Source of the DNA: a virus
Reading direction: 5' to 3' (one strand)
Length of the DNA: 64,000 nt
Virus record (IMG/VR): IMGVR_UViG_3300045812_000062
The position numbers were made by a program, and so were the translations under genes. Each line of letters begins with the position of its first letter. Positions within the stretch are counted from its first letter, which is position 1. The notes under the pieces were generated by a model. It was not told the DNA's origin, did no database searches, and saw nothing but the letters and a program-made list of their open reading frames with translations. Positions 1-64,000 of the stretch are shown here, piece by piece.

Positions 1-264
1 TGTTGGATTTACCTTCGTGGATAACAAACGCTACGAAATGGATTTGTCTGGCATTTCAGCAAAGTGCGCCCAGCACGAAATCGATCATCTTAACGGAATT
101 CTTATCTGTGATCGAGGTCCAGAATACGTTCCAGAGCCTGCGGTCGAAATGGCAACTCCAATCGCAAAATAAGACAATCAGTGTTTCAGAGATCAAAAAG
201 CCCGCAATCGCGGGCTAATTTTTTAATTTGAAAACGTTTGGATAAGTGTTCAGTAACGATCAAA

Positions 265-855
265 CTAGATAGCACCATCACTAAGTTCTTCCGCCACTTT
301 CTCATTTCTGGCTTTTGCACAAATCAAAACCTCCAGGAGATCAAGTATATTAGTCAAAAAATCGAGACTAACACTTACCGTAGATGGCCCTACCGATTTG
401 TCATTGGGAACAACGTATGTGAGTAAACCACGATTTACAAAATTATTAAATTCGTTAAAAAACAAACGCTGAGCAGTTTGCAGATTGTAATTATCAATCC
501 TTAATTTTGAGCAGACCGCAACATAAGTTCTGATCATGGTCTTTACTGGAATATTTACGGCCGCATCTTTCGTTGTTGCATTTGAAAGCAGACATATTTC
601 TGACAATTCGATTTGTCTATTTTCAAGTTCTTCATCAACTGCATCTGCTTTATAAGCAAGAACTTGCTTCCACTGAACAATAGAGCCTTTTTCAGATTGT
701 TTCCACGACAAAGATTGACGATCTTCGATATCATTCTGTAGCAAGAAATGAACGCGGGTTAGGCCTCCACAAATTGATATATGATTCCAGCCAACAATAG
801 AGAACTCATTGCTATTTTGAGACGATTCCAACATTGTTTGATCCTTTTTTATCAC
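265..855 (-). CDS. hypothetical protein
   Basis: 196-aa ORF co-oriented with the next three ORFs; no recognisable motif. Confidence 0.5.
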   Translation of the reverse strand: MIKKDQTMLESSQNSNEFSIVGWNHISICGGLTRVHFLLQNDIEDRQSLSWKQSEKGSIVQWKQVLAYKADAVDEELENRQIELSEICLLSNATTKDAAVNIPVKTMIRTYVAVCSKLRIDNYNLQTAQRLFFNEFNNFVNRGLLTYVVPNDKSVGPSTVSVSLDFLTNILDLLEVLICAKARNEKVAEELSDGAI

Positions 856-904
856 TCAAAAATTAATCCAGCCAAGGCATATAATTATGAACTATATCAA
901 TACT

Positions 905-1678
905 TTATGGATCTACTCCTTCTATACTTACATAAGTTGCACGCGCATTTCTTAGATGGCTTCCTAGAATATAGAATTCATGTCCAGCGGCAGGATTGTA
1001 AACTGTTTCATCATATTCTGACAAAGACACACCAAATAATTGCCCAGCTTTCGCAAATGGCTTAAGAGCCTTCGCTGCATTTATAATTTTTTTATCTACA
1101 GACTTCAGGTGCGCGACAAGCAGATTTAGCTGGATTGCATCATCGCTTTTGCCTGCATCTTCCATCCCCATTGCCAAGCTACGAACCCAACTTTCCCAAT
1201 CGATATCCCTCTCGAACTGGATAATGGATTTATAACACTGCTTGTAGAAGCCAACGGCTATCTCTATGTTATCGCGAGCAGATTTATCTGAATGAGTTGA
1301 TATCAAGTCACTGAGGTTTGAAATCGCATTATGACTGGATGCATGCTTCCCAAGTTCCAGCAAATTTCTCATGTGACCGATATTAACAAGCACGAATTCA
1401 TTATCCGATTTGTACTTAATGGCCTCAAAAATGTTCAATGATGCGAACAAGATATCGAATGGATATAAATCTTCCTCACACTCGTTTTCAACTAGATTTT
1501 CCTGATCACATTCATATCCGTATATGGGTTCCCATCTGATTTTGTCAGCGTACTCTTGCGTGTAACCTAGATCAGGTTTTTCCATAGAATAGATCGTCTT
1601 CCATTCATCTGAAACAGTTGATTTCCATCGCCAACCAACTTGAACCAAACCCACTGCAGGTTTCGTGTTTTCATTCAT
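905..1678 (-). CDS. hypothetical phage-like protein
   Basis: Long ORF; likely start MNENTKP at 1678 overlaps the stop of 1671-2339. Confidence 0.65.
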   Translation of the reverse strand: MNENTKPAVGLVQVGWRWKSTVSDEWKTIYSMEKPDLGYTQEYADKIRWEPIYGYECDQENLVENECEEDLYPFDILFASLNIFEAIKYKSDNEFVLVNIGHMRNLLELGKHASSHNAISNLSDLISTHSDKSARDNIEIAVGFYKQCYKSIIQFERDIDWESWVRSLAMGMEDAGKSDDAIQLNLLVAHLKSVDKKIINAAKALKPFAKAGQLFGVSLSEYDETVYNPAAGHEFYILGSHLRNARATYVSIEGVDP

Positions 1679-2339
1679 TTTTGTTCCCCCGTGTAGAAAT
1701 ATTCTGCCCATCCACAAGCGCTTTGTTAATAGTCTCTTTGAGATTATTAAACACCTCAGACATAACATCAGCTACTTCACCACGAACAATATTACCGCTC
1801 GGCAAATATAGCGCTGCGCCATCCTCATCATCGCTGTCCAAAGAGCTCGCAATCAATTGTTGATAATCACGAAGGGTCTTAGCGTAAAATTCAGATCGTT
1901 TAATATATGTTCTGCAGTCCTTCAAAACTTCGATCATCTCTGATTGATGTGAGATTGACTCATTTTCAAGCTTAGCTACCAACGTTTGGAGCCGCTCGAA
2001 TTCTTCTTTGGAGCCACCAATCTTACGACAAGAGGCCACGGTTGCAACCTGACGCAACAGTCCAACGCTGATCTCGATGGCCTCGGTATCTTCCTTGTCT
2101 TTATTGGCTTCGAGGAGTGTATGAACGACTTCGACGGAATCAACGAGATTCCGCTTTGCGACATCTTCATTAATATCGTACACGGCCTCGATTTCGATCT
2201 TCATGCCCTGTGTTGTTGCATGATCGACGATGTGTGTTGGCTTTTCTGGTTTATTCCAGAGCTTCCAGAAGCTATCCCCGGACACCTTATAAATCCACCC
2301 AACGATTTTGAGAATATGCGGAGTATTAATAGCGGTCAA
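1671..2339 (-). CDS. hypothetical protein (coiled coil)
   Basis: 222-aa ORF with RBS-like AAGGGG upstream. Confidence 0.65.
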   Translation of the reverse strand: MTAINTPHILKIVGWIYKVSGDSFWKLWNKPEKPTHIVDHATTQGMKIEIEAVYDINEDVAKRNLVDSVEVVHTLLEANKDKEDTEAIEISVGLLRQVATVASCRKIGGSKEEFERLQTLVAKLENESISHQSEMIEVLKDCRTYIKRSEFYAKTLRDYQQLIASSLDSDDEDGAALYLPSGNIVRGEVADVMSEVFNNLKETINKALVDGQNISTRGNKNE

Positions 2340-2413
2340 CGGTTGCTTCCCCTTTTATTTAAATAACTATGGTTGAGCTATTTAAATTTTCAACTACGAT
2401 TTATGTTTAAATA

Positions 2414-2878
2414 TTATTTTTCCTTACAGGAATTTTGAATATCCTTCAATGCGAAATTTCGCTTTTCTCCTGTCTCTGTATCGATACCTACCAAAAACCA
2501 CTGTGGTTCCGGATGCCATTCATTGGAGCCATAATCATATCCAATCGGGCGAACATGACGTTCACGTGTTTCTCCTCGCCAGTTCTTATAAATAAAGCGA
2601 ATATCTGGCGCTGTGGCCACTTCACTTGATGGAATATGGACGCCAAGCGCATCTGCAATTTCCCCAACAGCTTCAAATTCCATACGACGCCATTCAATGG
2701 GGTTTAATCCGATCCGCTGCTGGCCAGCTTGTTCAATGCGAGCGCTCGCATGTGAAAATTTTGCGCGGGCTTTATTTAATGGCGATTCTGATCGCAGTAA
2801 TTCCATTACTTCGTGGTCATCTAATTTATTGGTCACATTTACTGCCTTTTTTATTCCAGTGTGCATATATAAAGTCAC
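2414..2878 (-). CDS. WYL-domain protein
   Basis: C-terminal IRFIYKNWRGETRERHVRP...QWFLVGIDTETGEKRNFALKDI matches the WYL pattern. Confidence 0.75.
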   Translation of the reverse strand: MTLYMHTGIKKAVNVTNKLDDHEVMELLRSESPLNKARAKFSHASARIEQAGQQRIGLNPIEWRRMEFEAVGEIADALGVHIPSSEVATAPDIRFIYKNWRGETRERHVRPIGYDYGSNEWHPEPQWFLVGIDTETGEKRNFALKDIQNSCKEK

Positions 2879-3298
2879 GACAAAAAGCCTAATGTCCAGC
2901 GCAATTCCACATTATGTATCCGCTATTGATTTGATCAGATGCATCATTGATGAGTTTGATAGCGCGAATCCTGGTGTCGACTGTCGATACACCGCAAGAT
3001 GTCGGATAACCAAAAGATCAATAATCGTATTGCCTTACACGCAGATTTACATTGTCTCTTTCATTTTTGATCGATTCATGCTCTTTATGAACTGCGTTGA
3101 ACACTGCCCCGTTCTTCGTATAGACGGCCTCCCACCCCCGCTTTCTGGAGGCCGTCTTTTCATTTTATTATCCAGTTAATTGTATTCATCCGGCTAGGTG
3201 GCGTCTTATTTATTGACTTTTTATTTGTGAACTGCAAAAAGGAAATTAATAATTAAAGTGTGGCTCGATGCGCTTTGATTTCTAGAAAAGGTTTCATC

Positions 3299-3811
3299 AT
3301 GACAAATAGAATTGTATTCGACGGTGAATTGGAACCTGGCATGTTTCCAGATTCAGATATCGTTTTTGTTTCCGGTGCTGATTGCAATTACCGCTCAATG
3401 TCTCGTCAGAATATTGGTGATGTTGTTGTATTCGACGACAGCGATGCATCCGACCATCATAACGACAAACCAATTTCAGTTGATCCTCACGAGATGCAAA
3501 TCATTATTAATCACGATGAAGAAACTGAGAAAAATGTCAACGATTTTAATGCGATGTTACGACGTGAAAGCGATGATCGTGAGCGGCGCAGAAACAGTGG
3601 TTTAAACGCTGCTGCATTGGCAACGCTCGTGGCTTCGTTGTCTGTTTCATCACATCGGGGCCATGAACCCTACAGATGGAGGCAAAAATCCATCTACAAA
3701 CCGACAGAGCCGGATCACGAAGCACATTTGAGTGCGGCCGAGATCAAGCGAAAGCGGAAATCTGAAAAACTACGGAAGATTGCAGACAGAACACAAGGGA
3801 AGGGCGCTTAA
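3299..3811 (+). CDS. hypothetical protein
   Basis: ORF starting MTNRIV, first of a tightly packed plus-strand run. Confidence 0.6.
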   Translation: MTNRIVFDGELEPGMFPDSDIVFVSGADCNYRSMSRQNIGDVVVFDDSDASDHHNDKPISVDPHEMQIIINHDEETEKNVNDFNAMLRRESDDRERRRNSGLNAAALATLVASLSVSSHRGHEPYRWRQKSIYKPTEPDHEAHLSAAEIKRKRKSEKLRKIADRTQGKGA

Positions 3812-3812
3812 C

Positions 3813-4514
3813 ATGACTGACACATTGAAATCAAAGATGCTGGCACCTGTGGACATCTACAAAGTTCTCAAGTCTGCACATGACAACGGTCGTCTGGAAG
3901 ACAACCTTGCTCAGATCGCCCGTGAAATCGCACGGCTTGATCCTGCCTATGTTGCTTTCGCTGCCCGTAATGATGCGAAGACCCTGAAGGAAATGGTCGA
4001 AGAAGCATGTACGTTCGGAGTATCCGAGCAACCTGCCGATATCGCAACCAGCGGCGTTGAAATCCGCAAACTGGAGTGGGTTCTTGAAAACGAATTTTGG
4101 AAATGTACGACACACACTGATTATAACATTGAATGCTGGTGGGAGGTGGATGTCATCAAGACGCCGCGTGATTACAATGATCCTCATTACTTCGTGATCA
4201 ATGATGACGACGATGAGCGTTATGAAACTATCGAAGAGGCTATGGATGCCGCTCAAACGATTTACGAGACTGTGGCAAATTCGTATTTCATTACACGACT
4301 ACCAGCTCAATCCGACGACGAAAAGTTCAAAGCGGGCCGCAAAAAGGGTCTGGTTGAAGGCGCAAAAATTGCTGGAGATTTCGTCTATAACCTATACGAC
4401 AATGATGGTGTTGTAACGAGCCATGATTATGAAAAGGTTAGGGACCAAATTCTGCAACAGATCGAGCAATCGACGCATGAGGATACGGAAGATGCCGCGC
4501 CTTCGCCGCGATAA
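3813..4514 (+). CDS. hypothetical phage-like protein with acidic/Pro C-terminal tail
   Basis: ATG 1 nt after upstream stop; ends EDTEDAAPSPR. Confidence 0.7.
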   Translation: MTDTLKSKMLAPVDIYKVLKSAHDNGRLEDNLAQIAREIARLDPAYVAFAARNDAKTLKEMVEEACTFGVSEQPADIATSGVEIRKLEWVLENEFWKCTTHTDYNIECWWEVDVIKTPRDYNDPHYFVINDDDDERYETIEEAMDAAQTIYETVANSYFITRLPAQSDDEKFKAGRKKGLVEGAKIAGDFVYNLYDNDGVVTSHDYEKVRDQILQQIEQSTHEDTEDAAPSPR

Positions 4515-4875
4515 GATTACGTACGAGCAGGCCCGAGCTGACCACGATTACCTGTGGCAGACCTACGGGCCTGCTTATGATATGACAGGCGCATATGATG
4601 AAGATCGCGACATGGAAATGCTGTTGCGTAACCCCTCCAAGAAAACTGCGATTGACTGTTACTGCAGTCGTATTCGGTACTGGATGGAGGTCGGACCTCA
4701 AGTGAATTCTTCGACTGGCGAAATTTCTGGAGGCGATATCGACTGGCTCGATTTCAAGGTGATCGATATTGCCGTCCGTCATGGTTTTATTTCTGAAGAA
4801 GATTCCATGGATGCGGATTTTCTCACCGATCTTTATCAACGCAAAAGCACTCTGCTCAGGAACAAAAAGGATTGA
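4423..4875 (+). CDS. hypothetical protein (true start probably downstream of 4423)
   Basis: Fills gap between coupled ORFs; start uncertain. Confidence 0.6.
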   Translation: MIMKRLGTKFCNRSSNRRMRIRKMPRLRRDKITYEQARADHDYLWQTYGPAYDMTGAYDEDRDMEMLLRNPSKKTAIDCYCSRIRYWMEVGPQVNSSTGEISGGDIDWLDFKVIDIAVRHGFISEEDSMDADFLTDLYQRKSTLLRNKKD

Positions 4876-4877
4876 TT

Positions 4878-5264
4878 ATGTCTTATAAAATCGAAAAGGC
4901 CAAAAAAGAATTGCGATCCGCTCTTAAAGACGCTGGCGTACATGGTCCTGGTGGCAAAATCCTCAACGCGGTCAATAAAGTAGTTGAAGCTCACCTGGAA
5001 GGCTATTTAAGGGCTGAAGATGTCGATGCTGCGCTCGCAGATAAAAATGCTGAAATCTCTCGTCTAAAGACGCGTTTGTATGCGCTTGAATTTCTTGAAC
5101 CACTTAACGATGATCAAGAAGAATTCTTAAATAAAATTCGGCCTCTGAATGAAATCATCGACGCGCTTTACGAGCATCGCATTGATGCTAAAACCGCAGA
5201 TGAAATGTGCCGAGCGCTACACCCGTCAGATCAAACAGAAACTTTAACGACGGGGTTTAAATAA
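4878..5264 (+). CDS. hypothetical protein carrying NKIRPLNEIIDALY motif shared with 42182-43876
   Basis: AAGGA RBS; 20/26 aa identity to a segment of the 564-aa coiled-coil protein. Confidence 0.75.
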   Translation: MSYKIEKAKKELRSALKDAGVHGPGGKILNAVNKVVEAHLEGYLRAEDVDAALADKNAEISRLKTRLYALEFLEPLNDDQEEFLNKIRPLNEIIDALYEHRIDAKTADEMCRALHPSDQTETLTTGFK

Positions 5265-5265
5265 T

Positions 5266-6393
5266 ATGAAAGAACTCGAACCTAACACCGATGAAACTGA
5301 AGCCAAGGCAGCAGCGCAGTACGACTACGGGAAGCGCATCGATTCCAATTCTTGTGATGAGAGACTGCCTGGTCTAGAACTGCTCAAATCTATCAAGGAG
5401 TGGAGCCGATTGCATGATCTAAATGAATCCGTGATCGCGCAAAAAGGAACTCCAAGCGACAGCGAAATCGACTTCGAAGTTGAGGCATGGACAAGGATTA
5501 AGAACCTGACTTCTGACATCGATGTGGCTATTGCCGCCAAGGTCGCGGAAGCCAAATCCGATCTAAAATCCCGCTTTGTCGCGCTCTGTAAAGATTACGC
5601 CGAAGATGCAGAACCTGCGACCTCATATCGACAGGCAATGGAAGATTTGATTGATGCACTGGAAAACGGCGATGAAAATCTGATGCAGCCAGAACCATTC
5701 GAGGCACTATTCGTCGAGAACGACCTGGTAGCCGAACTTGCAGAGTTCTTATTCCAATCTGAATACCAGGACGATGCGAAAAAACTGGCCTATCCTAAGA
5801 AGCATTTTGAACGCATGGCAACCGAAGTTTTGGCCTATTTCAAAGATAACAATCCAGATGCAGACGCTTATCGGGAAAAGTTCCTGATTGCTGACGAGCG
5901 AGCTGTTAAATGGCGGGATCACTTTCAGTCGTTAAAGATGCTGGGACATGATGCAGCAACAAAAATGAACATTGATGACTGCAAGGTGTATCATGTCTAT
6001 GATCCGAATTTTACAGGAAATGGAATTGTAGTCAGCCACACCAACCTATTGAAAGCTATCGAGGATGCCCGAGACATCCTTGATGACTATCGTAAAGATG
6101 CCGTCAATGAAGGTGAGTGGCCCAACGAAGTAGAAGACATCAAAGTCATTTTGGCAGCATCTGCAAACGATTGTGAAGACGCTGGAGTTGTCGTTGCGAA
6201 GGCAACGGCACTCTCTGATCACAATGACGATGCCGAATATTTCATCACATTGACTGACGACGCATTCAATCAAGAACCGAATGAAATCAATACGTATCTC
6301 ATCGCAAAACACCTACAGCTAGCATGCTTTGATGAATCTAAAGCCAGCTTTACGGCTGAGGTGCTTTCGCGCACAGGTTTTGGATTGATTTGA
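5266..6393 (+). CDS. hypothetical phage-like protein
   Basis: 375-aa ORF, coupled to upstream gene. Confidence 0.7.
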   Translation: MKELEPNTDETEAKAAAQYDYGKRIDSNSCDERLPGLELLKSIKEWSRLHDLNESVIAQKGTPSDSEIDFEVEAWTRIKNLTSDIDVAIAAKVAEAKSDLKSRFVALCKDYAEDAEPATSYRQAMEDLIDALENGDENLMQPEPFEALFVENDLVAELAEFLFQSEYQDDAKKLAYPKKHFERMATEVLAYFKDNNPDADAYREKFLIADERAVKWRDHFQSLKMLGHDAATKMNIDDCKVYHVYDPNFTGNGIVVSHTNLLKAIEDARDILDDYRKDAVNEGEWPNEVEDIKVILAASANDCEDAGVVVAKATALSDHNDDAEYFITLTDDAFNQEPNEINTYLIAKHLQLACFDESKASFTAEVLSRTGFGLI

Positions 6394-6487
6394 GCCTACG
6401 TATTAGAAAGTATGGGTCTACTTGAAACTCAAATAGGCCCAACCTTACTACCAGCAAACACCAACCACAATCTAAAGTTTTAGCCTG

Positions 6488-6517
6488 TTGACACCACCTA
6501 CCGTTCACGAGTATCGT
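6488..6517 (+). promoter_or_regulatory. putative sigma70 promoter
   Basis: TTGACA-N18-TATCGT upstream of ORF at 6548. Confidence 0.45.
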
Positions 6518-6547
6518 TCCCGTCCACAAAAGGGTTGGGGACATTCG

Positions 6548-6808
6548 ATGAAGCTCACGGTAACAAACGTTGTGCTAACTGATGGACTTATAAAACACGG
6601 ACAACAGCTAAGCGGCCAAGCTACTTTTTCAGACGGAAAGCATTATGATTTCATAATTGGACCGAGAAATATTTACATCCGTTTTGTCGTTTTCACTCAT
6701 AAAAATGGCGAATGGCATTCCAAAGGGTTTCATTCTTCAAAAAGGGAATATCCATTACTGGAATGGCTCAAATGCAATGAAGAGATCGATACAAGAATGC
6801 GAGCATAA
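6548..6808 (+). CDS. hypothetical protein
   Basis: ATG with GGGA RBS downstream of putative promoter; 86 aa. Confidence 0.55.
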   Translation: MKLTVTNVVLTDGLIKHGQQLSGQATFSDGKHYDFIIGPRNIYIRFVVFTHKNGEWHSKGFHSSKREYPLLEWLKCNEEIDTRMRA

Positions 6809-6830
6809 TCATATCGATCTCGTATCATTA

Positions 6831-7247
6831 TTAATCGTCGCGATAAACCTTTTCACGACGCTCATGGCGTTCCTGTGCTTCTATGGAAAGCGTTGCGATG
6901 GGACGCGCATCCAGTCTTCTTACACTGATTGGATCGCCAGTTTCTTCGCAGAATCCGTATGTTCCATCTTCAATGCGCGCAAGTGCATCATCAATTTTGG
7001 CAATCAGTTTTCTTTGCCTGTCACGTGCACGCAGTTCGATTGCCCTGTCAGCTTCAGATGATGCACGATCTGCTACGTCTGGCTGATGGATATTACTTTC
7101 CTGCAGAATTTCTAACGTGTCTCTCGCTTCACGCAGAATCTCATTTTTCCACGTTATCAGTTTTGTACGAAAGTAAGCCTGCTGCCGCTCATTCATGAAC
7201 GGCTCCTCGTCAGTAGGCTTGTAAGCCCCATCGTTCAATTCACTCAT
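6831..7247 (-). CDS. dksA: RNA polymerase-binding transcription factor DksA (alphaproteobacterial, zinc-free type)
   Basis: EEPFMNERQQAYFR N-terminus, DxxDxA tip (DVADRASSE), GTYGFCEETGDPI..RRL.ARPIATLSIEAQE; GAGG RBS. Confidence 0.95.
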   Translation of the reverse strand: MSELNDGAYKPTDEEPFMNERQQAYFRTKLITWKNEILREARDTLEILQESNIHQPDVADRASSEADRAIELRARDRQRKLIAKIDDALARIEDGTYGFCEETGDPISVRRLDARPIATLSIEAQERHERREKVYRDD

Positions 7248-7273
7248 TCAAAATCCTCAGTGATTGGCGATAC

Positions 7274-7309
7274 GGGCGGGTCTATAGACAGATCCCACTT
7301 GAAATACAA
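7274..7309 (-). promoter_or_regulatory. putative dksA promoter with GC-rich discriminator
   Basis: Minus strand TTGTAT-N17-TATAGA followed by CCCGCCC. Confidence 0.5.
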
Positions 7310-7361
7310 CCTAGAAAGCGCCTGTTGGTAATTTTGATATTAAGGCAAGATTTGCAATTTG

Positions 7362-7928
7362 TATCTATGCCGCCTGTTCGGCGGTAAACTATCACGATGA
7401 TACGTAAACCGACTACCCAGTATTCAGAGCCGCCTATGCGGCGGTAAACGTGACTATTGCAGGGTCTCAAACGCGCTGCAAATTCAGAGCCGCCTGTGCG
7501 GCGGTAAACGTATCCTGTTTGTCGATGAATTTGACAGTGCTATTCAGAGCCGCCAGAAGGCGGTAAACGAAACGAGAGATACCTATCTCGTTGGTGTGAT
7601 ATTCAGAGCCGCCTGTGCGGCGGTAAACTTACCTGGTCCTGCCTGGTCGTCGTTTTTTTTATTCAGAGCCGCCTGTGCGGCGGTAAACTCAATACCCTCC
7701 ATTTCTCTGCATGCTGTAGAATTCAGAGCCGCCTGTGCGGCGGTAAACGATATCTGATCAATGTGCGGGACTGCGCACCTATTCAGAGCCGCCTGTGCGG
7801 CGGTAAACGGAATTTGGGATTTGAATGACAACGACGAATAATTCAGAGCCGCCTGTGCGGCGGTAAACATGCCGACCGGGCATTTCAGTCTCGATATGCT
7901 ATTCAGAGCCGCCTGTGCGGCGGTAAAC
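7362..7928 (-). CRISPR. type I-F-like CRISPR array, 10 repeats / 9 spacers, no cas genes in window
   Basis: 28-bp repeat GTTTACCGCCGCACAGGCGGCTCTGAAT (minus strand) at 7422, 7482, 7601, 7661, 7721, 7781, 7841, 7901; 27-bp variant at 7542; degenerate terminal repeat at 7362; all spacers 32 bp; 5-bp hairpin CCGCC/GGCGG as in I-F repeats. Confidence 0.97.
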
Positions 7929-8150
7929 TCTCCCGAAAAGGGAGATAATGTAGGTGTGGCAATGATTTCAAAGAACATTGGGTTAAAACCACGATTTTTT
8001 AAGGTACAATAAAACCCAGCAAATTCAAGGCTTATTTTTAATTGCAAAAAATCGGGGTCTGAACCTAATTTCACAATTTAAAATATCATAGACATTAAAC
8101 TTTCAATATCACTAATATTTGTGTAACCATTTTGGATAGAACGATGCCAA
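7929..8150 (-). promoter_or_regulatory. CRISPR leader
   Basis: AT-rich non-coding stretch next to the perfect repeats, opposite the degenerate terminal repeat. Confidence 0.55.
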
Positions 8151-8621
8151 ATTAATAATGAAGGGTTCCCATAAAAAATGACGATCTATTCGATATTTCA
8201 CTCATCACGATTGGTCGACATTCAGGTGTTCGCAAAAAACCTTCTCAGCCGTGAAACCTGGGACGTCTTTGGCCGTATTTAATCTCGCGATCTGTGCTCG
8301 ATTGCTATTTTTGTCGATATAAAATTCAAAAAATGTTTATTTACACACAAAAAAGGTACGAGTTGATGGGTAAAAATGCTCAATATTATGCTGATCGAAT
8401 ACAGGCAAGAGAAGCCGCTTACAAATATTTGAATAATCCGTTCCCTGAAGATACTCGCAAAGCCCGTTTTTATGCAAAAGAAAAGGTTCATAAACGTGCC
8501 ATGGATTCATATTTTGATGATATGGAAGAAATTTATGGATCAATTGGCATAAAAAAAGTATCATTGATAACATCCCGAATTCGTTCACTCCGAAGCGAAA
8601 CAAAAAAGAAATGCAACATAC

Positions 8622-9236
8622 ATGAGCAGACCTTGGAACAAACAGACTTCAGCAACGCATCTAGAACCCATTATTCTTGGTCAGTTTGACAACTTTGATC
8701 AATGGGTATCATTTGCAGAACAGGCGTTGACGAGCATCACGGATAATCGTGGCCGCCCACTCAAGGCTATCTGTATCGACGATATTGGCCGCAGATGTAA
8801 CATTGGTGCAGATTTTATGCGCGCCCGAGATGAAAACACGTTCCCAGTACGCTATTTCACTGAAATGAAAGAGCGTACCTTGTCAGAATTTTTGCAGCAT
8901 GACATTGAAGTTGTTGCACATCGCTATGTTTATAATGAGCCTCTCAATATTCGAGGTCAGATACAGCAGGTGCCGCAACGAGGAATTGTTCACGGATGTG
9001 AGCCAATGCACCACAATGGATATCCTGTTTCAGACGTCGAAGGTTTGTATGCAAAGGGGCAGGTCGACAAAGTGATCGCCAGTCTTCAGACGGACTTGGA
9101 TGAAATGCAGTCTGGTTTCAGGCACCTTTCAGCGATGGCCGTTGAAGGTAAACGAATTTCGGATGCAAAGCTGGAATTTGCAAATAAGCGCATTGCCGAA
9201 TTGGAAAATCAGTTAGCAGCAAAATCCCAAAGCTAG
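8622..9236 (+). CDS. hypothetical phage-like protein
   Basis: 204-aa ORF with C-terminal coiled coil. Confidence 0.65.
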   Translation: MSRPWNKQTSATHLEPIILGQFDNFDQWVSFAEQALTSITDNRGRPLKAICIDDIGRRCNIGADFMRARDENTFPVRYFTEMKERTLSEFLQHDIEVVAHRYVYNEPLNIRGQIQQVPQRGIVHGCEPMHHNGYPVSDVEGLYAKGQVDKVIASLQTDLDEMQSGFRHLSAMAVEGKRISDAKLEFANKRIAELENQLAAKSQS

Positions 9237-9304
9237 TTAAGCTATCACTTTCAGCACAAACCTTTCGCTGACATTCGAGCGCAATACGATACTTATGGTG
9301 GATT

Positions 9305-10123
9305 ATGAGAAAACTTAACGAACTCATTGAAAATGTAGAGGAAGGACATGGCCCTGACCATAAACTTGATAGCCTAATTGTGAGTGAGCTAGGACTTGAG
9401 GAAAAATGTCCATACTGGCTTCATTCGCATACAAGGATCACACCTATGCGGCTGACTTCTTCTCTTAGCGCGGTACAATCTCTTTTTGAAGATTTGATGC
9501 CTGAGGATGAAATGATTGTTTCCATCTCTCGTAACGTGTCGATTGCACGAGTTGGCAGAAAGGTGTGTGGATCAGTCGAATATTTTGCCGAAAGCTCGCA
9601 TAGATCGGAAACCCGCGCTCGATTGGCAGCCATCTTAAAAGCTGTAGAATTCAAGTTACAGACAGATGCAAATGAACCGGAGATTGTTACAGAATTCCCA
9701 GGACATGTTTTCAGCAGTCACGCAGCAGAACTTTGGAGTTATGATCTTTCATCTTTGATCAAACATGCAAAAGAAGACGACTACGACTTTAAAAATTCTA
9801 TGACACTCGCTGACGATATTGAGCAACTACGTGAGATGCGTAATGTACTACCTGAGCTAGCTGGTTTCAGAAATCAGTTACTATTGAATCTGTGGAGTGA
9901 TTTCTCGGGATATTGGCTATGTGTTGGACATGAATCCAATTATTCGCATGAAGATTTCTTACGTTATTTATTTGGCGTCATTGTTGGAGGAAAACGTGAA
10001 ATTTCTTTTGGCTCTCTAGAGGCAAAAGCGAGTGATGTTATGGCAAACTCCTTAATCCGATGCCATGATCTTAAAACGGCACGTAATGCAGCAAGAGCGT
10101 GGCTCTCATTAAACAGAGGATAA
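9305..10123 (+). CDS. hypothetical phage-like protein
   Basis: 272-aa ORF with GGTGGA RBS. Confidence 0.65.
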   Translation: MRKLNELIENVEEGHGPDHKLDSLIVSELGLEEKCPYWLHSHTRITPMRLTSSLSAVQSLFEDLMPEDEMIVSISRNVSIARVGRKVCGSVEYFAESSHRSETRARLAAILKAVEFKLQTDANEPEIVTEFPGHVFSSHAAELWSYDLSSLIKHAKEDDYDFKNSMTLADDIEQLREMRNVLPELAGFRNQLLLNLWSDFSGYWLCVGHESNYSHEDFLRYLFGVIVGGKREISFGSLEAKASDVMANSLIRCHDLKTARNAARAWLSLNRG

Positions 10124-10126
10124 AAC

Positions 10127-10417
10127 ATGGTCGATCTCAACAGACTACACAATAAATATCATGGTACGGCACCCAAGAGCTCTAAATATATCGGGCGCGG
10201 CTCTCCGTATGGAAATCCATATGTCATTGGCAAGGACGGCACTCGCGATGATGTGTGCGACAAGTTTGAACAAAACACGCTTCCAACACTTGATTTGCGA
10301 CCTCTTATGTTTCAGCACGTGATCTGCTTCTGCAAACCGCAGCGATGCCATGGAGAATCCATTCTCAGGGCACTCGAAGTTCTGGAAAACGAAGAACGTG
10401 AAAACATAATGCTGTAA
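10127..10417 (+). CDS. DUF4326-family protein
   Basis: YIGRGSPYGNPY...RDDVCDKF...ICFCKPQRCHG motif. Confidence 0.85.
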   Translation: MVDLNRLHNKYHGTAPKSSKYIGRGSPYGNPYVIGKDGTRDDVCDKFEQNTLPTLDLRPLMFQHVICFCKPQRCHGESILRALEVLENEERENIML

Positions 10418-10485
10418 GTGATCATTCCATGTAATTATTAACGATGACTTTAGCAGATAACATATTCTAAACGTTAGATAATAAA

Positions 10486-11847
10486 TTAGCTAGATTTGCT
10501 TACCGCATTCAGAGAAGGCGAGCAGAATTTCACTCTCATCAATTCAACAGCCTGCTCAAACTTCTTCTCTGAATCTCTAACCGCTTGATATGGAGTCATA
10601 TAATCCAATTCTGGATTAGGCATCAATTTCCAAGTATTAACTCTTCTATTTCGGAATTTTCTAGCTTCACTATTAAACCATTTCATTCTTTGATCAACCC
10701 GGTCCTCATGTCTTTCTTCCGCTTCCCGTCTCATTCTTTTAGCAGTCTCTAAAGCTTCTTTTTTAGCCCTTTCAGCGATCTCAAATGCCTCTCTTTTAGC
10801 TCTTTCAGCGGCCACTATTGCTGCGCTTCTAGCGTTTTCGGCAGCCTCCTGTATAGCTCTTTTGGTTCGTTCAGCAGCTTCAAGCTTCTTCTTCGCAGCA
10901 TCTATTTTATTCATGAATGCTTCGTAAATCGGCAAGCCCATCATGTCATCTGGAATTTTTGGTAATTCTTGTGAGTATTTTGAATTTAAATTGCTAACCC
11001 CCAACCATAAATAGTTATACCAAGTCGAGCCATTATTTAAAAAACTAATAACATCCAATCCATGTAATGTTGCTCTTTCATTTATCCACCTTTCAAAATC
11101 AAAGCTCTCAAACAACTCATTATCAATACGAGTTAAAAACGTTTGAACCAGAACTTTTATTTCTGTCATTCTTTTTTCCGCTAATTTATTCTCCAATTCA
11201 CGAGACATCTCATCATATTTGCGATTCCACAACCATTCGCGTGGGGCATCATGCAAAATCAAATTTTCAATATTCTTGACCTTTTTATCCTTGAACGCAG
11301 CGAGATTTATTTCTATGGTGGATATACCAATATCCTTCAAATACGAAATTTTTTGATCATCACAGAAGTGCGTCACCGCGAATTCAACGAAGAATCGAGT
11401 TCCTCTGTGTTCACAGATGACGTCTGGAATTATCCTCCCGACTCTCTTTTCCAAAGAGACGCAGTCGACATCAATATCAAAAGCTGGTGACTTTATCACT
11501 TTAAATTCACCCCGCTTTAAAGAAACCTCAGGAAGTGAAATTTTCCTTCTTTTTTCTATGACGGCCTTTGCCAATTTATGAAGTGCAGTTTCTCCAGGAG
11601 AATAACAGTCTCTGTCTCTCGCATTTGCCTCATGGGCGAAGTGATAAATCTGCTTCTTTGCTTTCCCTTTCTTGGCGATCAACCTCTCCCCGCATTCGGG
11701 ACAAACACAAGCGCACGACAAACCGCGATCCACTTCTGATATATGAACGATTTCGCCACCATTAACTTTTTCTCCGAAAAATATCCTGCCTCCTTCATGT
11801 TTTTTAAAGAAGTCTCCAATCAAGAAATCGTCACGGTCGCATTCCAT
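10486..11847 (-). CDS. CoiA-like zinc-finger/PD-(D/E)xK nuclease with coiled coil and C-terminal MbcA/ParS-like segment
   Basis: CVCPECGERLIAKKG...HFAH...GETALHKLAK, IIPDV...VEFAVTH; C-terminal WKLMPNPELDYMTP. Confidence 0.65.
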   Translation of the reverse strand: MECDRDDFLIGDFFKKHEGGRIFFGEKVNGGEIVHISEVDRGLSCACVCPECGERLIAKKGKAKKQIYHFAHEANARDRDCYSPGETALHKLAKAVIEKRRKISLPEVSLKRGEFKVIKSPAFDIDVDCVSLEKRVGRIIPDVICEHRGTRFFVEFAVTHFCDDQKISYLKDIGISTIEINLAAFKDKKVKNIENLILHDAPREWLWNRKYDEMSRELENKLAEKRMTEIKVLVQTFLTRIDNELFESFDFERWINERATLHGLDVISFLNNGSTWYNYLWLGVSNLNSKYSQELPKIPDDMMGLPIYEAFMNKIDAAKKKLEAAERTKRAIQEAAENARSAAIVAAERAKREAFEIAERAKKEALETAKRMRREAEERHEDRVDQRMKWFNSEARKFRNRRVNTWKLMPNPELDYMTPYQAVRDSEKKFEQAVELMRVKFCSPSLNAVSKSS

Positions 11848-12081
11848 ATGTACTTCTCAATTCATCTAATAATCATATGTGGACTTTTTGTTATCATTGA
11901 AGAATATGTTTTGGATGTAAAGAGGTCGGAAAGCTATATGTTTTCACGCGGATAAATAATCCCATTTCAAGTGTGTGACGCAGTCACTTTCGACCACCTT
12001 TCAAAAAAATTAGTAATTATAATCGCTTGACGTTCGTCAACATATTGGTCAGCATTATTTAAAATAATCAGAAAAAAAGGA

Positions 12082-12303
12082 ATGAGCATGAAGATCAATC
12101 TATTTCTCAAGAAAAATATGGACATTCTGACGATGGTTCAGCTCATCCTCATTCTTCTTGTACTCCTCCATAGTTGGTCTGAATTCCTTAGTTCAATTAA
12201 ACTCGGTTTAAATGGAGCGCTTTTCGTATTTTCTCTCTCAGGTTTCTACACGGCCTCGCTTTCAAAAGATGAAACAATGATCTTCAAAAAGGATAGAATA
12301 TGA
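12082..12303 (+). CDS. small membrane protein
   Basis: Two hydrophobic segments; AAGGA RBS; overlaps next ORF. Confidence 0.5.
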   Translation: MSMKINLFLKKNMDILTMVQLILILLVLLHSWSEFLSSIKLGLNGALFVFSLSGFYTASLSKDETMIFKKDRI

Positions 12304-12719
12304 AGATTAAGCGTTTATTTATTAATAATGTGAGTGCCTTGTCGGTGTTCTTTATAGGTCTGTTTCTATTTAGCAGCTCTGGTATCGCATCGGATTTGAT
12401 CAAAAAAGTAGGAAATCCTGCATACAATTTTCTGCCGTGGCTTGGTTTCATTATTTTCACGATCTTCATCGTCGTTTCCAGAATCCGGTTTTTCTGCAAG
12501 ATGCTGCCTGTCCTCGCATATCGCCACGACAACGCATTTATTCCCTTCGCGCTGGCGATATTCAATCTGGTTTTCTACCTGGCGACGGTGTTTTCTTTGA
12601 ATACTGAAAATCAGAATGTCGACTTTCAAATTCATTCGGTTTCCTGCCTCTACGTGGGATGCCTATTCGCCGCCTTTGCGCAAGGCACATACCTCCACCC
12701 AAAACCACAAACAATTTAG
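12300..12719 (+). CDS. multi-pass membrane protein
   Basis: About four hydrophobic segments. Confidence 0.55.
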   Translation: MKIKRLFINNVSALSVFFIGLFLFSSSGIASDLIKKVGNPAYNFLPWLGFIIFTIFIVVSRIRFFCKMLPVLAYRHDNAFIPFALAIFNLVFYLATVFSLNTENQNVDFQIHSVSCLYVGCLFAAFAQGTYLHPKPQTI

Positions 12720-12765
12720 TTTTTTTCACTTCTAACCTCTCAAAAAATAGAGAAGGCAATTTATC

Positions 12766-13554
12766 ATGCTGCATAATCCAGCAATTAATCCCGATGCAAA
12801 TGCCATTATTGATGTTCAGACCGCAGAAAGGACAGGGGACTGGATACAGACGTATTCGTCTCGTCAGTTTTGGGCGCTAGACCCCCGTCCTGAAGATTTC
12901 GATATTATGGATATAGCACATGCGCTTTCCATGATTTGCCGTTTTAATGGCCATTGCATTCGATATTATTCGGTTGCAGAACATTCTATCCTGATGGCGA
13001 TTTATTTTATTAAAAAGGGCGATTATGCCAACGCACTTTGGGCGCTCTTGCATGATGGCACCGAAGCCTATCTCTGTGACATTCCTAGACCTATTAAGCC
13101 TTATCTAACTGGTTACAAGGAAGTCGAAGACAGTCTGATGTCGATTATTGCCAAAAGATTTCATCTTGATGGCGTTACCATGCCGAAGGCTGTCAAGGAT
13201 ATCGATTACGCTATTCTCTTCGCAGAAGCTGCGCAAAATATGGGACCTGCACCAACTGCTTGGAATAGTCCCGTTGATGCGCTTGACGTCAAGCTTCAGT
13301 ATTGGACGCCTGAGCAGGCAGAGCGCAATTTCCTGCATGTCTTTGACGTTCTCACCAATCCAAATACCGAAATCGACTACGATTTACTTTTCACGAACGA
13401 CAACAAGCCTGCCGCCCAAGTCGACATTTCGAATATTGTCGAAGTCAGTGATTGGCTGAAGGTGCTCGATGCCGATGGCGGCAAGGCTTCTCTACCACGT
13501 CATGCTATCGAGGCACTTCTAAGCGCAGCTCGTACCAATCAATTGGCCGCCTGA
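12766..13554 (+). CDS. HD-domain phosphohydrolase (phage YfbR/5'-deoxynucleotidase-like)
   Basis: DIAHALSMICRFNGH...YSVAEHS...ALLHDGTEAYLCDIPRPIK. Confidence 0.9.
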   Translation: MLHNPAINPDANAIIDVQTAERTGDWIQTYSSRQFWALDPRPEDFDIMDIAHALSMICRFNGHCIRYYSVAEHSILMAIYFIKKGDYANALWALLHDGTEAYLCDIPRPIKPYLTGYKEVEDSLMSIIAKRFHLDGVTMPKAVKDIDYAILFAEAAQNMGPAPTAWNSPVDALDVKLQYWTPEQAERNFLHVFDVLTNPNTEIDYDLLFTNDNKPAAQVDISNIVEVSDWLKVLDADGGKASLPRHAIEALLSAARTNQLAA

Positions 13555-13558
13555 CGAT

Positions 13559-13948
13559 ATGCGCGACGAAGTCGATATAAAACACAAATTCGGCTACTCG
13601 CATCACGTGGAGATGCAAGAGATCAGGGCCAAGCTGCGCGCTGAAGGCGAGACTGACCAGGCAACGATTCATTTCAAAGCCGTCGCCGAATATGAGCGAC
13701 GGCATAAGAACGATCCAACTTTCGCTCAGAAGCAGGCATCAGCGCGTGCCAGAGGCGAAAAGTGGGTTCCGCCACTCGAAAGCGACCAGCCTTCGCTCCT
13801 GGATCAGTACAGGGCCGCTCTTGAGGCAATCAGGGACGGCCATAACGACCCGCGCGAACTGGCGCGTACGGTTTTAGAAACGAACACATTCAAAAAGGGC
13901 GCGCACAATGGCGACGAAGCTGACTTACAGACCCAACGACCTCGATGA
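13559..13948 (+). CDS. hypothetical phage-like protein
   Basis: Packed ORF. Confidence 0.6.
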   Translation: MRDEVDIKHKFGYSHHVEMQEIRAKLRAEGETDQATIHFKAVAEYERRHKNDPTFAQKQASARARGEKWVPPLESDQPSLLDQYRAALEAIRDGHNDPRELARTVLETNTFKKGAHNGDEADLQTQRPR

Positions 13949-14234
13949 CTGGGGCTTCATTCGTAGGGATGATGGAAGTCTCTTTGCAGTCGTTCGACGT
14001 CCAATCGGCCAAGTGGATATGGCTTATCATCGCGAAATGAAGACTGACCCCTTCGAGGACCTCGGCCGTCGCCTGATTGCGTCGTATGACGAAGAAAGCA
14101 CCTATGAGAAACTTCAGGCCACCGAACGACGAGCTGCCGATGCAGAACGTCTCCTGGCAGAAATCGAAAAGCGCTTTCCGAATTGGCGATCCTATCGAGA
14201 TTTGCTGGATTGCATTGATGCAACGCTTATTTAA
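13908..14234 (+). CDS. hypothetical phage-like protein
   Basis: Packed ORF with AAGGG RBS. Confidence 0.6.
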   Translation: MATKLTYRPNDLDDWGFIRRDDGSLFAVVRRPIGQVDMAYHREMKTDPFEDLGRRLIASYDEESTYEKLQATERRAADAERLLAEIEKRFPNWRSYRDLLDCIDATLI

Positions 14235-14272
14235 ATGCTTACCCCTACACGCAATTAATTCTCAGGTAAAAA

Positions 14273-14665
14273 ATGGCTTATAACAATCATCGCAATATTA
14301 ATGATTTTGAATTTCTGGCATTTATTTTTTTCTTAATTCTCTTTATTTCACAAATATATACGCCACTCTGTGATTTTAGCACAAATTGGAGTCGATCTTC
14401 ATCCAGAGACAAAATTTGGTCAAACGTTACAAATTTTGCTTCAATGGCAGATTGCGACACCAATAGCAAACGAGCTAATTTTTTAGGAATGATATGCAAA
14501 GTTCATAAAAATTACGAAATAATATCGGATGGTAATTCATTATATATTTATAATGCCTTGACCGAAAATTTGGTGATGACTGGAAAAATTAATGATGGTG
14601 AAGGCTCTGCGGCTTATACAAAAGATGCGACTCAATTTTATGGGTTGGCGTATTCATTTGAATAA
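14273..14665 (+). CDS. hypothetical protein with N-terminal TM segment
   Basis: Hydrophobic FLAFIFFLILFISQI; AT-rich. Confidence 0.5.
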   Translation: MAYNNHRNINDFEFLAFIFFLILFISQIYTPLCDFSTNWSRSSSRDKIWSNVTNFASMADCDTNSKRANFLGMICKVHKNYEIISDGNSLYIYNALTENLVMTGKINDGEGSAAYTKDATQFYGLAYSFE

Positions 14666-14782
14666 TAGTTCATATTTAAGAAGATCTATTTTTTAAAATA
14701 ATATATATCATCTTGATAAGGCATATAATTATTGCTAGCCAACGTATTCAATTCTGATTTACCGTTAATTGGAGATAAACCG

Positions 14783-15955
14783 ATGTCCCATTGCCCTGCA
14801 ACTACTGATCAGATCGATAGCGCCTGCATGTCATACCGTCACGATTTCGGTCTGCTAGCAACAGAAAAACGGGATTCATTGAGAAATGACGCTCGATATT
14901 GGCTCGAAGCCTGGATGAAGGAAGGGCTTGTCCTCGATATCAATAATCTCAATCAGACCATCGTTAATTTACGACTTGAAATCGCAGAGTTGAAAAAAAA
15001 CGTCGCTTCGGCAGAAGCTTCGACTTCCGCTGAGAATGATTTGCGTACTCAAGTCATTCTATTGCAGTCAGAAAATAATGAATTAAAGCGCCAGCTCGAA
15101 AAAGCGACCAATCCGGAGTATTTGGCAACGGCACTAACATCTATTGGCGTTGCGGATAATGATTGGCAAAAAATCGCAGAACAACGAACTGAGCAGGTGG
15201 CTGCTCTTAATTCTGCTCTCAAGGTGGCAAAACAGGCAGTAGTTGATTGGCTACATATTTATGCCCATGATTTTTGTGATGAGGCAGATGTTAAAGCCGC
15301 ACAAGAGCGCGTGCATAAACACGGAACAATCGCATATATCGCAAATGTGGAGCAGGTTATTAGAGAAGCATACCAAGTTGCTTCATATGAAGATGTCTTG
15401 CCTGAGCATCCAGTTATCGGGCAATTGAATGATGTTCCGCTACCGATTAACCGAGCCTATCTGACAACCGATAAGGATGGCTCAACCGTTCTATCGACTG
15501 TAGAACGCGTATGGTCAGATGATGATATCCAGGACTTCGAAATCAGTACTGTCAATCTGGTTGACGGGAAACAGTCAGCTGAAATTATTCGCTCACTCAG
15601 ATTTGAAACATTAAGACTTTACAATGATATACAGAACAAAGTTCGTAAATTGCGTGACCAACATGGCAAAGCTAGTGGAACTTTAGCCGAAGAAGCGGCT
15701 TGGGATATGGCCAATCGAGTGATGTCATACATCAAGCAGATTAAATTTGACGGGCAGGGTGCCTTTGTGAAAGGGCAAGTTATCAGTAATGATGATGTAA
15801 CAGAGATCAATCGCGTGCTGACAAAATTCAGTCATACGATTGAAAACCAGAAAACAAACGGGCCGGATGTCAAGCAGGCAGTCATTGCTAACTATGGTGA
15901 CCTTGCACTCGTATTGTTACGTAAAATCGCAACCGCTTCGAAGGAGACAGCATGA
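14783..15955 (+). CDS. hypothetical coiled-coil protein
   Basis: GGAG RBS before MSHCP; long coiled coil. Confidence 0.7.
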   Translation: MSHCPATTDQIDSACMSYRHDFGLLATEKRDSLRNDARYWLEAWMKEGLVLDINNLNQTIVNLRLEIAELKKNVASAEASTSAENDLRTQVILLQSENNELKRQLEKATNPEYLATALTSIGVADNDWQKIAEQRTEQVAALNSALKVAKQAVVDWLHIYAHDFCDEADVKAAQERVHKHGTIAYIANVEQVIREAYQVASYEDVLPEHPVIGQLNDVPLPINRAYLTTDKDGSTVLSTVERVWSDDDIQDFEISTVNLVDGKQSAEIIRSLRFETLRLYNDIQNKVRKLRDQHGKASGTLAEEAAWDMANRVMSYIKQIKFDGQGAFVKGQVISNDDVTEINRVLTKFSHTIENQKTNGPDVKQAVIANYGDLALVLLRKIATASKETA

Positions 15956-16239
15956 GAAACGGCAAAACCCCGTACACCGAGCCGTATGGCGTGTTGGCCG
16001 ACCATGATCAGGTTCTGGAGATCATCGGCCGTCTGGATAAGTTTGAGACCTGCAAGGAAGCCAGAGAATTTCTGCTTTCTATTGTTGAATCTGGCGAGAT
16101 CGATATTAGGCCAGTTGGCACCTACCTCGACATTCGGCACGCGAAACTCATGTCTCCGAAGGCACTGATCGATGACATTGTGACCTTTACGGCTGGCGCT
16201 CGCCTGAACTCCCAAGCAATTCGAGGCGTCGCACTATGA
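15952..16239 (+). CDS. hypothetical protein
   Basis: ATGA overlap, AAGGAG RBS. Confidence 0.6.
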   Translation: MRNGKTPYTEPYGVLADHDQVLEIIGRLDKFETCKEAREFLLSIVESGEIDIRPVGTYLDIRHAKLMSPKALIDDIVTFTAGARLNSQAIRGVAL

Positions 16240-16451
16240 GGATCGACAATTCACTCCGCGAAGCGTCCAATGACAGCGAGCGCCTTGCCATGTGTAGGCT
16301 CGCTACGCTGATCAAAAACGGGCTGTTTCAGCAGGCTCCAGACATGGCAGAGACCAGCATGGCGATGATGTCTCTTGAGGCAAATATGAATAAAGTCGAC
16401 GTCAATCTTATGCACTTTGGCGACTTTGAGATTATCGTCCGAAAAAAGTGA
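16236..16451 (+). CDS. hypothetical protein
   Basis: ATGA overlap. Confidence 0.55.
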   Translation: MRIDNSLREASNDSERLAMCRLATLIKNGLFQQAPDMAETSMAMMSLEANMNKVDVNLMHFGDFEIIVRKK

Positions 16452-16591
16452 CATTAAAGATTAGATCGGATCTAATAAACCTTACGGAATTGCAGGGCTT
16501 TTCGCTTAGTTGGTTACATGGATTGATTGACAGCTGTGTCGATATGTTGTGAAGACGTCGCACTGTGTGACTTAGAAGGAATAGCAACCAT

Positions 16592-16852
16592 ATGTGGGTG
16601 GATGACAGATCAGACGGAGAGCCGCAAAATGATCCTGAAGAATTCCACGAAGTCTGGTGGATTGCTAGCAGGCATCAAGAACCATGGGCAGGCCTTCGCA
16701 TTGCGCATTTTCGCAAGACCACAGATGGAACGTTGATTTTCTTCATTTTGGGCGACACTCCAGAACGGACTGGCCCTCGCACATGGAGCGATGTCTCTGT
16801 ACGAGAAGGCTGGAAAATGGTCGAGCAGATACCCATTCCTGCTAGATGGTGA
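16592..16852 (+). CDS. hypothetical protein
   Basis: AAGGA RBS; 86 aa. Confidence 0.55.
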   Translation: MWVDDRSDGEPQNDPEEFHEVWWIASRHQEPWAGLRIAHFRKTTDGTLIFFILGDTPERTGPRTWSDVSVREGWKMVEQIPIPARW

Positions 16853-16868
16853 CCGATAAATGACACGA

Positions 16869-16893
16869 GAAAGCCCCTCGCTAAGCGAGGCTC
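16869..16893 (-). terminator. intrinsic terminator between convergent genes
   Basis: CCTCGC-TAA-GCGAGG hairpin with T-run on the minus strand. Confidence 0.5.
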
Positions 16894-16900
16894 GTATTCA

Positions 16901-17464
16901 CTAACGCCAACGTTTCTTGCTTTTCACCAGAGACGGCTTGGATCTGAGCTTTTGTAGTTCTGCTTCCTTCTGCTCATTTCGCTTGTCGATGAAAAGGTAG
17001 TAGGCGTAAGCCAGATTGCCAGATCGGTCGAGTACATGATCCGCGATCTCGATCACTCGCGTATTTGGCTCGATATTCTTGTAAGTCTCGAACATGTAGG
17101 CAATCGCATCATCTTCGCGCCCCTCTCCAAGACGATCAGCAAGGATCGCTAATGCGGTAGCGGGCGACCGACGTTCACCTGCGCCACAATGAACGAGCAA
17201 CGGGACGTCACGATGCTGACGGGCAAATTCGATAGCCCGCTCAAGATGTTCGAAACTCACGAGCTTAGAGCTACCGCGAAAGCTGATCGCATCATCGAAT
17301 TCCAGAATGAGTTGCTTGACGCCGGATACTTCTGGAACAACAAATTGCGGATAACCTGGATCGCCAATGGTGATCACAGCGCCGAACTCCTTGTAGTACT
17401 GCCTTGCGAAGTCTCGCGATGCAACTTTGATCTCGCCGATATCTTCCTTAGTGAGCGTTGTCAT
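16901..17464 (-). CDS. protein-tyrosine-phosphatase-like protein (COG5350 type), copy 2
   Basis: CX5R motif LLVHCGAGERRSPA; ITIGDP, QLILEFDD, EPN.RVI. Confidence 0.85.
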   Translation of the reverse strand: MTTLTKEDIGEIKVASRDFARQYYKEFGAVITIGDPGYPQFVVPEVSGVKQLILEFDDAISFRGSSKLVSFEHLERAIEFARQHRDVPLLVHCGAGERRSPATALAILADRLGEGREDDAIAYMFETYKNIEPNTRVIEIADHVLDRSGNLAYAYYLFIDKRNEQKEAELQKLRSKPSLVKSKKRWR

Positions 17465-17476
17465 GGAGCCTCCTGC

Positions 17477-17992
17477 CTACCAGTTAAATTTTTCTTGAGG
17501 CTTCGATTTGGCAACCTCGGCCGACTTCCTGCGGAATGCTCCTAACAATGCCCTGTCGCGCTCCAAAATTCTGTCCGCGCAGGCGACAACGCGCTCATTG
17601 GGCTCAATACTTTTAAATGTTGAAAACAAATATTCGACAGCCTCGTTTTCTCGGCCAGCACCAAGCCTGTCAGCAATAATGGCAAGAGCGATTGCTGGAG
17701 AACGAGAAACGCCAGCAGCACAATGAATCAATAGCTTGTCGTCCTTGTGCTGTCGCGCAAATAGAATGGCTTGAGATACGTGATCAATAGAAGGCGCGAC
17801 CCATTGGCGATCCAACCTGCTGATATCATTAAAAGCAAGGACAAGTTGCGGCATTCCGTTTTTTACTCGCAAACCAAAGCCGCAGTCCGGGTCTTCAATC
17901 GTGATGACAGCGTCGTGTTTCTGGTGACTGAATTGCGCTTCCGCCAATGATACGACATCGATTGATCCGAGATCACTCGTATAACTGTGCAT
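17477..17992 (-). CDS. protein-tyrosine-phosphatase-like protein (COG5350 type), copy 1
   Basis: CX5R motif LLIHCAAGVSRSPA; ITIEDP, QLVLAFND, EPNERVV. Confidence 0.85.
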   Translation of the reverse strand: MHSYTSDLGSIDVVSLAEAQFSHQKHDAVITIEDPDCGFGLRVKNGMPQLVLAFNDISRLDRQWVAPSIDHVSQAILFARQHKDDKLLIHCAAGVSRSPAIALAIIADRLGAGRENEAVEYLFSTFKSIEPNERVVACADRILERDRALLGAFRRKSAEVAKSKPQEKFNW

Positions 17993-18097
17993 TTGTTTGT
18001 TCTCCTTAATTAAGGAAACTATTACAGGGTTAAATCGGAAATATCCATTGTTAATTATGCAAAATAGGTTTTAAATGCGCATTTAAAGGAGCCAAGG

Positions 18098-18265
18098 ATG
18101 TCATATCTATCAATAGTCGTCACATTTGCGATTGTGAGTGTAATTTTTGCCAGAAAGGCACGCCAGTTTCGTTTGGATGGCAAGCAAAATACCATGAAGT
18201 TATTGATTGCCCTGTATCTCGTATTCGCAATGATTGCCTGCGCTGCTGTAGTTTTTTCGTCATAA
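18098..18265 (+). CDS. small two-TM protein (55 aa, below ORF-track cutoff)
   Basis: Read by hand: MSYLSIVVTFAIVSVIFARKARQFRLDGKQNTMKLLIALYLVFAMIACAAVVFSS; AAGGA RBS. Confidence 0.55.
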   Translation: MSYLSIVVTFAIVSVIFARKARQFRLDGKQNTMKLLIALYLVFAMIACAAVVFSS

Positions 18266-18269
18266 CAAA

Positions 18270-18422
18270 ATGATTCTAGACACTTTAATCGTTGGAATTG
18301 CAATGTTGCTAGCTGAGATAGCGGTCAGAAGATTTGACCTTCCAACCACGCACGCATTTCGTTTTCTAGTTTTTATCGTTATCTCCCTCTTATGGTCGAT
18401 TTTAAAAAACCTGTTTGGCTAG
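18270..18422 (+). CDS. small two-TM protein (50 aa, below ORF-track cutoff)
   Basis: Read by hand: MILDTLIVGIAMLLAEIAVRRFDLPTTHAFRFLVFIVISLLWSILKNLFG. Confidence 0.45.
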   Translation: MILDTLIVGIAMLLAEIAVRRFDLPTTHAFRFLVFIVISLLWSILKNLFG

Positions 18423-18497
18423 TAAAAAAAGACTAGCGATTAAATTTTTATCATTTATCTATGAATTATATGCCGCATCTAAATTTTGGAGAACCGT

Positions 18498-19604
18498 ATG
18501 CCCGATATTCACGAAAAAGCTGTTATCCGAGGTTCGGGTTTCAATCCGAATGGCGGTGGATTTGCTGAACTAATTATCAATGGTCGCGTTTATCCTGCTG
18601 ACCAGGTTGTATCAGCAATAAACCATTATGAATTACCAGTGGCTGACACGACTGAATTTCACCGTCTGAAGGCATTTATCTGGAAACGCGACAGCACAGA
18701 AGAATGGGTATTGGAACTTTCAGGTGCTATCAATGATACCTTTTTCATTAATAAGCATACTGAGCCGCTACACGTTGCTCCAGAAGATGTAGCAGGCCTG
18801 CCTTCTTTATATAAGGAAGAACTATCCGTCGATTATTATCAGAATGTGATTGATAAACTCATCAATGCCGCAAAAAGACAAAATGAAATCATGAACAGAA
18901 ATAGTGATTTCTATGATCAGAAGTGGAATCGAATCTTTCTTGAAATCAAAAATCTAATTGAAATCGAAAAGAATTCAGACGCGGCTCTTTTCGAAGAACA
19001 CTCGCAGTTACGGGCAGAGTACGAAAGAGAATTCTATTTTGAAGCATCACGTGATCACGACATTGAACATGACACAGGCTTCGACGGTGAAGACGAAAAT
19101 GCGCTTGCTTTCTTGTTAAATGAAAGCACTACGACTGCTTCATTTCCTAGCCAACAACGATTGGAAACAGAAGTAGATTGTATCCATGATGATCTTCCTG
19201 AGGTCACAGAGCATTCAGAAAAAACCACCACTTCCGTTGCCAATGATGATCTTGAAGCGGATATTATGAACATTCTTCTGAATGCTGATACGGATTTGGC
19301 GGTCAAAACAGAACATTTGAAGGACACCCCTCTAAGTGAATTTTCGGAAACAGAGAATGATAGCCTTAATGACAATGACAACCAGTCTGGTGTGAATGAA
19401 TGTTCGAATTTGTGTCTGACAAATGAAGAAATCCCAATTTATAAGATGCTGCATACTGATGAAAAACAAAGTTGGATTGATTACGTCAGGGCGGAACAGC
19501 TTTCATTTGAAGGAAAATATGGATTAAATCCCGTTAGCATCAACAATTGGCAACCTCGCATTCCTTTTTCCACCTGGCTATCGGACACAGGTATTTTGCA
19601 ATAA
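18498..19604 (+). CDS. hypothetical protein, N-terminal domain paralogous to 19787-20455, acidic C-terminus
   Basis: GGAG RBS; GGF..I.ING..YPA..V motif. Confidence 0.7.
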   Translation: MPDIHEKAVIRGSGFNPNGGGFAELIINGRVYPADQVVSAINHYELPVADTTEFHRLKAFIWKRDSTEEWVLELSGAINDTFFINKHTEPLHVAPEDVAGLPSLYKEELSVDYYQNVIDKLINAAKRQNEIMNRNSDFYDQKWNRIFLEIKNLIEIEKNSDAALFEEHSQLRAEYEREFYFEASRDHDIEHDTGFDGEDENALAFLLNESTTTASFPSQQRLETEVDCIHDDLPEVTEHSEKTTTSVANDDLEADIMNILLNADTDLAVKTEHLKDTPLSEFSETENDSLNDNDNQSGVNECSNLCLTNEEIPIYKMLHTDEKQSWIDYVRAEQLSFEGKYGLNPVSINNWQPRIPFSTWLSDTGILQ

Positions 19605-19786
19605 TAATGCGCCTCAAAATTAAAATTCGACGTTTATCATTAAAAGTTTAATTATTGTGTTTCATTTTGGAACAAATGCTTGCATTTAAATTGGAGAGCC
19701 ATGACACTAAACATCTAACCAAGGTGTTTAGGCGAGGGTAATAGTGCCGTAAGCTACACCTTATATCCAATGGGACGTTGTAGCTC

Positions 19787-20455
19787 ATGCTCAAGCGAAA
19801 ACTTCCTCCTGTAGTCAAGGGAGAAGGGGTCAATCATGAAGTAGGTGGGTTCTCCACGATTGTCATTAACGGCATTCCTTATCCTGCTCACGTTGTCGCG
19901 GACGCTGTTGAGGCGCTACAAAGAGAAAACGACTGCACGGAATCTTATCCACTTCATGCAGTCGTTTTCAAATCTATCGACGAGGAAAACTGGACTCTTA
20001 GAATTAGCGGGACTGTCAATGGACGATCATTCGAAGTTGAACATTATCAACCGCTTACAACGACTATTGAAGATGTTGCTTCACTTAGATCACTTTATGA
20101 CGCGGTGGGTTTTATTGAGCAGCTACATCGCAGGACTGAAATCTCAGAAACGAACTCAACTAATCTAGCTGACACCGATCATTCAGAGATACTGAATCCT
20201 AATCAGACGTACGCTGAATCCGAATTGGACGAGATTGCTATTCGTGACGCTCGGATTGCAGAACTTGAAAAAATCATTGAGAATTTCGAAGATTATCGAG
20301 GCAAAGATTGGCTCGATCTTCATGACCAACTTATAATTTCAGAACAGAAAGCCACCGTGTTTCAAGAAGATATAATTCGCCTTAACTCAAAAGACAGCTT
20401 TAACTGGCTCATTGGTGAAATCCATGAAGACGCTCCACCTCGCACTCAAAGCTGA
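19787..20455 (+). CDS. hypothetical protein, paralog of 18498-19604
   Basis: Shared ~105-aa N-terminal domain. Confidence 0.7.
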   Translation: MLKRKLPPVVKGEGVNHEVGGFSTIVINGIPYPAHVVADAVEALQRENDCTESYPLHAVVFKSIDEENWTLRISGTVNGRSFEVEHYQPLTTTIEDVASLRSLYDAVGFIEQLHRRTEISETNSTNLADTDHSEILNPNQTYAESELDEIAIRDARIAELEKIIENFEDYRGKDWLDLHDQLIISEQKATVFQEDIIRLNSKDSFNWLIGEIHEDAPPRTQS

Positions 20456-20753
20456 ATATTTCGATGCTATTCGATCAGGTGAAAAGCTTGAAGAATTCCG
20501 CCTGATTACGCCATATTGGGAAAAAAGACTTAAAGCATCTGATGGAAGCCAAATACATTTTGATCAGGTTATTCTAACAAAAGGATATCCGAAGGCTGGC
20601 GATCCAGACCGAACTTTATGGCTTCCTTATTTTGGATGGCGTGAAATTACGCTGACGCATAAGCACTTTAGCCCTGATTGTGTTCGCGTTTTTGCCATCA
20701 ATGTTTCTGGCAAGAGAGATTTGCCTGATGACTGGATTGCTCAATATTCATAG
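20424..20753 (+). CDS. ASCH/PUA-like domain protein
   Basis: MKTLHLALKAEYFDAIRSGEKLEEFRLITPYWEKRL. Confidence 0.8.
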   Translation: MKTLHLALKAEYFDAIRSGEKLEEFRLITPYWEKRLKASDGSQIHFDQVILTKGYPKAGDPDRTLWLPYFGWREITLTHKHFSPDCVRVFAINVSGKRDLPDDWIAQYS

Positions 20754-20858
20754 CGTTAAATTTTTGCATTTTTTACAGGCTACCTCTAACATTATAAACA
20801 AAATACCCTATTGCACATCCATCGAATCCGACGTTAAATATTGGTGCTTATTAATTAA

Positions 20859-22331
20859 TTGAGCACATCAGGCAACGATCAGTTTAATACATTTTCTGGA
20901 GAATTTCAGTTGTATCTCAATATGTTTAGATGGCAATTTTACCCAATTGAAATTCCGTGCAATCAAGACGGTGAAGGTCCGTGCGATATTAAAGATGCCC
21001 ATTATCTAAATTATGAGGTTTGGGATCGACACTGTATTTCTCATTCATCCCACAACACGCTCTCAGCAGCTATAGATGCAGCTGTTGATCTAAACCTAAA
21101 AAATGATCCCAATTTTTTGAAGCCGTTCATCAAATACCCCCTGGACCTTATCGAAGGTGCATTTGGGAAGACAATTAGCCCTGTCGTCACTCGGGACGAT
21201 GAGAAGGCTATGTCCATCAAGAATATTGCGTCTGCTTATGCTGCATCTCCTGACAACGTAAAAGCCACGATTTTGGCGCTGACCAAGTACGCGACAATCG
21301 CTAACTCTGTTATGGATGCTGAAACTGCACATGCTGAAATCCAGTTGGCGAATATGCGTATTGAGCGCGACCATTATTCAAGCCTTGTTACGTCAGAAAT
21401 TAACGCAAGTATCGCCCTTAGTCGCGATTTGACCACAGCTAAGAATGAAATAGAGACTCTACGGAAACAACTGGACGCTGTTGTTAAGGAACGCGATGAT
21501 CTCAAGATTGACAAGAATCTTGAAGCCGAACTAACGATGGATTTAGAGGATATATCGATCACTATTGATCCAAGTAAAGATCAGAACGGTGGCTCCGACA
21601 TCAACGACATGTCTCTTGATATTTCACCGATTAGCATGAGGGATGACAATACTAACGCAGGAATTCAACAGCGTGCTGATGAACGCGGAGCTTCTAGAAA
21701 ATACTTCGATGAACTTAGCGAGTCATGCATCAATTTAAAGGATGCGAATAACAAGCTTATAGTTGAGGTTGATAGCTTGCGCCTCCTTGTTGAAAATTCC
21801 AAAAATAAAGGTGAAACGACCGCCTCGGCATCTGACCATCGCTCAATGGATATAGATCTAGACCTTATGGAAAGACAGATTAAGGCAAGCATGCAGGAGG
21901 AGTTTCTCACTGGTGCGCAGCTAGCTATGTCGCCTAAATTGACCAAAGCACGATGCAAATACCTACTATCATTGCTGAACTCGATTATTGTTTCACCAGT
22001 TTCATCGCAGCTTCATTCGGTTCGCGATGAGATCGGATCGATTACAACGGAATACGCTGCGTTCTGCAACTTGGATTTCAATGAAGACTTTGATCAAAAG
22101 CTAGCTCTCCGTAATAGCCAGCTGGCCTCTATTGAAGCTTCAGTCTTTTCACTCAAAACGCTTGTAGACAATTTAGCTGACATTGATGCTTCCAATGCCG
22201 AGTGCCTGACAGATGAATACCTTTCAGATTTTATCGAATTAAATACTCAGTCGTCGGTATCATATGAAGCTGGCGGGTTGCCTGCGCATCTAAGAGAACA
22301 CTGGCATAAAATAAAGGCTTTAGTTGAATAA
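20859..22331 (+). CDS. hypothetical phage-like coiled-coil protein
   Basis: 490-aa ORF; start uncertain. Confidence 0.65.
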   Translation: MSTSGNDQFNTFSGEFQLYLNMFRWQFYPIEIPCNQDGEGPCDIKDAHYLNYEVWDRHCISHSSHNTLSAAIDAAVDLNLKNDPNFLKPFIKYPLDLIEGAFGKTISPVVTRDDEKAMSIKNIASAYAASPDNVKATILALTKYATIANSVMDAETAHAEIQLANMRIERDHYSSLVTSEINASIALSRDLTTAKNEIETLRKQLDAVVKERDDLKIDKNLEAELTMDLEDISITIDPSKDQNGGSDINDMSLDISPISMRDDNTNAGIQQRADERGASRKYFDELSESCINLKDANNKLIVEVDSLRLLVENSKNKGETTASASDHRSMDIDLDLMERQIKASMQEEFLTGAQLAMSPKLTKARCKYLLSLLNSIIVSPVSSQLHSVRDEIGSITTEYAAFCNLDFNEDFDQKLALRNSQLASIEASVFSLKTLVDNLADIDASNAECLTDEYLSDFIELNTQSSVSYEAGGLPAHLREHWHKIKALVE

Positions 22332-22696
22332 CATCCATTTTATCAACACATGGCAGCAATTAAACAAGTGAGGCATTTTATGAGTGTGGAGAACGATTTT
22401 CACAGTGAGTTTGGCACTTGTAGTTCTGCCAAGTTTGCCACTCTAAGTGTTAAACAGCACATTAAACGAATATTTTTATGTGTGGTTATTATAGCGACCT
22501 CAATTGTCTACCTGAGTATGACCTCTGTATTGAATCTATTTTCTAACGGTTCAATACATGAGGTAATTATCGTATTTCACTCCCTCCTTACATTTTTTGT
22601 ATTATTATTGATTTCAGTTTCCATATGCCGTCTGTTTCAGTCATTGAAATCACTAGCTTCTATTCATTTCCAGTCAGATCAAAACCGGAGTTCATA

Positions 22697-24220
22697 ATGA
22701 ATAATTTGGCCGATCTTCGTTTGAAGCCTTGTCCATTTTGCGGCCGCGAAGCTGTCAAAATGCGTGGAAACAAAGAACACGAATGGCAATTCGTGTGCGC
22801 GGATTATTATGATGATGTTCCGGAATGCAGTTCACAACCGATGACGCATATCTACGACATCGTCCATGAAGCGGTAAAAGAATGGAACACGCGCTTTAAT
22901 GATCGTCCTCATGGCAAGCTCGTGGGCTATCTGACGTCAACATCCGAGGACGGTCAAGACAATCGGTTCTGCGCCCTTAAAGATTATGATCAAGATATTC
23001 ACGCGACCGAATTCACTATTCCTGTCTATGCGGACGCGGTTGCGGATTTGTCTCCATATCCTGCCATGCCGATTGCCTATCGTTGGCTTTCGAAACCGGA
23101 TCAGTCAGATGACATCTGGAGTTATACAAATGCGGATAAAGAGCCGTCATTTACTCCAGAGTTCAAGAATGAACACAAGTTTCAGGCGGTGTATGCCGAG
23201 GAATTACGGACGCATTGCAGCGATCTGCTAAAGCGGCTTGCAACATCTGACTGGGCCTACGAAGCACAGCATCTGCAGCTGAAGGCCGCCGAAAACGAGA
23301 TTGCCGACTACAAGAAGCGTATTGCCACCCTTGAAGCCGAGGTTAAGGCCTATAAGGCAACAGGCGTCATCCCTGCTAATCCAGCCAAGGATGATGGTTC
23401 TGTTCCTGTCATCGATTATAAGCTTAAGCCCAAGGATTGCCCATGGTGTTACTCAACGCCTAAGGTGACAGCACCTGATCACGTTAATTACAAAGTGGTT
23501 TGCAGCGCGCAATCTAACGATGAACATTGCATCTGCTCACCTGAGACCGCACCTCATTACTCCAAGGAAGCTGCAATTGCTGACTGGAACCGAACCATTG
23601 ATCAAAAAGTCATCGACGGCTTCACGCGTGGCGAAATCGCGGAAGTCCTAAGACCTTTTGCGTCGTTCGCCGGATGGAACGTTGATGACGATGGTTGGAC
23701 AGACACCAATCAGAGGCAACCGATCACTACCTGGTTTGGTCCTAGCGATTTCCGAGCAATTATGAAACTCGCAATCGCACTTAAGGATTTTAATCCAAAC
23801 ATGGCATATCGCGACTCCGATCTTCTTACTGAGATTGGAATTTTAAAGCGTGAAATAGAAAAACTGGAAAAGAATGACTTGTTTACGCGGGAATGGCACG
23901 CAGTTCGCCTACGTAAAATCGAAGAAATCGCCAAGCGTGAGAATTTATGGGATGAAATTGCAGCAGTAATTGCTAACGGTCAATCCACACGAACGCTACC
24001 AGATGGAACGCATTTCATTGATCCAGACAATTTCGGATTAATGTTGAATTCGGCAAAATTTCGAGCGGACGCAGCCAGCCAAAGGGCGGATCGTTACAAG
24101 ATTGCACTCAAAATCATTAAACGGGTAGCAGGACAGGGATCAACGACGCCATCTTCGATTATTCATCAGGTGATTGATGCTGTTGAATATGAGGAAGCCA
24201 GTTGGGAGCGATTAAGTTAG
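22697..24220 (+). CDS. mosaic phage protein with two Lar-like (restriction alleviation) zinc ribbons
   Basis: LKPCPFCG...VCAD...AVKEWNTR and KPKDCPWC...VVCS...AAIADWNR; GGAG RBS. Confidence 0.7.
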   Translation: MNNLADLRLKPCPFCGREAVKMRGNKEHEWQFVCADYYDDVPECSSQPMTHIYDIVHEAVKEWNTRFNDRPHGKLVGYLTSTSEDGQDNRFCALKDYDQDIHATEFTIPVYADAVADLSPYPAMPIAYRWLSKPDQSDDIWSYTNADKEPSFTPEFKNEHKFQAVYAEELRTHCSDLLKRLATSDWAYEAQHLQLKAAENEIADYKKRIATLEAEVKAYKATGVIPANPAKDDGSVPVIDYKLKPKDCPWCYSTPKVTAPDHVNYKVVCSAQSNDEHCICSPETAPHYSKEAAIADWNRTIDQKVIDGFTRGEIAEVLRPFASFAGWNVDDDGWTDTNQRQPITTWFGPSDFRAIMKLAIALKDFNPNMAYRDSDLLTEIGILKREIEKLEKNDLFTREWHAVRLRKIEEIAKRENLWDEIAAVIANGQSTRTLPDGTHFIDPDNFGLMLNSAKFRADAASQRADRYKIALKIIKRVAGQGSTTPSSIIHQVIDAVEYEEASWERLS

Positions 24221-24305
24221 AACGCATTTATTTACTGCGCCAATTTAAATCATCTGGATTTTAAACTTAATTTGTGTATAAATCTGCCTCGAAAAAGGAA
24301 CAGCA

Positions 24306-24557
24306 ATGAGCACCATTTCACGTAAAACTGGAATTATCAGCGCATTTATTGTTTTTGGGCTAGGGATTTTCCTTGGTGCGAAATGGGGAGGCGTGGAAGA
24401 GGCGCGCGCTCATCGCGACAAGATCAAATCCGAACTCTGGGTTCAAAACCAGATGAACTACATTTTTTCGGGTGTCGATAAATGTCACATCTACGTTGAC
24501 GATAAGAAGCGAAAGGAAGCCGAACATGCAGCAAGCGCAGACACCAAATCAGAATAA
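24306..24557 (+). CDS. small protein with N-terminal TM segment
   Basis: AAGGA RBS; GIISAFIVFGLGIFLGAKW. Confidence 0.55.
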   Translation: MSTISRKTGIISAFIVFGLGIFLGAKWGGVEEARAHRDKIKSELWVQNQMNYIFSGVDKCHIYVDDKKRKEAEHAASADTKSE

Positions 24558-24698
24558 ACCGGAATCGTCAGACCTTATCGGCTTTCAGTCGAAATTTCTG
24601 GACGATCTCGCTGCACCGCTTAGGCCTTATCAACAGGCTTATCTCGATCAATGCACGAAACTTTCCCGTATTCAGCTATCTAACATAAAGATCATTAA

Positions 24699-24920
24699 AT
24701 GATTTACCTCAAGCTTTCTCTGCTAATTATTGTTTCGGCTTTTGCTTCTTTTTTCATTAGAGCAGCGCTTATTCTATATGCGGAAGATTTCGTTTTCCTA
24801 GGAGGAGCGTTCTTCGGCGCATTTGTAGCGTTTTCAGGATATTTTTTGGCTCACTGCCACCTGGAGAAGCAAAAATCCGCAGTGAAAAACGTTATTTATG
24901 AAAGCTTCGACCACGATTAA
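24699..24920 (+). CDS. small two-TM protein
   Basis: Hydrophobic profile; ATGA overlap. Confidence 0.55.
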   Translation: MIYLKLSLLIIVSAFASFFIRAALILYAEDFVFLGGAFFGAFVAFSGYFLAHCHLEKQKSAVKNVIYESFDHD

Positions 24921-24945
24921 GCTTGCTCAACCGGAAGGTAATTTG

Positions 24946-25215
24946 ATGCCCAATAACACAGGAACATGCGACTTCGGCAACTGGTCATGGACCCGCCCCG
25001 AGACTTTCACAGAACGCGCTATTCGCGAACAGGCCGAGAAGGACTATGCGGATGCCTTGTCTGACTTTAATCAGTCTCGTGACCATATCACCTTACCTCG
25101 TAAACCTGAGACGGCTGCAGAGCGTCTGATCCGTGAAGCCGCTCGTAAGGCTTACCAAGATGCGGCAAGGGAAGCAGGCATCTTCTATTTTCATAAGCGA
25201 GGTCTCATTCAATGA
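24946..25215 (+). CDS. small protein with internal helical duplication
   Basis: RPETFTERAIREQAEKDYADA / KPETAAERLIREAARKAYQDA. Confidence 0.6.
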   Translation: MPNNTGTCDFGNWSWTRPETFTERAIREQAEKDYADALSDFNQSRDHITLPRKPETAAERLIREAARKAYQDAAREAGIFYFHKRGLIQ

Positions 25216-25835
25216 CGACTGATCTCGAAAACGAATTGATGGCAGCAAAACGACGAATTGAGGACCTGCAAATTCAGCTCAACCTGGCTGAGGAACTCGT
25301 TGATGTCTATAAGCATCGCGTTGAGCGAGCCTATACCGAGCGTTCGTACGCTACTGCAGCATTAGCTCGAATGGCTTTGCGAGCTGGACTAGAGGCTGGC
25401 ACGGGTCTGGATGACACACCCGGTATGGATGAATTCAGTACCATCCTGTATGTCGACACGCCCGCAGGTCAGGTCAGTTGGCATTACAAAGATGATGACC
25501 TCTGGTTGCTCGATGGACTGCCACGCTATGAGAAACCATGGGACGGCACATCCAGAAGCAAGGACGGCTCTTTCTCTGTATGGGATCAAAAGAGCAATGA
25601 TGATGACGAATTGACCAATAAGGCATTCAAATTCGGCTATACCCTTGCCTGTTGCACTCTGGTTCACATGCATGACCAGCCTGGCATGGCAAAAGATGTC
25701 CTGAAAGATATCGGTCTCACTCGTGCTGATACAAAGGCCATGAACCTTACCGATTTTGACGCCAAGCTCTTGCGCAAGATCGAGCGATCTCCTGGCCACG
25801 GGGAGCTATACATAAAGAAGAAGCGGAAAACCTGA
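25212..25835 (+). CDS. conserved phage-like protein
   Basis: ILYVDTPAGQVSWHY...YEKPWDG motif typical of phage hypotheticals. Confidence 0.65.
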   Translation: MTTDLENELMAAKRRIEDLQIQLNLAEELVDVYKHRVERAYTERSYATAALARMALRAGLEAGTGLDDTPGMDEFSTILYVDTPAGQVSWHYKDDDLWLLDGLPRYEKPWDGTSRSKDGSFSVWDQKSNDDDELTNKAFKFGYTLACCTLVHMHDQPGMAKDVLKDIGLTRADTKAMNLTDFDAKLLRKIERSPGHGELYIKKKRKT

Positions 25836-25993
25836 ATACATTTATATTTCAGATAATGTTTGAGTCATCTATGTGTTCGAAAATTAATGCTAAATATTGT
25901 GGCTAGCCAATATTGTTGTAGGCACAATAAGTCACTACGATAATTTTTGAATGTGCAATTACTCGCGTTTAAAACCTAAAAGGATGGCAAAAG

Positions 25994-26254
25994 ATGAATA
26001 ATAATACTGGAATTCAGCAAATTAGCGAACGGGAACAAATTCTAATTAATGCCCTAAAACAGATCATGAGCGATGGCAATAAAGAACCAGAAAACCTTCA
26101 TGAAGCTCAGGTCGTCCGCTATTCCGCTGGATCAACAAAGATTGCTACTGACGCTCTCAACGAGTACATGAACTATCTTGAATTTCAGATCGCGCAAGCA
26201 AGAGAAAATCTTGGCGTTGAAGCCGACGACAGCCCAAGCTTAAAACTACAGTAG
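25994..26254 (+). CDS. hypothetical protein with acidic/Pro tail
   Basis: AAGGA RBS; ends EADDSPSLKLQ. Confidence 0.55.
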   Translation: MNNNTGIQQISEREQILINALKQIMSDGNKEPENLHEAQVVRYSAGSTKIATDALNEYMNYLEFQIAQARENLGVEADDSPSLKLQ

Positions 26255-26597
26255 GCACTGTTCTCTCCCTATTTTCGTCCTCTCCATACGGGAATTGAAT
26301 CCTGATACTCTATCGATGCATATCCGACTATTGGACGGCCGAAGTTGCCTCCAGCTGTTTTCGTTGAGTCCAACAACGAGGATCTTCAAGCTTCTGATCG
26401 CGGACCAACTGAAAATGGAAACCGCTAGCGCCGAGGAACTTGTGTAGCTTGAATTCAATGTCTTCTACGTCGAAGCCAATGAGTTCTGGGTTGCTATATA
26501 ACAGCAGTCAATTTTAGATAAGTTGTTGAAATTCAGCGCATTATTGAATTCCCCTTCAGAAATCACAATTGTGCTACAAAAAAACTTTGTTCTTAAA

Positions 26598-26669
26598 CAG
26601 CACCAAAACATTGTAATAGCACAACACCAAAACATTGTGATTGCGCAGCACAAAATACTTGAACTCGCT
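26598..26669. repeat. 24-bp tandem repeat, 2 good + 1 degenerate unit
   Basis: cagcaccaaaacattgtaatagca / caacaccaaaacattgtgattgcg / cagcacaaaatacttgaactcgct. Confidence 0.75.
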
Positions 26670-26684
26670 CAAAGTGAACCATCC

Positions 26685-26782
26685 CAATTGTTCAATGTCC
26701 TGTTGTACAATTGAGTTTTCTTGGAATTTATCAGGCAACATGTCCACCCACTACAATTGTGCAACGCCTTGTTGCACAATTG
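26685..26782. repeat. two 29-bp palindromic direct repeats separated by 40 bp
   Basis: caattgttcaatgtcctgttgtacaattg (26685-26713) and caattgtgcaacgccttgttgcacaattg (26754-26782), 24/29 identical. Confidence 0.75.
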
Positions 26783-27020
26783 GGTGTTCTCAAAAATCCA
26801 TTACACAGCATCTACATAAATAGAAATACAAAATGGATGGAAAGATATGGAACTTTTGTGAGCATAGCATTTATGGGCCTTGGAATTTATACGCTTTACA
26901 TATTCGAGATAGATTAAATGAAACTTCAAGAATAAAGCTAGAAATTAAAAACTCCCCCAAATAAAGAATGATTTTTTAAATTCTGCATGGTATAGAAAAT
27001 TATAAATAAGGAGATATTTC

Positions 27021-27410
27021 ATGACTTCTGATGGCTCATTGCAGAAAAAGTTGGATTCAGCACTTGAACGTGCGAGTGCTGCTGAACAAGAAACATTGGA
27101 GCAGGCCCGCCTGAATGGCATGGGATCAGAGCGTGAGGCTCGACTGCTTGGCAAAATCGCAGAACTCGAACGCGCTTTGCTAAAGGCGAACGGTGAGGGC
27201 GGTCTCATCGACTATCTGCAGAACCTCGTTCGCGATGCTTATAATGAAGGTTTCCAAGAAGGAATGAACGAATTCCAGAAAACGCGATCTGGTGGCAAGG
27301 CTTGGCCGGATTCTGATGCCATCAAGAAATTGCAAACGCTGATTGAAAGACGCAAGCGCTTGCTCGGTGAACCCAAGACAGCAAATGAAGCCACACCTCG
27401 CGTCCTATAA
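27021..27410 (+). CDS. hypothetical phage-like protein
   Basis: AAGGAG RBS; 129 aa. Confidence 0.65.
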   Translation: MTSDGSLQKKLDSALERASAAEQETLEQARLNGMGSEREARLLGKIAELERALLKANGEGGLIDYLQNLVRDAYNEGFQEGMNEFQKTRSGGKAWPDSDAIKKLQTLIERRKRLLGEPKTANEATPRVL

Positions 27411-27430
27411 CCATGACTATGTTTTCATCC

Positions 27431-27589
27431 ATGTTTTTTAAGTGGTGTCTGCTTTTTACTGCGATTGTATCGCTGTTTTTTGCTATTGTTGAGAACTCAT
27501 TTTTTGCAATAATTGTATTCTTGCTCGTTGGCCTGCTCTGTGGTGCATGGAAGCCATATTTTGCTTATGGTCGGAAAAAAGCATCATAA
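27431..27589 (+). CDS. small two-TM protein (52 aa, below ORF-track cutoff)
   Basis: Read by hand: MFFKWCLLFTAIVSLFFAIVENSFFAIIVFLLVGLLCGAWKPYFAYGRKKAS. Confidence 0.4.
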   Translation: MFFKWCLLFTAIVSLFFAIVENSFFAIIVFLLVGLLCGAWKPYFAYGRKKAS

Positions 27590-27748
27590 AATACGCTGTT
27601 ATTTTATTTCGGCGAAATTCACAATTGGACTACATGAATTATTCATGCCACGATTTTGTTATCGTTAATTTGGATTGAGAAAAGCTGTCGAATGGTCGAT
27701 GGCTTGCAACCAATGAAAGGCAGCATCGCTGACCGGAAAGAGATAACA

Positions 27749-28021
27749 ATGGGTGCCACAGCAACAGGTGTATGGGTAGCAGTTTCGCTCCTGTGTTCAA
27801 GCAAATCCGCATATGATTGCAATATAGTCACACGCCTTTTTGATAACCAGCAGACATGTGTTACAGCAATTAGCACAATTGAAAAAGATTATGTTCGACA
27901 GGGACTATTTGGAAAACGTCTGGTTGCAGAGCGAATGGTCGTGAAGAAGAACAACATGTGCCTTCCACTTTCCGAAATGCCAGTTATGCCAGACAACGGT
28001 CTGTATGTCGGAGTTAGGTAA
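27749..28021 (+). CDS. small Cys-containing hypothetical protein
   Basis: GAG RBS before MGATATG. Confidence 0.5.
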   Translation: MGATATGVWVAVSLLCSSKSAYDCNIVTRLFDNQQTCVTAISTIEKDYVRQGLFGKRLVAERMVVKKNNMCLPLSEMPVMPDNGLYVGVR

Positions 28022-28226
28022 AACGGCTTCGTATCAGCTGAGATCATACATATGCACTTCAAGAAAATAGGCCGATAACCACGTCTGTCTTCTATATTTG
28101 CACGTCTATTATTTATGTATTTTTGTGGACATTATTATTATTTCTATGGATAATAATGGCAGGCGCATAGGATCAACGCTCATATAATTTTATTGCATCC
28201 GTTTTTTTGAAACCAAGGAAAAATTC

Positions 28227-29729
28227 ATGACTCATAGTGAGACGCCTCAGCATAAAAAGGAATGCAAGACATGCGATGGTAATGGCTTGATTGGCGGCGT
28301 CTACCGTGTCGGGGAGGCGGATGTTGATGCATGGGAAGAACCTTGTCCAGACTGTGGTCTGTCAGATAAATTGGAGCACCGACTAGCTTCTCATTGCATC
28401 GGGTACTTAGATGAAACGACGACAAACAATCAAACTGCCCATTTCGTTTTTCACAAGGAATTGGATTCCACATCTCAATCTAATACGCACCCAGTGTACG
28501 GCAAATCCGTCCGCGAATTGCTTGTGAAACTTGAAACAGAACGCGACGCAGCGCGACAGCATGGTGCTGAAGCTCGTGTTCGGGAGAACAAGGCCGAGGA
28601 TGCGCGCATTACCGCGTCTGAGAAGGCATCCAAGCTGGAACTTGAGATCGAAGATTTGAAGAAATCTCTCGAAGCCGCTGAAGCGCGTGTTGAAGCTGCC
28701 GAGAAGGACAAAGCCGAAACCGAGTCTATCTACAATGAAGCCATGGATTATCTTGTTCAGCTTCATATTATGCGGCGTGAACTTGGACACGAAGATATTG
28801 ACACCGTGGACGTCCTGAAAATTTATGCGGACATCCGTAAAGAAAACAAACGTCTTCGCGAACTGGTTGATATGGCGGAATCCTTTACCATTACTGACGA
28901 CAGCAAACGTCGAACTCATGGATATGATCATATCGAAGTCAAACATCGCGGAGACGATCTCTGGTGCGTTTCGAATGGAACTTCTGTTTTAAGCAGAAGC
29001 GGTGAGTGGGAATGGGAGCCTCAACCTTCCAGTCGGACAGATGAATTCATTGCAGACACCCGTTTTCCATTAGATGAAGCAATCGCTCGTGGATTTGAGG
29101 CAATCCAGAATGATCCCTTGAAACGCTCTATTCCTCGCTCTGGAACGCAAATGCCTCTTCCGTCATGGAACACGTTTGTTGCCTATCAGAAGCGTGTTGG
29201 CAGCTGGCTTGAAGACTGTTTTGGCCATACGATTGCACACGATAAGATCGAGCGCATCGACCGTTTTATTGAAGAGGCCATCGAACTCGCTCAATCCCTT
29301 GGCTATTCTGCCAATCGCGCGCACGCTTTGGTCAAATATGTCTTCAATCGTGACGTTGGCGAACCCAATCAGGAACTCGGCGGCACTCTCGTAACGTTAG
29401 CATCTCTTTGTTATGCTCACGGCCTCGACATGGCAGAGGGAGGTGAAGCCGAACTTCGCCGTATTATGCAGCCTGAAATCAGAGAAAAGATTAAGGCTAA
29501 GCAAAAGACGAAGCCAACAGGCTCTGCGTTGCCAATTCCTGGAGCTAAGGTTGCATACTGCCAGCCAATGGATAAAGGCGAACCAACAGCGCAAAAATTT
29601 GTCGTGCTATTCGATGATGCAGAAAAGCAGATGGCTGTCTTTGATGATGAATTCGAAGCTCGTGATTTCTGGAATAAGGCAAACAGCGACTGGAATTGTT
29701 ATTTGTTGGGGGCGTTGGAACGCTTTTAA
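28227..29729 (+). CDS. mosaic phage protein with N-terminal zinc finger, coiled coil and MazG-like NTP pyrophosphohydrolase domain
   Basis: CKTCDG...CPDCG; RFIEEAIELAQ...QELGGTLVTLASLC. Confidence 0.65.
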   Translation: MTHSETPQHKKECKTCDGNGLIGGVYRVGEADVDAWEEPCPDCGLSDKLEHRLASHCIGYLDETTTNNQTAHFVFHKELDSTSQSNTHPVYGKSVRELLVKLETERDAARQHGAEARVRENKAEDARITASEKASKLELEIEDLKKSLEAAEARVEAAEKDKAETESIYNEAMDYLVQLHIMRRELGHEDIDTVDVLKIYADIRKENKRLRELVDMAESFTITDDSKRRTHGYDHIEVKHRGDDLWCVSNGTSVLSRSGEWEWEPQPSSRTDEFIADTRFPLDEAIARGFEAIQNDPLKRSIPRSGTQMPLPSWNTFVAYQKRVGSWLEDCFGHTIAHDKIERIDRFIEEAIELAQSLGYSANRAHALVKYVFNRDVGEPNQELGGTLVTLASLCYAHGLDMAEGGEAELRRIMQPEIREKIKAKQKTKPTGSALPIPGAKVAYCQPMDKGEPTAQKFVVLFDDAEKQMAVFDDEFEARDFWNKANSDWNCYLLGALERF

Positions 29730-29731
29730 TA

Positions 29732-30066
29732 ATGAATGAGCATTCCTTCAAATTAAATCTGGAAGATGCTGTGCGCCTAGGATTTGCACCAGGCGCGTTC
29801 GCATCTCCTCTCCAAGTTCACCATTACGTGGACATGAACCGTTTAAGCTTCAAACGCTATATTATCGTTGGACTTGATGCCTCCTATTCCAAATTCAAAG
29901 TATCGAAAGAGTTGTATCGCGACAACGGAAAAATGCTTAGTATTTCTTGAAAGGAAAGGAATATTCATACGAGGATTGGCTTTCCCATCCACGAGTTGTT
30001 GAAGCTCTCGGTAATAATACGAACAATGAGCAGTCAGCAGATTTCACACCTCCCAAGTTTAGATAA
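29732..30066 (+). pseudogene. probable frameshifted gene
   Basis: ORF stops at 29950 but a -1 frame (29941-30066) continues YFLKGREYSYEDWLSHPRVVEALG...ADFTPPKFR. Confidence 0.4.
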
Positions 30067-30254
30067 CGAAAGAGTCGGGACACGAGATCGAACCAGCATT
30101 AGTCATTTCATTGTGGAGAAGCGTTAGTCGTCGGTTACTGCTTCCTATTCGCTATTAGTGGTCTCTTTAAATTCTGCCTCTAAACATCGTTCAAAAAAGC
30201 TTGCTCCGCCACCAGTAATGTCTTACAGTGTCTTACGCCATAGGAGGCGATAAA

Positions 30255-30515
30255 ATGTCAAACAGCAATCTCTCGGAGTCAGTTACCGTTAGAGTCCCTA
30301 ACAAAATTAACGGCGACCTTGAAAAAATCGCTGAAGCAACAGATCGGTCTAAGAGCTATATCATTGTCCGTGCGCTGAAAACTTACCTCATGAATGAGGG
30401 AGCGGATATTTTAAACGCCATTAAAGGCCGAGAACAGATCGCAGAAGGAGACAGTGATGATATCGACGATGTGATCGCTGACATGGAGCGTATTATCGGT
30501 AAGAAGGTCGCTTGA
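30255..30515 (+). CDS. CopG/RHH-type antitoxin
   Basis: SVTVRVP...LEKIAEATDRSKSYIIVRAL; GGAGG RBS; TGATG coupling to toxin. Confidence 0.85.
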   Translation: MSNSNLSESVTVRVPNKINGDLEKIAEATDRSKSYIIVRALKTYLMNEGADILNAIKGREQIAEGDSDDIDDVIADMERIIGKKVA

Positions 30516-30859
30516 TGCGTATTAGATTATCGCGACAAGCAAGCAACTTCGTTCGCAAGGAAACGAAATATCTTAATGACCGAAGCCCATCCGCTGCAGA
30601 AAAATTCTTGAATTCGATAAAAGAGGCTAAAAAGACGCTTCTGCAATTTCCAAAAATCGGAAATGGCGCACATGGTTTGCATATCAAAGATGCATTAACT
30701 TTTGTGGTTGGCGATTATCTTCTCGACTACATTCCAGATGTCGAATTTGTCGACATCATCAACATCCGGCATGGACGCATGTTACAGAATACTCCAGAGG
30801 TTAGCTCTGACAATGAATTTGATGATGAAGACGCTATTAGCCCTCCCTCACCAAAATAG
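30515..30859 (+). CDS. RelE/ParE-family toxin with extra acidic C-terminal tail
   Basis: IRLSRQA...YL...SPSAAEKF...L..FPKIG...YLLDY...IINIRHGRM followed by ~25 extra aa. Confidence 0.85.
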   Translation: MRIRLSRQASNFVRKETKYLNDRSPSAAEKFLNSIKEAKKTLLQFPKIGNGAHGLHIKDALTFVVGDYLLDYIPDVEFVDIINIRHGRMLQNTPEVSSDNEFDDEDAISPPSPK

Positions 30860-30875
30860 TCATATAGGTCACATG

Positions 30876-30907
30876 AAAAAAGCGGGCCAACAATGCTAAC
30901 CCGCTTT
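30876..30907 (-). terminator. intrinsic terminator (poly-U on the minus strand)
   Basis: AAAGCGGG/CCCGCTTT inverted repeat with A6 on the left. Confidence 0.6.
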
Positions 30908-30944
30908 CCAAATCAAATATGGCACTCTTGCATTCGAGGTTGAC

Positions 30945-32871
30945 TGGTCCATAAATTTTGATAAGAATTAATACCTATTATGGGATTAGGTGTGGTATTT
31001 GATCAGAACATTTGAAACACGTCTGGATTTAAGAGCGGATGATTTGCTTCCGCTCTTTAACGTGTTGGATCAATATAGTTCTTTGATGAACTATGCTCAA
31101 CGCATTATTCATGCCAAGCTAAAAGCAGGCCGCGTCTGGACTGGTGATTTACATAAAACACTCTACCGCGAAATTGGTATCGGCTCTGTTCATCTGAACA
31201 TGGCCTATCGCCAGTTATTGGCAAAGCTCTCTTCTATCAAGGAATTAGCGAAAGATCGCGTCAAAGACCTGAAGGACAGAATTAAGTCCAAAGAAAGTGA
31301 TATTGCCAAAAAAGAAAAGGCAATTAATCGCAATAAAATTAATGCGAAAAAGGTTTCAGCCGAACTAGTCCTCTGGGAAGAACGGGTAAAGCGTTTTAAA
31401 GATGCGGTCGATGATGGGCATGTCCATATTGAAGATAAATTAAAACGCTCAATCAAAGAATATTACGCTTATCTCGATCAGCTTCGTGAATTAAAGGCAG
31501 TGCGTAAAACACTTAAAGATGCGGTACATCAGAACAAGCGGCGTTTAAGCATACTGCGTCTTAAATTGGCAGAAGCTGAGCTTGCCGTTACGAATCCATC
31601 GATCTGCTTTGGAACAAAGAAACTCTTTAAAAAGCAATACTTTCTCAATGAAAATGGTTTCAAAAACCATGGAGAATGGCTTGAAGCGTGGAGAGAAAAG
31701 CGAAACAGCCAGTTCAAGTTTGATGGTAATGCCGCAGTGGGAAGCGGCAACGACTTCGCAAAACTGAGCATCAGGGATGATGGTCTGTTTGATCTGGAAT
31801 TACGTTTGCCGGATAAGCTGAAGCACCTGGCCCAAGAACATAAGTTTAATGGAAAAATTCATATTGTCAGGTTTAAAGCATTATCGTTCAATCACGGCTC
31901 TGACGTCATTCGGGAAGCTCTGAGTAACAAACAGCCTGCGACTGTTTCGTTCATCAAGGATGAAACATCGTGGAAGGTGAGCGTCACGGTAGATCAGAAG
32001 CTCGAATGGATCGAACCTGATTATAACTATGGGGCATTAGGCGTTGATTTTAATGCCAATCATATTGCCCTGTCTCTCATTGACCGCTTCGGTAATCCAG
32101 TCCGGTCATGGACATTGCCGCTTAACACCTATGGACTGAGCAGTGATCAGGTTCAGGATTTAGTCAGAAAATGCGCCAAACAGATTGTCGACATTGCTTT
32201 GGAATATGATGTGCCTATTATCAGCGAAAAGCTCGACTTTTCGCGTAAGAAGCGAGACATAAAAGCAGAAGATGGAGCAAATTATGCCCGCATGCTGTCA
32301 TCACTTGTCTATAGTGGTTTTGACGCAGCACTCGCTTCAGCCTGTACGCGTTTCCGCGTTGCACATAAGCGGGTTAACCCCGCTTACACCTCATTGATCG
32401 GTCGTGTGAAGTTTGCTCGTCGTTATGGCTTGAGCGTCCACACGGCTGCCGCCGTTTCCATTGCCCGCAGGGCTATGGAACTTTCCGAGGGATTACCTCG
32501 TCAGGTTGATGGGACAATCATTGTCCCGTTCAACAATTCTGAACATGGCACCTTTGCTCTACCTGCAAGGAAGGAAAGCCTGGCATCCGCCAGGCCTGTA
32601 AAGCATGTATGGTCGGAATGGAACGAGGTGAACAAGGAACTGAAAAAGGCTCATGAAGAGCAAAGTCTGTCTGGGCGTAAACGTTCCAGACCCTTCACCC
32701 GTCGTCACTGGCGGGAATGTGGTGGTGCATCTTATCTGCGCCATGGTCTTTCTGGATTAATCGGCCGTGCCGAGACCGTCCAGCTTAGTCGCAACGGCCA
32801 AGGGCTGGCCAAACGCCAGGAAGTCATTCCTGAAATGAAAATTCCATAATGAGGTCAAAACTATGTTTCAA
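30945..32871 (+). mobile_element. non-autonomous IS200/IS605-family (TnpB-only) element
   Basis: Left flank ends TTGAC (30940-30944), right end TTCAA (32867-32871), similar to ISDra2 TTGAT/TTCAA; no tnpA in window; removal rejoins a hairpin. Confidence 0.65.
30990..32849 (+). CDS. tnpB: large TnpB-related RNA-guided nuclease homolog
   Basis: RuvC-I ALGVDFNANH, RuvC-II IISEKLDF, VNPAYTS, RuvC-III-like SVHTAAAVSIARR; long coiled-coil insertion; no CxxC zinc finger. Confidence 0.85.
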   Translation: MWYLIRTFETRLDLRADDLLPLFNVLDQYSSLMNYAQRIIHAKLKAGRVWTGDLHKTLYREIGIGSVHLNMAYRQLLAKLSSIKELAKDRVKDLKDRIKSKESDIAKKEKAINRNKINAKKVSAELVLWEERVKRFKDAVDDGHVHIEDKLKRSIKEYYAYLDQLRELKAVRKTLKDAVHQNKRRLSILRLKLAEAELAVTNPSICFGTKKLFKKQYFLNENGFKNHGEWLEAWREKRNSQFKFDGNAAVGSGNDFAKLSIRDDGLFDLELRLPDKLKHLAQEHKFNGKIHIVRFKALSFNHGSDVIREALSNKQPATVSFIKDETSWKVSVTVDQKLEWIEPDYNYGALGVDFNANHIALSLIDRFGNPVRSWTLPLNTYGLSSDQVQDLVRKCAKQIVDIALEYDVPIISEKLDFSRKKRDIKAEDGANYARMLSSLVYSGFDAALASACTRFRVAHKRVNPAYTSLIGRVKFARRYGLSVHTAAAVSIARRAMELSEGLPRQVDGTIIVPFNNSEHGTFALPARKESLASARPVKHVWSEWNEVNKELKKAHEEQSLSGRKRSRPFTRRHWRECGGASYLRHGLSGLIGRAETVQLSRNGQGLAKRQEVIPEMKIP

Positions 32872-32890
32872 CCTCCAATGCGGAAGAGCC

Positions 32891-33982
32891 TCAATCCTCA
32901 ATGCCGTATGTATCTCCATCATCTGCATCAGGACCACTATTATCAAGCAACTGATCTGCAATAAGCCCTGCATCAGCCCGCAGCTTTTCCGCGATTTCAT
33001 CGCAAATCTCAGGGTTCTCTTTCAGGAACTGTTTGGCATTCTCACGTCCCTGACCAAGACGCACTGAATTGTACGAGAACCAGGCTCCAGACTTTTCAAC
33101 GACGTTGGCCTTCCCACCAAGATCAACGATTTCTCCAGTTCTCGAAACGCCTTCACCATACATAATGTCGAATTCAACCTGCTTGAAGGGAGGAGCCATC
33201 TTATTCTTGACTACCTTCACACGGGTCTGATTACCAATGACTTCATCACGTTCCTTGATGGAACCGATACGGCGAATATCGAGACGGACAGAAGCGTAGA
33301 ACTTGAGAGCATTCCCGCCAGTCGTGGTTTCCGGAGAACCAAACATTACACCGATTTTCATGCGGATCTGATTGATGAAGATCACGAGCGTATTCGACCG
33401 TGAAATTGTCGCCGTCAATTTGCGCAAGGCCTGAGACATCAAACGGGCTTGTAACCCTGGCAACGATGCCCCCATTTCACCTTCGATTTCTGCACGAGGT
33501 GTAAGGGCTGCCACAGAATCCACGATGAGGACGTCAACTGCTCCTGAGCGAACAAGGGTTTCCGTAATCTCAAGAGCCTGCTCTCCAGTATCCGGCTGCG
33601 AGATCAGCAAGTTATCAAGATCGACACCGAGCTTGCGTGCGTAAACAGGATCAAGCGCATGTTCGGCATCGACAAATGCACAGATGCCACCTGACTTTTG
33701 GGCTTCAGCGATAGTATGGAGGGCGAGGGTAGTCTTACCGGAACTTTCAGGCCCATAGATTTCGACAATACGCCCTCTTGGAAGCCCACCAATACCCAGC
33801 GCGATGTCTAGTGACAGGGAGCCAGTCGAGATAGTCTTGACTTCCACAACCTGATCATTGGCACCGAGTTTCATGATTGAACCCTTGCCGAATGCACGTT
33901 CGATCTGAGACAGCGCTGAATCCAGCGCCTTCTCTTTATCTGTAGTATTGCCTTCTACAAGCTTGAGGGATGCCTTTGCCAT
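32891..33982 (-). CDS. recA: recombinase RecA
   Basis: [50 protein letters not shown]; ATG at 33982. Confidence 0.99.
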
Positions 33983-34015
33983 GGTCGCCGCCTTTCTGTT
34001 CGATTGACGGCGCTT

Positions 34016-34030
34016 GTACACGGTTTGTTC
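34016..34030 (-). promoter_or_regulatory. alphaproteobacterial LexA (SOS) box of recA
   Basis: GAAC-AAACCGT-GTAC (GAAC-N7-GTAC) about 35-50 nt upstream of the recA ATG. Confidence 0.75.
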
Positions 34031-34070
34031 TCATTTAGCAAGTGGTCAAAATCGATAATTTGAAATACGC

Positions 34071-37000
34071 CTACATACTCATCGAAGGACGATTATCATC
34101 TTCATCATTATCTGGTGTTCTAGGAGCAGGGGTTGATTTCGGTTTTGGACCTTTTTGGGGTTCCCATTCAAACCCGATGCTGTCTAGCAGGTCTATCCTG
34201 GACTGCGGCAGTTTCTTTGCATTATAAGCGACTCTCTGAGTGCCTACCCACGATCCCATAGACGAACCATCGGAGAACGCAATGTCTTTATCTCCCCGCT
34301 TAGGATACTCACCGCCATTATCTTTTAGATATTGATCAAATTCTTGTACTTTTTCTTCAAAAGTCATTCCGTACTCCCATTTAAACCCGATGCTATTTAG
34401 GAGTTTTATTCTGTCCTGCGGCATTTTATCTGCATTATAAGCTGTTCTCTGTGCATTGACCCACGATCCCATAGACGAACCATCTGAGAACGTATTGACT
34501 TTATCATTCGACTTAGGATGCACACTGCCATTATCATTTAGATACTGATCAAATTCTTGTACCTTTTGTTCAAATGAGATGGCCCCCCACTCAAACCCGA
34601 TGCTATCTAGCAGATCTATCCTGGCCTGCGACATTTTCCCTGCATTATAAGCTGTTCTTTGTTGACTAACCCACGATCCCATAAAACTGCCATCGAAAAA
34701 CGTAGTGTCTTTATCCCTATTCTTAGGATACACCCCGCCATTCTCTTTTAAATATTGATATAGTTTTTGTACTTTTTCTTCAAAAGTCATTCCGTATACC
34801 CATTTAAACCTGATACTATTTAGGAGGTCTATTCTTGCCTGCGGCATTTTATTTGAATTATAAGCTGTTCTCTGTTGACTGATCCACGCTCCCATAGACG
34901 TTCCATTGGAGAACGTACTGTCTTTATCATCCCACTTAGGATACCTTCCGCCATTATCTTTTAGATATTGATCAAATTCTTGTACCTTGTGTTCAAATGA
35001 AATGGTCCCCCACTCAAACCCGATGCTATTTAGGAGGTCTATTTTTTCCTGCGATAATGTATTTTCTTTACGGTCGTATCTCAGTGTGCCGACCCATCTT
35101 CCCATAGGTTTCCCATCGGAGAACGCAATGTCTTTATCTCCCCACTTAGGATACACGCCGCCATTGTCTTTTAGATATTGATCAAATTCTTGTACTTTCT
35201 GTTCAAAAGTCAAATTGTATTCTTTATCAACCCATTTAAACCCGATGCTATTTAGGAGGTCTATTCTAGACTGCGGCATTTTCCCTGTTTTACAATCTTG
35301 TCTCTGTGTATTAACCCACGATCCCATAGGCTTTCCATCGGAAAACAGAACATCTTTATTCGCAGCTGCAGGATACTTACCGCCATTATCATTCAGATAT
35401 TGATAGAGTTCTTGTACTTTTTCTTCAAAAGTCATTCCGTCTACCCATTTAAACCCGATGCTATTTAAGAGGTCTATTCTGGACTGCGGCATTTTTCCTG
35501 CATTATAAGCTACTCTCTGTGTGTTGACCCAAATTCCCATAGACGAACCATCAGAGAACTCAGCTTCTTTATCTCCCTTCTTAGGATACTCCCCGCCATT
35601 CTCATCGAGATACTTATTCAGTTCAGCGACACGCGTTCTAAACGATGCCAGCTTATTGACAATTTTTGTCTCAATAATTCTTTCGATGGTTTCAGACAGG
35701 ACAAGATACTTAGGATTTTGTTGTTCATTTGCGCCTGTATGAATAATACGTCTGCTTAAATCTTCTCTCGCCGCTTTAATACGTTCCTCATCTCCAGACC
35801 CGCGGGCGGAAGCCATCTCATTGATGACAGCCATCAAATCTTCATCTTCTGCCGCAAGGGCATTGATGACGCGATAAAGTGTGGAATATTCTGCACTCTC
35901 GGCAACTTCTTCAAGCGTCTGACCTGGCTTTCGATCCATCACAACCGGAAGAACGACATAGCCAGTTTCTTTATTTGCTGATTTTCGTGTGACACGACCA
36001 ACCGCCTGAACAATATCGATGCCACTTTCACGATTATCGACAAACGCAACCATATCAATATCAGGAACGTCGACGCCTTCCGTCATAACCTTGGCATTAG
36101 TAATGATGGCCGGATTCCTCTGCCCAAGAATAGACACCTTCTGCGCACGTTCTTTTGCAGACATCTTACCGCTAACGAAATTCACGTTCCAATTGTCCGG
36201 CATGACCTCGTTCATGATATTAGATAATCTTTGCGCAGAATTTGTTGTCGTTTGATAGGTCACAACGTTCCGAGCGCCAGTTTCTTCAATGACCTTTTTC
36301 ACAGCTAAGGCTGCCGCTGCATCATCTCGGTTAAGCTCCAACTTACCTGCCTGAACAAGAGCATTATTGTAATGATCAGCTTCGTCTTTAAACATAGCCG
36401 CAATGACGATTTTAAAGGGAACAATGACCTCGTCTTTTACAGCTTCTGCGAATTTATATTCATGAGCAACGTGACCATAAGTCTCCTCGTTATCCATTGA
36501 ATACGCATAACTGTCGTCCTCATCGTTGTTCTTTTTGATGTTCATAACCCTTGGCGTCGCAGTCATAGACATGCGCTGCAGAATGGGAATTCTGTCGTCA
36601 TTAAGAGGGTAGGTGAACGCACTCTCATCGACAGCCTTTCTCTCTCCCTGCACAGCTGTTCGGTGTGCTTCGTCCAGAATGCCGAGATTGAAGGCTTTGA
36701 ATGTTGTGTCTTTAATGGCTTCGCTTAAAACAGGCGACGACTGATAAGTACAGAATGTGACCTTCAATTCATCCTTTTTCCGAGGACGATTGAGATAGTT
36801 TTTAATCGTATCGACATCGGTCGTCGTAAAGCACTTCAAATCTTCGACCGTTAAATCAGCGTTTTCCTCACCAATCCGTGGTACATCGCCTGTAACGGTG
36901 TTATCCGAACAGATCGCTTGAAATGAGTAGTTCTCTCGATCTGCGAATTCGTCAGCCCAGGATTCAATTGTCTGTTTCATCAGGTTCAGACTGGGCACAA

Positions 37001-37853
37001 AAACGACGACATCTCCACCTTTTTTATAAACATCGCTTGTAAACCGCGACGACACAAAGGTCTTACCCGTTCCACATGCAGAGATATACTGAATGCGATC
37101 ACCTTTGGAGAACCCGCTTTTAATATTCTTAAGTGCACGGTTCTGATCCGGCCTCGGATTTTTCTTTTTTCGTTTCTCATATGAATTTTTATTGATGTAA
37201 TCAATGATCTGCTGAATGCGATCTTCCGACAGGCTAATAAGATCGTCATAGACTATCTTGATACGGTTCGACCCTTTTAATTCCGGGCCTTTGTTTTCCG
37301 CATCTATACGAGCGCCAGATGTAACCAAAACCTGACCATCTGCAGCTTTGGACTGATCATAAAACGTAGTCACGGCTTTATATGTAATTGACGCATTCGT
37401 ATTGGTTACATATTTGTCCTGAACAGTGAATATACGTCCGATATTGTCAATAAATACAAGATCAATGCCGTTGTCTTGATCTTTATCCTGAAGGCCTAAT
37501 TTCTCAATAGCATAACGACGATTTTCATCTATAACACCATTATCCCCAGGCTTGAACGCATAGACCACTCTCAAGGTTGGATCAGTCATGATCATCCCGT
37601 GAACAAACGTTTCGAACAGATCTCCTTTTAACTTATTTAGCGCTTTGTCGTCTTTATCTTGTTTTGATCGGCCACCCAGTACAGCGCCCTTGATTGCATT
37701 GACAACTGCCGTTCCTGGATTTTCACCGCTCGAAACGTTTGCAATTGCATCATGAATATCGTCATAAGTACGGATTTCACGGTTTTTCAACACATGGGTT
37801 TTAAATAGAGTTTTGTCTTTCTGAGAGATCATATCGTCATTTCCAAAATTCAA
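34071..37853 (-). CDS. Mrr-like nuclease + SF2 (DEAH) helicase + 7 helicase-associated (HA) repeats
   Basis: GIDLV...VQDKY nuclease motif; ACGTGKT, DEAH, TATP, EGVDVP, QAVGRVTR; seven ~70-aa repeats ending RIDLLNSIGF.W. Confidence 0.9.
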   Translation of the reverse strand: MNFGNDDMISQKDKTLFKTHVLKNREIRTYDDIHDAIANVSSGENPGTAVVNAIKGAVLGGRSKQDKDDKALNKLKGDLFETFVHGMIMTDPTLRVVYAFKPGDNGVIDENRRYAIEKLGLQDKDQDNGIDLVFIDNIGRIFTVQDKYVTNTNASITYKAVTTFYDQSKAADGQVLVTSGARIDAENKGPELKGSNRIKIVYDDLISLSEDRIQQIIDYINKNSYEKRKKKNPRPDQNRALKNIKSGFSKGDRIQYISACGTGKTFVSSRFTSDVYKKGGDVVVFVPSLNLMKQTIESWADEFADRENYSFQAICSDNTVTGDVPRIGEENADLTVEDLKCFTTTDVDTIKNYLNRPRKKDELKVTFCTYQSSPVLSEAIKDTTFKAFNLGILDEAHRTAVQGERKAVDESAFTYPLNDDRIPILQRMSMTATPRVMNIKKNNDEDDSYAYSMDNEETYGHVAHEYKFAEAVKDEVIVPFKIVIAAMFKDEADHYNNALVQAGKLELNRDDAAAALAVKKVIEETGARNVVTYQTTTNSAQRLSNIMNEVMPDNWNVNFVSGKMSAKERAQKVSILGQRNPAIITNAKVMTEGVDVPDIDMVAFVDNRESGIDIVQAVGRVTRKSANKETGYVVLPVVMDRKPGQTLEEVAESAEYSTLYRVINALAAEDEDLMAVINEMASARGSGDEERIKAAREDLSRRIIHTGANEQQNPKYLVLSETIERIIETKIVNKLASFRTRVAELNKYLDENGGEYPKKGDKEAEFSDGSSMGIWVNTQRVAYNAGKMPQSRIDLLNSIGFKWVDGMTFEEKVQELYQYLNDNGGKYPAAANKDVLFSDGKPMGSWVNTQRQDCKTGKMPQSRIDLLNSIGFKWVDKEYNLTFEQKVQEFDQYLKDNGGVYPKWGDKDIAFSDGKPMGRWVGTLRYDRKENTLSQEKIDLLNSIGFEWGTISFEHKVQEFDQYLKDNGGRYPKWDDKDSTFSNGTSMGAWISQQRTAYNSNKMPQARIDLLNSIRFKWVYGMTFEEKVQKLYQYLKENGGVYPKNRDKDTTFFDGSFMGSWVSQQRTAYNAGKMSQARIDLLDSIGFEWGAISFEQKVQEFDQYLNDNGSVHPKSNDKVNTFSDGSSMGSWVNAQRTAYNADKMPQDRIKLLNSIGFKWEYGMTFEEKVQEFDQYLKDNGGEYPKRGDKDIAFSDGSSMGSWVGTQRVAYNAKKLPQSRIDLLDSIGFEWEPQKGPKPKSTPAPRTPDNDEDDNRPSMSM
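34158..35647 (-). repeat. seven ~210-bp coding repeats (HA domains)
   Basis: Recurring aaacccgatgctatttaggaggtctatt-type units at ~210-bp period. Confidence 0.9.
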
Positions 37854-37908
37854 CTTCAGAAAAACGATAAGGTTTATCTTTGCAATGGACTACCGCCGTT
37901 GATCCAGT

Positions 37909-38187
37909 TCAATCCTCAAATCCAAGTTTGATGTCTTTATCAACGGTGCCTTCGATCTCATTAAAAACTTTGAGGAAATTGTCATCAGCCTCTTTTTCGA
38001 AAACATCGACAAGGCACTTCAAGAGAGCAAATCCAATAATCTCTGAAGCATTATCTACGCCGTACTTTACCATGACGGTATCCAGCAGCCGTTTGTCGAC
38101 ATCAACAATTACTCTTTGTTGATTGCTATCGTCGATCAACCCGATCTTTTTTGCCTGTTCGATTGTTTCCTTGACTGATTTTTGCAT
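37909..38187 (-). CDS. small RHH/antitoxin-like protein
   Basis: RVIVDVDKRLLDTVMVKYGVDNASEIIGFALL beta-alpha-alpha pattern. Confidence 0.45.
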   Translation of the reverse strand: MQKSVKETIEQAKKIGLIDDSNQQRVIVDVDKRLLDTVMVKYGVDNASEIIGFALLKCLVDVFEKEADDNFLKVFNEIEGTVDKDIKLGFED

Positions 38188-38203
38188 CCGATGTCACCAA
38201 TTC

Positions 38204-38386
38204 TCAGACTATTTTCTTTTCTATACGCTCATCGGACTTTGACTGCAACGTTTCCCAGACGCCGTCGCCTTTTCCAAAAAGAGCGCCTGACATAAACAAA
38301 ACTAACCCTAGTGATGAAAAATTTTGTGTTGCCACAATCACAATGCCGATAACAGCACCGATAATCATCAGCGGTCCATGTTTCAT
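38204..38386 (-). CDS. small membrane protein
   Basis: GGAGG RBS; two hydrophobic segments. Confidence 0.6.
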   Translation of the reverse strand: MKHGPLMIIGAVIGIVIVATQNFSSLGLVLFMSGALFGKGDGVWETLQSKSDERIEKKIV

Positions 38387-38504
38387 ATTACACCTCCGAT
38401 TAATCTATTAATTTAGAACAACGGCAATCGCTTTATTTTTCTCAAGTTCACACTCTGACGTTCTTTGTGTTTATACACTTGACGATGCATATGCTTCAAA
38501 CGCC

Positions 38505-38921
38505 TTATCGCCTCAGAATATTGTCGACATCCGTTCTAACCTTCACCAATGTTAGCAATCCATCAAGACGTCGTAAAACTAGCATTTCAGGGTTCGCAGT
38601 TAGCAGCTCATCCATCTGATCGAAAACTTTGGGATCAACATTGTAGCGCGGCACAGCATACTCTTTCTGTCTGGCGACCAAACATGCCAGGTCAGTTGGT
38701 GAGCTTCGAGAAATGGCCCAGCTACCAGGCTTTAAATCTTTTTCAATACGAACAGCTGATTCATGATTATATGGATTTCCATCAGGGAAGGGGGCAGGCC
38801 ATTCCAAAAATGCCAGTTTTGTCGAACCATATTTATCGGCCAGAGCGGTCTTGTCTTCATCTAACAATTTAAGCGTTTTTGGAGGCAGGTTTAAATCTTT
38901 ACGACGCTTTGCTTCACCCAT
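38505..38921 (-). CDS. hypothetical protein with MGEAKRRK N-terminus
   Basis: GAGG RBS; recurrent phage N-terminal motif. Confidence 0.65.
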   Translation of the reverse strand: MGEAKRRKDLNLPPKTLKLLDEDKTALADKYGSTKLAFLEWPAPFPDGNPYNHESAVRIEKDLKPGSWAISRSSPTDLACLVARQKEYAVPRYNVDPKVFDQMDELLTANPEMLVLRRLDGLLTLVKVRTDVDNILRR

Positions 38922-39105
38922 TGTTTAATCCTCTACCCTTTTAATAGCGACCTTTCATTCATTTCGAATTATCAGACAGATATTTTTATTTAGCAAATCA
39001 TCTAGCGAGCTTTTCTGCGTATTTAATTATCAGATCAAACCCGTTCATTTAACTATTAGTCGAACCTATTGACAATTTTTCAGCACTGGCGCATATAGCG
39101 GTTTC

Positions 39106-39825
39106 TTGTCATGGGGGTGCAGGTTGACAACGGTAAATCTTTGGGTTGCATGTAAAGGGTGCCAAAAGCAAATTCCAGTTTCTGCAAAGACATGTCCACA
39201 CTGTGGAAAGTCTCGCCGTCGTATTACACCTTTCAGAATAGGTGTTGGATTTGCCGCAGTAATTGGGATGCTTTGGCTTATTGGGTCCAATAACGATAAG
39301 ACCACCGAGGCACGTGTTGCTGAAGCACCGATTTCAACTAACGTTAACGTGGCTGAAGTCATTCCAACGGATCAAGCTGAGTTCATTAAAACTGTTTCTG
39401 GCTATATTAACGCCTTCAGGAACACAAAGAACGAACTTCAGCAATCCATGTTGCGCGATGAACGGAAGAAATCAATCTTGTATGCTCTCAAGTCCGGCAA
39501 AGCTGTTAGCGGTTGGACGGGAACGATTTCCCACCTTGAGACAACGAGCAAAGGCGACGCCATCCTTGGCATCCGGATTGCCGATAAAACCATCATCAAA
39601 ACTTGGAACAATTCGTTTTCCGATTTGAGCGACAGCACCTTAATCACCAAGGGGTCCACGCTTTTTAACGCGTTATCGTCGATGTCAGTCGGAGACAGTG
39701 TTTCGTTCTCTGGTAGCTTTTCGCCGTCTGACACTGATGGCATCAGAGAGACCAGTGTGACGCTTAGAGGTTCTATGACTGAACCCGAATTCCTTTTCCA
39801 TTTCAAAGATGTCTCACTACGCTAA
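39106..39825 (+). CDS. zinc-ribbon, single-TM protein with extracytoplasmic domain
   Basis: CKGC...CPHCG, TM IGVGFAAVIGMLWLIG; start uncertain. Confidence 0.7.
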   Translation: MSWGCRLTTVNLWVACKGCQKQIPVSAKTCPHCGKSRRRITPFRIGVGFAAVIGMLWLIGSNNDKTTEARVAEAPISTNVNVAEVIPTDQAEFIKTVSGYINAFRNTKNELQQSMLRDERKKSILYALKSGKAVSGWTGTISHLETTSKGDAILGIRIADKTIIKTWNNSFSDLSDSTLITKGSTLFNALSSMSVGDSVSFSGSFSPSDTDGIRETSVTLRGSMTEPEFLFHFKDVSLR

Positions 39826-39837
39826 GGAGAGTGTAAT

Positions 39838-40170
39838 ATGGCTATGATCAGTTGTCCCGAGTGTCAGGAATCCATTAGTGATTCAGCATTCAAATGCCCA
39901 AAATGCGGTGTTCAGTTGAAGAAACTGAAACGAGGCTTCATGGGGAAAATCTTCAAGTGGGGCTTCATTCTCTTTAACCTTCTGATGGCTTGGTGGCTCA
40001 TCGGTGGTTTCATGGCAGCCACGGATGGATACGATAAGCTGAATAGCGCAGAACAAACTGGTGCCGCTATTGGCACAAGTATCGGTGTGATGCTGATCCT
40101 GGGTATCTGGGTTATCGGAGACATTATCTTAGGTCTCTTTGTGATGTTTACCCGTCCGAAGGCGTCGTAA
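39838..40170 (+). CDS. zinc-ribbon, two-TM protein
   Basis: CPECQESISDSAFKCPKCG; AAGGAG RBS. Confidence 0.8.
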   Translation: MAMISCPECQESISDSAFKCPKCGVQLKKLKRGFMGKIFKWGFILFNLLMAWWLIGGFMAATDGYDKLNSAEQTGAAIGTSIGVMLILGIWVIGDIILGLFVMFTRPKAS

Positions 40171-40175
40171 ATTCA

Positions 40176-40205
40176 AAAAGCAGGAGTAGAAATGCTCCTG
40201 CTTTT
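40176..40205 (+). terminator. intrinsic terminator
   Basis: AAAAGCAGGAG/CTCCTGCTTTT 11-bp inverted repeat. Confidence 0.7.
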
Positions 40206-40281
40206 GCCTGTTTATTTTATTTTTTGTTAAATTCAGCCTATGCTCACATAGTAAGCGAATAACATTACCGAGGACCCAATC

Positions 40282-41088
40282 ATGGTTGAAATTCCAGTCG
40301 TAAACACACATGTTAAAATTTCTACTGGAAACAAAGGGTCTCTAAATGACGCTTTTGCTGATGGCCAATCAGTCAGGGTTATTTCATATTCCACGATCCA
40401 CTATGGTCGAACATGCTCTTTCGACAAAGGCGGCGTCTATGAAAACGACCAATATGTAGTTGTGGAAAATGCAAAAGGCCAACGCACTCAGATGTCGACA
40501 GGTAACTTATCTGCGATTGATGGCATCTCTGAAATGATGGCCCGCAGGCCAAAAGAAAATCGACGCCTTGGTGATTTACCGGATACCAAATTCTGGGAAA
40601 TGGACACCGTAAAAGACGAAGAAGGCGAAATCGTCAAGATTCAGCACATTTGGTACGATCAAATCGGCGAGTTCTGCAACGATGGTGTAACGCCGATGTC
40701 CATTTATGCATGCGGTCTAGACGGAAATGGTGTTACCTATCGCCGTGAAAGCTCTCTCACGCTTGTTGAGCGCGGTAACGTCTGGAAACGCGCCCACGGA
40801 GAAGATATGTCTTTCATGTCCACACGTGATGAGATCGATTTCTACATTCTTGTCGGTGACGCAAAGGAAATGCCAAATCCGCGACTTGAAACGGGGCGTT
40901 ACCACTGGACGAAGACCGCAGCCCTCGAATCCATTCGTGACGGTTACGGACACTACTTCTTAGATAAAGCTCACTCAATGGTTCTCGAATTTGACGATGA
41001 GAAGATCGGTGCCATGGCCCGTGACTATTGGTTGAAGCACAACGATCCGAAGTACGATCTTGACGAGGATTACACGCCGTCGATCTAA
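40282..41088 (+). CDS. hypothetical protein with acidic/Pro tail
   Basis: GAGG RBS; ends DLDEDYTPSI. Confidence 0.7.
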   Translation: MVEIPVVNTHVKISTGNKGSLNDAFADGQSVRVISYSTIHYGRTCSFDKGGVYENDQYVVVENAKGQRTQMSTGNLSAIDGISEMMARRPKENRRLGDLPDTKFWEMDTVKDEEGEIVKIQHIWYDQIGEFCNDGVTPMSIYACGLDGNGVTYRRESSLTLVERGNVWKRAHGEDMSFMSTRDEIDFYILVGDAKEMPNPRLETGRYHWTKTAALESIRDGYGHYFLDKAHSMVLEFDDEKIGAMARDYWLKHNDPKYDLDEDYTPSI

Positions 41089-41183
41089 TTTTATCGGCTA
41101 TCCGTCATCGGAAATTCAGATAGCTTACAATCTGAAGCAATATCCGTCTGTTGTACCAGAGGATAGACCATATCGGCCACATA

Positions 41184-41846
41184 TCACAATCCTGGCGCGC
41201 ATGACCGATCCAGTGATAGGATAGCTTCATCAAACCTCTTTTCGAGTACGACCCAAGTTTCGTCGGTGGCCTGCACGCGCCATCTTATTTCCTTTGCGAA
41301 TTTTTGCTTGAATTCAGCGATAGCCATTATTTTAGCTTCTTCTGCATCAAGCGTCGTATCTTCACGAAGCTCGACCATCATTTCAGCAATAGCGAGCTGG
41401 ACATCAAAATCGAAAGTACTCGATTGCGATCTATTATCTAACCATGATCCCTTTAATTTCCAAACATCATACTGCGCGTAGGACTGGAAGGCACGAGACA
41501 TAGCCACACCCAGATCAGCACCAGTAGCCTCTAGGCGTTCTTTCTTTTCCCAATGCTTCATCAATCGCCAATGCAAGTCATACCCGTCTGTGAGGATTGC
41601 GTGTGGCGCGAACTTGCCAATACCAATTGCATCCTGCCGGATTGCATGCGCGCTGCGCTCAGCGGATTGTTTACGAGTTGCCCCATATCCATAAGGGCTA
41701 AAATCAGGATCGGAAACACGTTTTTCAAAGCCGCAATCGAGAACCGCATGCCAGTTACCGTCATTGCGTTGCCTTTGACGCGTGATAATGTGATCGGCGA
41801 AGCTATCAAGTGTTCTCTCATAAAATGGGATTCTGCTAGCTGTCAT
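41184..41846 (-). CDS. hypothetical protein
   Basis: 220-aa ORF; ends LDRSCAPGL. Confidence 0.65.
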   Translation of the reverse strand: MTASRIPFYERTLDSFADHIITRQRQRNDGNWHAVLDCGFEKRVSDPDFSPYGYGATRKQSAERSAHAIRQDAIGIGKFAPHAILTDGYDLHWRLMKHWEKKERLEATGADLGVAMSRAFQSYAQYDVWKLKGSWLDNRSQSSTFDFDVQLAIAEMMVELREDTTLDAEEAKIMAIAEFKQKFAKEIRWRVQATDETWVVLEKRFDEAILSLDRSCAPGL

Positions 41847-42181
41847 AAAAGTGCCATTTCCAGATTGTTCTTTTTATCAATTATGTGGGCTATTTATGAA
41901 TAGCACATCTTACAATTCGTTCCGATTGAAAATGAACGTTTATTACAGGTGAATCTGTGGCGATTTATTGCGAAACAAGCTCAACACAGGCTATTTGAGG
42001 ACGAATTTTTAATAAATTAGAAAATTAAAATCAGGAATTTGTCCGAAATTTTCACATCCGCCCCTTTAAATGAATAAAATAAGTTGACAATCATCCTTTA
42101 ATTATAGGAAATAAGTCGAAGTTATCGATCATCCATAGTTCGTGATTTTTATCGATAAATAAACAAACGAAGGGAATTTAA

Positions 42182-43876
42182 ATGAGTGATGCAGCCAGCC
42201 TGAAACTATCGGCAACAAAGAATGAAACGCCATCGGAGCGCGTGCGCTATCGTAGCCGCACTACGACCGAAGAAGGCCCTCTGGCCAATATTCAGGAAAA
42301 TACGTTCTACAAAATTATTTTCAATCCTGAATTCAGCCCTGAGCAAAAGATGGAATCAGCGGCCAAGGCGCTGGAATTCACTGAGAATAAAGAAGAAAAC
42401 CGCACACGCCTAAAGGAATTCGACTCCTTTAAGGAATATATGAATGCGGTTTCCGAAAAGATGTCGAAGGATCGCATCAAGCTTACCGACACTGAGGTTT
42501 TTGCTGAACTTCAGAAGAACTACGGCGATCTCCAAATTGATCTTGAGGATTTTTTCAACAAAATCCGTCCACTGAATGAAATTATCGATGCGCTTTATAA
42601 GCTTCGTGTCGACGGCAAAACGCGTGCAGTTCTTGATCAGATCCGTGAAGATCAGGAATGGGAAGCCAATATCCTGGTTCAGAAGGAAGATCTTAGCAAC
42701 AAGATCAACGGGATCGTTAATTCGATTCGCCAGACTGAAGCGTCCATCAAGGATCTTGAAGTCAACAACGTTGCACTAGCTCAGGATAAGGGATTTTTCG
42801 GGTACGGCCAAATCAAGGCTGCTTCGATGACACAGATCAAGGTCAACGAAAAGCTGATGGAAGATCGCCGTCAGGAAATCGTGAAGCTACAGGAGAGCGT
42901 CGAAGTTTTCCGTGGAGATCTTAACAAGCTCGATAGCGACATCTCAGAGCGCATGAGCAACCGCCCTGACTCGTTTGAAATCGGCAAGCTTCGTGAACTT
43001 CTCGACCTGACCAGTGATCAGCATACTCAGCGGCAGGCTGACATGGTTGCTGCGGCGCTGAAGTTCGTCGAATCCGGTAAAGAGCGTTTTGGTTCTATTC
43101 GCAATTCTTTGGACAAAATGGTTACGCAGATCGACGGTCTTGGTGACAACAATACCAGCATGATCCAGATCACGGCCGTTCTTAACGAAGCGACCAAAGT
43201 TGCAGAAACGTCGAACCAGAAGAAGCGTGAAGAATATTCAAAGATTCCGGATGACGCAAATCTGATTGAAAAGATGCGCCTTCAAACGCTTCAGCAGGAT
43301 ATCGAAGAGCATATCGATGTTCTTAATACGGCAGCTGTTGATACGATGCAGTCGTATGGCGAACTGACAACCGAAGCGATCAAGATTCGTAACATGCAGG
43401 CGGCCACTAAGAAGCAGGTCGAGTCCGCTCGGACGATGCATTCTCGCGGCATTGCAAGTGTTGCAAGTCAGCTGAGTACGGTACTGACAGCAGTTAATGC
43501 TGCTGGCATTACTGAAGCTCATGCGATGGCAGCTAATACGCTCAACGAAATGACCCGTGTGACCAATGAAATCGCTCAGAAGGAAGCAATTCGTATTGCG
43601 ACCTCTCGCGATGATGTGAATAGCGATCTTGAAGCTCTGCTGAAGACCCTTGAAGATTTCGGCGACACTCAGCGTGAAGCAACCGACATCACTCGTGGGG
43701 CGCTTTCCGACATTCGTCATAACATGGCTGCACTTGAAGGTCTGTCGCGCGACGTTCAGGACGAAACCCGTGAATTCGTGGGTGTCGCGGCCGATGTCGT
43801 TGGCAACGATAAATCAAAGGTCGAAAAGCCTAAGAATACGGGCGCTGCTTCGCCATTCAACATTTCGGGGGTATAA
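42182..43876 (+). CDS. all-helical coiled-coil protein, C-terminal half TelA (toxic anion resistance)-like
   Basis: AAGGG RBS; helical pattern of the C-terminal ~150 aa resembles TelA by eye; TAATG coupling to the ATPase. Confidence 0.6.
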   Translation: MSDAASLKLSATKNETPSERVRYRSRTTTEEGPLANIQENTFYKIIFNPEFSPEQKMESAAKALEFTENKEENRTRLKEFDSFKEYMNAVSEKMSKDRIKLTDTEVFAELQKNYGDLQIDLEDFFNKIRPLNEIIDALYKLRVDGKTRAVLDQIREDQEWEANILVQKEDLSNKINGIVNSIRQTEASIKDLEVNNVALAQDKGFFGYGQIKAASMTQIKVNEKLMEDRRQEIVKLQESVEVFRGDLNKLDSDISERMSNRPDSFEIGKLRELLDLTSDQHTQRQADMVAAALKFVESGKERFGSIRNSLDKMVTQIDGLGDNNTSMIQITAVLNEATKVAETSNQKKREEYSKIPDDANLIEKMRLQTLQQDIEEHIDVLNTAAVDTMQSYGELTTEAIKIRNMQAATKKQVESARTMHSRGIASVASQLSTVLTAVNAAGITEAHAMAANTLNEMTRVTNEIAQKEAIRIATSRDDVNSDLEALLKTLEDFGDTQREATDITRGALSDIRHNMAALEGLSRDVQDETREFVGVAADVVGNDKSKVEKPKNTGAASPFNISGV

Positions 43877-46002
43877 TGAAACATACAGTTCGCGGCAGTG
43901 AATATCTGGCCGACTTCACGAACTTCAAGCTGAAGGGGCGTGATGCCGATCTCGAACGCATCTCGTCTATCCTGATGCGAAAGACGTCGAACTCTCTCCT
44001 GCTGGTAGGTCCAGCAGGAGTAGGGACGTCTGCACTTATGCTTGGTCTTCAGGCCTCCAAGAATGATCCGGAAGCTCCATTCGACATCGTGTCCAAGCGA
44101 TTGTTCTGGCTTGACACCGATTCACTTTTTGCAAGTGGTGACGGCGCTGAAATCAATTCAGATTTCCAGAAGATTCTGCGCCAGCTGGAAGCGACACCTG
44201 AATCTGTCTTGATTATCGAGAACACATTCAACTTCATCGAAGCAGCGCGCAACACGGGCAATCCGCACTTTATCAATGCGCTCAATCTGCTCGTCCGCAA
44301 AGACAAGACCCAGGTTATCCTTGAGGTTCGCGACGAACAGCTTACACAGGTTCTCAAGTGGCATTCCGACGTCGCAGAAGCATACACGCTTTACGATGTT
44401 CAGGAACCAGTTGGCGCAATCCTGCAGGAAATCGTCTACGAAGTCTCTATCGGTTTGGCTGATTTCCATAAGGTCCAAATCGATGATAGCGCAGTTCTTG
44501 AGGCCATCAGACTGACGAGCAAGTATCGTGACAGCCTGGGTCTCGGCGGCGCACAACCTGCACGAGCTATTTCATTGCTCGACAGGGCGCTTTCAAGCTA
44601 TCGGCAGCAAGCTCATCGCAAGCATCCTATCCTTGTAAAGCTGGAACTCGATATCCAGAACGAAACCGACAAGGCAAAGGTACTCGAACTACAGAGCAAA
44701 CACCTTCAGATCACAAAGGATTGGGACGCCCTCCAGACCGAAATTCGCAAGACGTACAAGTCTCAACGCGATGGCGAAGAACTTTTGTTCAAGCTACATG
44801 ACGATCTGGAAGCCGCACGCAAAAAGAAGCAGCCAGAACCTGAGTTTGCGGTAGCTCCTCAGTCCTTTGCGGAAATTGCTGGATCAGGATTGGAATCGCC
44901 TGAAGCCGCTAAGATCAATACGAACATTCGTGCTATCGAAGCGGAAGTTGCCGCAAATCGTGATCGTCACAATGAGCTGGTTTTGATTGCAAACCGCGAT
45001 CTGCTACTCGACAGCAGAGCCGTTGTTTCCGAGTTTAGCAAGATTTCCGGCATCGCAGCTGATAAGCTTGATGCCAATGAAATGGAAAACCTGCGTAACC
45101 TTGAAGCAAATCTGCTTTCTCGTATTTATGGTCAGGATGACGCAGTTAAGCACATCGCCAACTCGATCAAGGTTGCGAAGGTCGATGACCTTAATGAAGC
45201 TGGTCCAGCCGCAAGTTACCTGCTCCTAGGTCCTTCTGGTGTGGGCAAGACCGAAATTGCAAAGGCTCTTGCGCAGTATGTAGGTGGTGATGAATCGGCC
45301 CTTGAGCGCTTTGATATGTCCGAATACATGGAGAAGCATGCAGCGGCAAAGCTCATTGGCGCACCTCCCGGATATGAAGGTTTTGAAGCTGGCGGTATCC
45401 TGACAAACAAGGTCCGAAAGAAGCCTGTAGGCATCTACCTGTTCGATGAAATCGAAAAGGCGCATCCTGATGTTTTCAATATCTTCCTTCAGATTTTGTC
45501 TGATGGTCGTCTGACTGATAATATCGGACGAACGGTAGATTTCAGCGAAGTCATTATCATTATGACCTCGAATATCGGTCAGCCATTCTATCTGGACGTC
45601 AATCTCACCGACGAACAGGCTCAGACCTATGCGACCGAAGAGCTGAATAAAACCTACCGTTCCGAGCTACTAAACCGCTTTAACGGTCGCGAAAACATTC
45701 TGCACTTCAAGCGTCTCGGAATTGATAATATTCAGAAAATTATCAAGCGTGAAATTACCAAGCTTAACAAATCTTATGAAAAGCGCGGTTTGGTAATCAA
45801 CATTTCCGACGAGTCCATTAGGCAGTTCTGTGAATGCCATTATGATCCGACAAGAGGCGCTCGTGGCCTTCCTGGTTACATCAAGGCTAACTTGCGTCCG
45901 ATTATCGTAAACCACATTCTGGAAAACCCGGAACAGGTTGGCGTATTCGAGGTGGCGTTTAACAGCGAAACCAGGAATTTCGTAGTCGAATTCAAGGACT
46001 AA
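43876..46002 (+). CDS. ClpB-like AAA+ ATPase with degenerate NBD1 and intact NBD2
   Basis: NBD1 GPAGVGTS / IIENTF; NBD2 GPSGVGKTE, RFDMSEYME, KLIGAPPGYEG, LFDEIEKAHPDVFNIFLQILSDGRLTD; no N-domain. Confidence 0.9.
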   Translation: MKHTVRGSEYLADFTNFKLKGRDADLERISSILMRKTSNSLLLVGPAGVGTSALMLGLQASKNDPEAPFDIVSKRLFWLDTDSLFASGDGAEINSDFQKILRQLEATPESVLIIENTFNFIEAARNTGNPHFINALNLLVRKDKTQVILEVRDEQLTQVLKWHSDVAEAYTLYDVQEPVGAILQEIVYEVSIGLADFHKVQIDDSAVLEAIRLTSKYRDSLGLGGAQPARAISLLDRALSSYRQQAHRKHPILVKLELDIQNETDKAKVLELQSKHLQITKDWDALQTEIRKTYKSQRDGEELLFKLHDDLEAARKKKQPEPEFAVAPQSFAEIAGSGLESPEAAKINTNIRAIEAEVAANRDRHNELVLIANRDLLLDSRAVVSEFSKISGIAADKLDANEMENLRNLEANLLSRIYGQDDAVKHIANSIKVAKVDDLNEAGPAASYLLLGPSGVGKTEIAKALAQYVGGDESALERFDMSEYMEKHAAAKLIGAPPGYEGFEAGGILTNKVRKKPVGIYLFDEIEKAHPDVFNIFLQILSDGRLTDNIGRTVDFSEVIIIMTSNIGQPFYLDVNLTDEQAQTYATEELNKTYRSELLNRFNGRENILHFKRLGIDNIQKIIKREITKLNKSYEKRGLVINISDESIRQFCECHYDPTRGARGLPGYIKANLRPIIVNHILENPEQVGVFEVAFNSETRNFVVEFKD

Positions 46003-46064
46003 CAACGATTAGTGGCGTCAGGCAATAAAGTTTGACGCTACACTTTTAAAACTCCGAGGATAAT

Positions 46065-46685
46065 ATGGAAGATATCAAAAAGTTCTTATCGAACAGTCGG
46101 TTTATTATCCAGTTTCTGGCTGGATTGCACTTTGTGTGGGATCGCGTCCTCGGACCTCCGCGCCGTATTCTCCTTAAAGTTCTCGGACGTTTTTTCAATT
46201 GGTATAAGGCCACTTGGAACCGCTATACATATGATAAATATGGTGGCTTCGTTTATAAGAGGGCAGGGATCATGACCACGGCAACGCTGGCGGTTCTCAT
46301 CATGATCCCAACATTTATCAGCCTATCATTTAATGCTGCTTTATTTTTCACGACATATCGCAGCGAACGGGTATATCTTTTCAATTCTGAAGAGATTTAT
46401 CCCGATGATAATATTTGGTCCATTCGTGGGTGCGAAATGGTGAACTGTGCTACAGAAAGCCTCTATTTCCGAGTGGCTCCATCACTTTTCAATCAAATCT
46501 GGAGTGTAATCTACAATCGGGAATTGTTCCTTGCTGACGACATTGCATCAGGCGTCCCTCCCGGCAAGACTGAATGTCATATTATTTCATACGGTGTCCG
46601 CATTAAGACCCTTATGAAGCGGTACGAAATTTACCCAGATGCTCTCTATATTGCCTGTGATGGCAAGAGACTTATGGACAATTAG
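46065..46685 (+). CDS. membrane protein, third gene of the operon (weak DUF1523 resemblance)
   Basis: GAGGA RBS; TM GIMTTATLAVLIMIPTFISLSF; C-terminal SYGVRIK...IYPDA. Confidence 0.65.
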   Translation: MEDIKKFLSNSRFIIQFLAGLHFVWDRVLGPPRRILLKVLGRFFNWYKATWNRYTYDKYGGFVYKRAGIMTTATLAVLIMIPTFISLSFNAALFFTTYRSERVYLFNSEEIYPDDNIWSIRGCEMVNCATESLYFRVAPSLFNQIWSVIYNRELFLADDIASGVPPGKTECHIISYGVRIKTLMKRYEIYPDALYIACDGKRLMDN

Positions 46686-47265
46686 TCTCTTTGGACTTGT
46701 GCGTTTAAATATTTTTCAAACAGTTGGATTTGTGAAATTGACTGGCCTTAAATTTGATAAAAAAATAGTATCATCAAATCGCTTCCCATCGGGTGCATGG
46801 CAGATAACTCACTGTATTGAGAACGATCAGATTGTTAGCATCGATCTCGGCTGGCAAGAAGAAGACACAGGCATCGAATATCGCCATATTGGTATTTTCA
46901 ATGAAGAAAATGATGCTGACTTTGTCATTCAAAAATTAGAATCGATTGCAGCTGTAAAAGACATTAAGACGATTTTAAGTGATAATGGGTTTTCGAAGTA
47001 TAATCCGACTGGATTTTCTAACGGGCAATCAACATACGCCGTTGAAATTGATGAAGGCTTATCGAATGCCTTTATTGAATTTGACCCGCATGGGAACGGA
47101 ACGAGATTGCGTTATGTTATTGCTGGCAAAACCTATCATGTGACTGATATTGCGACAATTCAACTCGATACCCGTGATACGAAACTAGCGACACTTGGAA
47201 AGCCCGAAGAAATTGCCGTCACTCTTCTTTGCGAACTGGTGAAGTCCATAATTGCTTCTGGTTAA
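46639..47265 (+). CDS. hypothetical protein (start uncertain)
   Basis: 208-aa ORF. Confidence 0.55.
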   Translation: MLSILPVMARDLWTISLFGLVRLNIFQTVGFVKLTGLKFDKKIVSSNRFPSGAWQITHCIENDQIVSIDLGWQEEDTGIEYRHIGIFNEENDADFVIQKLESIAAVKDIKTILSDNGFSKYNPTGFSNGQSTYAVEIDEGLSNAFIEFDPHGNGTRLRYVIAGKTYHVTDIATIQLDTRDTKLATLGKPEEIAVTLLCELVKSIIASG

Positions 47266-47327
47266 TTAGTGAATTCTGTCTGGATCATTAGAGAGTAAAA
47301 TCTGCAAAAAAAACAAAGGGAATAACC

Positions 47328-48062
47328 ATGACCAATTCTGATTTGAGAGTGACGGCATTAAGCGCATTGGCGGATGCCAATGTTCCTGTTGACGTTCAGG
47401 AACTGCTACTCCATGGCAATGACCGACTAGGCGTATCTTCTGGATCTCTCGACAAGCTAATTGATGTATTAACGGCTTCTATCAAGACAGATATCGAAGC
47501 ACCTCAGAATAGGCTTTCCGCTTATGCCCCCGAAAAGGATACCTTGATCGGCTATGTGTCTGCAGAAGACGAATGCGGTTCTGATCCCAATGATCCTTGG
47601 AGCGAGACCGTGTTCATCAGCGACCGCAAGACGGATCTGTACGAATACCCTGTCTACCGTGTTCCTGTGACCCGCAATCGCATTTTGGAAGGCGTCCAGG
47701 ACATCTGCGCCCAAATCGCCAAGGAAGGTGAGTTTTGCGATCCTTCTTCACACGCTAGTCGCGCAAAATTCTGGCGTGCAAAGGCCGCGCTTGAAATCAG
47801 TGAAAAGATCGATGCACTCAAGAACCATGATTTTTTTGCGTTCGAACGTACAGAAGTGCATCTTGTTGAGCGTGAAGATGACGCATTCATCGCTGTCCGC
47901 AATCTTCTCATGCCCTCGTTCGCCGGATTACATGTCATCGCTCGACGACCAAAGCTGATGACCAATGATGAATGGCGTCCTTTGGCTCAAACCATTATTG
48001 ATGCCCTCAGACGTAAAGGTCCCGTGAATTATCCGGTAGCGCCAGCAAAGGAAGACAACTAA
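47328..48062 (+). CDS. hypothetical phage-like protein
   Basis: AAGGG RBS; 244 aa. Confidence 0.65.
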   Translation: MTNSDLRVTALSALADANVPVDVQELLLHGNDRLGVSSGSLDKLIDVLTASIKTDIEAPQNRLSAYAPEKDTLIGYVSAEDECGSDPNDPWSETVFISDRKTDLYEYPVYRVPVTRNRILEGVQDICAQIAKEGEFCDPSSHASRAKFWRAKAALEISEKIDALKNHDFFAFERTEVHLVEREDDAFIAVRNLLMPSFAGLHVIARRPKLMTNDEWRPLAQTIIDALRRKGPVNYPVAPAKEDN

Positions 48063-48064
48063 GA

Positions 48065-48445
48065 ATGGCAACGCCCTATCCAGCGCAAATCCAAGTCATC
48101 ATGGACAATCTTATGCACGACAATGAGGATGTTCCACTAAAGTTTATCGCCAATATTTTCGAGGTCGAAGGCGAGGACGCCAAGCGCCTCCTTCAGGAGA
48201 TGAAGGATTATGCTTCGGGACTAAAGTTGGGTTTTACCGAAAGCACTCTTGAGGAAATCGACACCCCAATTTTTGCAGACCCCGCCTCGATTTATTCACC
48301 TATGTCGCAGTTCTTTGCACAGTATGATTTGGCTATCATCAAGCTCCAACGAAGTCGAAGTGGAGGATATTTCATTGAGGCTGGAACGCCTTGGCGGCTC
48401 GAAACTGACAGGATTCAGAAGGTTTGGCGAACAGTTCGCATTTGA
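48065..48445 (+). CDS. hypothetical protein
   Basis: Packed ORF. Confidence 0.6.
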   Translation: MATPYPAQIQVIMDNLMHDNEDVPLKFIANIFEVEGEDAKRLLQEMKDYASGLKLGFTESTLEEIDTPIFADPASIYSPMSQFFAQYDLAIIKLQRSRSGGYFIEAGTPWRLETDRIQKVWRTVRI

Positions 48446-48492
48446 CGTCGAAATTCTGGAAAACGGTATCGATGAAACGGCGACAAGCGCTG

Positions 48493-48789
48493 CTACCAGC
48501 ACTTACCCATCTGCCCGAATCCGCTTGGTGAGCAGGTGTATCGATATCCAAGGGTTCCATCTGGTTTTCTCTGTATTTTCTTCCTTTCCGACTTCTTAGA
48601 TGTCGTGGTTTTTAATTCCACCGCAGATTTATTTGCTTTCTGGTTCAATGGCTCACGAGCATCGGCATGATTAGTCGCCAAATAGAGACCAGCAAGCGTA
48701 AAAAATATTAGAATACCCATTCGAAATATCACCATAGTTTCCTTTTTTTGTGGCCTTAATTGTTTAAATTCTGACATAATAATATACAA
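48493..48789 (-). CDS. small exported protein
   Basis: Signal-peptide-like FRMGILIFFTLAGLYLATNHADA; start uncertain. Confidence 0.5.
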   Translation of the reverse strand: MYIIMSEFKQLRPQKKETMVIFRMGILIFFTLAGLYLATNHADAREPLNQKANKSAVELKTTTSKKSERKKIQRKPDGTLGYRYTCSPSGFGQMGKCW

Positions 48790-48980
48790 AATTATCTGAT
48801 TTCGAGAACGACTATTGAAATAATTAATTTTAATTGATATTTGTCAGCAATGCAAAAAGGGGCTGATTCCCATTGTCATTGTGTTTGAATTAAAGCTCTA
48901 GGAATTCAATATGTTTCCAATTCGAACGTTTCAAAATAAAACTATAAGCGTTTATCATTTGCATCGCCCAGAGAAGGCAC

Positions 48981-49259
48981 ATGACAGCCACTTCTGACGA
49001 AATCGATCTCAGACGCAAACAGGCCAACGATGTTGCGTACCATCTGAGCGGCACAATTAAATCGCTTGAACAGGGTATTAGTGATGTTCTTGGTGAGGAC
49101 TTCCTCCATCTGGAGGACAATCGGGAATTCCTCCTGAACATTGACGACAAGATTTTCACCTGTGTCACTTGTGGTTGGTGGTATGAAAATTCAGAAAATG
49201 CAGGCGAGCGCCAGAATGGTTTTTACTGCTTCGATTGCGAAGACGGATGGGTGAAATGA
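48981..49259 (+). CDS. small zinc-finger protein
   Basis: CVTCGWW...CFDC. Confidence 0.6.
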   Translation: MTATSDEIDLRRKQANDVAYHLSGTIKSLEQGISDVLGEDFLHLEDNREFLLNIDDKIFTCVTCGWWYENSENAGERQNGFYCFDCEDGWVK

Positions 49260-49311
49260 ATTCAATTATCAGTATGATCGCAGACGCGGTATCCGAGGAA
49301 GGCTACTATTA

Positions 49312-49710
49312 ATGAGAACCTACTTGAGACGAAATGACATTGTCTGCGAAAAAGATACCTCTTGGGTGGTGTACGGTCGCGTAAACCGTGTCATCGACGC
49401 CGAAACCGTCGAATGGATTGATTGCTGCAAACAGATCAATATCTCCAAGATTTCCGAACTCGCGCTCTCCAATGATTACAAGGGCCGTCATGATGAGATC
49501 CGTATTTACAATCGTGACCGAAACGGTGAAATCATTTATCCCGACGATTGGATGCACGATGAAAGCGTACTCTTTAAACTGATTATCAATCGCTTTTATC
49601 GGATGCCGTCGTTGCGAAAGCTGAAACAGAGAGCGTCCCATTATGCAGGTCGGAATGCTTGGCGTGTGGATAAGCGGCCTGATGCGGAGTATCGGATATT
49701 TAAAAGATAA
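49312..49710 (+). CDS. hypothetical protein
   Basis: GAGG RBS. Confidence 0.6.
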   Translation: MRTYLRRNDIVCEKDTSWVVYGRVNRVIDAETVEWIDCCKQINISKISELALSNDYKGRHDEIRIYNRDRNGEIIYPDDWMHDESVLFKLIINRFYRMPSLRKLKQRASHYAGRNAWRVDKRPDAEYRIFKR

Positions 49711-49768
49711 TTCTGGCTTTCCAGATTCATATTTTTGACCCAAAATTAGTTAGTGAAAGGACATTAAT

Positions 49769-49954
49769 ATGAAAATTGAACTTGAAACCCCGGATTTAAA
49801 TCGGAAGCGAGCGGATAAAATTAGCCACTTGGATACGGTTCCTACGGGTCATACCGTGTCCATTTACAGCGTAAACATGGATATTGCGGCCGAGGCTTTC
49901 AGAAATAAGGCCGCTGCAAATGATATGATCGACCGAGTTTTGAAGGCTCGATAA
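49769..49954 (+). CDS. hypothetical protein
   Basis: AAGGA RBS. Confidence 0.5.
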   Translation: MKIELETPDLNRKRADKISHLDTVPTGHTVSIYSVNMDIAAEAFRNKAAANDMIDRVLKAR

Positions 49955-50320
49955 ATGACATCAGCTTCTCCCCAAGCTAAGCCTGACGTTATTGCATGGA
50001 TGAATGTCGACCGAAACGGCATCATGCTCGATGCCACGATCCATCGAGATCAGGCGGAAGAACTGGCTGAAGACGAGGGCAATGCCGTCGTCGGTCTTTG
50101 CTGCGTTGATGACACCGAAGATCTGATCGACGCCAAGGGTCGAGAGATCGCGTCCCTTAAGAAGCGTAATGATGAACTCTTGCAAGCCCTCAGGAACGTC
50201 GTTGTCTCGGCCAAGCGCGTCTACATCAATTCAAATGGTGCAGAGATGTATCTTGTTGACCCAGAGGTCATTAATGAAGTCCGCAGGCTATCTATAAACA
50301 ACCCAGAACCCAAGGAGTGA
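49955..50320 (+). CDS. hypothetical phage-like protein
   Basis: Abuts upstream stop. Confidence 0.6.
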   Translation: MTSASPQAKPDVIAWMNVDRNGIMLDATIHRDQAEELAEDEGNAVVGLCCVDDTEDLIDAKGREIASLKKRNDELLQALRNVVVSAKRVYINSNGAEMYLVDPEVINEVRRLSINNPEPKE

Positions 50321-50322
50321 CG

Positions 50323-50865
50323 ATGTCTCACGATTTGCACGATCCAGGCGGCAAGGTCCGTCTAAAGGTAAAGGAAGAAATTCGCGGAGATGCCGTGTTC
50401 TCAGACTGCGGCCGATACCGTCGTCTGCTAACCCGCGAATGGGATGGTGCCGAGAAACCTGGCTTCGTCCTATGGATCGGCATGAACCCTAGCACAGCTG
50501 TCATTGATGTCGACGACCCTACTGTCTTCAAGGAACAGAAGTTTACTCGTCGATGGGGTTATGGCCGCTATGTGAAGACCAACGTCATGGACTACCGCGC
50601 AACACATCCCAAGATGTTGTTGGAGCCTGGTGTGGTGCCTTGCACAGAAGAGAACCTGCGGACAATCGTTGAGCAGGCGAAGCAGGCGGAAATCGTCGTT
50701 ATGGCGTACGGTTCACTCCACAAGAAGCTGGCTCATCACGGACAGGCTGTCACCGACGCTCTGCGTGCTTCTGGCCTGACACTGCATGCTCTCAAGATCA
50801 CCAATAATGGATCTCCAGGCCATCCTCTCTATCTCAAGGATACGAGTGAGCTGATGGTATATTAA
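50323..50865 (+). CDS. DUF1643-family protein
   Basis: FSDCGRYRRLLTREW...WIGMNPSTA...DDPT...GSPGHPLYL. Confidence 0.9.
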   Translation: MSHDLHDPGGKVRLKVKEEIRGDAVFSDCGRYRRLLTREWDGAEKPGFVLWIGMNPSTAVIDVDDPTVFKEQKFTRRWGYGRYVKTNVMDYRATHPKMLLEPGVVPCTEENLRTIVEQAKQAEIVVMAYGSLHKKLAHHGQAVTDALRASGLTLHALKITNNGSPGHPLYLKDTSELMVY

Positions 50866-50898
50866 TTTTTCACATACCAACCAGCTGCGCCTGCAATC

Positions 50899-51114
50899 CT
50901 AATATGGTTTCCGCGCGGCTGACTCATCGAACTTGGTGTCGTCAGGAGAAATGACAGCAAGTTCGTCGATAGTGAATTCAATATTATGGCTGGACATCAC
51001 TTCATCAATCTGGCCGATTTCCTGCTTGAGATTGGCATAATGACGAACAAGGTCCTCGCGAGATTTGAGATCAAATAATAGGTCGAACGAATACGGAAGA
51101 TTGTTATCGGTCAT
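50899..51114 (-). CDS. hypothetical protein
   Basis: AAGGG RBS before MTDNN. Confidence 0.5.
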   Translation of the reverse strand: MTDNNLPYSFDLLFDLKSREDLVRHYANLKQEIGQIDEVMSSHNIEFTIDELAVISPDDTKFDESAARKPY

Positions 51115-51206
51115 CAAAGCGCCCTTTTTTACTATGAAATTAATTTCATTTAAACATTTGAATGAGACAAGGGCGAGCGCGGCAACCTTCAATACCACAA
51201 TATCCA

Positions 51207-51602
51207 TCAACCCATTTTCAACGAGTTCATTCCAAGTTCACCGACGATCTGTTCCGCGAACACCAATGCGTCGGCATAAACTTTCCCATTTTCAAGCAGT
51301 GTTGTCGTTTTACCACTTCCTATAAACATCAAATACTCTTCATCGATCTCAGCTTCGAATGGATTATTCAATGGATAATAATTACCAATTGTTGATATAG
51401 GAAATCGACCACGAATGTCTATTCCTTCATCGCCATCTTTGACATACGCGTGAATAAATGAATATTGCTGCGTCCAGTCGTCGACGTCAAAAGTTGCAAA
51501 TAATGGAAGGCCAGTAATTCTGTGCAATGCAATGGCCAAATGATGAGCACGTCCGTAAAGATAGGGACGCTCGCAATTTGTTAGCTCTCTTTCAATATCC
51601 AT
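51207..51602 (-). CDS. hypothetical protein, possible transglutaminase/papain-like fold lacking the catalytic Cys
   Basis: YLYGRAHHLAIALHRITG...IHAYV...IDIRG; GGAG RBS. Confidence 0.5.
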   Translation of the reverse strand: MDIERELTNCERPYLYGRAHHLAIALHRITGLPLFATFDVDDWTQQYSFIHAYVKDGDEGIDIRGRFPISTIGNYYPLNNPFEAEIDEEYLMFIGSGKTTTLLENGKVYADALVFAEQIVGELGMNSLKMG

Positions 51603-51778
51603 AATGTCTCCGAGAAAAAATGATAAACCAAATTTCTTAAAAGTGCTCGCAAAGCACCAGTACTAACTGGGATAATAGATTTGGCTAGAGTTCAAAAAAA
51701 ATGGCTATCCGACATTAAGGAAAAACTTAGTTCAACCTCAAATTCTGGATAGCCAAAATGCCAATTATCGACTTCTTA

Positions 51779-51973
51779 TTATCGAAGTTCAGAAAGCTCT
51801 TCTACCAATTCCCGACGCTCTTTTAGTAACGTTTGACGTTCAATTTCTCTTTCTCGACGACGGCGCTTAGCATTATTGTTCAAAAATCCACCACCTGGAA
51901 ATAAAAAGATAAATATGGCACCACAAGCCATGACCCCAATGACACCCAAATAATAGACCAGATTACTGTCCAT
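51779..51973 (-). CDS. small TM + coiled-coil protein
   Basis: N-terminal TM, basic helix. Confidence 0.55.
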   Translation of the reverse strand: MDSNLVYYLGVIGVMACGAIFIFLFPGGGFLNNNAKRRRREREIERQTLLKERRELVEELSELR

Positions 51974-52024
51974 ATTATACTTCCCTTTTCGTTAGATTAT
52001 TATTCAGCCTTGATTTAACGACTT

Positions 52025-52417
52025 CTATTTTCCTTTCTTCTCAGGCTTGTTGGAGAAAGCCTCCTTAGCAAAAGTCACGAAATCCCGTTGAGCTGCATTA
52101 GCTTTCTTCTCTCGCTCTTTTTCAGGAACGCCTTCCAAGCGCAAACGACCATCCACGCAGTTCCAGACAGCGTAAGCTGTATCTCGCAGATAGCTATTCA
52201 GGTGAACGTAGTAGAAAACACCATGATCGAATTTTTCATCGATCAACCCAAGACTCCGAGAAACCACCCATTTATAGAATGTAGTTTGTTCGTAGCCGTT
52301 ATCACCAAGCCACTTTTCGACAACATTTTGAGTGGTATTTTTGGCACCCGAAACAACAGTTTTCACGTTGAAATAGTCTAGAGACCATTCAAATTTTTCC
52401 GGAAAATAATATGACAT
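52025..52417 (-). CDS. hypothetical protein
   Basis: ORF starting MSYYFP. Confidence 0.6.
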   Translation of the reverse strand: MSYYFPEKFEWSLDYFNVKTVVSGAKNTTQNVVEKWLGDNGYEQTTFYKWVVSRSLGLIDEKFDHGVFYYVHLNSYLRDTAYAVWNCVDGRLRLEGVPEKEREKKANAAQRDFVTFAKEAFSNKPEKKGK

Positions 52418-52739
52418 CTTTTTTCTTTCCAATTCGTGCCTGCTGGCATGTTCTGCAGGGCTTAATTAAGTGGATGTCTATTTTAAAGATATAAGTATGT
52501 CAATAAATAGTAGTCTCAATCATGCATTAATAGCAGATTTATATCGACCATTGTGGTTTCATGCGAAACTCTGTGGCAATTTTGATGTAACATAAGCATT
52601 CAGAGTTGACTCAGCGCATATTTTGTTAATCGGCATCAGGCAATTAGTATCGCGAAATTTGGTTTTTCAACGTTCGTATCGGTTCCACGACGAAAGGAAA
52701 ATGTTTAATCCAACATTTCCATCCGAAATAGCCGAAGAA

Positions 52740-52815
52740 TGGCGACCCCTGGAGGACTCGAACCTCCGACACCCGGCTTAGAAGGCCGGTGCTCTATCCA
52801 CTGAGCTAAGGGGCC
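52740..52815 (-). tRNA. tRNA-Arg(UCU)
   Basis: 76-nt cloverleaf, anticodon arm CCGGC-CTTCTAA-GCCGG, GGTTCGAGTCC, encoded CCA. Confidence 0.95.
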
Positions 52816-52900
52816 TGGTGCGGACTGGGGGAATCGAACCCCCACGATTAAAATCGGCAAATTTTAAGTCTGCTGCGTCTACCAATTTCGCCAAGTCCGC
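52816..52900 (-). tRNA. tRNA-Leu(UAA)
   Basis: 85-nt class II cloverleaf, GCAGA-CTTAAAA-TTTGC, long variable arm, encoded CCA. Confidence 0.95.
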
Positions 52901-52917
52901 GCTGTTGATGTCTCTTT

Positions 52918-52946
52918 ATTATAGACCTGAATTTCGAATATCAAGC
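52918..52946 (-). promoter_or_regulatory. tRNA operon promoter
   Basis: GCTTGA-N17-TATAAT, -10 box 17 nt upstream of the tRNA-Leu 5' end. Confidence 0.55.
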
Positions 52947-52997
52947 ACTAATTTCATTAAATCGCATCTTTTTGCATAATTAATTAAAGCACCCTAA

Positions 52998-53363
52998 TTA
53001 ACGAGGGTGGTCCTTTGGCCAACCATTACAGTGTGCTAACTCATGTTTGAATATCATTTCCGGCTTAATTATCAGCACTCCACCTATTGGCCACGCTAGA
53101 TTTGGCAGCGATTTATCTGGAATAAAGACCACGCAATGCTTTTTTGGCTTATCGCGAATGGTCGCGCAGCCATAGATGATATTATAGAAACGTTTATATG
53201 CAGAGCAATATTTTGCTATTTTCGTCACAGGAAGCGCTATAATCGTATATGGCATAGGAGGTTTGCCTTCAAAACGCTTCGGCGGAGAGAAGGCCCAGCC
53301 GCCATAAGCGGCGAATGCTTGCGTAGGAAGCAGTAAAATTAATGCCATAATAAAAATACGCAT
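52998..53363 (-). CDS. small secreted HExxH metallopeptidase-like protein
   Basis: Signal peptide MRIFIMALILLLPTQAFA; HELAH near the C-terminus; AAGGA RBS. Confidence 0.65.
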   Translation of the reverse strand: MRIFIMALILLLPTQAFAAYGGWAFSPPKRFEGKPPMPYTIIALPVTKIAKYCSAYKRFYNIIYGCATIRDKPKKHCVVFIPDKSLPNLAWPIGGVLIIKPEMIFKHELAHCNGWPKDHPR

Positions 53364-53618
53364 GAAAATCCTTTTTAATATTGATTTGTAATAAAATGGT
53401 CTCCCATATTACCACTGTCGTCAACATTATTTAATAAGGTTTATGATCGCTTATTAATATCTCGGTGGTCTTCATATGATAAAGCCATAAGGCATCGTTT
53501 AATAAGCACAGAAGTCACACATTACGAACGTCAATATTAGCAGTACGGATTTAACCGTATCGTAAAACGGGTGTACTACTCGCATGACATTGAGGAGGGG
53601 GAGGTTTTAAAGAAAAAA

Positions 53619-54050
53619 TGGTGGCGTTCTGTTGCCAGGTGCCACCAAACCCCGCCTTAAGGTGCTAACCCTAAGGACTTAAAGCGGATCTCCCGCACTG
53701 CGGTTAGGCAGCGAGAGCACGACCCTGAGCGAAGTTGTCGTTTGCAACTACATTTTTGACCCGATGCGGTGGTATCATGCCGAGTACAACGAGATGACTT
53801 TCAGCTCCTGTCGAACCTAAATCACCCCCATCATAAACACTGCGTTTCACCATCACTGCCATGTCCGCCTGGGTGGCGTCACAACATAGGTTTTATCCGC
53901 TAAGACTTAATTCCCCTCAACCCAATTCTACTCTTGGGAGTTAAGTCGCAGTGCTTATGGTGGAGGTGGCGGCGTCGCAGCCGCGTCCAGAAAACCTATT
54001 ACTCATTCGGTTTAGCACCATATTCGTTTAAGAGAATCTCTCAATCGACA
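53619..54050 (-). ncRNA. ssrA: two-piece (circularly permuted) tmRNA, tag (A)ANDNFAQGRALAA
   Basis: Acceptor piece ends CACCTCCACCA (3' end 53958); coding piece starts GGGGGTGATTTAGGTTCGAC (53829); G3:U70 alanine stem; tag frame 53745-53704; GGTGCTAAACC/GGGTTAGCACC inter-piece pairing; outer ends approximate. Confidence 0.93.
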
Positions 54051-54338
54051 TTTCAATAGATAGTCAATTATTTAATTCTTGTCAATCGTGTACATGAAAA
54101 AATGTGAGAGTATCTGCATTATTTATGCACATTTAAACCATCGATAAACAATATTTTATTGAAAGTTTCGTCAGATATTAATTTTAGTATCGCCTATTCG
54201 ATGGACAATGCAGCGTTAAATGACTGCAGAATATTAGAAGAGAAACCATTTTTAAAAAACGATAGTGAAATCGTTGGTGGTTCGCAGATGGCTGTGTCAC
54301 GTTGTCATTGTGGACTGAAAAACTGCTTTGGGAGAAAA

Positions 54339-55337
54339 ATGAATATGGCTGAAGAAAACAAGGCAACCCCTTTGCGTAGGCAGATCGAGCTATTCGTAAA
54401 ATACATTGACAGAGACCCGGTATTGCCCCAGCAAATCGCTCGGTATCTTGATCCACTCAAAGATTCGCTCATAGGTGGCGACGGTAGCGAATATTTCTTG
54501 GAACAAGCGCTTAATGCCGCTATGAAGCGCTGGAATGACAAACGCGATTACTTCCAGGTGAGTTCGATAGACGGGCTTTCATACTACCAAAATGGATCGC
54601 GGGTAACCAAGGATCAGGATCTTCTGCTGATTGACCTCCACGAAATGGCATCGACTGTCGGGAATGCACTGGAATGGCATGCACTTGAATACACCAGGCG
54701 AAATACCAGCATGCGCTATCGTCAGGATGCCGTTCCTCAAGTTACAGCACTGCACGGAAGCATCGACGATGAAAACTCCCGAAGGAATGTCCGTTCAATT
54801 CCAACTTTCCAGCGAGATGAAATCACGCCTTTCAACGTACAACTAGAAACGCTGATCGAAATTTATAATAACAATCCAACATTCCGCCTATACGGACATA
54901 GCGAGCTTCAGCTGCTCGAACGCCTACAAAGTGGCGATGAAACGGTAAGTATTGACAAAGCCGAAGGTTTCTTGCGAAGGGCGATCAATTCTGCCTTTGC
55001 TATGACGGACCCCAATGTAAATTACCATCAGATTACCCGCAAATTTGATCGATCTGGCTTCTTTTATCGGATTGATATGGCAAACATGTGGGACAGTTAC
55101 GAAGGTCCATCAGGAGGCGGCTTCAGCACCCTTTTAGGTACTGCCATCAAGAAACCGGAAGGACTGCATTGGCAGGCCCTTGAATGGTTTAAACGCAATG
55201 ACTTCGCGAGTTACAGGAGTGCTATGTCTGGTTGCCCTCGCGAAGAATTCAAGGATAGCTCGCCTGACGTTTCAAATTATCGATATAACCCAGAAGCGGC
55301 CAGACAAATGAAAACCAATAGATTCCCATATCTATAA
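54339..55337 (+). CDS. hypothetical protein with internal duplication
   Basis: GGAG RBS; LEWHALEYTRRN..RYR / LHWQALEWFKRN..SYR. Confidence 0.65.
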   Translation: MNMAEENKATPLRRQIELFVKYIDRDPVLPQQIARYLDPLKDSLIGGDGSEYFLEQALNAAMKRWNDKRDYFQVSSIDGLSYYQNGSRVTKDQDLLLIDLHEMASTVGNALEWHALEYTRRNTSMRYRQDAVPQVTALHGSIDDENSRRNVRSIPTFQRDEITPFNVQLETLIEIYNNNPTFRLYGHSELQLLERLQSGDETVSIDKAEGFLRRAINSAFAMTDPNVNYHQITRKFDRSGFFYRIDMANMWDSYEGPSGGGFSTLLGTAIKKPEGLHWQALEWFKRNDFASYRSAMSGCPREEFKDSSPDVSNYRYNPEAARQMKTNRFPYL

Positions 55338-55370
55338 TATTGAGAAATTAGCCTGAGAAAGCGTAGAATA

Positions 55371-56666
55371 ATGACACCAAATTCAGAACAGAAAAAACTC
55401 ATTGATGATGCCCTCTGGGGGCATAATTTTACAATGGAACAGATCAACAATGGTGAGTATCTCACTGACGACAGGATCAGCACTATTGCATTTGATGATG
55501 AGAGGGAGCTGAAGGGTGGTTTTGCATCGATGTCAATTTGCAATCTTTTGGAGCCGCTTTCTGCTTTACATAAGAAGGCAGAAACTGACGGACTGGTTAC
55601 TTTAGAAAATGGCGTAACCCTCAAAATTTCGAAACTTACGGAACGCAAAAGCATTTACCCAACTGCATACGAACCTCTCTTATCTCTTGATATCTACCTT
55701 AATGAAGAAAATGAAAGCACGCCAAGCTATCGCATCAAATACGAGGTCAACGCGTCAAAGCCTGGTTCAATGGATTACTTGGCCAACCTATATAGGCTCG
55801 ATCCGAATAAACCAGATGATGAATATCCAACCATTCTGGGACAGGGTTCATTCATCGAAGTGACCAAGAAAAAAGATGAAGTTCGTTTATTGTTTAGGGA
55901 TGCTGGTCGCTCTGTAGTTTATTCAGAATTCGCAGCGGTTATGAACTTGTTGCGACCTGCTTTAAGGGGTTACGACCTCAGATCAGAGAACACAAATATC
56001 GGTCTGTTAAAGAATTTCGACTCTGTCGATGTTCTGAATGCGGATGGTGGCTTACCTGGTCCTTTATCGGCATATACGCTTGAACATATGCAGAAAGCAG
56101 TGGCGAGAAAAATATTGCCATTGCTCGCCAATAAATCAGACAAGGTCTATAAAGCTTTGAATGATAGAGACATGACATGGGGCAAAAAGCTGCTGCGATA
56201 TAACGATCATGATGATCATGTTTTCATCATCCCAACTTTAACCCCACTACAGCGTGCTTATTATCACGAGAATGTTGCGCTTTGCTCCAATTATTCTGCT
56301 CATATAATTATGACCAGCATTAACGATGATGGACTGAACACTGATATTAAAATTTATGCAATTGACCGTGGTCGAGATTTTCTTCCTGATATCGTACAAT
56401 CGATAGAAAATGATGATGGCGAATTCTCGCCTATGATCCATTTTGATCTCGCAACGAATTCAATGGCATATTTTTCAGATGAATGTCCCGATCTGCTGGA
56501 TATGGCTGTTTTCGGAAATAACTGTGATCTCGACATTATTGACGAAGGAGAGATTGACAATCAGGCCAACCACAGCACCGATTTTGATCGATATTTTGGA
56601 AAATACGACGATGATTTCGATGAAGATGACGAACAAGATGACATTCTGGCACCTGCAATCAGGTAG
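55371..56666 (+). CDS. hypothetical protein with acidic/Pro tail
   Basis: 431 aa; ends DEDDEQDDILAPAIR. Confidence 0.7.
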   Translation: MTPNSEQKKLIDDALWGHNFTMEQINNGEYLTDDRISTIAFDDERELKGGFASMSICNLLEPLSALHKKAETDGLVTLENGVTLKISKLTERKSIYPTAYEPLLSLDIYLNEENESTPSYRIKYEVNASKPGSMDYLANLYRLDPNKPDDEYPTILGQGSFIEVTKKKDEVRLLFRDAGRSVVYSEFAAVMNLLRPALRGYDLRSENTNIGLLKNFDSVDVLNADGGLPGPLSAYTLEHMQKAVARKILPLLANKSDKVYKALNDRDMTWGKKLLRYNDHDDHVFIIPTLTPLQRAYYHENVALCSNYSAHIIMTSINDDGLNTDIKIYAIDRGRDFLPDIVQSIENDDGEFSPMIHFDLATNSMAYFSDECPDLLDMAVFGNNCDLDIIDEGEIDNQANHSTDFDRYFGKYDDDFDEDDEQDDILAPAIR

Positions 56667-56713
56667 GTATTTTTACGGATAATTCTCCCGCCTGAAAACT
56701 CATGCCAATTGAA

Positions 56714-56751
56714 AAAGGAATGGCTCGGAAATTATTCAGAGCCATTCCTTT
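56714..56751. terminator. bidirectional terminator between convergent genes
   Basis: 13-bp inverted repeat AAAGGAATGGCTC/GAGCCATTCCTTT. Confidence 0.7.
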
Positions 56752-56792
56752 AACATATTACATTGATGAGCGTCTACGTTTTAGGGCTGACA

Positions 56793-59700
56793 CTAGAACT
56801 TCACATTCAAGCTAGCATTGAAGCCATTCTGCGTAGTTCCGTTGCCATACTGCCCAACGTAACTCACACCAAATGTCGAGGCTTCAGTGATTGCCATATC
56901 GAACCCAACCTCTACGAGAGCGGCGTCCTTGGCAATCGGGGTTCCTTCCACTGTAAAGGCACTTCCTCCTGCAAAGAACTGTGAGGATTCCGGCGTGATA
57001 TCACCATAGGCGTGACGCCAGCCGAGAGTTCCCTTCAAGTTAGCCTTGGTTGCTCCGAACTGAAAAGGGGCCGAGGCGCGCAATCCGAGTGTTGTGAATG
57101 TTGTGCTAGTCGTTTCGCTATCGACAGACAGAGCTGCCGCTCCACCTTGTTCAGTGAAACCATCGGTGTGCAAACGAACGTGCGAGAGGTTGGCAAATGG
57201 CTCGAACGCAGCCACAGATGTATCAATGCGATATCCCAACTCACCGAAGGCCTGGAAGGTACGGGCATCGTAATCAGCAGCAAGGCTGTCGCTGAAGCCT
57301 GAGTAGGAAACAGATCGCGAAGAGTCGATGCTGTGCCAAGTATGGACGAGACCTGCACGCAGTCCAATTGGCCCCCACTGGTTACCGCCATAGATGCCCA
57401 GATGCCAATTGTCGCTCGTTGCCGAAGCATAACGTCCCTTGGCATCGAGATCGGTCTGGCTGTAACCACCGACAACGCCGAGACGCCATCCAGAGGCAAA
57501 TCCTACATCTACGCCGGACAAGAAGCCGCCAGTTGAAGTTTTCAGGCCACCTGCATTCGAGTTGCCGTCGTGATCAACCCAAGAACCGAAACCTGAGGCC
57601 CAGACGCCGTAATCATATGAAGCAGGCGCAACGGCTTCGAACGGTTGCGGTGCACTGCCTTTCGGTGACTGAGCGAACGACAGGACAGGGGCGTCCTTCG
57701 CAGCCACGCCTTCGAAGGCAGAACGTAAGCGATTGTTGATCGCATCCGCAGTCAAATTTGCTGTATCGATCAGGCCTGTCTTTACCGATGCATGCGTATC
57801 GCCTGACAGTTGGTTAAAGGCTTCCCGTGCTTCGTCTTCATTCGTCAGGAAGAGAACCGAGTTATACAGTTCTAGCGACGATCCGCTCTGTTCCAGGCCA
57901 TCCAATGCGCGAGCAGTTGCCACTTGATTGGTTGTCTGTGCAACCTTCTCGAAGACAACAGGCGGGGTTTCCGGATCAACTGGGTCAATTGGGTCTGCAA
58001 CCAGACCAACGGTCAAATCCACTTGGTTTGCCTGATAGCCAAGGGATGTTGTCAGGAAAACAGATTTGGATACAGCTTCATCGAACTGGCCATCAACGCC
58101 TCCGCCTGCGGTCAGGATCGTATAAGTCTGGCCGTCCTGATAGCTGACCTTAGTATCCAATGCATATACGTCAACACGGCCACCATTCAGGATTGCCTTG
58201 CCTGCGGCGTCGATACGGTCACTGGTCCCATCGCCTGCAACTTCAACCTCGTAAACGGAGCCAGCACCAAATGTAACGTCCCCTGCGACGGTCATTGTGC
58301 CAATGGAATTCCCAGGTCGTAGCGTTCCATTGGCGGTCAGATTACCACCAATGTTCCAATTTCCACCCATAAAGGACGTCTGATCAACAGCAACGCTTCC
58401 GCCAACAATAATTGGCGCTCCGATAGCACCACCGCGCGTAACGGAACCGTTGTTCAATTCAACATCGCCGCCAATTGTCGCTCCGGTTGCATGGAAAGTC
58501 AGCTGAGTTCCCGTGCCTACGACGTTTCCTTCTATTTCTGTCCCTTCAGCAAACGAAAGTTGTGTACCTGCTTCTGTGTTCAGATTGGTAATGCCGGAAA
58601 TTTTTCCATTGAATTTGGCATTCTCTTCAATCTTAACGTGGGTAGCTCCCGATCCTTTTTCGTCAAGATCCACAATGTCGCCGCTGGATTCTGAACCTGC
58701 CTTCAACGTCAGGTTCATCACACCGTCTTCGCCTTCGCCCGTACGGTTAACCTGGACCAACACACCGTTGTTCGCTGTTGCGACTGTTCCAGCGCCAAAC
58801 GAAACGTTTGCGATGTCGTCAGAAGCAGAGAGGCCGACAAGGATCGATGGACCCTGAACACTCTTAAGAACGGTGCCATCAACGGCAATAGTGCCGCTTC
58901 CATTAATCTCCAAAGCCGCAGCGTCAAGACCATTCGCAGTGACCGAACCACCTGTGAAATTTACCGCACCGCCATCTTTGACGAAAACACCAGAAGCGAA
59001 TTTTCCGTTTGTGACAACATTGGTGTTCGTTGCGTTGATAACGCCCGCGTCAGCACCTCTGTCATTGTTGGCAATCAATCCATAGCCATCTGCGCCAGTC
59101 GTGACGATTTCAGAGTCGGCAAGATCGATTGTGGAATATGACTCGGCAAATGCACCAAAACCATTCACGCCAGAAGTCGAAACTGAAACAGTTCCGGCAA
59201 TCTTACCGCCGTCAATTGCATGAAGACCAAAGGCATCGTTGCCGGATGTGACAACATTGGAACCCTCGTTCAACGTTATGACTGAATGATCTGTGCCGTC
59301 CGCAGTATTTCCGTTAGCACCAGCTTGAACGCCATGCGCCTTCGATCCTGATGTAGTAACCTGACTACTAGAAGTCAGCGTAGAATTCTTGGCTGCTAAC
59401 AGACCGAACGAGCGATCTCCGCTTGTATCTATGTTGCCGCCATTTAACTCGATATCGCCACCATTATCAGCGAATGCGCCATACGCCCAATCGCCAATAG
59501 TCACGATTTCTGTGTCAGTGGTTACGATTTTTCCGCCCTGCGAATTGCGGTCGTTGTTCGCAACGAGGGCATGACCACTCACGCCTGTCGTGGAAATCCT
59601 GCCACCAGTCTGACTGATTTCAGAGAAAGACTCAGCGAACGCGCCAAAGCCGTTCTTTCCAGCTGTATTAATGTCAGCCGAGCTGTTGATAATGCCGCCG

Positions 59701-60632
59701 TCAATGGCATGCATACCAAAAGCATCGCTTCCTTTTGTGGTAACCGATGCACCTTCGGTCAGTGTTATCACCGATTTATCTGAGCCATCAGCAGTGCTGC
59801 CGTTAGCGCCAGCTTGTACACCATGCGCTTTGGCACCATTTGTTGTAACCGCTGCACTTGATGTCACAATCGAATTCTTAGACGCCAGAATGCCGAATGC
59901 GCGAGCGCCCATTGTAGTGATCGTGCCAGCATTCAGTTCAATATCGCCACCATTGTCAGCGAATGCACCATGTGCCCAATCACCTGAGGTTTCGATAGTT
60001 GTATCAGTTGCTACGATTTTGCCACCAACTGCATTGCGATCATTGTTTGCGATCAGTGCGTGACCATTCTGGCCAGTGGTTATGATAGAGCCGCCCGTCT
60101 GGTTTATTTTTGAATAGGACTCTGCGAACGCACCAAAGCCGTTCTTTCCGCTTGTAGATATGTCGGCTGAGCTGTTGATCGTACCGCCATCAATCGCGTG
60201 AAGTGCGAACGCATCAGCACCTGCTGTCTTCACGACAATCCGTTCGCCTATTGTAAGTACAGATTGGTCCGAACCGTCTGCGTTCCCGCCCTTAGCTCCA
60301 ACTTGAGCGCCATGAGCTTTGTCCCCACTGGTTTCAATAAGTAATGAACCTGAGTTAAAAACATTGAGAGAAAGCGTGGAGGGGCTTGTTGGGCTTTTCG
60401 AAACCAACACTCCCCATGCTCTCTTACCTGGCCCAGAGGTTGACGCTTGGATTGAGTACTCTGAACCAAATGAGTACCCTCCATTAGACCCGTTTGAAAC
60501 AGATAGCGCGGCCTTATCTACAGCAGAGTAAATAGGAAATGGCTCAGCGTTGGAATAAAGGACGCTTCCGCTCAATAACGCGACGGCAGTGGACGCGAGC
60601 GTTAAAGACTTATTCTTCGTGGTGATCTTCAT
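56793..60632 (-). CDS. outer-membrane autotransporter (type Va) with repetitive beta-helical passenger
   Basis: Signal peptide; about three ~163-aa passenger repeats; GTLRPGNSIGT and autotransporter-associated motifs; beta-barrel ending ASLNVKF. Confidence 0.92.
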   Translation of the reverse strand: MKITTKNKSLTLASTAVALLSGSVLYSNAEPFPIYSAVDKAALSVSNGSNGGYSFGSEYSIQASTSGPGKRAWGVLVSKSPTSPSTLSLNVFNSGSLLIETSGDKAHGAQVGAKGGNADGSDQSVLTIGERIVVKTAGADAFALHAIDGGTINSSADISTSGKNGFGAFAESYSKINQTGGSIITTGQNGHALIANNDRNAVGGKIVATDTTIETSGDWAHGAFADNGGDIELNAGTITTMGARAFGILASKNSIVTSSAAVTTNGAKAHGVQAGANGSTADGSDKSVITLTEGASVTTKGSDAFGMHAIDGGIINSSADINTAGKNGFGAFAESFSEISQTGGRISTTGVSGHALVANNDRNSQGGKIVTTDTEIVTIGDWAYGAFADNGGDIELNGGNIDTSGDRSFGLLAAKNSTLTSSSQVTTSGSKAHGVQAGANGNTADGTDHSVITLNEGSNVVTSGNDAFGLHAIDGGKIAGTVSVSTSGVNGFGAFAESYSTIDLADSEIVTTGADGYGLIANNDRGADAGVINATNTNVVTNGKFASGVFVKDGGAVNFTGGSVTANGLDAAALEINGSGTIAVDGTVLKSVQGPSILVGLSASDDIANVSFGAGTVATANNGVLVQVNRTGEGEDGVMNLTLKAGSESSGDIVDLDEKGSGATHVKIEENAKFNGKISGITNLNTEAGTQLSFAEGTEIEGNVVGTGTQLTFHATGATIGGDVELNNGSVTRGGAIGAPIIVGGSVAVDQTSFMGGNWNIGGNLTANGTLRPGNSIGTMTVAGDVTFGAGSVYEVEVAGDGTSDRIDAAGKAILNGGRVDVYALDTKVSYQDGQTYTILTAGGGVDGQFDEAVSKSVFLTTSLGYQANQVDLTVGLVADPIDPVDPETPPVVFEKVAQTTNQVATARALDGLEQSGSSLELYNSVLFLTNEDEAREAFNQLSGDTHASVKTGLIDTANLTADAINNRLRSAFEGVAAKDAPVLSFAQSPKGSAPQPFEAVAPASYDYGVWASGFGSWVDHDGNSNAGGLKTSTGGFLSGVDVGFASGWRLGVVGGYSQTDLDAKGRYASATSDNWHLGIYGGNQWGPIGLRAGLVHTWHSIDSSRSVSYSGFSDSLAADYDARTFQAFGELGYRIDTSVAAFEPFANLSHVRLHTDGFTEQGGAAALSVDSETTSTTFTTLGLRASAPFQFGATKANLKGTLGWRHAYGDITPESSQFFAGGSAFTVEGTPIAKDAALVEVGFDMAITEASTFGVSYVGQYGNGTTQNGFNASLNVKF

Positions 60633-60882
60633 CTTAACCCCAAGCAAAATCTATTACCTGAGAGTTACTAACATAAGACATAAACAAGCAGCGCCAAGGT
60701 TCACAATAAACCCCAGTGTAAAAATATCTACTTGGTCTGATTACGCCCCACGCCACTAAACTCCCAATACCCGGAGACACGCATAACCGGTACAAAACGA
60801 TTCTGCAACCTGTGAGGGCACGATATGCGGCGGCCGCGTTAATTCGTTGCACAATTGCAACAAATATGAGGATGAGGCGAAC

Positions 60883-61137
60883 TTATTGCGACCTAGCTAT
60901 AAGAGCCAGACCATCTTCAGTTGGTTCAAACATTCGCTTCGTGGATTCATAATCCGATGGTTTCATTGCGTCTTCAGGCAACAGACCTCTCGGAATAAAG
61001 CAGTCCTTCTCGTCGTTGCGCAAAACTAGTCCTTCGGCATCGTTTCGCTTTGCGTGATAACCTTCAAAATGTTCGTTAGCCACGATCCAATTCAAAGCCT
61101 CGGCTGCAGTCTTGGGATAAAAGCTTTCCATAGTCAT
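60883..61137 (-). CDS. hypothetical protein
   Basis: ORF, likely start MTMESF. Confidence 0.5.
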   Translation of the reverse strand: MTMESFYPKTAAEALNWIVANEHFEGYHAKRNDAEGLVLRNDEKDCFIPRGLLPEDAMKPSDYESTKRMFEPTEDGLALIARSQ

Positions 61138-61168
61138 GTATTTTTCTCTCACTCTTTTTGGGGCATTT

Positions 61169-61720
61169 TTAAATTCGCCGAAGTCCTCCAGGTAGTTGCC
61201 ACTCTTCGACACCACCAAGAATAAATGCATCAGGATGCTTTGATTTAATTTCTAATATTGCATCAATTGGATTTGGAATAAGGGCACAAAATACGTTTTG
61301 ATTATTCCAGCCAATTTCTGGCCCTTCCCACAATTCTGATATAGCAACGGAATTTCGTATTCCATTCAATTCAAACTCTAGATCAAACACTAGGCTATCA
61401 CCGAACACGTCCCACGCCTTTGGGAAACGAGGGAGCTCATTTAATTCCTCGTCGGCGTCCGTACCTGGGCGTGGCCTGGAAAATCCATGTCGGCCTTCCG
61501 ATTTGGTCCAACCTTCAGGTGATTTATCACTGAAAAAAAGACCAGTCCCATTTGGTGCCATCGCGTATGCGCCATATTTGATCTGAAACGCCTGCCACTT
61601 CTCTTGTGCATGCTGATGAATCTTTCGAAACTTGGATGCTTCTGATAAATAAGGTTCCGCCTCAATAATGACGTTCATAGTGTGATTTAGATGCATGAAT
61701 TCCTCCATGATGCACCTCAA
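61169..61720 (-). CDS. hypothetical protein
   Basis: 183-aa ORF; start uncertain. Confidence 0.55.
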   Translation of the reverse strand: MRCIMEEFMHLNHTMNVIIEAEPYLSEASKFRKIHQHAQEKWQAFQIKYGAYAMAPNGTGLFFSDKSPEGWTKSEGRHGFSRPRPGTDADEELNELPRFPKAWDVFGDSLVFDLEFELNGIRNSVAISELWEGPEIGWNNQNVFCALIPNPIDAILEIKSKHPDAFILGGVEEWQLPGGLRRI

Positions 61721-61836
61721 TGATAGCTATGATAAAATAATTTAAAAGTCGCAATTTAGTTATTTACCGTAATTAAACACCTTGAATTATTTTCGCCATT
61801 CAATACGATATTAATAATATAAAAAGGAGCCTTCCA

Positions 61837-62112
61837 TTGTCCGATATTAAAGTCACATGCGTATGCTGTAAAACTGAATATCCAGCCCTTTGGGACGACA
61901 GACCCGAAGCGGAACAGGCGTATGAATGCGCGGCCACTATTTTTGGCGATAAACTCGTAGGGCATTACGGTAGTGTTGTTGCAGACATGCAGCTCCATAT
62001 CTTCAAGGGAGGAAGGCCAGATCATATCCCTGAAGGTACCGTTTGTGACAAATGCATTCTTAAATTTCAGGCAGATGGCATCCTTGAATTCCAACGTGAC
62101 GGAGTCTGGTAA
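61837..62112 (+). CDS. small zinc-binding protein
   Basis: CVCC...ECA...CDKC; AAGGAG RBS. Confidence 0.6.
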   Translation: MSDIKVTCVCCKTEYPALWDDRPEAEQAYECAATIFGDKLVGHYGSVVADMQLHIFKGGRPDHIPEGTVCDKCILKFQADGILEFQRDGVW

Positions 62113-62138
62113 ATCCAACACAAACAAAGGATGCTAAT

Positions 62139-62933
62139 ATGAAAATTCGAAGCGCATTATATCAAGAACTATTTGCCGCAATATTTAATCCTTCAATCTC
62201 TCAAGGAGAGCAGGGGGATCGCACCCTGACAGAATGGCAAGCTGATTCAGTCGTTGCTTCTCTTCATAAATTTTACCCTCATATTGAGCAGGTATATGCT
62301 GGGCATCTGGATATATTGCATTCCGATCCAACAACATATTCTGTCGCGGATGACATTAAACGTCTTGCAGAACTGATTACTAGTCAGGACAGTCTCGAAG
62401 AAATTGATCAGGACCAGCTCGCTACAACTCTCACCGAGATTGGCCATCAAGTATCAAGAGAACTCTCGCATCGTGATGCACTGCTAGATACCGCAATTCG
62501 AGTTCAGGGAGCGGTCATTCAACTTCTGAATTCGAATGATGTCTTTATCGGAACCCATTGGATTAAAGACATTCAAGCAGAAAGCAGACTTGGTCAGCCA
62601 GCACTTTTTGCGCATGTTTGGTCATATACTGCGGATACAGAAGAAATCCCTGCAGAAAAACTATTATTTATTGCCGATCTTTTACGTCGGTTTGGACCTC
62701 ATGCAATCCAGGCTTGGGTTTGCCACGTTCGCGGCTGGAACAAGCCGATGAAAGGCGATCTAAGTATTGAAGGCATTGCAGCTCTGAAATATCTAAACAG
62801 CCTCGAACATGAAGCTCACTCATTTTATCGTGAGAATGCCTTCAGCGATAATTCATCTGAAAATATCAGTAAAAGCGCAGATGAAGAAACCACTGTGATC
62901 AGTTCAGATACTGATACTAACATCAGCGAATAA
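62139..62933 (+). CDS. hypothetical phage-like protein
   Basis: AAGGA RBS; 264 aa. Confidence 0.65.
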   Translation: MKIRSALYQELFAAIFNPSISQGEQGDRTLTEWQADSVVASLHKFYPHIEQVYAGHLDILHSDPTTYSVADDIKRLAELITSQDSLEEIDQDQLATTLTEIGHQVSRELSHRDALLDTAIRVQGAVIQLLNSNDVFIGTHWIKDIQAESRLGQPALFAHVWSYTADTEEIPAEKLLFIADLLRRFGPHAIQAWVCHVRGWNKPMKGDLSIEGIAALKYLNSLEHEAHSFYRENAFSDNSSENISKSADEETTVISSDTDTNISE

Positions 62934-62962
62934 TTTCATAATTTTTATCAGGAATTTTTAAA

Positions 62963-63823
62963 ATGGAAAATATTGACGCCATTGATATTATAGAGCGTGA
63001 ACACGAACGCGATTTGATTAAACCAATTAGGTTCGTAATTTTCGTCAGCTATGGAAATGATAGTATTGCTCTCATTCAATGGGCCTACGAAAACCAGATT
63101 GAAGGCGTTGCTGTCGTATTTACTGACACTGGCTGGATGGCCGACGGCTGGGAAGAACGCGTCGAGAAGGGTGAAGAGTGGGTTCGTTCCCTTGGCTTCA
63201 CGCCGTACAGGACTTCGAGCATTGGTTTCAGGCAGCTTGCAAGAGATAAAAAGGGCTTTCCTACACAACGATACCAATGGTGTTCTTACATTCTAAAGAT
63301 CGAACCAGGTCAGCGATGGCTTGAGGAATTTGACCCTGATTGTCGTGCGATCTGCTTGGTTGGTGTCAGACGAGAAGAAAGTCAGGATCGCGCTGAATTT
63401 CCTGAATGGATTATCAAATCAATGAACCACGGCGGTCGTATGATGGTCGCTCCCTTTGCCACATATTCAGAAGACGCACGCAATTCCCTCATTGAGCGCG
63501 CTGGATGGGAAGTTCTACCGCATCGTTCACGTGAGTGCCGATGCATTAATTCTAATCGCAAAGACATGCAGCGCTTTACTGATAGCGACTGGCAGGCAGT
63601 GAAAGAAATCGAACAGGAAGTCGGCAAGACAATGTTCCGACCTCAACGTCATATGGGCGCTGCAGGTGCTGACGAAGTTCGCAAATGGGCGAATAGCGGT
63701 CGAGGAAAATATAAGGCACCAGTTCCAATGCCTGATGCCGTTGATCTTGAAGATGCACCGGATGAAGAAGATATGCTCGGGAACTCAGGCAAGTGCGACA
63801 CCTTTGGTGGATGTGGCCGATAA
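62963..63823 (+). CDS. PAPS-reductase-family (PP-loop) protein, phage type
   Basis: VSYGNDSIAL, FTDTGW, KKGFP...QWCSYILKIEP, VGVRREESQDRA, RSRECRC. Confidence 0.85.
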   Translation: MENIDAIDIIEREHERDLIKPIRFVIFVSYGNDSIALIQWAYENQIEGVAVVFTDTGWMADGWEERVEKGEEWVRSLGFTPYRTSSIGFRQLARDKKGFPTQRYQWCSYILKIEPGQRWLEEFDPDCRAICLVGVRREESQDRAEFPEWIIKSMNHGGRMMVAPFATYSEDARNSLIERAGWEVLPHRSRECRCINSNRKDMQRFTDSDWQAVKEIEQEVGKTMFRPQRHMGAAGADEVRKWANSGRGKYKAPVPMPDAVDLEDAPDEEDMLGNSGKCDTFGGCGR

Positions 63824-63837
63824 GTACGACACTATGT

Positions 63838-63876
63838 AAGAATGCACCTGTATTTTCATACAGGTGCATTCTTTTT
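63838..63876. terminator. bidirectional terminator
   Basis: Perfect 16-bp inverted repeat AAGAATGCACCTGTAT/ATACAGGTGCATTCTT with T-run. Confidence 0.8.
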
Positions 63877-63897
63877 CTCAATGACTGACGTCAACAG

Positions 63898-64000
63898 CTA
63901 GATGTCTACGCCAAGATCAGCCCAACTCTTTACGACCTTTTCGACTTCGAGAGGAGACGGAATTTTTTCATAAAAAGTAATTGCTTGTTTGAGTGTCAAA
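63898..64000 (-). CDS. 3' end of a CDS truncated by the window edge
   Basis: Open frame ...LTLKQAITFYEKIPSPLEVEKVVKSWADLGVDI* converging on the terminator. Confidence 0.45.
   Translation of the reverse strand, partial: LTLKQAITFYEKIPSPLEVEKVVKSWADLGVDI

Follow-up and report, generated by a model that had tools for sequence, protein, structure and literature searches.

Probable capture of a helix-coding segment of a coiled-coil gene by a small modular gene within one lineage of mobile elements

We describe a small gene containing a segment very probably captured, at the DNA level, from a larger gene, rather than acquired by convergence; this relationship is new here. Both genes lie on the same strand of the DNA analyzed, a 64,000-nucleotide stretch from IMG/VR virus record IMGVR_UViG_3300045812_000062 (hereafter referred to as the window), and the two copies of the segment (hereafter referred to as the motif) are 37.4 kb apart (Table 1). 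The larger gene (hereafter referred to as the big gene) is the first of a cassette of three genes, the second of which encodes a ClpB-like ATPase. As for function, we tentatively propose, giving the idea slightly less than even weight, that the small protein mimics helix 120-144 of the big protein, engaging the packing surface of this helix in the big protein itself or in a partner.

Table 1. Coordinates in the window of the genes and segments discussed in the text
Feature	Coordinates	Strand	Description
WYL gene	2414-2878	-	
Upstream gene	4423..4875	+	Conserved; start codon uncertain; homologues called at 128 aa
Small gene	4878..5264	+	128 aa; mosaic of four parts: N-module, residues ~1-45; coiled-coil, 46-73; probable captured helix, 76-106; short ancestral tail, 107-128
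Segment probably captured	5103..5195	+	31 codons, L76-T106; 26-residue core 5118-5195
Downstream gene	5266..6393	+	375 aa; varies between elements
CoiA_N gene	10486-11847	-	
Lar gene	22625-24220	+	531 aa
Big gene	42182..43876	+	564 aa, all-helical; first cassette gene; member of the probable segment-donor family
Donor-type segment in the big gene	42530..42622	+	Residues 117-147
ATPase gene	43876..46002	+	ClpB-like AAA+, 708 aa; start overlaps the stop of the big gene
Third cassette gene	46065..46685	+	206 aa; no family match
Autotransporter gene	56793-60647	-	1283 aa

An earlier note on this DNA had drawn attention to the shared peptide; its letters and positions and both open reading frames were confirmed here, the core starting at E81 of the small protein (position 5118) and E122 of the big protein (position 42545). 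The BLASTP alignment of small-protein residues 76-106 with big-protein residues 117-147 has 22/31 identical positions (E 5e-12), with no other part aligning, and hhalign comparison of the two family profiles yielded 39 columns only (small 73-111 against big 115-153; probability 96%). The limitation of the profile alignment to these columns implies that the remainder of the two proteins is unrelated, as the note had held. The homology of the small protein does not run along the length of the big family through its conserved blocks (residues 80-147, 269-345 and 377-535), and the small protein therefore carries a fragment of this family rather than being a member of it. When all 588 open frames of the window were compared with one another, this alone emerged as a fragment common to otherwise unrelated proteins (E 2.7e-9). 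Nor is the motif a widespread free-standing domain, because it was seen only in the big-protein family and in one subclade of the small-protein family. Similarity persists at the DNA level, with 66/93 nt identical between the small gene and the big gene of the window.

The small ORF is preceded, 7 nt upstream, by the ribosome-binding site AAGGA (4866-4870); its ATG comes after the stop codon of the upstream gene and its own stop codon lies 1 nt before the next ATG. The exact small protein was present on 147 contigs and the exact big protein on 140 (the longest listed for each being 1,002,252 bp), and the small gene is conserved in related elements, with a dN/dS of ~0.27. Searches of Pfam, PHROGs, PADLOC and NCBIfam gave zero matches for the small protein, and its AF2 model is all-helical, with low confidence (pLDDT 62). 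Eight distinct members of its family were identified. The motif is present in three of them, those of the window, P0003 (69% identical to the window protein) and P0004 (67%); the earlier note had named its usual absence from homologues as a point against a dedicated role, and this was partly borne out, as the other five members lack it. One of these five is the orthologue (126 aa; L019:1498-1875:-; ~50% identical to the window protein) from a genome named by its source as Mesorhizobium sp. SP-1A (hereafter referred to as G001), which came from a direct search of that genome only. The syntenic element of G001 has a G+C content of 51%, a low value for the genus named, versus 44% in the window. 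No relative was retrieved from alignments of the small family against genome and metagenome contigs, and a profile search covering 1.84 billion representatives yielded just P0126, P0128 and P0130 in addition, with P0133 coming from a further search. These four proteins match through their first 45-85 residues (the profile matches of P0126, P0128 and P0130 spanning positions 1-84 and 1-47), and their tails differ. P0126 (L021:10001-10576), P0130 (L023:10001-10501), P0128 and P0133 recombine, in varying combinations, three tail modules: RETDLxSKAIGGGSEVFM..., ELxNSIREIRRIANNDGVEIGTVGERVCERVEDVC and, in P0126, a hydrophobic C-terminus.

The first 45-60 residues are conserved throughout the small family, with the N-module consensus MSxxIEKAxKALxSALAHAGV. 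The surrounding gene order is also fixed: genes for proteins of ~170, 225 and 128 aa precede the small gene in L021, L023 and L024 alike, and the 128-aa gene precedes every family member, with or without the motif. Both the tail and the next gene vary at this fixed slot, for which at least four tail architectures were counted. The downstream gene encodes 377 aa in the P0003 elements and 274 aa in G001, with the N-terminal part in common; in motif-less elements it is replaced by a gene for 249 aa or by two for 64 and 345 aa. Judging from these sequences, the small-gene slot is a recombination hot spot, and the variation of tails at a fixed position suggests that it is the tail that sets specificity.

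The polarity of the exchange can be read from the G001 orthologue, which is syntenic with the window gene, lies 41 kb from the G001 big gene and has no motif. It is homologous from end to end, tail included, to the outgroup protein P0128 (BLASTP E 8e-21), and this homology of the two tails indicates that the motif-less tail is ancestral. The possibility that the G001 tail is a decayed motif was rejected, given its homology to the tails of P0128 and P0130. P0004, which is 61% identical to the G001 orthologue, has kept both ancestral flanks (LTDGISQIREE... and ...AEEQCRAL), and the middle alone is replaced by big-type sequence. The junctions are visible when the DNA of P0004 is aligned with that of the G001 orthologue and that of the big gene found in the P0004 sample, with GACGAnCTnGnA common to all three sequences at the left junction (microhomology, ~12 nt). 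The colinearity of the small loci of the window and G001 stops at 5086 and resumes at 5377, and window positions 5103-5179 match the G001 big gene (81% over 77 nt, E 1.8e-11); taken together, this break and this match indicate that the segment was copied as DNA. As the tail lacking it is ancestral and the segment is present family-wide in the big protein, the direction was from big to small. In this very probable event, ~87 nt of the element's own coiled-coil gene (residues ~118-147) replaced ~21 codons of the ancestral tail, in frame. The left breakpoint cuts inside the conserved block 80-147, off any domain edge, which fits an accidental junction. Longer tblastn matches of the big protein in P0004 (82 aa, 40%) and P0003 (77 aa, 35%) were rejected as coiled-coil spread, since identity outside the motif was at noise level and the hhalign alignment did not extend.

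The derived R, N and I of KIRPLNEIID are found both in the small copies and in a clade of big proteins that are 88% identical (window, P0006, P0007 and P0008), the next relatives, P0009 and P0010, having KIKPLTDITD. At the nucleotide level, the small copies match the P0006/7/8 branch at 70-73/93 positions, the window branch at 62-66/93, distant big genes at 44-52/93 and one another at 70-74/93. This pattern and the derived residues point to a single capture that preceded the divergence of the three motif-bearing genes, and the sequences point to the big gene of this element lineage as the probable donor. Values of pS were 0.41-0.91 between small and big copies and 0.51-0.71 between big orthologues, for which the whole-gene dS is ~0.9. 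By this estimate, made with synonymous sites near saturation, the age of the capture is comparable to that of the split of the elements.

The earlier note had based a claim of selection on a run of 14 codons with seven synonymous and no non-synonymous differences between the two window copies, and our recount agrees. Over all 31 codons, these copies differ by 15.5 synonymous differences at 19.3 sites and 11.5 non-synonymous differences at 73.7 sites (pS 0.80, saturated; pN 0.16; Fisher p 1.7e-7). In comparisons of small with big copies, pN/pS ranged from 0.12 to 0.44 (p 5e-8 to 0.04), and 18/31 residues do not vary among the small copies, those of the hydrophobic seam and a group of polar ones included; the peptide has thus been kept. 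The window copy keeps 12 of the 16 positions that are invariant or nearly so in the big family. Among the three small orthologues, pN/pS was 0.22, 0.50 and 0.74 for the motif, versus 0.36-0.38 for the rest of the protein. Retention at positions conserved in the big family (10/15) was not significantly higher than at big-variable positions (6/16; p 0.10), and L141 and the turn glycine G145, both invariant or nearly so in the big family, are replaced in every small copy. As the motif and the remainder of the small protein are equally constrained, the 7:0 run is the best stretch of an ordinarily constrained segment, rather than a sign of exceptional selection. The contention that the peptide and not the DNA is selected thus holds insofar as purifying selection has continued through synonymous saturation, but DNA similarity is still detectable; likewise, the suggested dN/dS comparison showed the peptide to be kept, but no more tightly than its surroundings.

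The big protein has more than 430 relatives with 50-88% identity, none with a Pfam domain, in Gilliamella, Orbus, Limnobaculum, Desulfovibrio-like, Plastoroseomonas and other genomes, and searches of Pfam, PHROGs, PADLOC and NCBIfam gave zero matches for it. Its AF2 model (pLDDT 71) consists of long helices throughout, with the shared segment inside predicted helix 105-144, of which it forms the C-terminal two thirds plus a G-x-T turn. Across 22 family members, the segment has a mean column identity of 0.81 and lies at the end of the conserved N-terminal block 80-147; the notion that it is the best-conserved part of the N-terminus was rejected, as it is merely the end of this block and ranks 186/534 among windows of the same length. 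A PDB search by sequence profile gave no credible match. For the big protein, Foldseek against PDB and AFDB clusters, together with the VIA-wide and Atlas shape searches, returned just generic helical-bundle rows, none rising above the noise expected of such bundles. These rows include ClyA, AhlC, IpaB and Vipp1/ESCRT-III hairpins, all of them below the noise bar (Z<=12.3, as for all PDB rows). Residues 201-212 form an invariant FFGxG tip between the long predicted helices 147-200 and 213-260, and a membrane-active hairpin in this region is a lead and nothing more. Two full-length paralogues of the big protein are present in each of two genomes from the order of the Limnobaculum parvum genome (G002), in tandem in G054 (C71:10489-13820) and at two places in G077 (C1); G032 and G274 contain broken remnants.

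The description of the big protein as TelA-like found no support in the sequence. TelA and the big protein are both all-helical, but Pfam TelA (PF05816) had no match to the window protein at E<=0.1, nor to any of 22 family members at E values up to 10. A feature score of 0.88 to an ESM Atlas cluster in which 54% of members have TelA is a weak lead, as is an Atlas shape match to TelA over residues 315-521 only (TM 0.22 by query, 0.46 by row). Both leads fall in the C-terminal half of the big protein, outside the motif region.

The ATPase matches Pfam AAA_2 (PF07724, 1e-53), ClpB_D2-small (PF10431, 9e-10) and AAA_lid_9 (PF17871, 9e-9), and remains under the equivalog cut-offs for ClpB (TIGR03346, 370 bits versus 1232), ClpA (365 versus 993) and ClpV (320 versus 885). 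It has generic matches to the ClpB-like PADLOC models DolB and PDC-M37B; the cassette is not a known defence system, and a literature search found no ClpB-like coiled-coil defence system. The ATPase gene directly follows the big gene in every locus examined, and is usually followed by a gene for 188-206 aa in close relatives and in Limnobaculum. The cassette stands by itself and its surroundings vary, with DarT and an IS element as neighbours in Limnobaculum, and Fic and an integrase in a deltaproteobacterium. The big protein has a full-length homologue in the jumbo Agrobacterium phage Atu_ph07 (543 aa, 33% identical, E 8e-91; L029:4797-8485, MF403008.1 355757-359445), the next gene there being annotated 'ClpB protein', and the cassette is thus not confined to cellular genomes and conjugative elements. 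A megablast search with the cassette against plasmids and phages retrieved nothing.

DotM_C is encoded upstream on related contigs. A 1.19-Mb contig of G001 has DotM_C at 388.8 kb, the small gene at 353.8 kb and the big gene at 312.7 kb, all on the same strand, which puts DotM_C 35 kb upstream of the small gene. This linkage identifies the element as a large integrative conjugative element with transfer genes of the Dot/Icm type (type IVB); no relaxase of family PF03432 was found on the G001 contig. Pfam assigns a Lar restriction-alleviation domain to a 531-aa protein of the window and also finds CoiA_N, WYL and a 1283-aa autotransporter there, and the L023 element likewise ends beside an autotransporter gene. 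The long co-directional run of small ORFs, the type IVB element and the Lar neighbour resemble the arrays of anti-defence genes in the leading region of conjugative plasmids (Nature 2024, PMC11541004), a likeness that is a lead only.

Co-occurrence of the motif with the cassette, a check proposed in the earlier note, was found in 3/3 known lineages with motif-bearing small genes, which for P0003 and P0004 means shared samples rather than shared contigs. The P0003 samples (SRR24432722 and SRR27834865) also carry cassettes with big proteins P0148 and P0149, identical to that of the window at 558/564 and 550/564 positions; the P0003 contigs end too early for the cassette to be reached on them. 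The P0004 sample (SRR32944838) also carries big protein P0008. In G001, by contrast, an intact cassette is accompanied by a small protein without the motif, and more than 400 cassette genomes, including that of the jumbo phage, have no motif-bearing small partner. No second, fragmentary copy of the big N-terminus was found in any short ORF of G001-G003 and 401 genomes of one order. Presence of the cassette without the motif in hundreds of genomes and one sister element implies that the small protein is an optional, lineage-specific extra, not a required partner.

The DNA of the window occurs in many 'ant metagenome' runs. Contigs from ant metatranscriptome libraries span 1603-7509, 3053-7689 and 2567-7026, with a word depth of 16-24 on these spans versus 0.3-10 for 400-1600, and 20 RNA libraries contain 0.6-1.0 of the words of the cassette. 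The uneven depth suggests RNA, although contigs cannot prove transcription. The metatranscriptome contigs over 1603-7689 break at a CRISPR-like array at ~7.5-7.9 kb.

On the mimic reading, the captured piece would be an amphipathic helix that retains its hydrophobic seam (F-I-L-I-L) and its polar face (N-K, E, D, R, D, T), having lost the glycine turn that joins it to the next helix of the big protein. Retention of the helix with loss of the linking turn suggests that the small protein presents the helix on a foreign scaffold. So presented, the helix would occupy its native packing surface, in the bundle or oligomer of the big protein or on the partner ATPase, and the outcome would be a modulator of the cassette similar to a microProtein, in the simplest case a competitor or a poison subunit. 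A functional link to the cassette is favoured chiefly by the resemblance of the tail to a specificity module, the presence of the donor on the same element, the retention of polar as well as hydrophobic residues and the co-occurrence of motif and cassette. Against it stand, above all, the absence of additional constraint, a breakpoint that looks accidental and the ability of both partners to manage without the motif. The structural models also weigh against mimicry, being moderate for the big protein (pLDDT 71) and poor for the small protein (pLDDT 62).

Two accounts of the similarity itself can be set aside. Both proteins are helical and rich in coiled-coil-like sequence, as would be expected if they had come to resemble each other by chance or by convergence on a common helical motif, but the homology at the DNA level (81% over 77 nt to the G001 big gene, E 1.8e-11) refutes this, and the pairwise E of 5e-12, the clade-specific residues shared by the copies and the clean junctions against the ancestral tail also speak against it, leaving it almost no probability. 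Equally little credence can be given to the idea that recent duplication or continuing gene conversion keeps the copies alike, with no selection acting on the peptide. The two copies do lie on the same element and on the same strand, but they have diverged at synonymous sites (pS 0.80 in the window), and the small copy is nearer to the big genes of other elements (70-73/93) than to its own (66/93). The alternatives to mimicry that deserve more weight concern what the captured segment does. It may be a filler helix with no functional link to the cassette, brought in by microhomology-mediated illegitimate exchange at a hot spot with a gene 37 kb away, and structurally standing in for the helix that it displaced. 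This is a serious possibility, if on balance an unlikely one: it would account for the four or more tail architectures at one slot, for a constraint on the motif equal to that on the rest of the small protein, for the breakpoint inside a conserved block, for the loss of the big-invariant L141 and G145 and for the ability of G001 to manage without the motif. A filler, however, should allow the polar and presumably exposed residues N-K, E, D, R, D and T to drift, and these are invariant; moreover, the segment has been retained past synonymous saturation in three lineages, its donor is on the same element and the cassette persists in every lineage with the motif.

Other readings keep the link to the cassette and change its sense. 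The ATPase or the 206-aa protein might use the helix as a handle for recognizing the big protein, in which case the small protein would recruit the machine rather than inhibit it. We consider this improbable, and the same applies to its two possible consequences, that the small protein is itself processed by the machine or that it brings the target of its N-module to it. Such a handle is favoured by the location of the segment, within the conserved block near the N-terminus of the big protein, and the ATPase has no Clp N-domain region matching known models and must identify its client by other means; the N-module, being conserved independently of the tail, also has a partner of its own. A heptad-like seam such as that of the predicted helix is, however, more typical of packing within a bundle. 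It is similarly doubtful that the whole small family consists of bait-carrying scaffolds, in which a constant N-module would dock onto an element-encoded partner and the exchangeable tail would copy or mimic the protein to be controlled. The bait would here be the helix stolen from the coiled-coil subunit of the cassette, which is itself mobile and found in variable islands beside DarT, Fic and IS elements, and the small protein could disarm the element's own cassette during transfer or related cassettes in recipients. If true, this would be a bacterial microProtein formed by sub-domain capture, and an anti-system factor derived from the system itself.

The case is a dated and polarized bacterial sub-domain capture, with donor, recipient, ancestral state and both junctions readable. 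If the helix does engage the cassette, it would provide a natural handle, as a specific inhibitor or adaptor, on a widespread uncharacterized cassette (a helical protein, a half-degenerate ClpB-like ATPase and a small third protein) present in chromosomes, integrative conjugative elements and a jumbo phage, and it would mean that mobile elements can build regulators by copying a helix of their target. Others might then be found by screening the small ORFs of an element for short pieces of the large proteins that it encodes. If the helix is a filler, the case is one of tidy but ordinary mosaicism.

In polymorphic toxin and colicin-type loci, a conserved N-terminal module is combined with exchangeable C-terminal modules and a variable downstream gene. 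The small-gene locus resembles them in its fixed slot, in the conservation of the first 45-60 residues, in the swapping of tails and in the variability of the next gene. It differs from them in having no recognizable toxin, immunity or secretion domain, and in that one of its tails was apparently copied from a gene of the same element, an unusual source for a module. MicroProteins, or small interfering peptides, are known from eukaryotes, for instance LITTLE ZIPPER, which acts against HD-ZIPIII, and Id, against bHLH. Unlike these, the small protein is not a truncated paralogue: it carries a single predicted helix of ~29 residues on an unrelated modular scaffold, and on a bacterial conjugative element. 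Like them, it is a small protein with a segment from a larger protein, the other parts of which are absent, and it could titrate its parent or the partners of the latter; its homology to the big protein is confined, in both DNA and protein, to that segment, which very probably derives from the larger protein.

Follow-up and report, generated by a model that had tools for sequence, protein, structure and literature searches.

What serves a CRISPR array that stands apart from any cas gene, in DNA that otherwise has the look of a mobile element? This question is raised by an array in the stretch of DNA analysed here, which is 64,000 nucleotides long and which we will call the window. The original prediction described it as an orphan type I-F-like array on a phage- or plasmid-like element and offered two readings: either the array hijacks an I-F Cascade of the host, or it pairs with a divergent effector encoded elsewhere on the same replicon. 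The evidence set out below favours the second. It is probable, in our view, that we are dealing with a type I-F array of the remote ('isolated') kind, from a divergent, mostly metagenomic lineage, and that the mobile-element-like replicon of ~1 Mb on which it sits encodes its machinery outside the window. The array looks orphaned because the window is short. What appeared to be a cas-less array on a mobile element would then become an ordinary remote array, and an ordinary remote array provides no evidence for the hijacking of host Cas proteins.

Repeat finding, a fuzzy scan and direct reading of the sequence define ten repeats, spaced 60 nt apart, with nine different 32-nt spacers between them, just as had been counted originally. 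The shuffle test agrees, with eight repeat copies within three mismatches of the consensus against none expected (100 shuffles). Nine of the repeats are 28 nt long and one is 27 nt; read on the minus strand, the repeat is GTTTACCGCCGCACAGGCGGCTCTGAAT. The six copies nearest to the leader, on the 7928 side, are mutually identical, while three of the four leader-distal copies are altered (Table 1). Perfect repeats at the proximal end and decayed ones at the distal end fit the acquisition of new spacers at the leader end, and the polarity of repeat decay noticed earlier is thus borne out copy by copy.

Is this then a type I-F array? The repeat folds into a 5-bp CCGCC/GGCGG stem with a 5-nt loop, followed by an 8-nt handle, CTCTGAAT (as the 5' handle of the crRNA, CUCUGAAU), which differs from CTTAGAAA; the canonical I-F handles CUUAGAAA and CUAAGAAA are both absent from the array. 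In PLSDB the repeat is matched best by the canonical I-F1 array of Salinimonas iocasae plasmid plas12 (NZ_CP039853.1), which follows cas1f-cas3f-csy1-csy2-csy3-cas6f and shares its strand with the minus-strand window query. The Rfam model CRISPR-DR4 matches on the minus strand, where only the terminal copy exceeds the gathering score of 35, with 35.5 bits. We assign the array to type I-F because its hairpin core is that of the Salinimonas I-F1 array and because it keeps the 5-bp fold. Judged by its repeats it is a type I-F array with a non-canonical 8-nt handle, and the earlier description of an I-F-like array with an atypical handle stands, the hairpin being as in canonical I-F1. The DR4 hit, the alignment to the cas-oriented Salinimonas array and the gene order of a relative described below (L002) all place the array on the minus strand, running from right to left in window coordinates.

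Table 1. Features of the array, its surroundings and its relatives. Coordinates refer to the window unless a contig or locus handle (L002 to L005) is given.
Feature	Coordinates	Strand	Remarks
CRISPR array	7362..7928	-	repeats end at 7389, 7449, 7509, 7568, 7628, 7688, 7748, 7808, 7868 and 7928
Terminal leader-distal repeat	7362..7389	-	altered; handle degenerate: CATAGATA
Leader-distal repeat	7422..7449	-	altered by a single substitution
Leader-distal repeat	7482..7509	-	consensus still matched
Variant repeat, leader-distal	7542..7568	-	altered; 27 nt with a 4-nt loop, CCGCC-TTCT-GGCGG; the 5-bp hairpin still folds
Spacer 3 (third from the leader)	7749..7780	-	32/32 to a siphovirus-like provirus; protospacer preceded by 5'-CC
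Palindrome, 17 nt	7929..7945	.	TCTCCC-n5-GGGAGA; abuts the first repeat; from direct sequence reading
Leader	7929..8062	-	~134 nt, 64% A+T; ~86% identical to the L002 leader that follows the cas2/3 stop codon
DksA-family gene	6831..7247	-	115 nt downstream of the array, same strand; not cas
CoiA-N-like nuclease-domain protein, 453 aa	10486..11847	-	nearest gene upstream of the leader on its strand; Pfam score 27.4 bits, with CoiA_N clusters as Atlas neighbours
WYL-domain ORF	2414-2878	-	~4.5 kb past the distal end of the array; Pfam E 5.8e-5, PADLOC WYL E 0.0032
PAPS-reductase-family gene	62963-63823	+	matches BrxP, SspD and DndC defence models
Palindrome of the relative	L002 4096-4112		TCTCCA-n5-TGGAGA
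Last two spacers of the relative	L002 4621-4712		identical to each other
Second array with the repeat	L003 1-700		same repeat family; GCGTA and GCATC loop variants; same 27-nt copy with TTCT loop
C-terminal TnpB/Cas12f-like zinc-finger fragment	L003 699-965		
Alphaproteobacterial plasmid I-F variant loci	L004 4296-12309; L005 4290-12351		csy1-like gene to array
WYL gene of the Pararhizobium plasmid	L005 3378-4199		adjoins the csy operon

When the 72 non-overlapping ORFs of the window were compared with the PADLOC and NCBIfam models, no cas genes were detected. The Cas-related models that were hit are those for Cas12f, by a TnpB-like gene, for a WYL domain and, marginally, for Cas5b (E 0.0099); further hits, unrelated to cas, concern the PAPS-reductase-family gene, DksA, RelB and Lar. 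The window was also searched by tblastn, both with the Cas2/3 protein introduced below (P0215) and with eight I-F Cas proteins taken from Salinimonas and L002; the best E was only 0.09, and Pfam and PHROGs scans of the genes immediately around the array returned no Cas-like match. Within the window, profile scans and tblastn alike therefore uphold the earlier statement that cas genes are absent from ~7 kb to one side of the array and from 56 kb to the other. A deletion scar of cas2/3 was considered as well and rejected, as tblastn found no cas2/3 remnant beside the leader.

The neighbours of the array are of a different kind. The DksA-family gene follows it on the same strand, and read-through from the array into this gene would be possible. 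The CoiA-N-like gene is on the side taken by cas2/3 in L002, yet it bears no relation to Cas proteins; it is one of two neighbouring ORFans that were checked, the other resembling small phage proteins, and neither is Cas-like. The WYL-domain ORF lies on the far side of the array. At the right end of the window, the PAPS-reductase-family gene may be part of a DNA-modification defence system that runs past that end. With TnpB, RelBE, Lar, WYL, recA, a permuted tmRNA and many ORFans, the content of the window is mobile-element-like, in agreement with the setting originally proposed. Window positions 1-20000 had no megablast match among plasmids and phages. The ClpB-like ATPase of the window (P0041) falls in the same 90%-identity cluster as WP_315921494.1 of Mesorhizobium sp. 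SP-1A, from a contig of 1,189,113 bp, so that the element may have a relative that is cultured or named; a related replicon of this strain was not found in PLSDB.

Where does the same repeat occur next to cas genes? The exact repeat is found on two contigs of one JGI metagenome, L002 and L003, and is absent from IMG/VR and from species-representative genomes. A loop-degenerate pattern of the repeat also found nothing in IMG/VR, and in the species-representative genomes it gave one non-CRISPR chance match, in a Hoeflea MAG. L002 carries, in this order, the 3' part of cas1, a gene for a Cas2-Cas3 fusion of 1161 aa with the Pfam domains Cas3_I-F_Cas2, Cas3-like_C_2 and HD, a leader homologous to that of the window, and an array with the same 28-nt repeat. 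The handle of the window is thus used in L002 right next to cas1-cas2/3. As non-canonical handles stand beside cas1-cas2/3 both here and in other I-F variants, the unusual handle is best seen as lineage variation and is no ground for excluding the array from type I-F. The G+C content of L002 is 44%, and that of the window 44.4%. At the end of the L002 array the last two spacers are identical, either through spacer duplication or as an assembly artefact of the contig end.

L003 has a second array of the repeat family in a context that is unlike both the window and L002, with the zinc-finger fragment and also an SNase-domain gene beside it. A homology search with the L002 Cas2/3 recovered a family of metagenomic Cas2/3 proteins at 38-98% identity. 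Cas2/3 (P0094, P0098, P0102, P0106) and Cas1 (P0468) proteins of the divergent lineage are encoded on contigs of ~146, 253, 404, 597 and 835 kb, with the Cas2/3 relatives on those of ~146, 253, 404 and 597 kb. Large replicons or giant elements may be a typical setting for this divergent I-F lineage.

The leader connects the window to L002 more closely still. It is AT-rich, as stated originally, at 64% A+T against 56% for the window as a whole, and the homology between window and L002 has its boundary exactly at the L002 cas2/3 stop codon. Its ~86% identity to a cas-adjacent leader exceeds the ~70% that marks isolated or remote I-F arrays in the sense of PMC13142298, the cas-adjacent leader in this case being that of another contig (L002). 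Directly at the leader-repeat junction we found the palindrome, and the L002 copy differs from that of the window by a compensatory change which keeps the symmetry. Since the symmetry is kept in this way, the palindrome may be an integration or regulator site; more broadly it is a candidate protein-binding, hairpin, integration or regulator site at the junction. Within the leader, no IHF consensus site was found within one mismatch, and a promoter scan for the array gave nothing above chance.

What machinery does the element itself carry, then? All nine window proteins that were looked up by exact sequence are found on 124-172 JGI contigs, the longest of which has 1,002,252 bp. P0215, a protein of 1183 aa named Cas3 by JGI, belongs to one of the clusters recovered with the L002 Cas2/3; it is found on 116 contigs, and the longest of these also has 1,002,252 bp. 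Two distinct contigs of exactly this length are very unlikely, and we therefore take P0215 to be on the contig of the window's element: from the identical longest-contig figure, the similar contig counts and the same source we infer that it is encoded on the same ~1-Mb contig as the window. P0215 has I-F Cas2 and Cas3 C-terminal domains. In an alignment to the L002 Cas2/3 it keeps the nuclease motifs HDLGK, RHEL and THHRLP and the helicase motifs GTGSGKT and DEIDD, and so it is, apparently, an intact I-F Cas2/3. A Cas2-Cas3 fusion is in this way linked to the repeat family twice, beside the same repeat in L002 and, as P0215, on the contig of the element.

With P0215 on the same contig, the replicon would have I-F machinery outside the window, which changes the answer to the opening question. 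The word 'orphan' fits the window, where no cas gene is found, but is wrong at the level of the replicon, where the 1,002,252-bp contig has an I-F Cas2/3; an orphan in the strict sense, with no matching cas on its replicon, the array does not appear to be. Hijacking of a host I-F Cascade is consequently not required, and a divergent effector elsewhere on the replicon, the other option of the original prediction, is favoured, the identity of P0215 to any plasmid Cas3f in PLSDB being at most ~31%. The prediction also held that the locus would be an ordinary one if a full, canonical I-F operon lay right beyond the window. One part of this is borne out, namely cas2/3 on the replicon, but the short distance, the csy, cas6f and cas1 genes and a canonical set are not.

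The relatives of P0215 in IMG/VR are at most 34% identical to it, and 401 genomes sampled from the family to which the Hoeflea MAG belongs yielded none. Of ten clusters considered as Cas1 candidates, none is represented on the 1,002,252-bp contig. A Csy3 search with the Pararhizobium protein recovered close relatives only (at least 63% identity), among which the Csy3 of the element was not recognisable. Of the element's I-F cas genes, only cas2/3 has thus been traced to this contig.

If the array is remote and served from the same replicon, it would work as follows. The array would be transcribed on the minus strand, beginning at its leader end. The anatomy of the repeat suggests that a Cas6f-type enzyme would cut each repeat after the CCGCC/GGCGG hairpin, releasing 60-nt crRNAs with the 5' handle CUCUGAAU. 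These would load a Csy/Cascade complex made elsewhere, which would recognise 5'-CC protospacers and recruit Cas2/3 for degradation, and new spacers would enter at the leader end through Cas1-Cas2/3. The divergent I-F lineage documented here is marked by this handle, by a Cas2/3 at most ~31% identical to the Cas3f proteins of PLSDB, and by an array behind cas2/3.

One discordance appears to fit the remote-array reading less neatly. Leader and repeat are close to those of L002, whereas the sole traced Cas2/3, P0215, is only 47% identical to the Cas2/3 of L002. For this reason the Cas set of the element may not be the cognate partner of the array. Either leader and repeat are conserved across the lineage, or leader and array were acquired laterally. 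The lateral version, which we think unlikely, is that leader and array were captured together from an L002-type I-F locus by recombination or transfer, and are served by an L002-type Cas set on another co-resident replicon or, cross-compatibly, by the element's own I-F set. It would explain why the leader (~86%) and the repeat (100%) agree so well with L002 while the only Cas2/3 traced to the element's contig does not, and it is in line with the finding that no Cas2/3 cluster at least 68% identical to that of L002 has a member on the 1-Mb contig. The homology to L002 ends exactly at the cas2/3 stop without any remnant, as expected if leader and array move as a unit, and the matching G+C content of 44% points the same way. 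Horizontal acquisition has also been reported for isolated I-F arrays in P. aeruginosa (PMC13142298). The discordance would disappear, however, if an array beside P0215 carries the same repeat and leader, and the L002-type cas genes are known from short contigs only, with nothing that ties them to the cell of the element. Should capture be correct, giant elements would trade ready-made immune memories independently of cas genes. The mismatch of a well-conserved leader and repeat with a poorly conserved Cas2/3 offers a case in which the movement of arrays between I-F sub-lineages can be tested.

Is there a sign that the array has been used? Spacers 1-5 were scanned against IMG/VR as patterns in which every sixth base could vary. 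Spacer 3 matched a single contig there, the provirus IMGVR_UViG_3300011151_000013 (L011): all 32 of its 32 bases agree, and the protospacer is immediately preceded, on its 5' side, by CC. This provirus encodes a portal, a head protease/major head protein, a major tail protein and a tape measure protein, and the protospacer lies inside an ORF of 192 aa directly after the tape measure gene; its G+C content (47.5%) is close to that of the window (44.4%). The 5'-CC (GG) PAM of type I-F is present at this protospacer, a single case in which the chance of CC alone would be 1 in 16. A perfect match next to the right PAM shows this memory to have been written by I-F adaptation machinery and to be antiviral at least in part. 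It also ties the ~1-Mb element to a temperate siphovirus-like phage, which is a clue to the host. A search of the spacers for targets with the I-F GG PAM had been proposed as a check, and its outcome is divided: spacer 3 answers it in full, while the other spacers scanned (1, 2, 4 and 5) have no match in IMG/VR. A known target thus exists for one of the nine spacers. Blastn of the whole array against INPHARED phages and PLSDB plasmids gave no significant protospacer, its only match being that of the repeat to Salinimonas. None of the window spacers matches the window itself, nor do the L002 spacers extracted by script target it (most L003 spacers were left out, as the repeats there are variable).

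These observations also bear on whether the array still functions. It could be a stranded copy, left behind by a rearrangement and passively carried, that is no longer transcribed, processed or extended. We regard this as improbable. A relic would account for the lack of cas genes within 7 kb on one side and 56 kb on the other, for the failure to find a convincing promoter, for the mutations in three of the four leader-distal repeats and for the eight of nine spacers with no known target (the IMG/VR scan covering spacers 1-5). It would not be expected, though, to keep six perfect leader-proximal repeats, a full 134-nt leader and a junction palindrome with a compensatory change, nor does it sit well with the perfect match of spacer 3 to a target with the correct PAM. 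With flawless proximal repeats, a complete leader and, on the same contig, a Cas2/3 that seems intact, the array is less likely to be an inactive relic.

The repeat alone could also belong to another CRISPR type with Cas6f-like repeats, either type IV-A1 or a Tn7-linked I-F3 CAST, whose guides would serve plasmid competition or transposition and not DNA degradation. The handle of the window ends in AAT, and some I-F3 repeats have a handle with this ending; the element is mobile-element-like; and a PAPS-reductase-family gene is present in the window. Against this, no DinG/Csf, TniQ or Tns family match was found in the 72 window ORFs, and L002, a relative, carries cas1 together with a Cas2-Cas3 fusion, both of them lacking in types IV and I-F3. 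The array, with its nine spacers, bears signs of polarised growth, and the one target identified lies in a structural region of a phage, beside a CC PAM. We consider such an assignment very improbable indeed and have rejected it on the missing csf/dinG and tniQ-tns genes and on the cas1 and cas2/3 of L002. A phage mini-array was likewise considered and rejected.

Among described cases, the isolated CRISPR3 array of Pseudomonas aeruginosa comes closest (preprint PMC13142298). Isolated I-F arrays of this species have leaders that resemble cas-adjacent ones and are reported to be active in trans; CRISPR3 of strain ATCC 10145, with a leader nearly identical to that of the cas-adjacent array, supports interference and primed adaptation and was apparently acquired horizontally (preprint PMC13142298). 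The window array similarly lies far from cas genes and has a full leader that resembles a cas-adjacent one (~86%). There are, however, clear differences. The replicon is not a chromosome as in P. aeruginosa but a ~1-Mb mobile-element-like contig of alphaproteobacterial type, the matching leader is on another contig (L002) and not beside the element's own cas2/3, and the Cas lineage is very divergent, with ~28-31% Cas2/3 identity to plasmid-borne Cas3f. Activity, reported for the P. aeruginosa arrays, is a prediction for that of the window.

With the canonical I-F1 system of Salinimonas the array shares the 28-nt repeat, the 32-nt spacers and an identical hairpin core, CCGCCGCACAGGCGG, and with canonical I-F1 in general the 5'-CC PAM, seen at spacer 3, and the Cas2-Cas3 fusion, seen in the cas-linked relatives. 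It differs in the handle, CTCTGAAT in place of the Salinimonas CTTAGAAA, and in the start of the repeat, which is GTTTA where canonical I-F1 repeats have CTTAA or GTTCA. The position of the array differs too, following cas6f in canonical I-F1 but cas2/3 in the cas-linked relative L002.

This last arrangement is known from alphaproteobacterial plasmids. In Neokomagataea tanensis (NZ_CP032486.1) and Pararhizobium gei (NZ_CP119411.1) the order is csy1-like, csy2, csy3, a cas6f-sized ORF, cas1f, cas2/3 and array, so that the loci end in cas1f-cas2/3-array as L002 does, and they also have a non-canonical 8-nt handle. In these loci csy1 and cas6f are annotated as hypothetical, in one case as a 'Sec7 domain' protein. 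A WYL gene stands beside the Pararhizobium locus, and a WYL-domain ORF 4.5 kb from the window array. However, the repeat of the plasmid loci, GCTMCCCGCCGGRTAGGCGGCTGAGAGA, and their handle, CTGAGAGA (CUGAGAGA as the handle in I-F variants), both differ from those of the window, and their Cas2/3 is only ~28% identical to that of L002. Finally, plasmids and phages are reportedly found, in surveys, to carry cas-less ('orphan') arrays. Like these, the window array is borne by a mobile element and has no cas genes next to it; unlike strictly orphan arrays, it appears to belong to a replicon that encodes at least an I-F Cas2/3.

Follow-up and report, generated by a model that had tools for sequence, protein, structure and literature searches.

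Positions 30921-32890 of the 64,000-nucleotide stretch of viral DNA analysed here (the window) are identified by sequence comparison as a 1,970-bp mobile element that lacks a transposase and contains a single gene of the TnpB family. Our preferred interpretation, which we regard as reasonably probable, is a non-autonomous transposon with ISL3-like terminal inverted repeats (TIRs), which carries a RIIIr-4-like TnpB gene together with an omega-RNA-like scaffold and is moved in trans. A preliminary description of the locus had already recognised a mobile element whose sole gene is TnpB-related, and this is borne out by the bounding TIRs, by the presence of a single open reading frame, the TnpB-like gene, and by the match of its product to TIGR01766. 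Every sequence that it cites lies at the coordinates it gives. The same description assigned the element to the IS200/IS605 family. Members of that family have asymmetric subterminal hairpin ends rather than TIRs, generate no target site duplication (TSD) and use a Y1 HUH transposase, TnpA. The 23-bp TIRs, the 8-bp duplications and the lack of a Y1 TnpA in the element speak against this assignment. As the repeat consists of transposon TIRs, the insertion is not of the IS200/IS605 type, and the TAM and guide predicted on that basis are wrong.

Ends of the element and its position behind recA

The left TIR occupies positions 30921-30943 (GGCACTCTTGCATTCGAGGTTGA) and the right TIR positions 32868-32890 (TCAACCTCCAATGCGGAAGAGCC), both given on the plus strand. 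The repeat finder reports arms of 23 nt with 18/23 complementary positions (78%), the two TIRs of the window thus differing from each other at 5/23. They contain the inverted repeat noted earlier, GCATTCGAGG (30930-30939) against CCTCCAATGC (32872-32881), which is complementary at 9/10 positions and is extended by the longer arms. The left TIR is homologous to GGCTATCCGnCATCTGAGGTTGA, found at element ends in unrelated loci. Comparison of copies shows that homologous elements have kept the TIR pair at sites unrelated to one another, which is more than chance would produce. The TIRs also co-vary with the protein clade, the arms of the Rhizobium clade being GGGTATTCGTCACGAATGGTTGAA.

At least 13 related insertions have perfect 8-bp duplications directly outside the TIRs. 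In elements with the long gene these are AAACAATG, GAAAAAGC, CCTCTTTA, ACAGAAAC, CCGAAATC, TGAAAACT and GTGATATC; six further perfect 8-bp duplications belong to tnpB elements. Because the inverted repeat is conserved at unrelated loci and is immediately followed by 8-bp duplications, it is the element's own TIR pair. The TIRs are the element ends, and the boundaries are therefore 30921-32890 and not 30945-32871, as first proposed. The preliminary description had named other boundaries as the finding that would count against it; they emerge here from the comparison of copies, not from an empty allele. The pre-existing host hairpin that it placed behind recA (GGCACTCTTGCATTCGAGG-TTGAC-CCTCCAATGCGGAAGAGCC) has the TIRs as its arms, and these are found at unrelated loci. 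Since TTGAC forms part of the left TIR, it does not qualify as a flanking TAM. What was taken for the guide, CCTCCAATGCGGAAGAG, corresponds to the right TIR, whose sequence is kept from copy to copy and does not depend on the site.

The target duplication of the window copy is decayed. Its left half, TCAAATAT (30913-30920), matches the right half, TCAATCCT (32891-32898), at 4/8 positions, where relatives have a perfect 8 bp. The right half includes the recA stop codon and the last two codons, and is held by the coding constraint of recA. Because the TIRs have diverged and the duplication has decayed, the window copy is probably no longer mobile. A miniature remnant of the same element type is found at 51703-51754. 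It is 52 bp long, with the start of the left TIR fused to the terminal hairpin of the right end, and its right TIR fits the degenerate consensus with 0 mismatches. No counterpart of the element was found by DNA similarity in a plasmid collection, where the TIR had just short matches at chance level. The ParDE module just upstream lies outside the TIRs, which rules out a link to the element.

The motif CCAAA (30908-30912, plus strand) is located immediately 5' of the left target duplication. On this side, the 5' side of the gene, R-A occupies positions -2/-1 before the TSD in 7/7 independent long-gene insertions, and no mirror motif was found beyond the right TSD. The tnpB insertions have T-A flush with the duplication in 5/5 cases and TTTA in 4/5. 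By its position, CCAAA/R-A may act as a TAM. IS200/IS605 elements insert 3' of a fixed tetra- or pentanucleotide at the left end, whereas R-A or TTTA is set off from the element by the 8-bp duplication. An asymmetric motif beside a duplication is not obviously explained by a symmetric DDE transpososome.

The recA gene (32891-34021, minus strand; Pfam RecA, 486 bits) is convergent with the gene of the element, and its stop codon adjoins position 32890. Its likely original terminator, read from the sequence, is at 30875-30908 on the minus strand and consists of GCGGG-N13-CCCGC and a T-run. This candidate is now 1.97 kb away from the recA stop codon, and the element likely sits between the two. 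In one relative (L170), a plain terminator follows about 25 nt after recA, without a palindrome of the TIR type. No empty allele of the exact site was found. The RecA copies with 99% identity (L001, L169) all bear the insertion, and in the 88% relatives the genes downstream are different ones. A degenerate pattern for the recA C-terminus returned nothing from metagenome contigs, nor did an exact look-up of RecA. For a Rhizobium copy (L010), the search for an empty site met flanks that are not conserved among 40 relatives. The empty site is predicted to read ...CCGCTTTCCAAA-TCAATCCT-CAATGCC..., without a TIR-like palindrome.

The TnpB-family protein and its 3' structured region

The gene spans positions 30990-32849 on the plus strand and encodes 619 residues from a GTG at 30990; the conserved start is probably the TTG at 30999, which would give 616 residues. 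A consensus scan places a promoter-like site at 30940-30968, with TTGACT as the -35 box inside the TIR, a spacer of 17 nt and AAGAAT as the -10 box. The same spacing, with TAGAAT, ATGAAT or AAGAAT, is kept in three homologous elements (L002, L006 and L007). The -35 box suggested earlier is consistent with this site, but its TTGAC is part of the left TIR and not of the flank.

The protein matches TIGR01766 with 34 bits (cut-off 32), and reaches 25.7 bits against the NCBIfam guided_TnpB model, under the cut-off of 100. A profile search found neither Pfam OrfB_IS605 nor the TNB domain. Against the PDB, phmmer and profile searches returned coiled-coil noise only, while hhalign and BLASTP against one canonical TnpB found nothing. 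Viral contigs contain only distant homologues. The best Foldseek matches of an AF2 model are Cas12f, Cas12k and Cas12m, with E values down to 4e-8. The model contains a long helical hairpin at approximately residues 66-201, an insertion of about 135 residues. D353, E413, D416 and H484 are invariant in an alignment of 30 homologues. In this alignment His484 occupies the position of the TnpB RuvC-III Asp, and there are no CxxC pairs or zinc-finger cysteines. The alignment and the model thus agree with the atypical 619-residue protein of the preliminary description, with His at RuvC-III, a coiled-coil insertion and no zinc finger. The RuvC-I Asp, the RuvC-II Glu, the HMM match and the Foldseek matches place the protein in the TnpB superfamily; the RuvC-III Asp and the C4 zinc finger of canonical RNA-guided TnpBs are absent.

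The RIIIr-4 clade has the same Asp-to-His replacement without a C4 zinc finger, its rearranged site is conserved, and it is presumed to be active (Altae-Tran et al. 2023, PNAS, PMC10691335). The long protein fits this clade by its published description (Asp to His and loss of the zinc finger). The main text on RIIIr-4 gives no account of carriers with ISL3-like TIRs and TSD, or of TIRs shared with canonical tnpB (PMC10691335).

A conserved structured region at 32618-32890 (plus strand) extends over the 3' end of the gene and the right TIR, as had been suggested from the nested hairpins at the tnpB 3' end. The hairpins CTGGA/TCCAG around CGGC/GCCG, GGCCA/TGGCC and CAGGAA/TTCCTG are all present in the consensus fold of seven related elements. 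The last 251 nt of the window element fold with -87.5 kcal/mol (z = -2.99). Nucleotide identity is 0.89-0.93 over 32646-32822, where the protein tail is unconserved and disordered; nucleotide conservation of this 3' tail equals that of the catalytic core. The consensus fold contains compensatory pairs, and in a sister clade, where 14 pairs covary, the architecture is the same. Many conserved G-U pairs are compatible with the sense strand only. One related element (L003) has a change in the right TIR that is compensated in the subterminal arm. Conservation ends exactly at the end of the TIR. Rfam contains no family matching the region. Taken at the level of conservation and covariation, the 3'-terminal ~270 nt including the right TIR look like an omega-RNA. 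The scaffold reaches as far as the transposon end, so a guide, if there is one, would derive from the adjoining sequence starting at 32891 (TCAATCCTCAATGCC...). Such a putative guide would contain the target duplication together with antisense sequence of the 3' end of recA.

With the RuvC-III Asp replaced and the zinc finger and TNB domain lost, nuclease activity could be altered or absent. An alternative that we consider unlikely, but the strongest of those weighed here, is an immobilised copy whose protein is a nuclease-inactive RNA-guided binder (TldR-, Cas12k- or Cas12m-like) or a decaying passenger, and whose main present effect is on transcription at the recA 3' end. Immobility is in line with the divergence of the TIRs and the decay of the duplication to 4/8. 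The replaced catalytic Asp, the lost TNB zinc finger, the presence of the non-cutting Cas12k and Cas12m among the top structural matches and the apparent separation of recA from its terminator, with convergent transcription, also favour this alternative. Against it, the open reading frame and the RNA region are intact and near consensus, the D-E-H residues are invariant in a large multi-copy family that is apparently still transposing, and such conservation was read as retained activity by Altae-Tran et al. (PMC10691335).

Related elements and the question of the transposase

The genome of Mesorhizobium sp. SP-1A contains exactly five TIR pairs, all of them occupied, and no empty palindromes. 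Identical TIRs surround two long-gene elements and three canonical tnpB elements (guided_TnpB, 328 bits), all five with perfect duplications. Neither a Y1 TnpA (PF01797) nor an ISL3 or IS6 transposase was found in this genome. PF01610 (ISL3) is absent from G001, G002, G003 and G005, four of the five searched genomes with TIR-bounded elements; G001, G003 and G005 also yielded no IS6 transposase. Among 401 Rhizobiales genomes, the TIR is present only in G001.

The TIRs agree at 20 of 25-26 positions, the right TIR at 20 of 26, with the TIR of an ISL3 element that matches PF01610 and comes from a Rhizobiales genome (L135); this likeness was reached by 0/300 shuffles. Elements of the ISL3 family have TIRs of 15-39 bp starting with GG and an 8-bp TSD (ISfinder). 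The element shows the TIR length, the GG start and the 8-bp TSD, and encodes no DDE_Tnp_ISL3 transposase. Neither the GG start nor the 8-bp TSD is exclusive to ISL3, as both also occur in the IS6 family.

Homologues in Chlamydiae (L026-L032) occur in seven-copy IS607-type elements beside a MerR-plus-serine-recombinase TnpA, without TIR or TSD. The ancestral role of the family is therefore that of an accessory. Because the TIRs are common to canonical tnpB elements and the Chlamydiae homologues are carried by IS607-type elements, the long protein behaves as a TnpB-type accessory and not as a transposase.

It is improbable, in our estimate, that the long D-E-H protein is itself a TnpB-derived, possibly RNA-assisted transposase with a RuvC/RNase-H fold, which moves its own and the tnpB-only elements via shared TIRs and 8-bp staggers. 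Such an activity would agree with the identical TIRs on two long-gene and three tnpB elements in a genome without ISL3, IS6 or Y1 transposases, with the invariant D353, E413, D416 and H484, and with the co-variation of TIRs and protein clade. It is also favoured by a 596-kb metagenome contig with tnpB elements that have these TIRs, which is at the same time the longest on record for a homologue of the long protein (P0050). If it were true, the one-sided motif flush with the duplication would mean that the landing site is chosen under guidance by RNA or protein. The Chlamydiae homologues next to a serine-recombinase TnpA argue against it, as do the resemblance of the TIRs to those of a real ISL3 element, the fold of guide-RNA-binding Cas12/TnpB effectors and the conserved RNA scaffold attached to the gene. 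In addition, we know of no RuvC-type TnpB relative that carries out strand transfer.

Scarcely tenable, and largely refuted, is the model of the preliminary description: a peel-and-paste, IS200/IS605-type tnpB-only insertion 3' of TTGAC in a hairpin loop, with TAM TTGAC and guide CCTCCAATGC..., the hairpin being a host terminator or a repeated REP/MITE palindrome. TTGAC on the left and TTCAA on the right do recall ISDra2 (TTGAT and TTCAA), the joined flanks read as a 19-bp stem, and small TIR-only units exist (the 52-bp unit in the window, 147-bp MITEs and one 406-bp unit). Yet the supposed hairpin arms move with the gene to unrelated loci, with different perfect 8-bp duplications outside, and co-diverge with the protein clade; 5/5 arm pairs are occupied and none is empty in the complete genome of Mesorhizobium sp. 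SP-1A, which has no Y1 TnpA; an ordinary terminator, without the palindrome, stands behind recA in a relative; and the likely true recA terminator is outside the element, at 30875-30908. The conservation of the TIRs and the duplications rule out insertion into a host terminator hairpin or a REP/MITE loop.

In the favoured model of a transposon moved in trans, the element would have landed in the space that separates the stop codon of recA from its terminator, and an ISL3-type DDE transposase would recognise the TIRs and move it. Transcription of the gene would start from a promoter whose -35 box is part of the left TIR, and the final ~270 nt of the RNA, the right TIR among them, would fold into a multi-hairpin scaffold acting as omega-RNA. 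The complex of protein and RNA may recognise the unoccupied site, in which the R-A/CCAAA motif and the right flank enclose a single copy of the duplication. Cutting or binding there would favour retention or homing of the element.

Relation to known systems

The element shares with the IS200/IS605 TnpB/omega-RNA systems (ISDra2, IS608; OMEGA) the TnpB/Cas12-type WED-REC-RuvC fold, a structured RNA region reaching from the 3' end of the gene to the transposon end, and a short conserved motif 5' of the would-be target. Like the tnpB-only (IS1341-type) elements, it has no transposase of its own. It differs in its 23-bp TIRs and 8-bp TSD, which replace asymmetric hairpin ends without TSD, in a motif that adjoins the TSD and not the element boundary, and in the absence of a Y1 TnpA. 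Canonical TnpBs, for their part, lack the RuvC-III His and the ~135-residue helical-hairpin insertion of the protein, and have the zinc finger that it is missing.

TnpB-family genes between symmetrical inverted ends are also known from the DDE-associated TnpBs (branches DDE-2, -3, -5 and -6 of PMC10691335; e.g. IS630-linked), and eukaryotic Fanzor1 is found inside the DDE-type inverted ends of TIR transposons. Unlike these, the window element has no DDE transposase, and the same is true of most host genomes checked. Its ends are ISL3-like with an 8-bp TSD, in contrast to the IS630/Tc1-like (TA) ends. With ISL3 insertion sequences it has in common TIRs of 23-25 bp starting with GG, the 8-bp TSD and miniature TIR-only derivatives. 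In place of an ISL3 transposase, it carries a TnpB-family gene and an RNA scaffold that incorporates the right TIR. The proteins of the Chlamydiae IS607-type elements are ~35% identical and share the YTSxIG and IARRAM motifs, but these elements have their own MerR-plus-serine-recombinase TnpA and neither TIR nor TSD.

This finding corrects the plausible but mistaken annotation habit of calling every tnpB-only element IS200/IS605 and deriving the TAM and the guide from its edges. It would constitute a bacterial parallel to Fanzor, in which a TnpB-family gene and its RNA scaffold reside in ISL3-like transposon ends, with the right TIR in the RNA fold and a TAM-like motif flush with the duplication. 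In the genome of the window, recA appears to be parted from its terminator by an element transcribed towards it. Two very different classes of TnpB are found on identical TIRs in one genome without a recognisable cognate transposase, which makes two points directly testable: what moves such elements, and whether TnpBs with the Asp-to-His change and no zinc finger are active as RNA-guided enzymes.

Boundaries of the element and its position beside recA

The interval 30920-32890 contains a single long ORF (30990-32849, plus strand, 619 aa). Homologous proteins and their DNA were collected from two loci of Mesorhizobium sp. SP-1A, several metagenome contigs and Rhizobium genomes. In the aligned elements, similarity covers the entire "hairpin" of the preliminary description and is lost precisely at its outer edges. 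The ends read GGCTATCCGnCATCTGAGGTTGA ... TCAACCTCAGATGnCGGATAGCC in the clade of the window; those of the Rhizobium clade, at 45-50% protein identity, read GGGTATTCGTCACGAATGGTTGAA. Perfect 8-bp direct repeats, different at every site, lie just outside the ends of elements with the long gene (AAACAATG, GAAAAAGC, CCTCTTTA, ACAGAAAC, CCGAAATC, TGAAAACT and GTGATATC). Six further perfect 8-bp repeats border tnpB elements, and a 147-bp MITE-like element consisting of terminal inverted repeats (TIRs) only (L106/L116) has the perfect duplication CGCCATAG. Because of these repeats directly outside the ends, we define the element as a transposon with TIRs and 8-bp target duplications (TSDs) that spans 30921-32890. 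The inverted repeat noticed around the tnpB-like gene is real and extends to 23 nt (30921-30943 and 32868-32890, 18/23 positions complementary). TTGAC, proposed as a loop, is where the left TIR ends on its inner side. The IS200/IS605 assignment, with its boundaries and target-adjacent motif (TAM), gives way to TIRs flanked by TSDs.

The duplication of the window copy itself has decayed: TCAAATAT stands on the left and TCAATCCT on the right, the latter kept by the stop and last codons of recA. This copy is probably a fossil as a transposon, with its gene intact. The gene recA (32891-34021, minus strand) is convergent with the element gene, and its stop codon abuts 32890. At the other end, just outside the element, lies a likely bidirectional intrinsic terminator (30875-30908, minus strand; GCGGG-N13-CCCGC and then a T-run), which presumably served recA originally. 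Since a good minus-strand terminator adjoins the element from outside, the landing place was between recA and this terminator. The insertion has moved the terminator to 1.97 kb from the recA stop, and recA transcripts must now either terminate within the element or run antisense across its gene and RNA region. One relative, with a RecA 88% identical, has an ordinary terminator after recA and no such palindrome. The RecA of the window is nearest to that of Mesorhizobium sp. SP-1A (88%), which therefore places the window in a lower-GC relative within the Phyllobacteriaceae. Rfam matches include a two-piece alphaproteobacterial tmRNA (53617-54089), two tRNAs (52743-52900) and a CRISPR-DR4 repeat (7362-7389).

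The long protein and the RNA-like region at its 3' end

Homologues start in alignment with the TTG codon at 30999 (M-I-R-T-F-E-T), which has AGGTG some 9 nt before it; the true start is probably not GTG 30990. A Pfam search with the long protein returned no match, while the NCBIfam model TIGR01766 (TnpB-related domain) scores over its cut-off at residues 385-468. D353 (GVDxN), E413 and D416 (SExLDF) and H484 are invariant in 30 homologues, in which the final ~70 residues are unconserved. The AF2 model (mean pLDDT 75) contains a WED-like beta domain, a RuvC domain and a disordered tail, and its closest structures are Cas12f, Cas12k, Cas12m, Cas12e and RuvC. The protein had been called atypical, and the details agree: in this 619-aa ORF product His484 is invariant, the zinc-finger segment is replaced by YTSLIGRVKFARRYGLSVH, and residues 66-201 form a very long helical hairpin. 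Exactly the same Asp-to-His change and loss of the C4 zinc finger are described by Altae-Tran et al. 2023 (PMC10691335) for the major TnpB clade RIIIr-4, whose conservation is read there as a sign of retained activity. These authors also mention RHH/MazE-linked TnpBs for RIIIr-4; the RHH (CopG-type) antitoxin and ParE-toxin genes directly upstream of our element (30228-30859) lie outside the TIRs, and their adjacency looks incidental.

No clear cognate transposase was found in the genomes searched, which leaves room for the long protein being itself the transposase of these TIR/TSD elements; we consider this improbable. A homologue in Chlamydiae (35% identity, same motifs) resides in 2.35-kb elements that number up to seven and are 99.8-99.96% identical, with neither TIR nor TSD. 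These also encode a MerR-HTH and serine-recombinase TnpA and are IS607-type; the gene content was determined in L026, where the homologue has 547 aa. Such multi-copy elements (L026-L032 from one Chlamydiae MAG, L052-L056, L038-L039 and L049/L059/L069/L085) are 2.3-2.35 kb long and 99.4-99.96% identical. TIRs and TSDs are absent from them, but their left end bears a palindrome and there are inverted repeats in subterminal position. Their long-protein homologue is clearly a TnpB-type accessory, and mainly for this reason we regard the elements of Alphaproteobacteria as passengers that use borrowed ends.

In the window's clade, seven elements were compared: nucleotide identity in the body of the gene is 0.55-0.80 and rises to 0.89-0.93 over 32646-32822, equal to the catalytic core, in a stretch that codes for the unconserved, disordered protein tail. 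RNAalifold predicts a multi-hairpin structure for the seven elements that includes every nested hairpin previously noticed near the tnpB 3' end. Its last helix, between a subterminal segment and the outer right-TIR half, surrounds a hairpin formed with the inner half. At one locus (L003) an altered TIR (GCTGGA) is balanced by an altered partner (CCAGCA). The same architecture, in other letters, occurs in the Rhizobium clade, with 97.3% of cells paired and compensatory changes at 14 pairs. It scores 0.221 for covariation; shuffles give 0.149 (0/500 reach 0.221) and slid partners 0.05-0.08. Its many conserved G-U pairs are compatible with the sense strand only. The 3' conservation ends at the end of the TIR. 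An omega-RNA scaffold terminating at the transposon boundary would have this appearance. An omega-RNA-like region with a conserved, covarying fold thus overlaps the 3' end of the gene; the sequence suggested as the start of the guide is the right TIR.

Shared ends, an asymmetric motif and proposed mobilization in trans

Insertion into a repeated palindrome predicts more empty copies than filled ones and was rejected: the TIR halves of the Mesorhizobium sp. SP-1A genome number exactly ten and form five pairs, all occupied (5/5, 0 empty); this genome lacks Y1 TnpA, and the Rhizobium genomes give the same picture. A canonical TnpB of 419 aa (guided_TnpB 328 bits; OrfB_IS605 and TNB zinc-finger domain present) is encoded by the elements of ~1,355-1,360 bp within three of these five pairs. 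These three elements lie at ~1.01, 1.04 and 1.17 Mb on G001:C2 (L089, L090/L093 and L091/L094), and TTTA or CTA precedes the perfect 8-bp duplication of each. Their 23-bp TIRs are identical to those of the SP-1A long-gene elements, in a genome without ISL3, IS6 or Y1 transposases. A TIR scan of metagenomes recovered the same ends around the long gene and around several different tnpB genes, whose products share 29-93% identity with the SP-1A TnpB; in every case the gene 3' end adjoins the TIR.

Reduced forms also occur. MITE-like TIR-only derivatives measure 147 bp (L106/L116) and 406 bp (G005:C13:19881-20286). A 52-bp unit in the window (51703-51754; GGCTATCCGACAT..., an inner hairpin, then TCAACCTCAAATTCTGGATAGCC), with nothing but a short AAAAT(G) repeat on its flanks, looks like the left TIR start joined to the right-end terminal hairpin of this element type; it would fit loss of the DNA that separated the left TIR from the TIR-like subterminal arm.

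When insertions were oriented by the gene, R-A directly preceded the left duplication in 7/7 independent long-gene insertions of the window's clade (CCAAA in the window). At this position Mesorhizobium-type tnpB insertions have T-A in 5/5, as TTTA in four. The sequence after the right duplication shows no mirror motif in these insertions. The chance probability per pattern is ~2-3e-6, a rough estimate before correction for the positions inspected. Because the asymmetry follows gene orientation, we interpret the motif as TAM-like, and its putative target may consist of one duplication copy and the right flank. Symmetric DDE transposition does not obviously account for coupling to an asymmetric motif.

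An 8-bp TSD is typical of ISL3 and also of IS6. The TIR of an ISL3-family element from a Rhizobiales genome (L135, identified by PF01610) is GGTTCTTCGGCAGAATTTGTGGGTGAAA. Of 25-26 positions, 20 agree between this TIR and each of three sequences: the right TIR of the window, the 52-bp remnant and the TIR of the Rhizobium clade; 0/300 shuffles reached that level. No ISL3 transposase gene was found in genomes G001 (Mesorhizobium sp. SP-1A), G002, G003 and G005, G004 gave a weak partial match only, and IS6 transposases are absent from G001, G003 and G005. We infer that an ISL3-like transposase acts on the element in trans. A non-autonomous TIR/TSD transposon of ISL3-like type thus occupies 30921-32890; its cargo is a TnpB-family gene resembling those of RIIIr-4, together with an omega-RNA-like scaffold into which the right TIR is built.

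Follow-up and report, generated by a model that had tools for sequence, protein, structure and literature searches.

Organization of the locus

We analysed a 64,000-nt stretch of viral DNA (IMG/VR record IMGVR_UViG_3300045812_000062; here, the window), in which three consecutive plus-strand genes, called A, B and C, encode a helical protein, a Clp-like ATPase and a membrane protein. The features discussed below are as follows.

4878-5264, + strand: unlinked 128-aa ORF, lineage-specific and no conserved part of the module
42051-42080, + strand: candidate sigma-70-like promoter, ~100 nt upstream of gene A
42182-43876, + strand: gene A (564 aa), all-helical with disordered ends, an extra N-terminal helical region, a long hairpin with an FGxG tip and a TelA-like C-terminal half
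42542-42622, + strand: A residues 121-147, segment in common with the 128-aa ORF
42788-42811, + strand: hairpin tip KGFFGYGQ of A, candidate membrane-contact loop
43040-43768, + strand: A residues 287-529, TelA-like region, collinear with TelA profile columns 77-331 of 332
43850-43858, + strand: SPF motif at the end of the disordered C-terminal tail of A, candidate motor-recruitment handle
43876-46002, + strand: gene B (708 aa), class-I Clp/Hsp100-like ATPase without an N-domain
43876-44610, + strand: NBD1 of B, pseudo-ATPase
44611-45030, + strand: middle coiled coil of B, ~140 aa
45031-46002, + strand: NBD2 and D2-small domain of B, with Walker A/B, sensor 1, R601 and GAR intact
45370-45381, + strand: acidic pore loop GYEG of B NBD2, non-canonical
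46065-46685, + strand: gene C (206 aa), inner-membrane protein

The operon layout put forward in the original prediction was confirmed by the three plus-strand frames and by the junction itself, at which A and B overlap in TAATG; a gap of 62 nt separates B from C. The promoter candidate matches the consensus at 10 of 12 positions, and the region contains 12 such sites against a shuffled expectation of 8.2 ± 2.9, so that support for a promoter upstream of gene A is weak. Twenty ant metatranscriptome runs contain the stretch, on contigs reaching 60-100 kb and with even cover of flanks and intergenic DNA; this pattern may reflect DNA carry-over and does not demonstrate transcription of the operon.

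Conservation and spread of the module

Co-occurrence of the trio in other genomes, which had been set as a check, proved to be widespread. All 40 assessable non-redundant loci have B after gene A, down to ~22% identity, and no B-clade gene without A was found wherever upstream DNA could be read. C is missing from the whole of one Gilliamella/Orbaceae clade and from two other loci; of the 20 long loci that lie elsewhere, 18 have it next. The proposed three-gene unit thus holds for A and B, which form the core, and fails for C as a constant member, indicating that some carriers manage without a membrane anchor. The pairwise identities found for A track those for B (r = 0.96, 378 pairs), which speaks for co-inheritance and not for contact; a complex prediction for B(1-400) with A(33-545) scored 0.00, giving no answer, and is neutral on contact.

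A-B-C is confirmed as a real conserved module. Bacteria carry it sporadically, as do giant mobile elements and jumbo phages, and its patchy spread extends over distant phyla, onto giant elements and onto large contigs of phage-like character; the trio is carried by the jumbo phage Atu_ph07 (gp493/492/488) and by Mesorhizobium sp. SP-1A. In many Gilliamella genomes the module lies in related gene neighbourhoods and is under strong constraint, often just downstream of a groES-groEL-like pair (identified by eye), and the neighbours of bacterial copies are housekeeping and metabolic genes, not defence islands. No homologue of A was found in a plasmid collection, and in a 401-genome phylum sample A matched the centre genome and otherwise just one broken copy. 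Neither capsid nor terminase genes were found on the Mesorhizobium sister contig, the capsid search having had no positive control. The trio does not appear to match an already described system, as no published account was found in the open literature, with incomplete coverage of the older Ter/TelA literature.

Gene B, a Clp-like ATPase with an inactive first ring

Motif counts for B refer to 125 homologues, with residues matched against solved ClpB and ClpC. Only 44 residues precede the first Walker A motif in B (≤55 in the homologues), so the protein lacks the Clp N-domain, and the IGF/LGF-type loop of the ClpP partners ClpA and ClpC occurs in 0/125, which bears out both absences as originally described. 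The reported losses in NBD1 were likewise seen throughout the family. Relative to ClpB/ClpC, Walker A GKT is replaced by GTS, Walker B LFID-E by LIIE-N and the arginine-finger segment ALERRF by DVAEAY; among the homologues, the Walker A Lys and an Arg at either finger position are both found in 0/125, the pore Tyr in 1/125 and the Walker B Asp in 4/125. At the Walker B Glu position most homologues have Asp (114/125), and the Asn found in this window is a minority state (11/125). P-loop glycines, S/T52, G21-R22, D116, E150 and R230 are kept, and NBD1 evolves under purifying selection (dN/dS 0.02-0.06). This retention does not support the "single-ring" remodeller that had been envisaged, and makes a double-ring hexamer, active in one ring only, the more likely architecture.

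The long middle coiled coil is retained, as predicted. Where ClpB has its LQYG (DnaK-site) motif, in which Y503 acts, B carries a family-specific F-x6-G-[FL]-[DE]-S-P motif; an LQYG-type motif is present in none of the B homologues. NBD2 contains GPSGVGKT, LFDE, sensor-1 TSN, R601 and GAR, and the stretch from sensor 1 to the Arg finger is a constant 39 aa in 112 homologues. The description of NBD2 as intact therefore stands for its catalytic motifs but not for its pore loop, which is acidic (Glu in 122 and Asp in 2 of 125) as opposed to GYVG/GYIG in 71/71 control Clp proteins.

B resembles ClpB/Hsp104 (TIGR03346; PDB 1qvr, 6oax) in its two AAA+ modules, long middle coiled coil, NBD2 motifs and missing ClpP loop (phmmer E ~1e-81 over B residues 19-683), and is annotated as ClpB both in databases and in the Atu_ph07 paper (PMC6102473). 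It differs from ClpB in having no N-domain, no pore-1 Tyr, an NBD1 that is dead in all homologues, a GY[E/D]G pore 2, a replaced DnaK-site motif and fixed partner genes, and it forms a clade separate from ClpA, ClpB and ClpV (support 1.0, FastTree NBD2 tree; the tree for A was built by a quick method). Its bit scores lie far below the curated cut-offs for ClpB (370/1232), ClpG (264/1900) and ClpK (287/1900), and canonical ClpB is also kept in 5/5 host genomes checked. The absence of an N-domain, ClpP loop and DnaK-site motif argues against general disaggregation or proteolysis. A dedicated remodeller, as originally proposed, is consistent with the separate clade, the fixed A partner and the ClpB kept by hosts.

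Among better-known systems, ClpV/TssH (TIGR03345) provides a works-like analogy, as a dedicated class-I Clp ATPase that is encoded with its structural partner and disassembles it. Unlike B, ClpV binds TssC through an N-domain and has two Lys-containing Walker A motifs (against none in NBD1 and one in NBD2 of B), and no T6SS genes were present in the neighbourhoods read. Dodola (DolA and the ClpB-like DolB) and PADLOC PDC-M37 are, like A-B, two-gene systems with a Clp-D2-like ATPase. B NBD2 matched DolB (E 1e-24) and PDC-M37B (E 1e-39), but these models, of 375-518 positions, match the NBD2 region only and A matches no PADLOC partner model.

Gene A, a TelA-like helical protein

The original assignment of A to TelA, made by eye, held for the C-terminal half but not as Pfam membership, with no PF05816 match for A (E≤0.1) or its 75 homologues (E≤0.01). 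Using a TelA profile built from a clean 28-locus Pfam-envelope set, hhalign aligned A residues 287-529 with the C-terminal three quarters of TelA/KlaA/YaaN at P = 9e-4 (reversed control, 0.21); P ranged from 3e-4 to 9e-4 over 222-236 columns at a probability of 23-40%, and the score of 36.2 exceeded the maximum of 60 block-shuffled nulls (34.2). Initial profile comparisons with a contaminated or shallow TelA set had been negative, and forward and reversed TelA could not be told apart on a gapless diagonal score. In Foldseek searches, named TelA proteins ranked 2, 8, 9 and 37 (TM 0.45-0.49). Together, these profile and model comparisons suggest, with moderate strength, that the C-terminal helical core of A shares remote homology or a fold with TelA. 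Both proteins have a similar long-helix layout, occur in large phages and travel with a small membrane protein. A is larger by ~150-200 aa and has an additional N-terminal part; it also differs in its obligate Clp-like ATPase and in having a DUF1523-like partner instead of the XpaC of the xpaC-telA pair; no xpaC or ter genes were seen among the recurrent or Pfam-annotated neighbours read.

Comparisons with other folds gave no clear signal. Full-length fold searches of A returned generic coiled coils only, no solved homologue was found by sequence, and ClyA/XaxAB, ESCRT-III/PspA and dynamin-like solved folds gave generic coiled-coil matches (Z ≤12.4) with no standout, XaxA ranking 48 (Z 10.0, rmsd 16.5). 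Of the folds named in the original prediction, TelA gained support, its models leading the search, whereas ClyA-like and dynamin-like proteins gave generic matches.

Two short conserved elements at exposed ends of A may bear on its function. The hairpin tip is modelled as a beta-turn between helices 147-200 and 213-260 and follows a family pattern, K-x-[FW]-F-G-[FL]-G-G (F206 73%, G207 76% and G209 85% of 129 homologues), making it a candidate for touching the membrane. The C-terminal SPF could serve as a handle for motor recruitment: P[FY] falls within the last 15 aa in 55/129 homologues (background, 0.7% per 15 aa), and 96/129 have an aromatic residue within the last 10 aa. A also carries a conserved small-residue helix (423-443) and lacks a strongly hydrophobic segment (best family-mean KD, 1.02).

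Gene C and the unlinked ORF

C was correctly predicted to be a membrane protein, with a strong TM peak (family-mean KD 2.19) at ~residues 69-87 preceded by a basic, Trp-rich N-terminal helix, and it has four near-invariant Cys. The domain following the TM segment is probably periplasmic and DUF1523-like, with a predicted beta structure. Pfam DUF1523 (PF07509) gave no match to C, yet C resembles it in layout, a beta domain coming after a TM segment, and the Y-R and YG[WI]R...[FY]P motifs of the two align in register. The hhalign comparison (P = 0.002, probability 14%; reversed, 0.35) and Atlas feature and structure matches to clusters containing DUF1523, one of them with 19% DUF1523 members (TM 0.47 by query, 0.76 by target), are suggestive of a distant relationship. 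C differs from DUF1523 in its four conserved Cys, in the basic helix at its N terminus and in lacking a clear TM segment near the C terminus.

The 128-aa ORF had been proposed to regulate the system in trans by mimicking a motif of A. The motif is real, bases 5115-5195 being a diverged copy of A121-147 (20/27 residues identical; blastn E 2e-9 within the window). Because the motif is absent from the syntenic orthologue in the trio-bearing Mesorhizobium sp. SP-1A, a role as general regulator is not supported. No relative of the ORF was found in viral contigs.

Proposed mechanism and alternatives

Our main reading, to which we assign a probability of about 45%, is that B serves A as a dedicated motor, remodelling a TelA-like assembly that A forms at the membrane. 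A and B would form an obligate substrate-motor pair, with C as an accessory membrane partner. A would assemble reversibly at the cytoplasmic face of the inner membrane, while B would act as a double-ring Clp/Hsp100-type hexamer that hydrolyses ATP through NBD2 only, NBD1 and the middle domain presumably serving as a fixed scaffold and docking platform. B would grip a disordered tail of A, the PF-ended C-tail being the best candidate, and thread A through the acidic GY[E/D]G pore, thereby disassembling or recycling the assembly. C is predicted to cross the membrane and to carry a disulfide-type domain on the periplasmic side; its role is probably to localise the assembly or to pass on an envelope cue. 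The ClpV/sheath and Vps4/ESCRT-III pairs follow similar logic, with no homology to those partners claimed. In favour of this reading are the constant A-B linkage, the separate B clade beside a canonical ClpB in hosts, the purifying selection on NBD1, the acidic pore residue across the family, the TelA likeness and short end motifs of A, and the TM peak and Cys of C; counting against it are the remoteness of the TelA relationship, the lack of a strongly hydrophobic segment in A, the loci without C and the housekeeping and metabolic neighbours of bacterial copies. The module probably works by assembling a protective protein structure at the membrane and recycling it, its likely purpose being envelope protection or exclusion of competing phages or elements, as proposed for TelA. 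In Listeria, TelA has been connected with tolerance of agents that act on the envelope (PMC12791056), and jumbo phages have been proposed to use it as a structural component beneath the membrane to counter superinfection (PMC7824862).

Several features of B would also fit a role for A as adaptor or activator and not as substrate, a less probable arrangement that we nevertheless take seriously. Class-I Clp ATPases often require adaptors, for example MecA, ClpS or DnaK, and A could replace the N-domain or DnaK input by docking on NBD1 or the middle domain and deliver specific proteins of host or phage (envelope or basic ones, for instance) to NBD2, with C placing the machine at the membrane. The lack of an N-domain throughout the family, the family-specific middle-domain motif, the conserved NBD1 surface and the translational coupling or tight linkage of A and B are all in keeping with this. 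However, A is 500-600 aa long, with very long helices, TelA likeness and disordered, motif-bearing tails, and looks more structural than known adaptors; lacking a ClpP-docking loop, B would not degrade the delivered substrates. We regard as unlikely a toxic switch for abortive infection or superinfection exclusion, in which a membrane-disrupting or pore-forming A is held inactive or triggered by B after a signal that C, or a pseudo-ATPase ring able to bind nucleotide, would detect. The patchy spread of the module, the conserved small-residue helix and aromatic hairpin tip of A, the use of a ClpB-like ATPase by Dodola-type systems and an NBD1 that may still bind nucleotide (given its retained P-loop glycines, S/T52, G21-R22, D116 and R230) would suit such a switch, but no PADLOC model matches any of the 75 A homologues, no alpha-pore-forming toxin stands out among the folds, bacterial copies sit outside defence islands, and across many Gilliamella genomes the module is under strong constraint in related neighbourhoods. 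Very improbable is that B is cargo of the ClpG/ClpK/ClpL kind, a general disaggregase or stress chaperone with which A and C merely travel: the ClpB annotations and the proximity to groES-groEL-like genes are outweighed by the sub-threshold scores, the dead NBD1 without pore Tyr, the invariable A-B linkage and the canonical ClpB of host genomes.

Returning to a motor that remodels an A assembly, its most specific form would be a new membrane-remodelling machine of bacteria and phages, in which a polymer of TelA-fold subunits is dismantled by its dedicated motor, a half-dead, ClpB-derived hexamer recruited through the PF tail and gated by a periplasmic DUF1523-like sensor. As a complete picture this is speculative and rather doubtful. 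If true, it would be a functional parallel to ESCRT-III/Vps4 made from unrelated parts, and jumbo phages and giant elements would use it to shield the envelope of the host or keep competitors out. Genes of this module, including gp492 of phage Atu_ph07, are now mis-annotated as ClpB, and B amounts to a natural fixed experiment on Hsp100 design, given its dead first ring, its acidic pore loop and the lack of an N-domain. TelA proteins are common, linked to envelope-stress tolerance and borne by jumbo phages; a TelA-like A that always comes with its own ATP motor would offer a two- or three-protein system for probing directly how they work.

Genes of the module and their carrier

The module consists of three open reading frames, recovered as the operon that the original prediction had described, with the first two genes joined by TAATG; the reading frames and the overlap at the A/B junction were both verified in the sequence.

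Genes of the module
42182-43876: gene A, ORF of 564 aa, helical TelA-like protein
43876-46002: gene B, ORF of 708 aa, Clp-like ATPase with two nucleotide-binding domains (NBD1 and NBD2)
46065-46685: gene C, ORF of 206 aa, membrane protein

The window is included in a contig of ~1.0 Mb that occurs in many JGI samples, and the stretch is also contained in ant metatranscriptome libraries. Mesorhizobium sp. SP-1A has a syntenic 1.19-Mb contig (L020; contig C2 of genome G002) bearing the same trio at 87-92% identity and encoding its own DnaE and, at ~949 kb, a ClpA-like gene, with a weak match to TraG/TraD-type coupling proteins and no match in a terminase search. These observations suggest that the trio is carried by a giant extrachromosomal element.

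Elsewhere in the window, we observed a 1284-aa autotransporter with a PF03797 beta-domain (56793-60647, minus strand; E 1e-68), a nuclease-helicase-like protein that combines ResIII/Helicase_C domains with tandem HA repeats (34071-37853, minus strand) and adjoins a recA homologue (32891-34021), and a 531-aa protein that has a Lar restriction-alleviation zinc domain at its N-terminus (22625-24220, plus strand). Two small zinc-ribbon membrane proteins lie upstream of the trio (39106-40170, plus strand) and are absent as conserved neighbours at other loci. At 52776-52808 there is a tRNA-like stretch, where contigs of other organisms match in read layout.

Linkage and distribution of the module

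Among the candidates scored, clustering at 90% gave 430 homologues of A and clustering at 50% gave 308; Pfam provides a name for none of them. Linkage was surveyed across 44 non-redundant loci, and B was assessable in the 40 whose sequence extends 400 bp or more beyond A. B adjoins A in all 40, including homologues at ~22-25% identity, with a 60-aa ORF separating the two in a single case. The census of C was restricted to the 33 loci where 4.5 kb or more of downstream sequence is available; in 18 of them C follows within a few genes. Most loci lacking C (13/15) come from Gilliamella/Orbaceae; in the A tree these 13 group together as a single clade (support 85) whose sister, Orbus sasakiae, retains C, and a search of five of these genomes did not find C elsewhere. 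Outside this clade, C is present in 18 of 20 long loci. The predicted trio does co-occur in other genomes, with A+B linkage obligate and C frequent. Pairwise identities of A and B correlate across 28 loci (r=0.96), which shows co-inheritance only.

The module is carried by, among others, Alphaproteobacteria, Orbaceae and Desulfovibrionaceae, by several large phage-like contigs and by jumbo phage Atu_ph07 (gp493, gp492 and gp488), in whose description gp492 is simply named ClpB (PMC6102473). No further gene accompanies the module from one distant locus to another. Locally, most Gilliamella loci (L003, L004, L008, L009, L012-L015 and L017) have a groES-groEL-like pair, recognised by eye, directly upstream of A+B. 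In loci of the Mailhella type (L019:865-2391 and L076:1401-2927), B is cut short at 508 aa and C comes next, and a 2.2-Mb genome contains an A copy broken by stops and frameshifts with a B-family gene adjacent (L059-L062; G051:C15:83058-84291). On phage-like contigs L191 and L192 the neighbours of the trio include genes for NAD salvage (PRPP synthetase-like, NAMPT) and Macro, ClpS or Band_7 genes, which are typical counter-defence and membrane cargo of large phages.

A Clp clade with one working ring

Residues 19-683 of B align with solved ClpB/ClpC, and B scores far under the ClpB, ClpA, ClpV, ClpG and ClpK cut-offs. A tree of NBD2 placed 17 family members in one clade (support 1.0), separate from ClpA, ClpB, ClpV and viral Clp proteins. 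The architecture originally predicted for B, with no Clp N-domain or ClpP-docking loop, a degenerate NBD1 and an intact NBD2, extends to the family: across the 125 homologues over which motifs were counted, there was no N-domain, no ClpP loop, no Walker A1 Lys (the position is taken by V, C, T, I, A, M or L) and no Arg at either NBD1 finger position (32 have one a position earlier), while the Walker B1 Asp occurred in only 4 and the pore-1 Tyr in 1, and the catalytic Glu position held Asp (114) or Asn (11). NBD2 retains all catalytic motifs, with a GYEG or GYDG pore loop in the family versus GYVG/GYIG in 71/71 control Clp proteins, and a family-specific motif stands in place of the ClpB LQYG motif. 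B belongs to a dedicated clade of Clp proteins in which one of the two rings works.

NBD1 has a dN/dS of 0.02-0.06, close to the 0.015-0.045 of NBD2 (five gene pairs), and is not in decay. Because it retains G21-R22, the P-loop glycines, S/T52, E150 and R230, it may still bind nucleotide.

Proteins A and C

In the AlphaFold2 model (pLDDT 76, pTM 0.52), A is helical throughout apart from its two ends (1-32 and 540-564), which are disordered. Residues 147-260 make up a long hairpin that has FFGYG at its tip, and the C-terminal part consists of three long helices (279-353, 361-474 and 478-541). A Pfam search gave no match, and membership of PF05816 was rejected. Against a clean TelA alignment, hhalign paired A287-529 with TelA columns 77-331 (P=9e-4, probability 23%, rising to 40% with a closer alignment; reversed-TelA control, P=0.21), and the score of 36.2 exceeded all 60 block-shuffled nulls (maximum 34.2). 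Foldseek of the C-terminal-half model against viral models placed named TelA/tellurite-resistance proteins at ranks 2, 8 and 9 (TM 0.45-0.48 by query) and at rank 37, and ESM Atlas retrieved TelA-containing clusters by features (0.88) and also by shape. The TelA call, made by eye, is strengthened: A is probably a remote TelA homologue outside the Pfam family. In fold searches, none of the solved folds of pore-forming, ESCRT-III or dynamin-like proteins stood out. Conserved exposed motifs comprise I-x-x-N-[PT]-F in the N-terminal helix, the hairpin tip, a small-residue helix (G423-A442) and, close to the C-terminus, P[FY], which occurs in 55/129 homologues versus a 0.7% background.

C is a membrane protein as predicted, with one strong hydrophobic segment (~69-87) after a basic, Trp-rich helix. 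Four Cys in its C-terminal domain, conserved in 29-30 of 30 rows, suggest disulfides in a presumably periplasmic location. A profile comparison (P=0.002; reversed, 0.35) and Atlas features and structure are suggestive of a relationship to DUF1523.

A lineage-specific motif mimic

An unlinked 128-aa ORF (4878-5264, plus strand) is identical to A121-147 at 20 of 27 residues; this segment is nearest to the element's own A, ahead of family members other than the Mesorhizobium copy. As codons differ at 12 of the 20 identical residues, the segment has been constrained at the protein level, either in the mimic gene or in a donor A gene. In Mesorhizobium SP-1A, which has the same trio, the orthologue in synteny with this ORF (48% identical) carries unrelated residues where the motif would lie, which marks the motif as lineage-specific and rules out the trans regulation originally proposed, as a conserved role. 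A putative function as local inhibitor or decoy seems unlikely.

Possible mechanism and novelty

ClpV/sheath and Vps4/ESCRT-III are dedicated polymer-motor pairs, and by analogy the module may work like them. In our preferred reading, which we hold at a probability of about 45%, A would assemble at the membrane, B would act on and remodel it, and C would serve as anchor or sensor, the purpose being envelope protection or exclusion of competitors. This purpose rests on the link of TelA to nisin and tellurite tolerance (PMC12791056) and on a proposed role of TelA in building structures beneath the membrane that jumbo phages use against superinfection (PMC7824862).

Alternatively, A could be an adaptor for B, which we consider rather unlikely, and a switch controlling a toxic effector is less likely again; defence-system models gave no match to the partner genes. 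It is very improbable that B is a general chaperone, and a canonical ClpB above the cut-off is also encoded in 5/5 host genomes tested.

Tests for membership of ClpB, ClpA/C, ClpV, Dodola or Pfam TelA were negative, and we found no published description of the A-B-C module in the openly accessible literature. The parts of the module come from known families and their combination is undescribed; that it represents a new class of membrane-remodelling machine is a tentative and somewhat doubtful suggestion.
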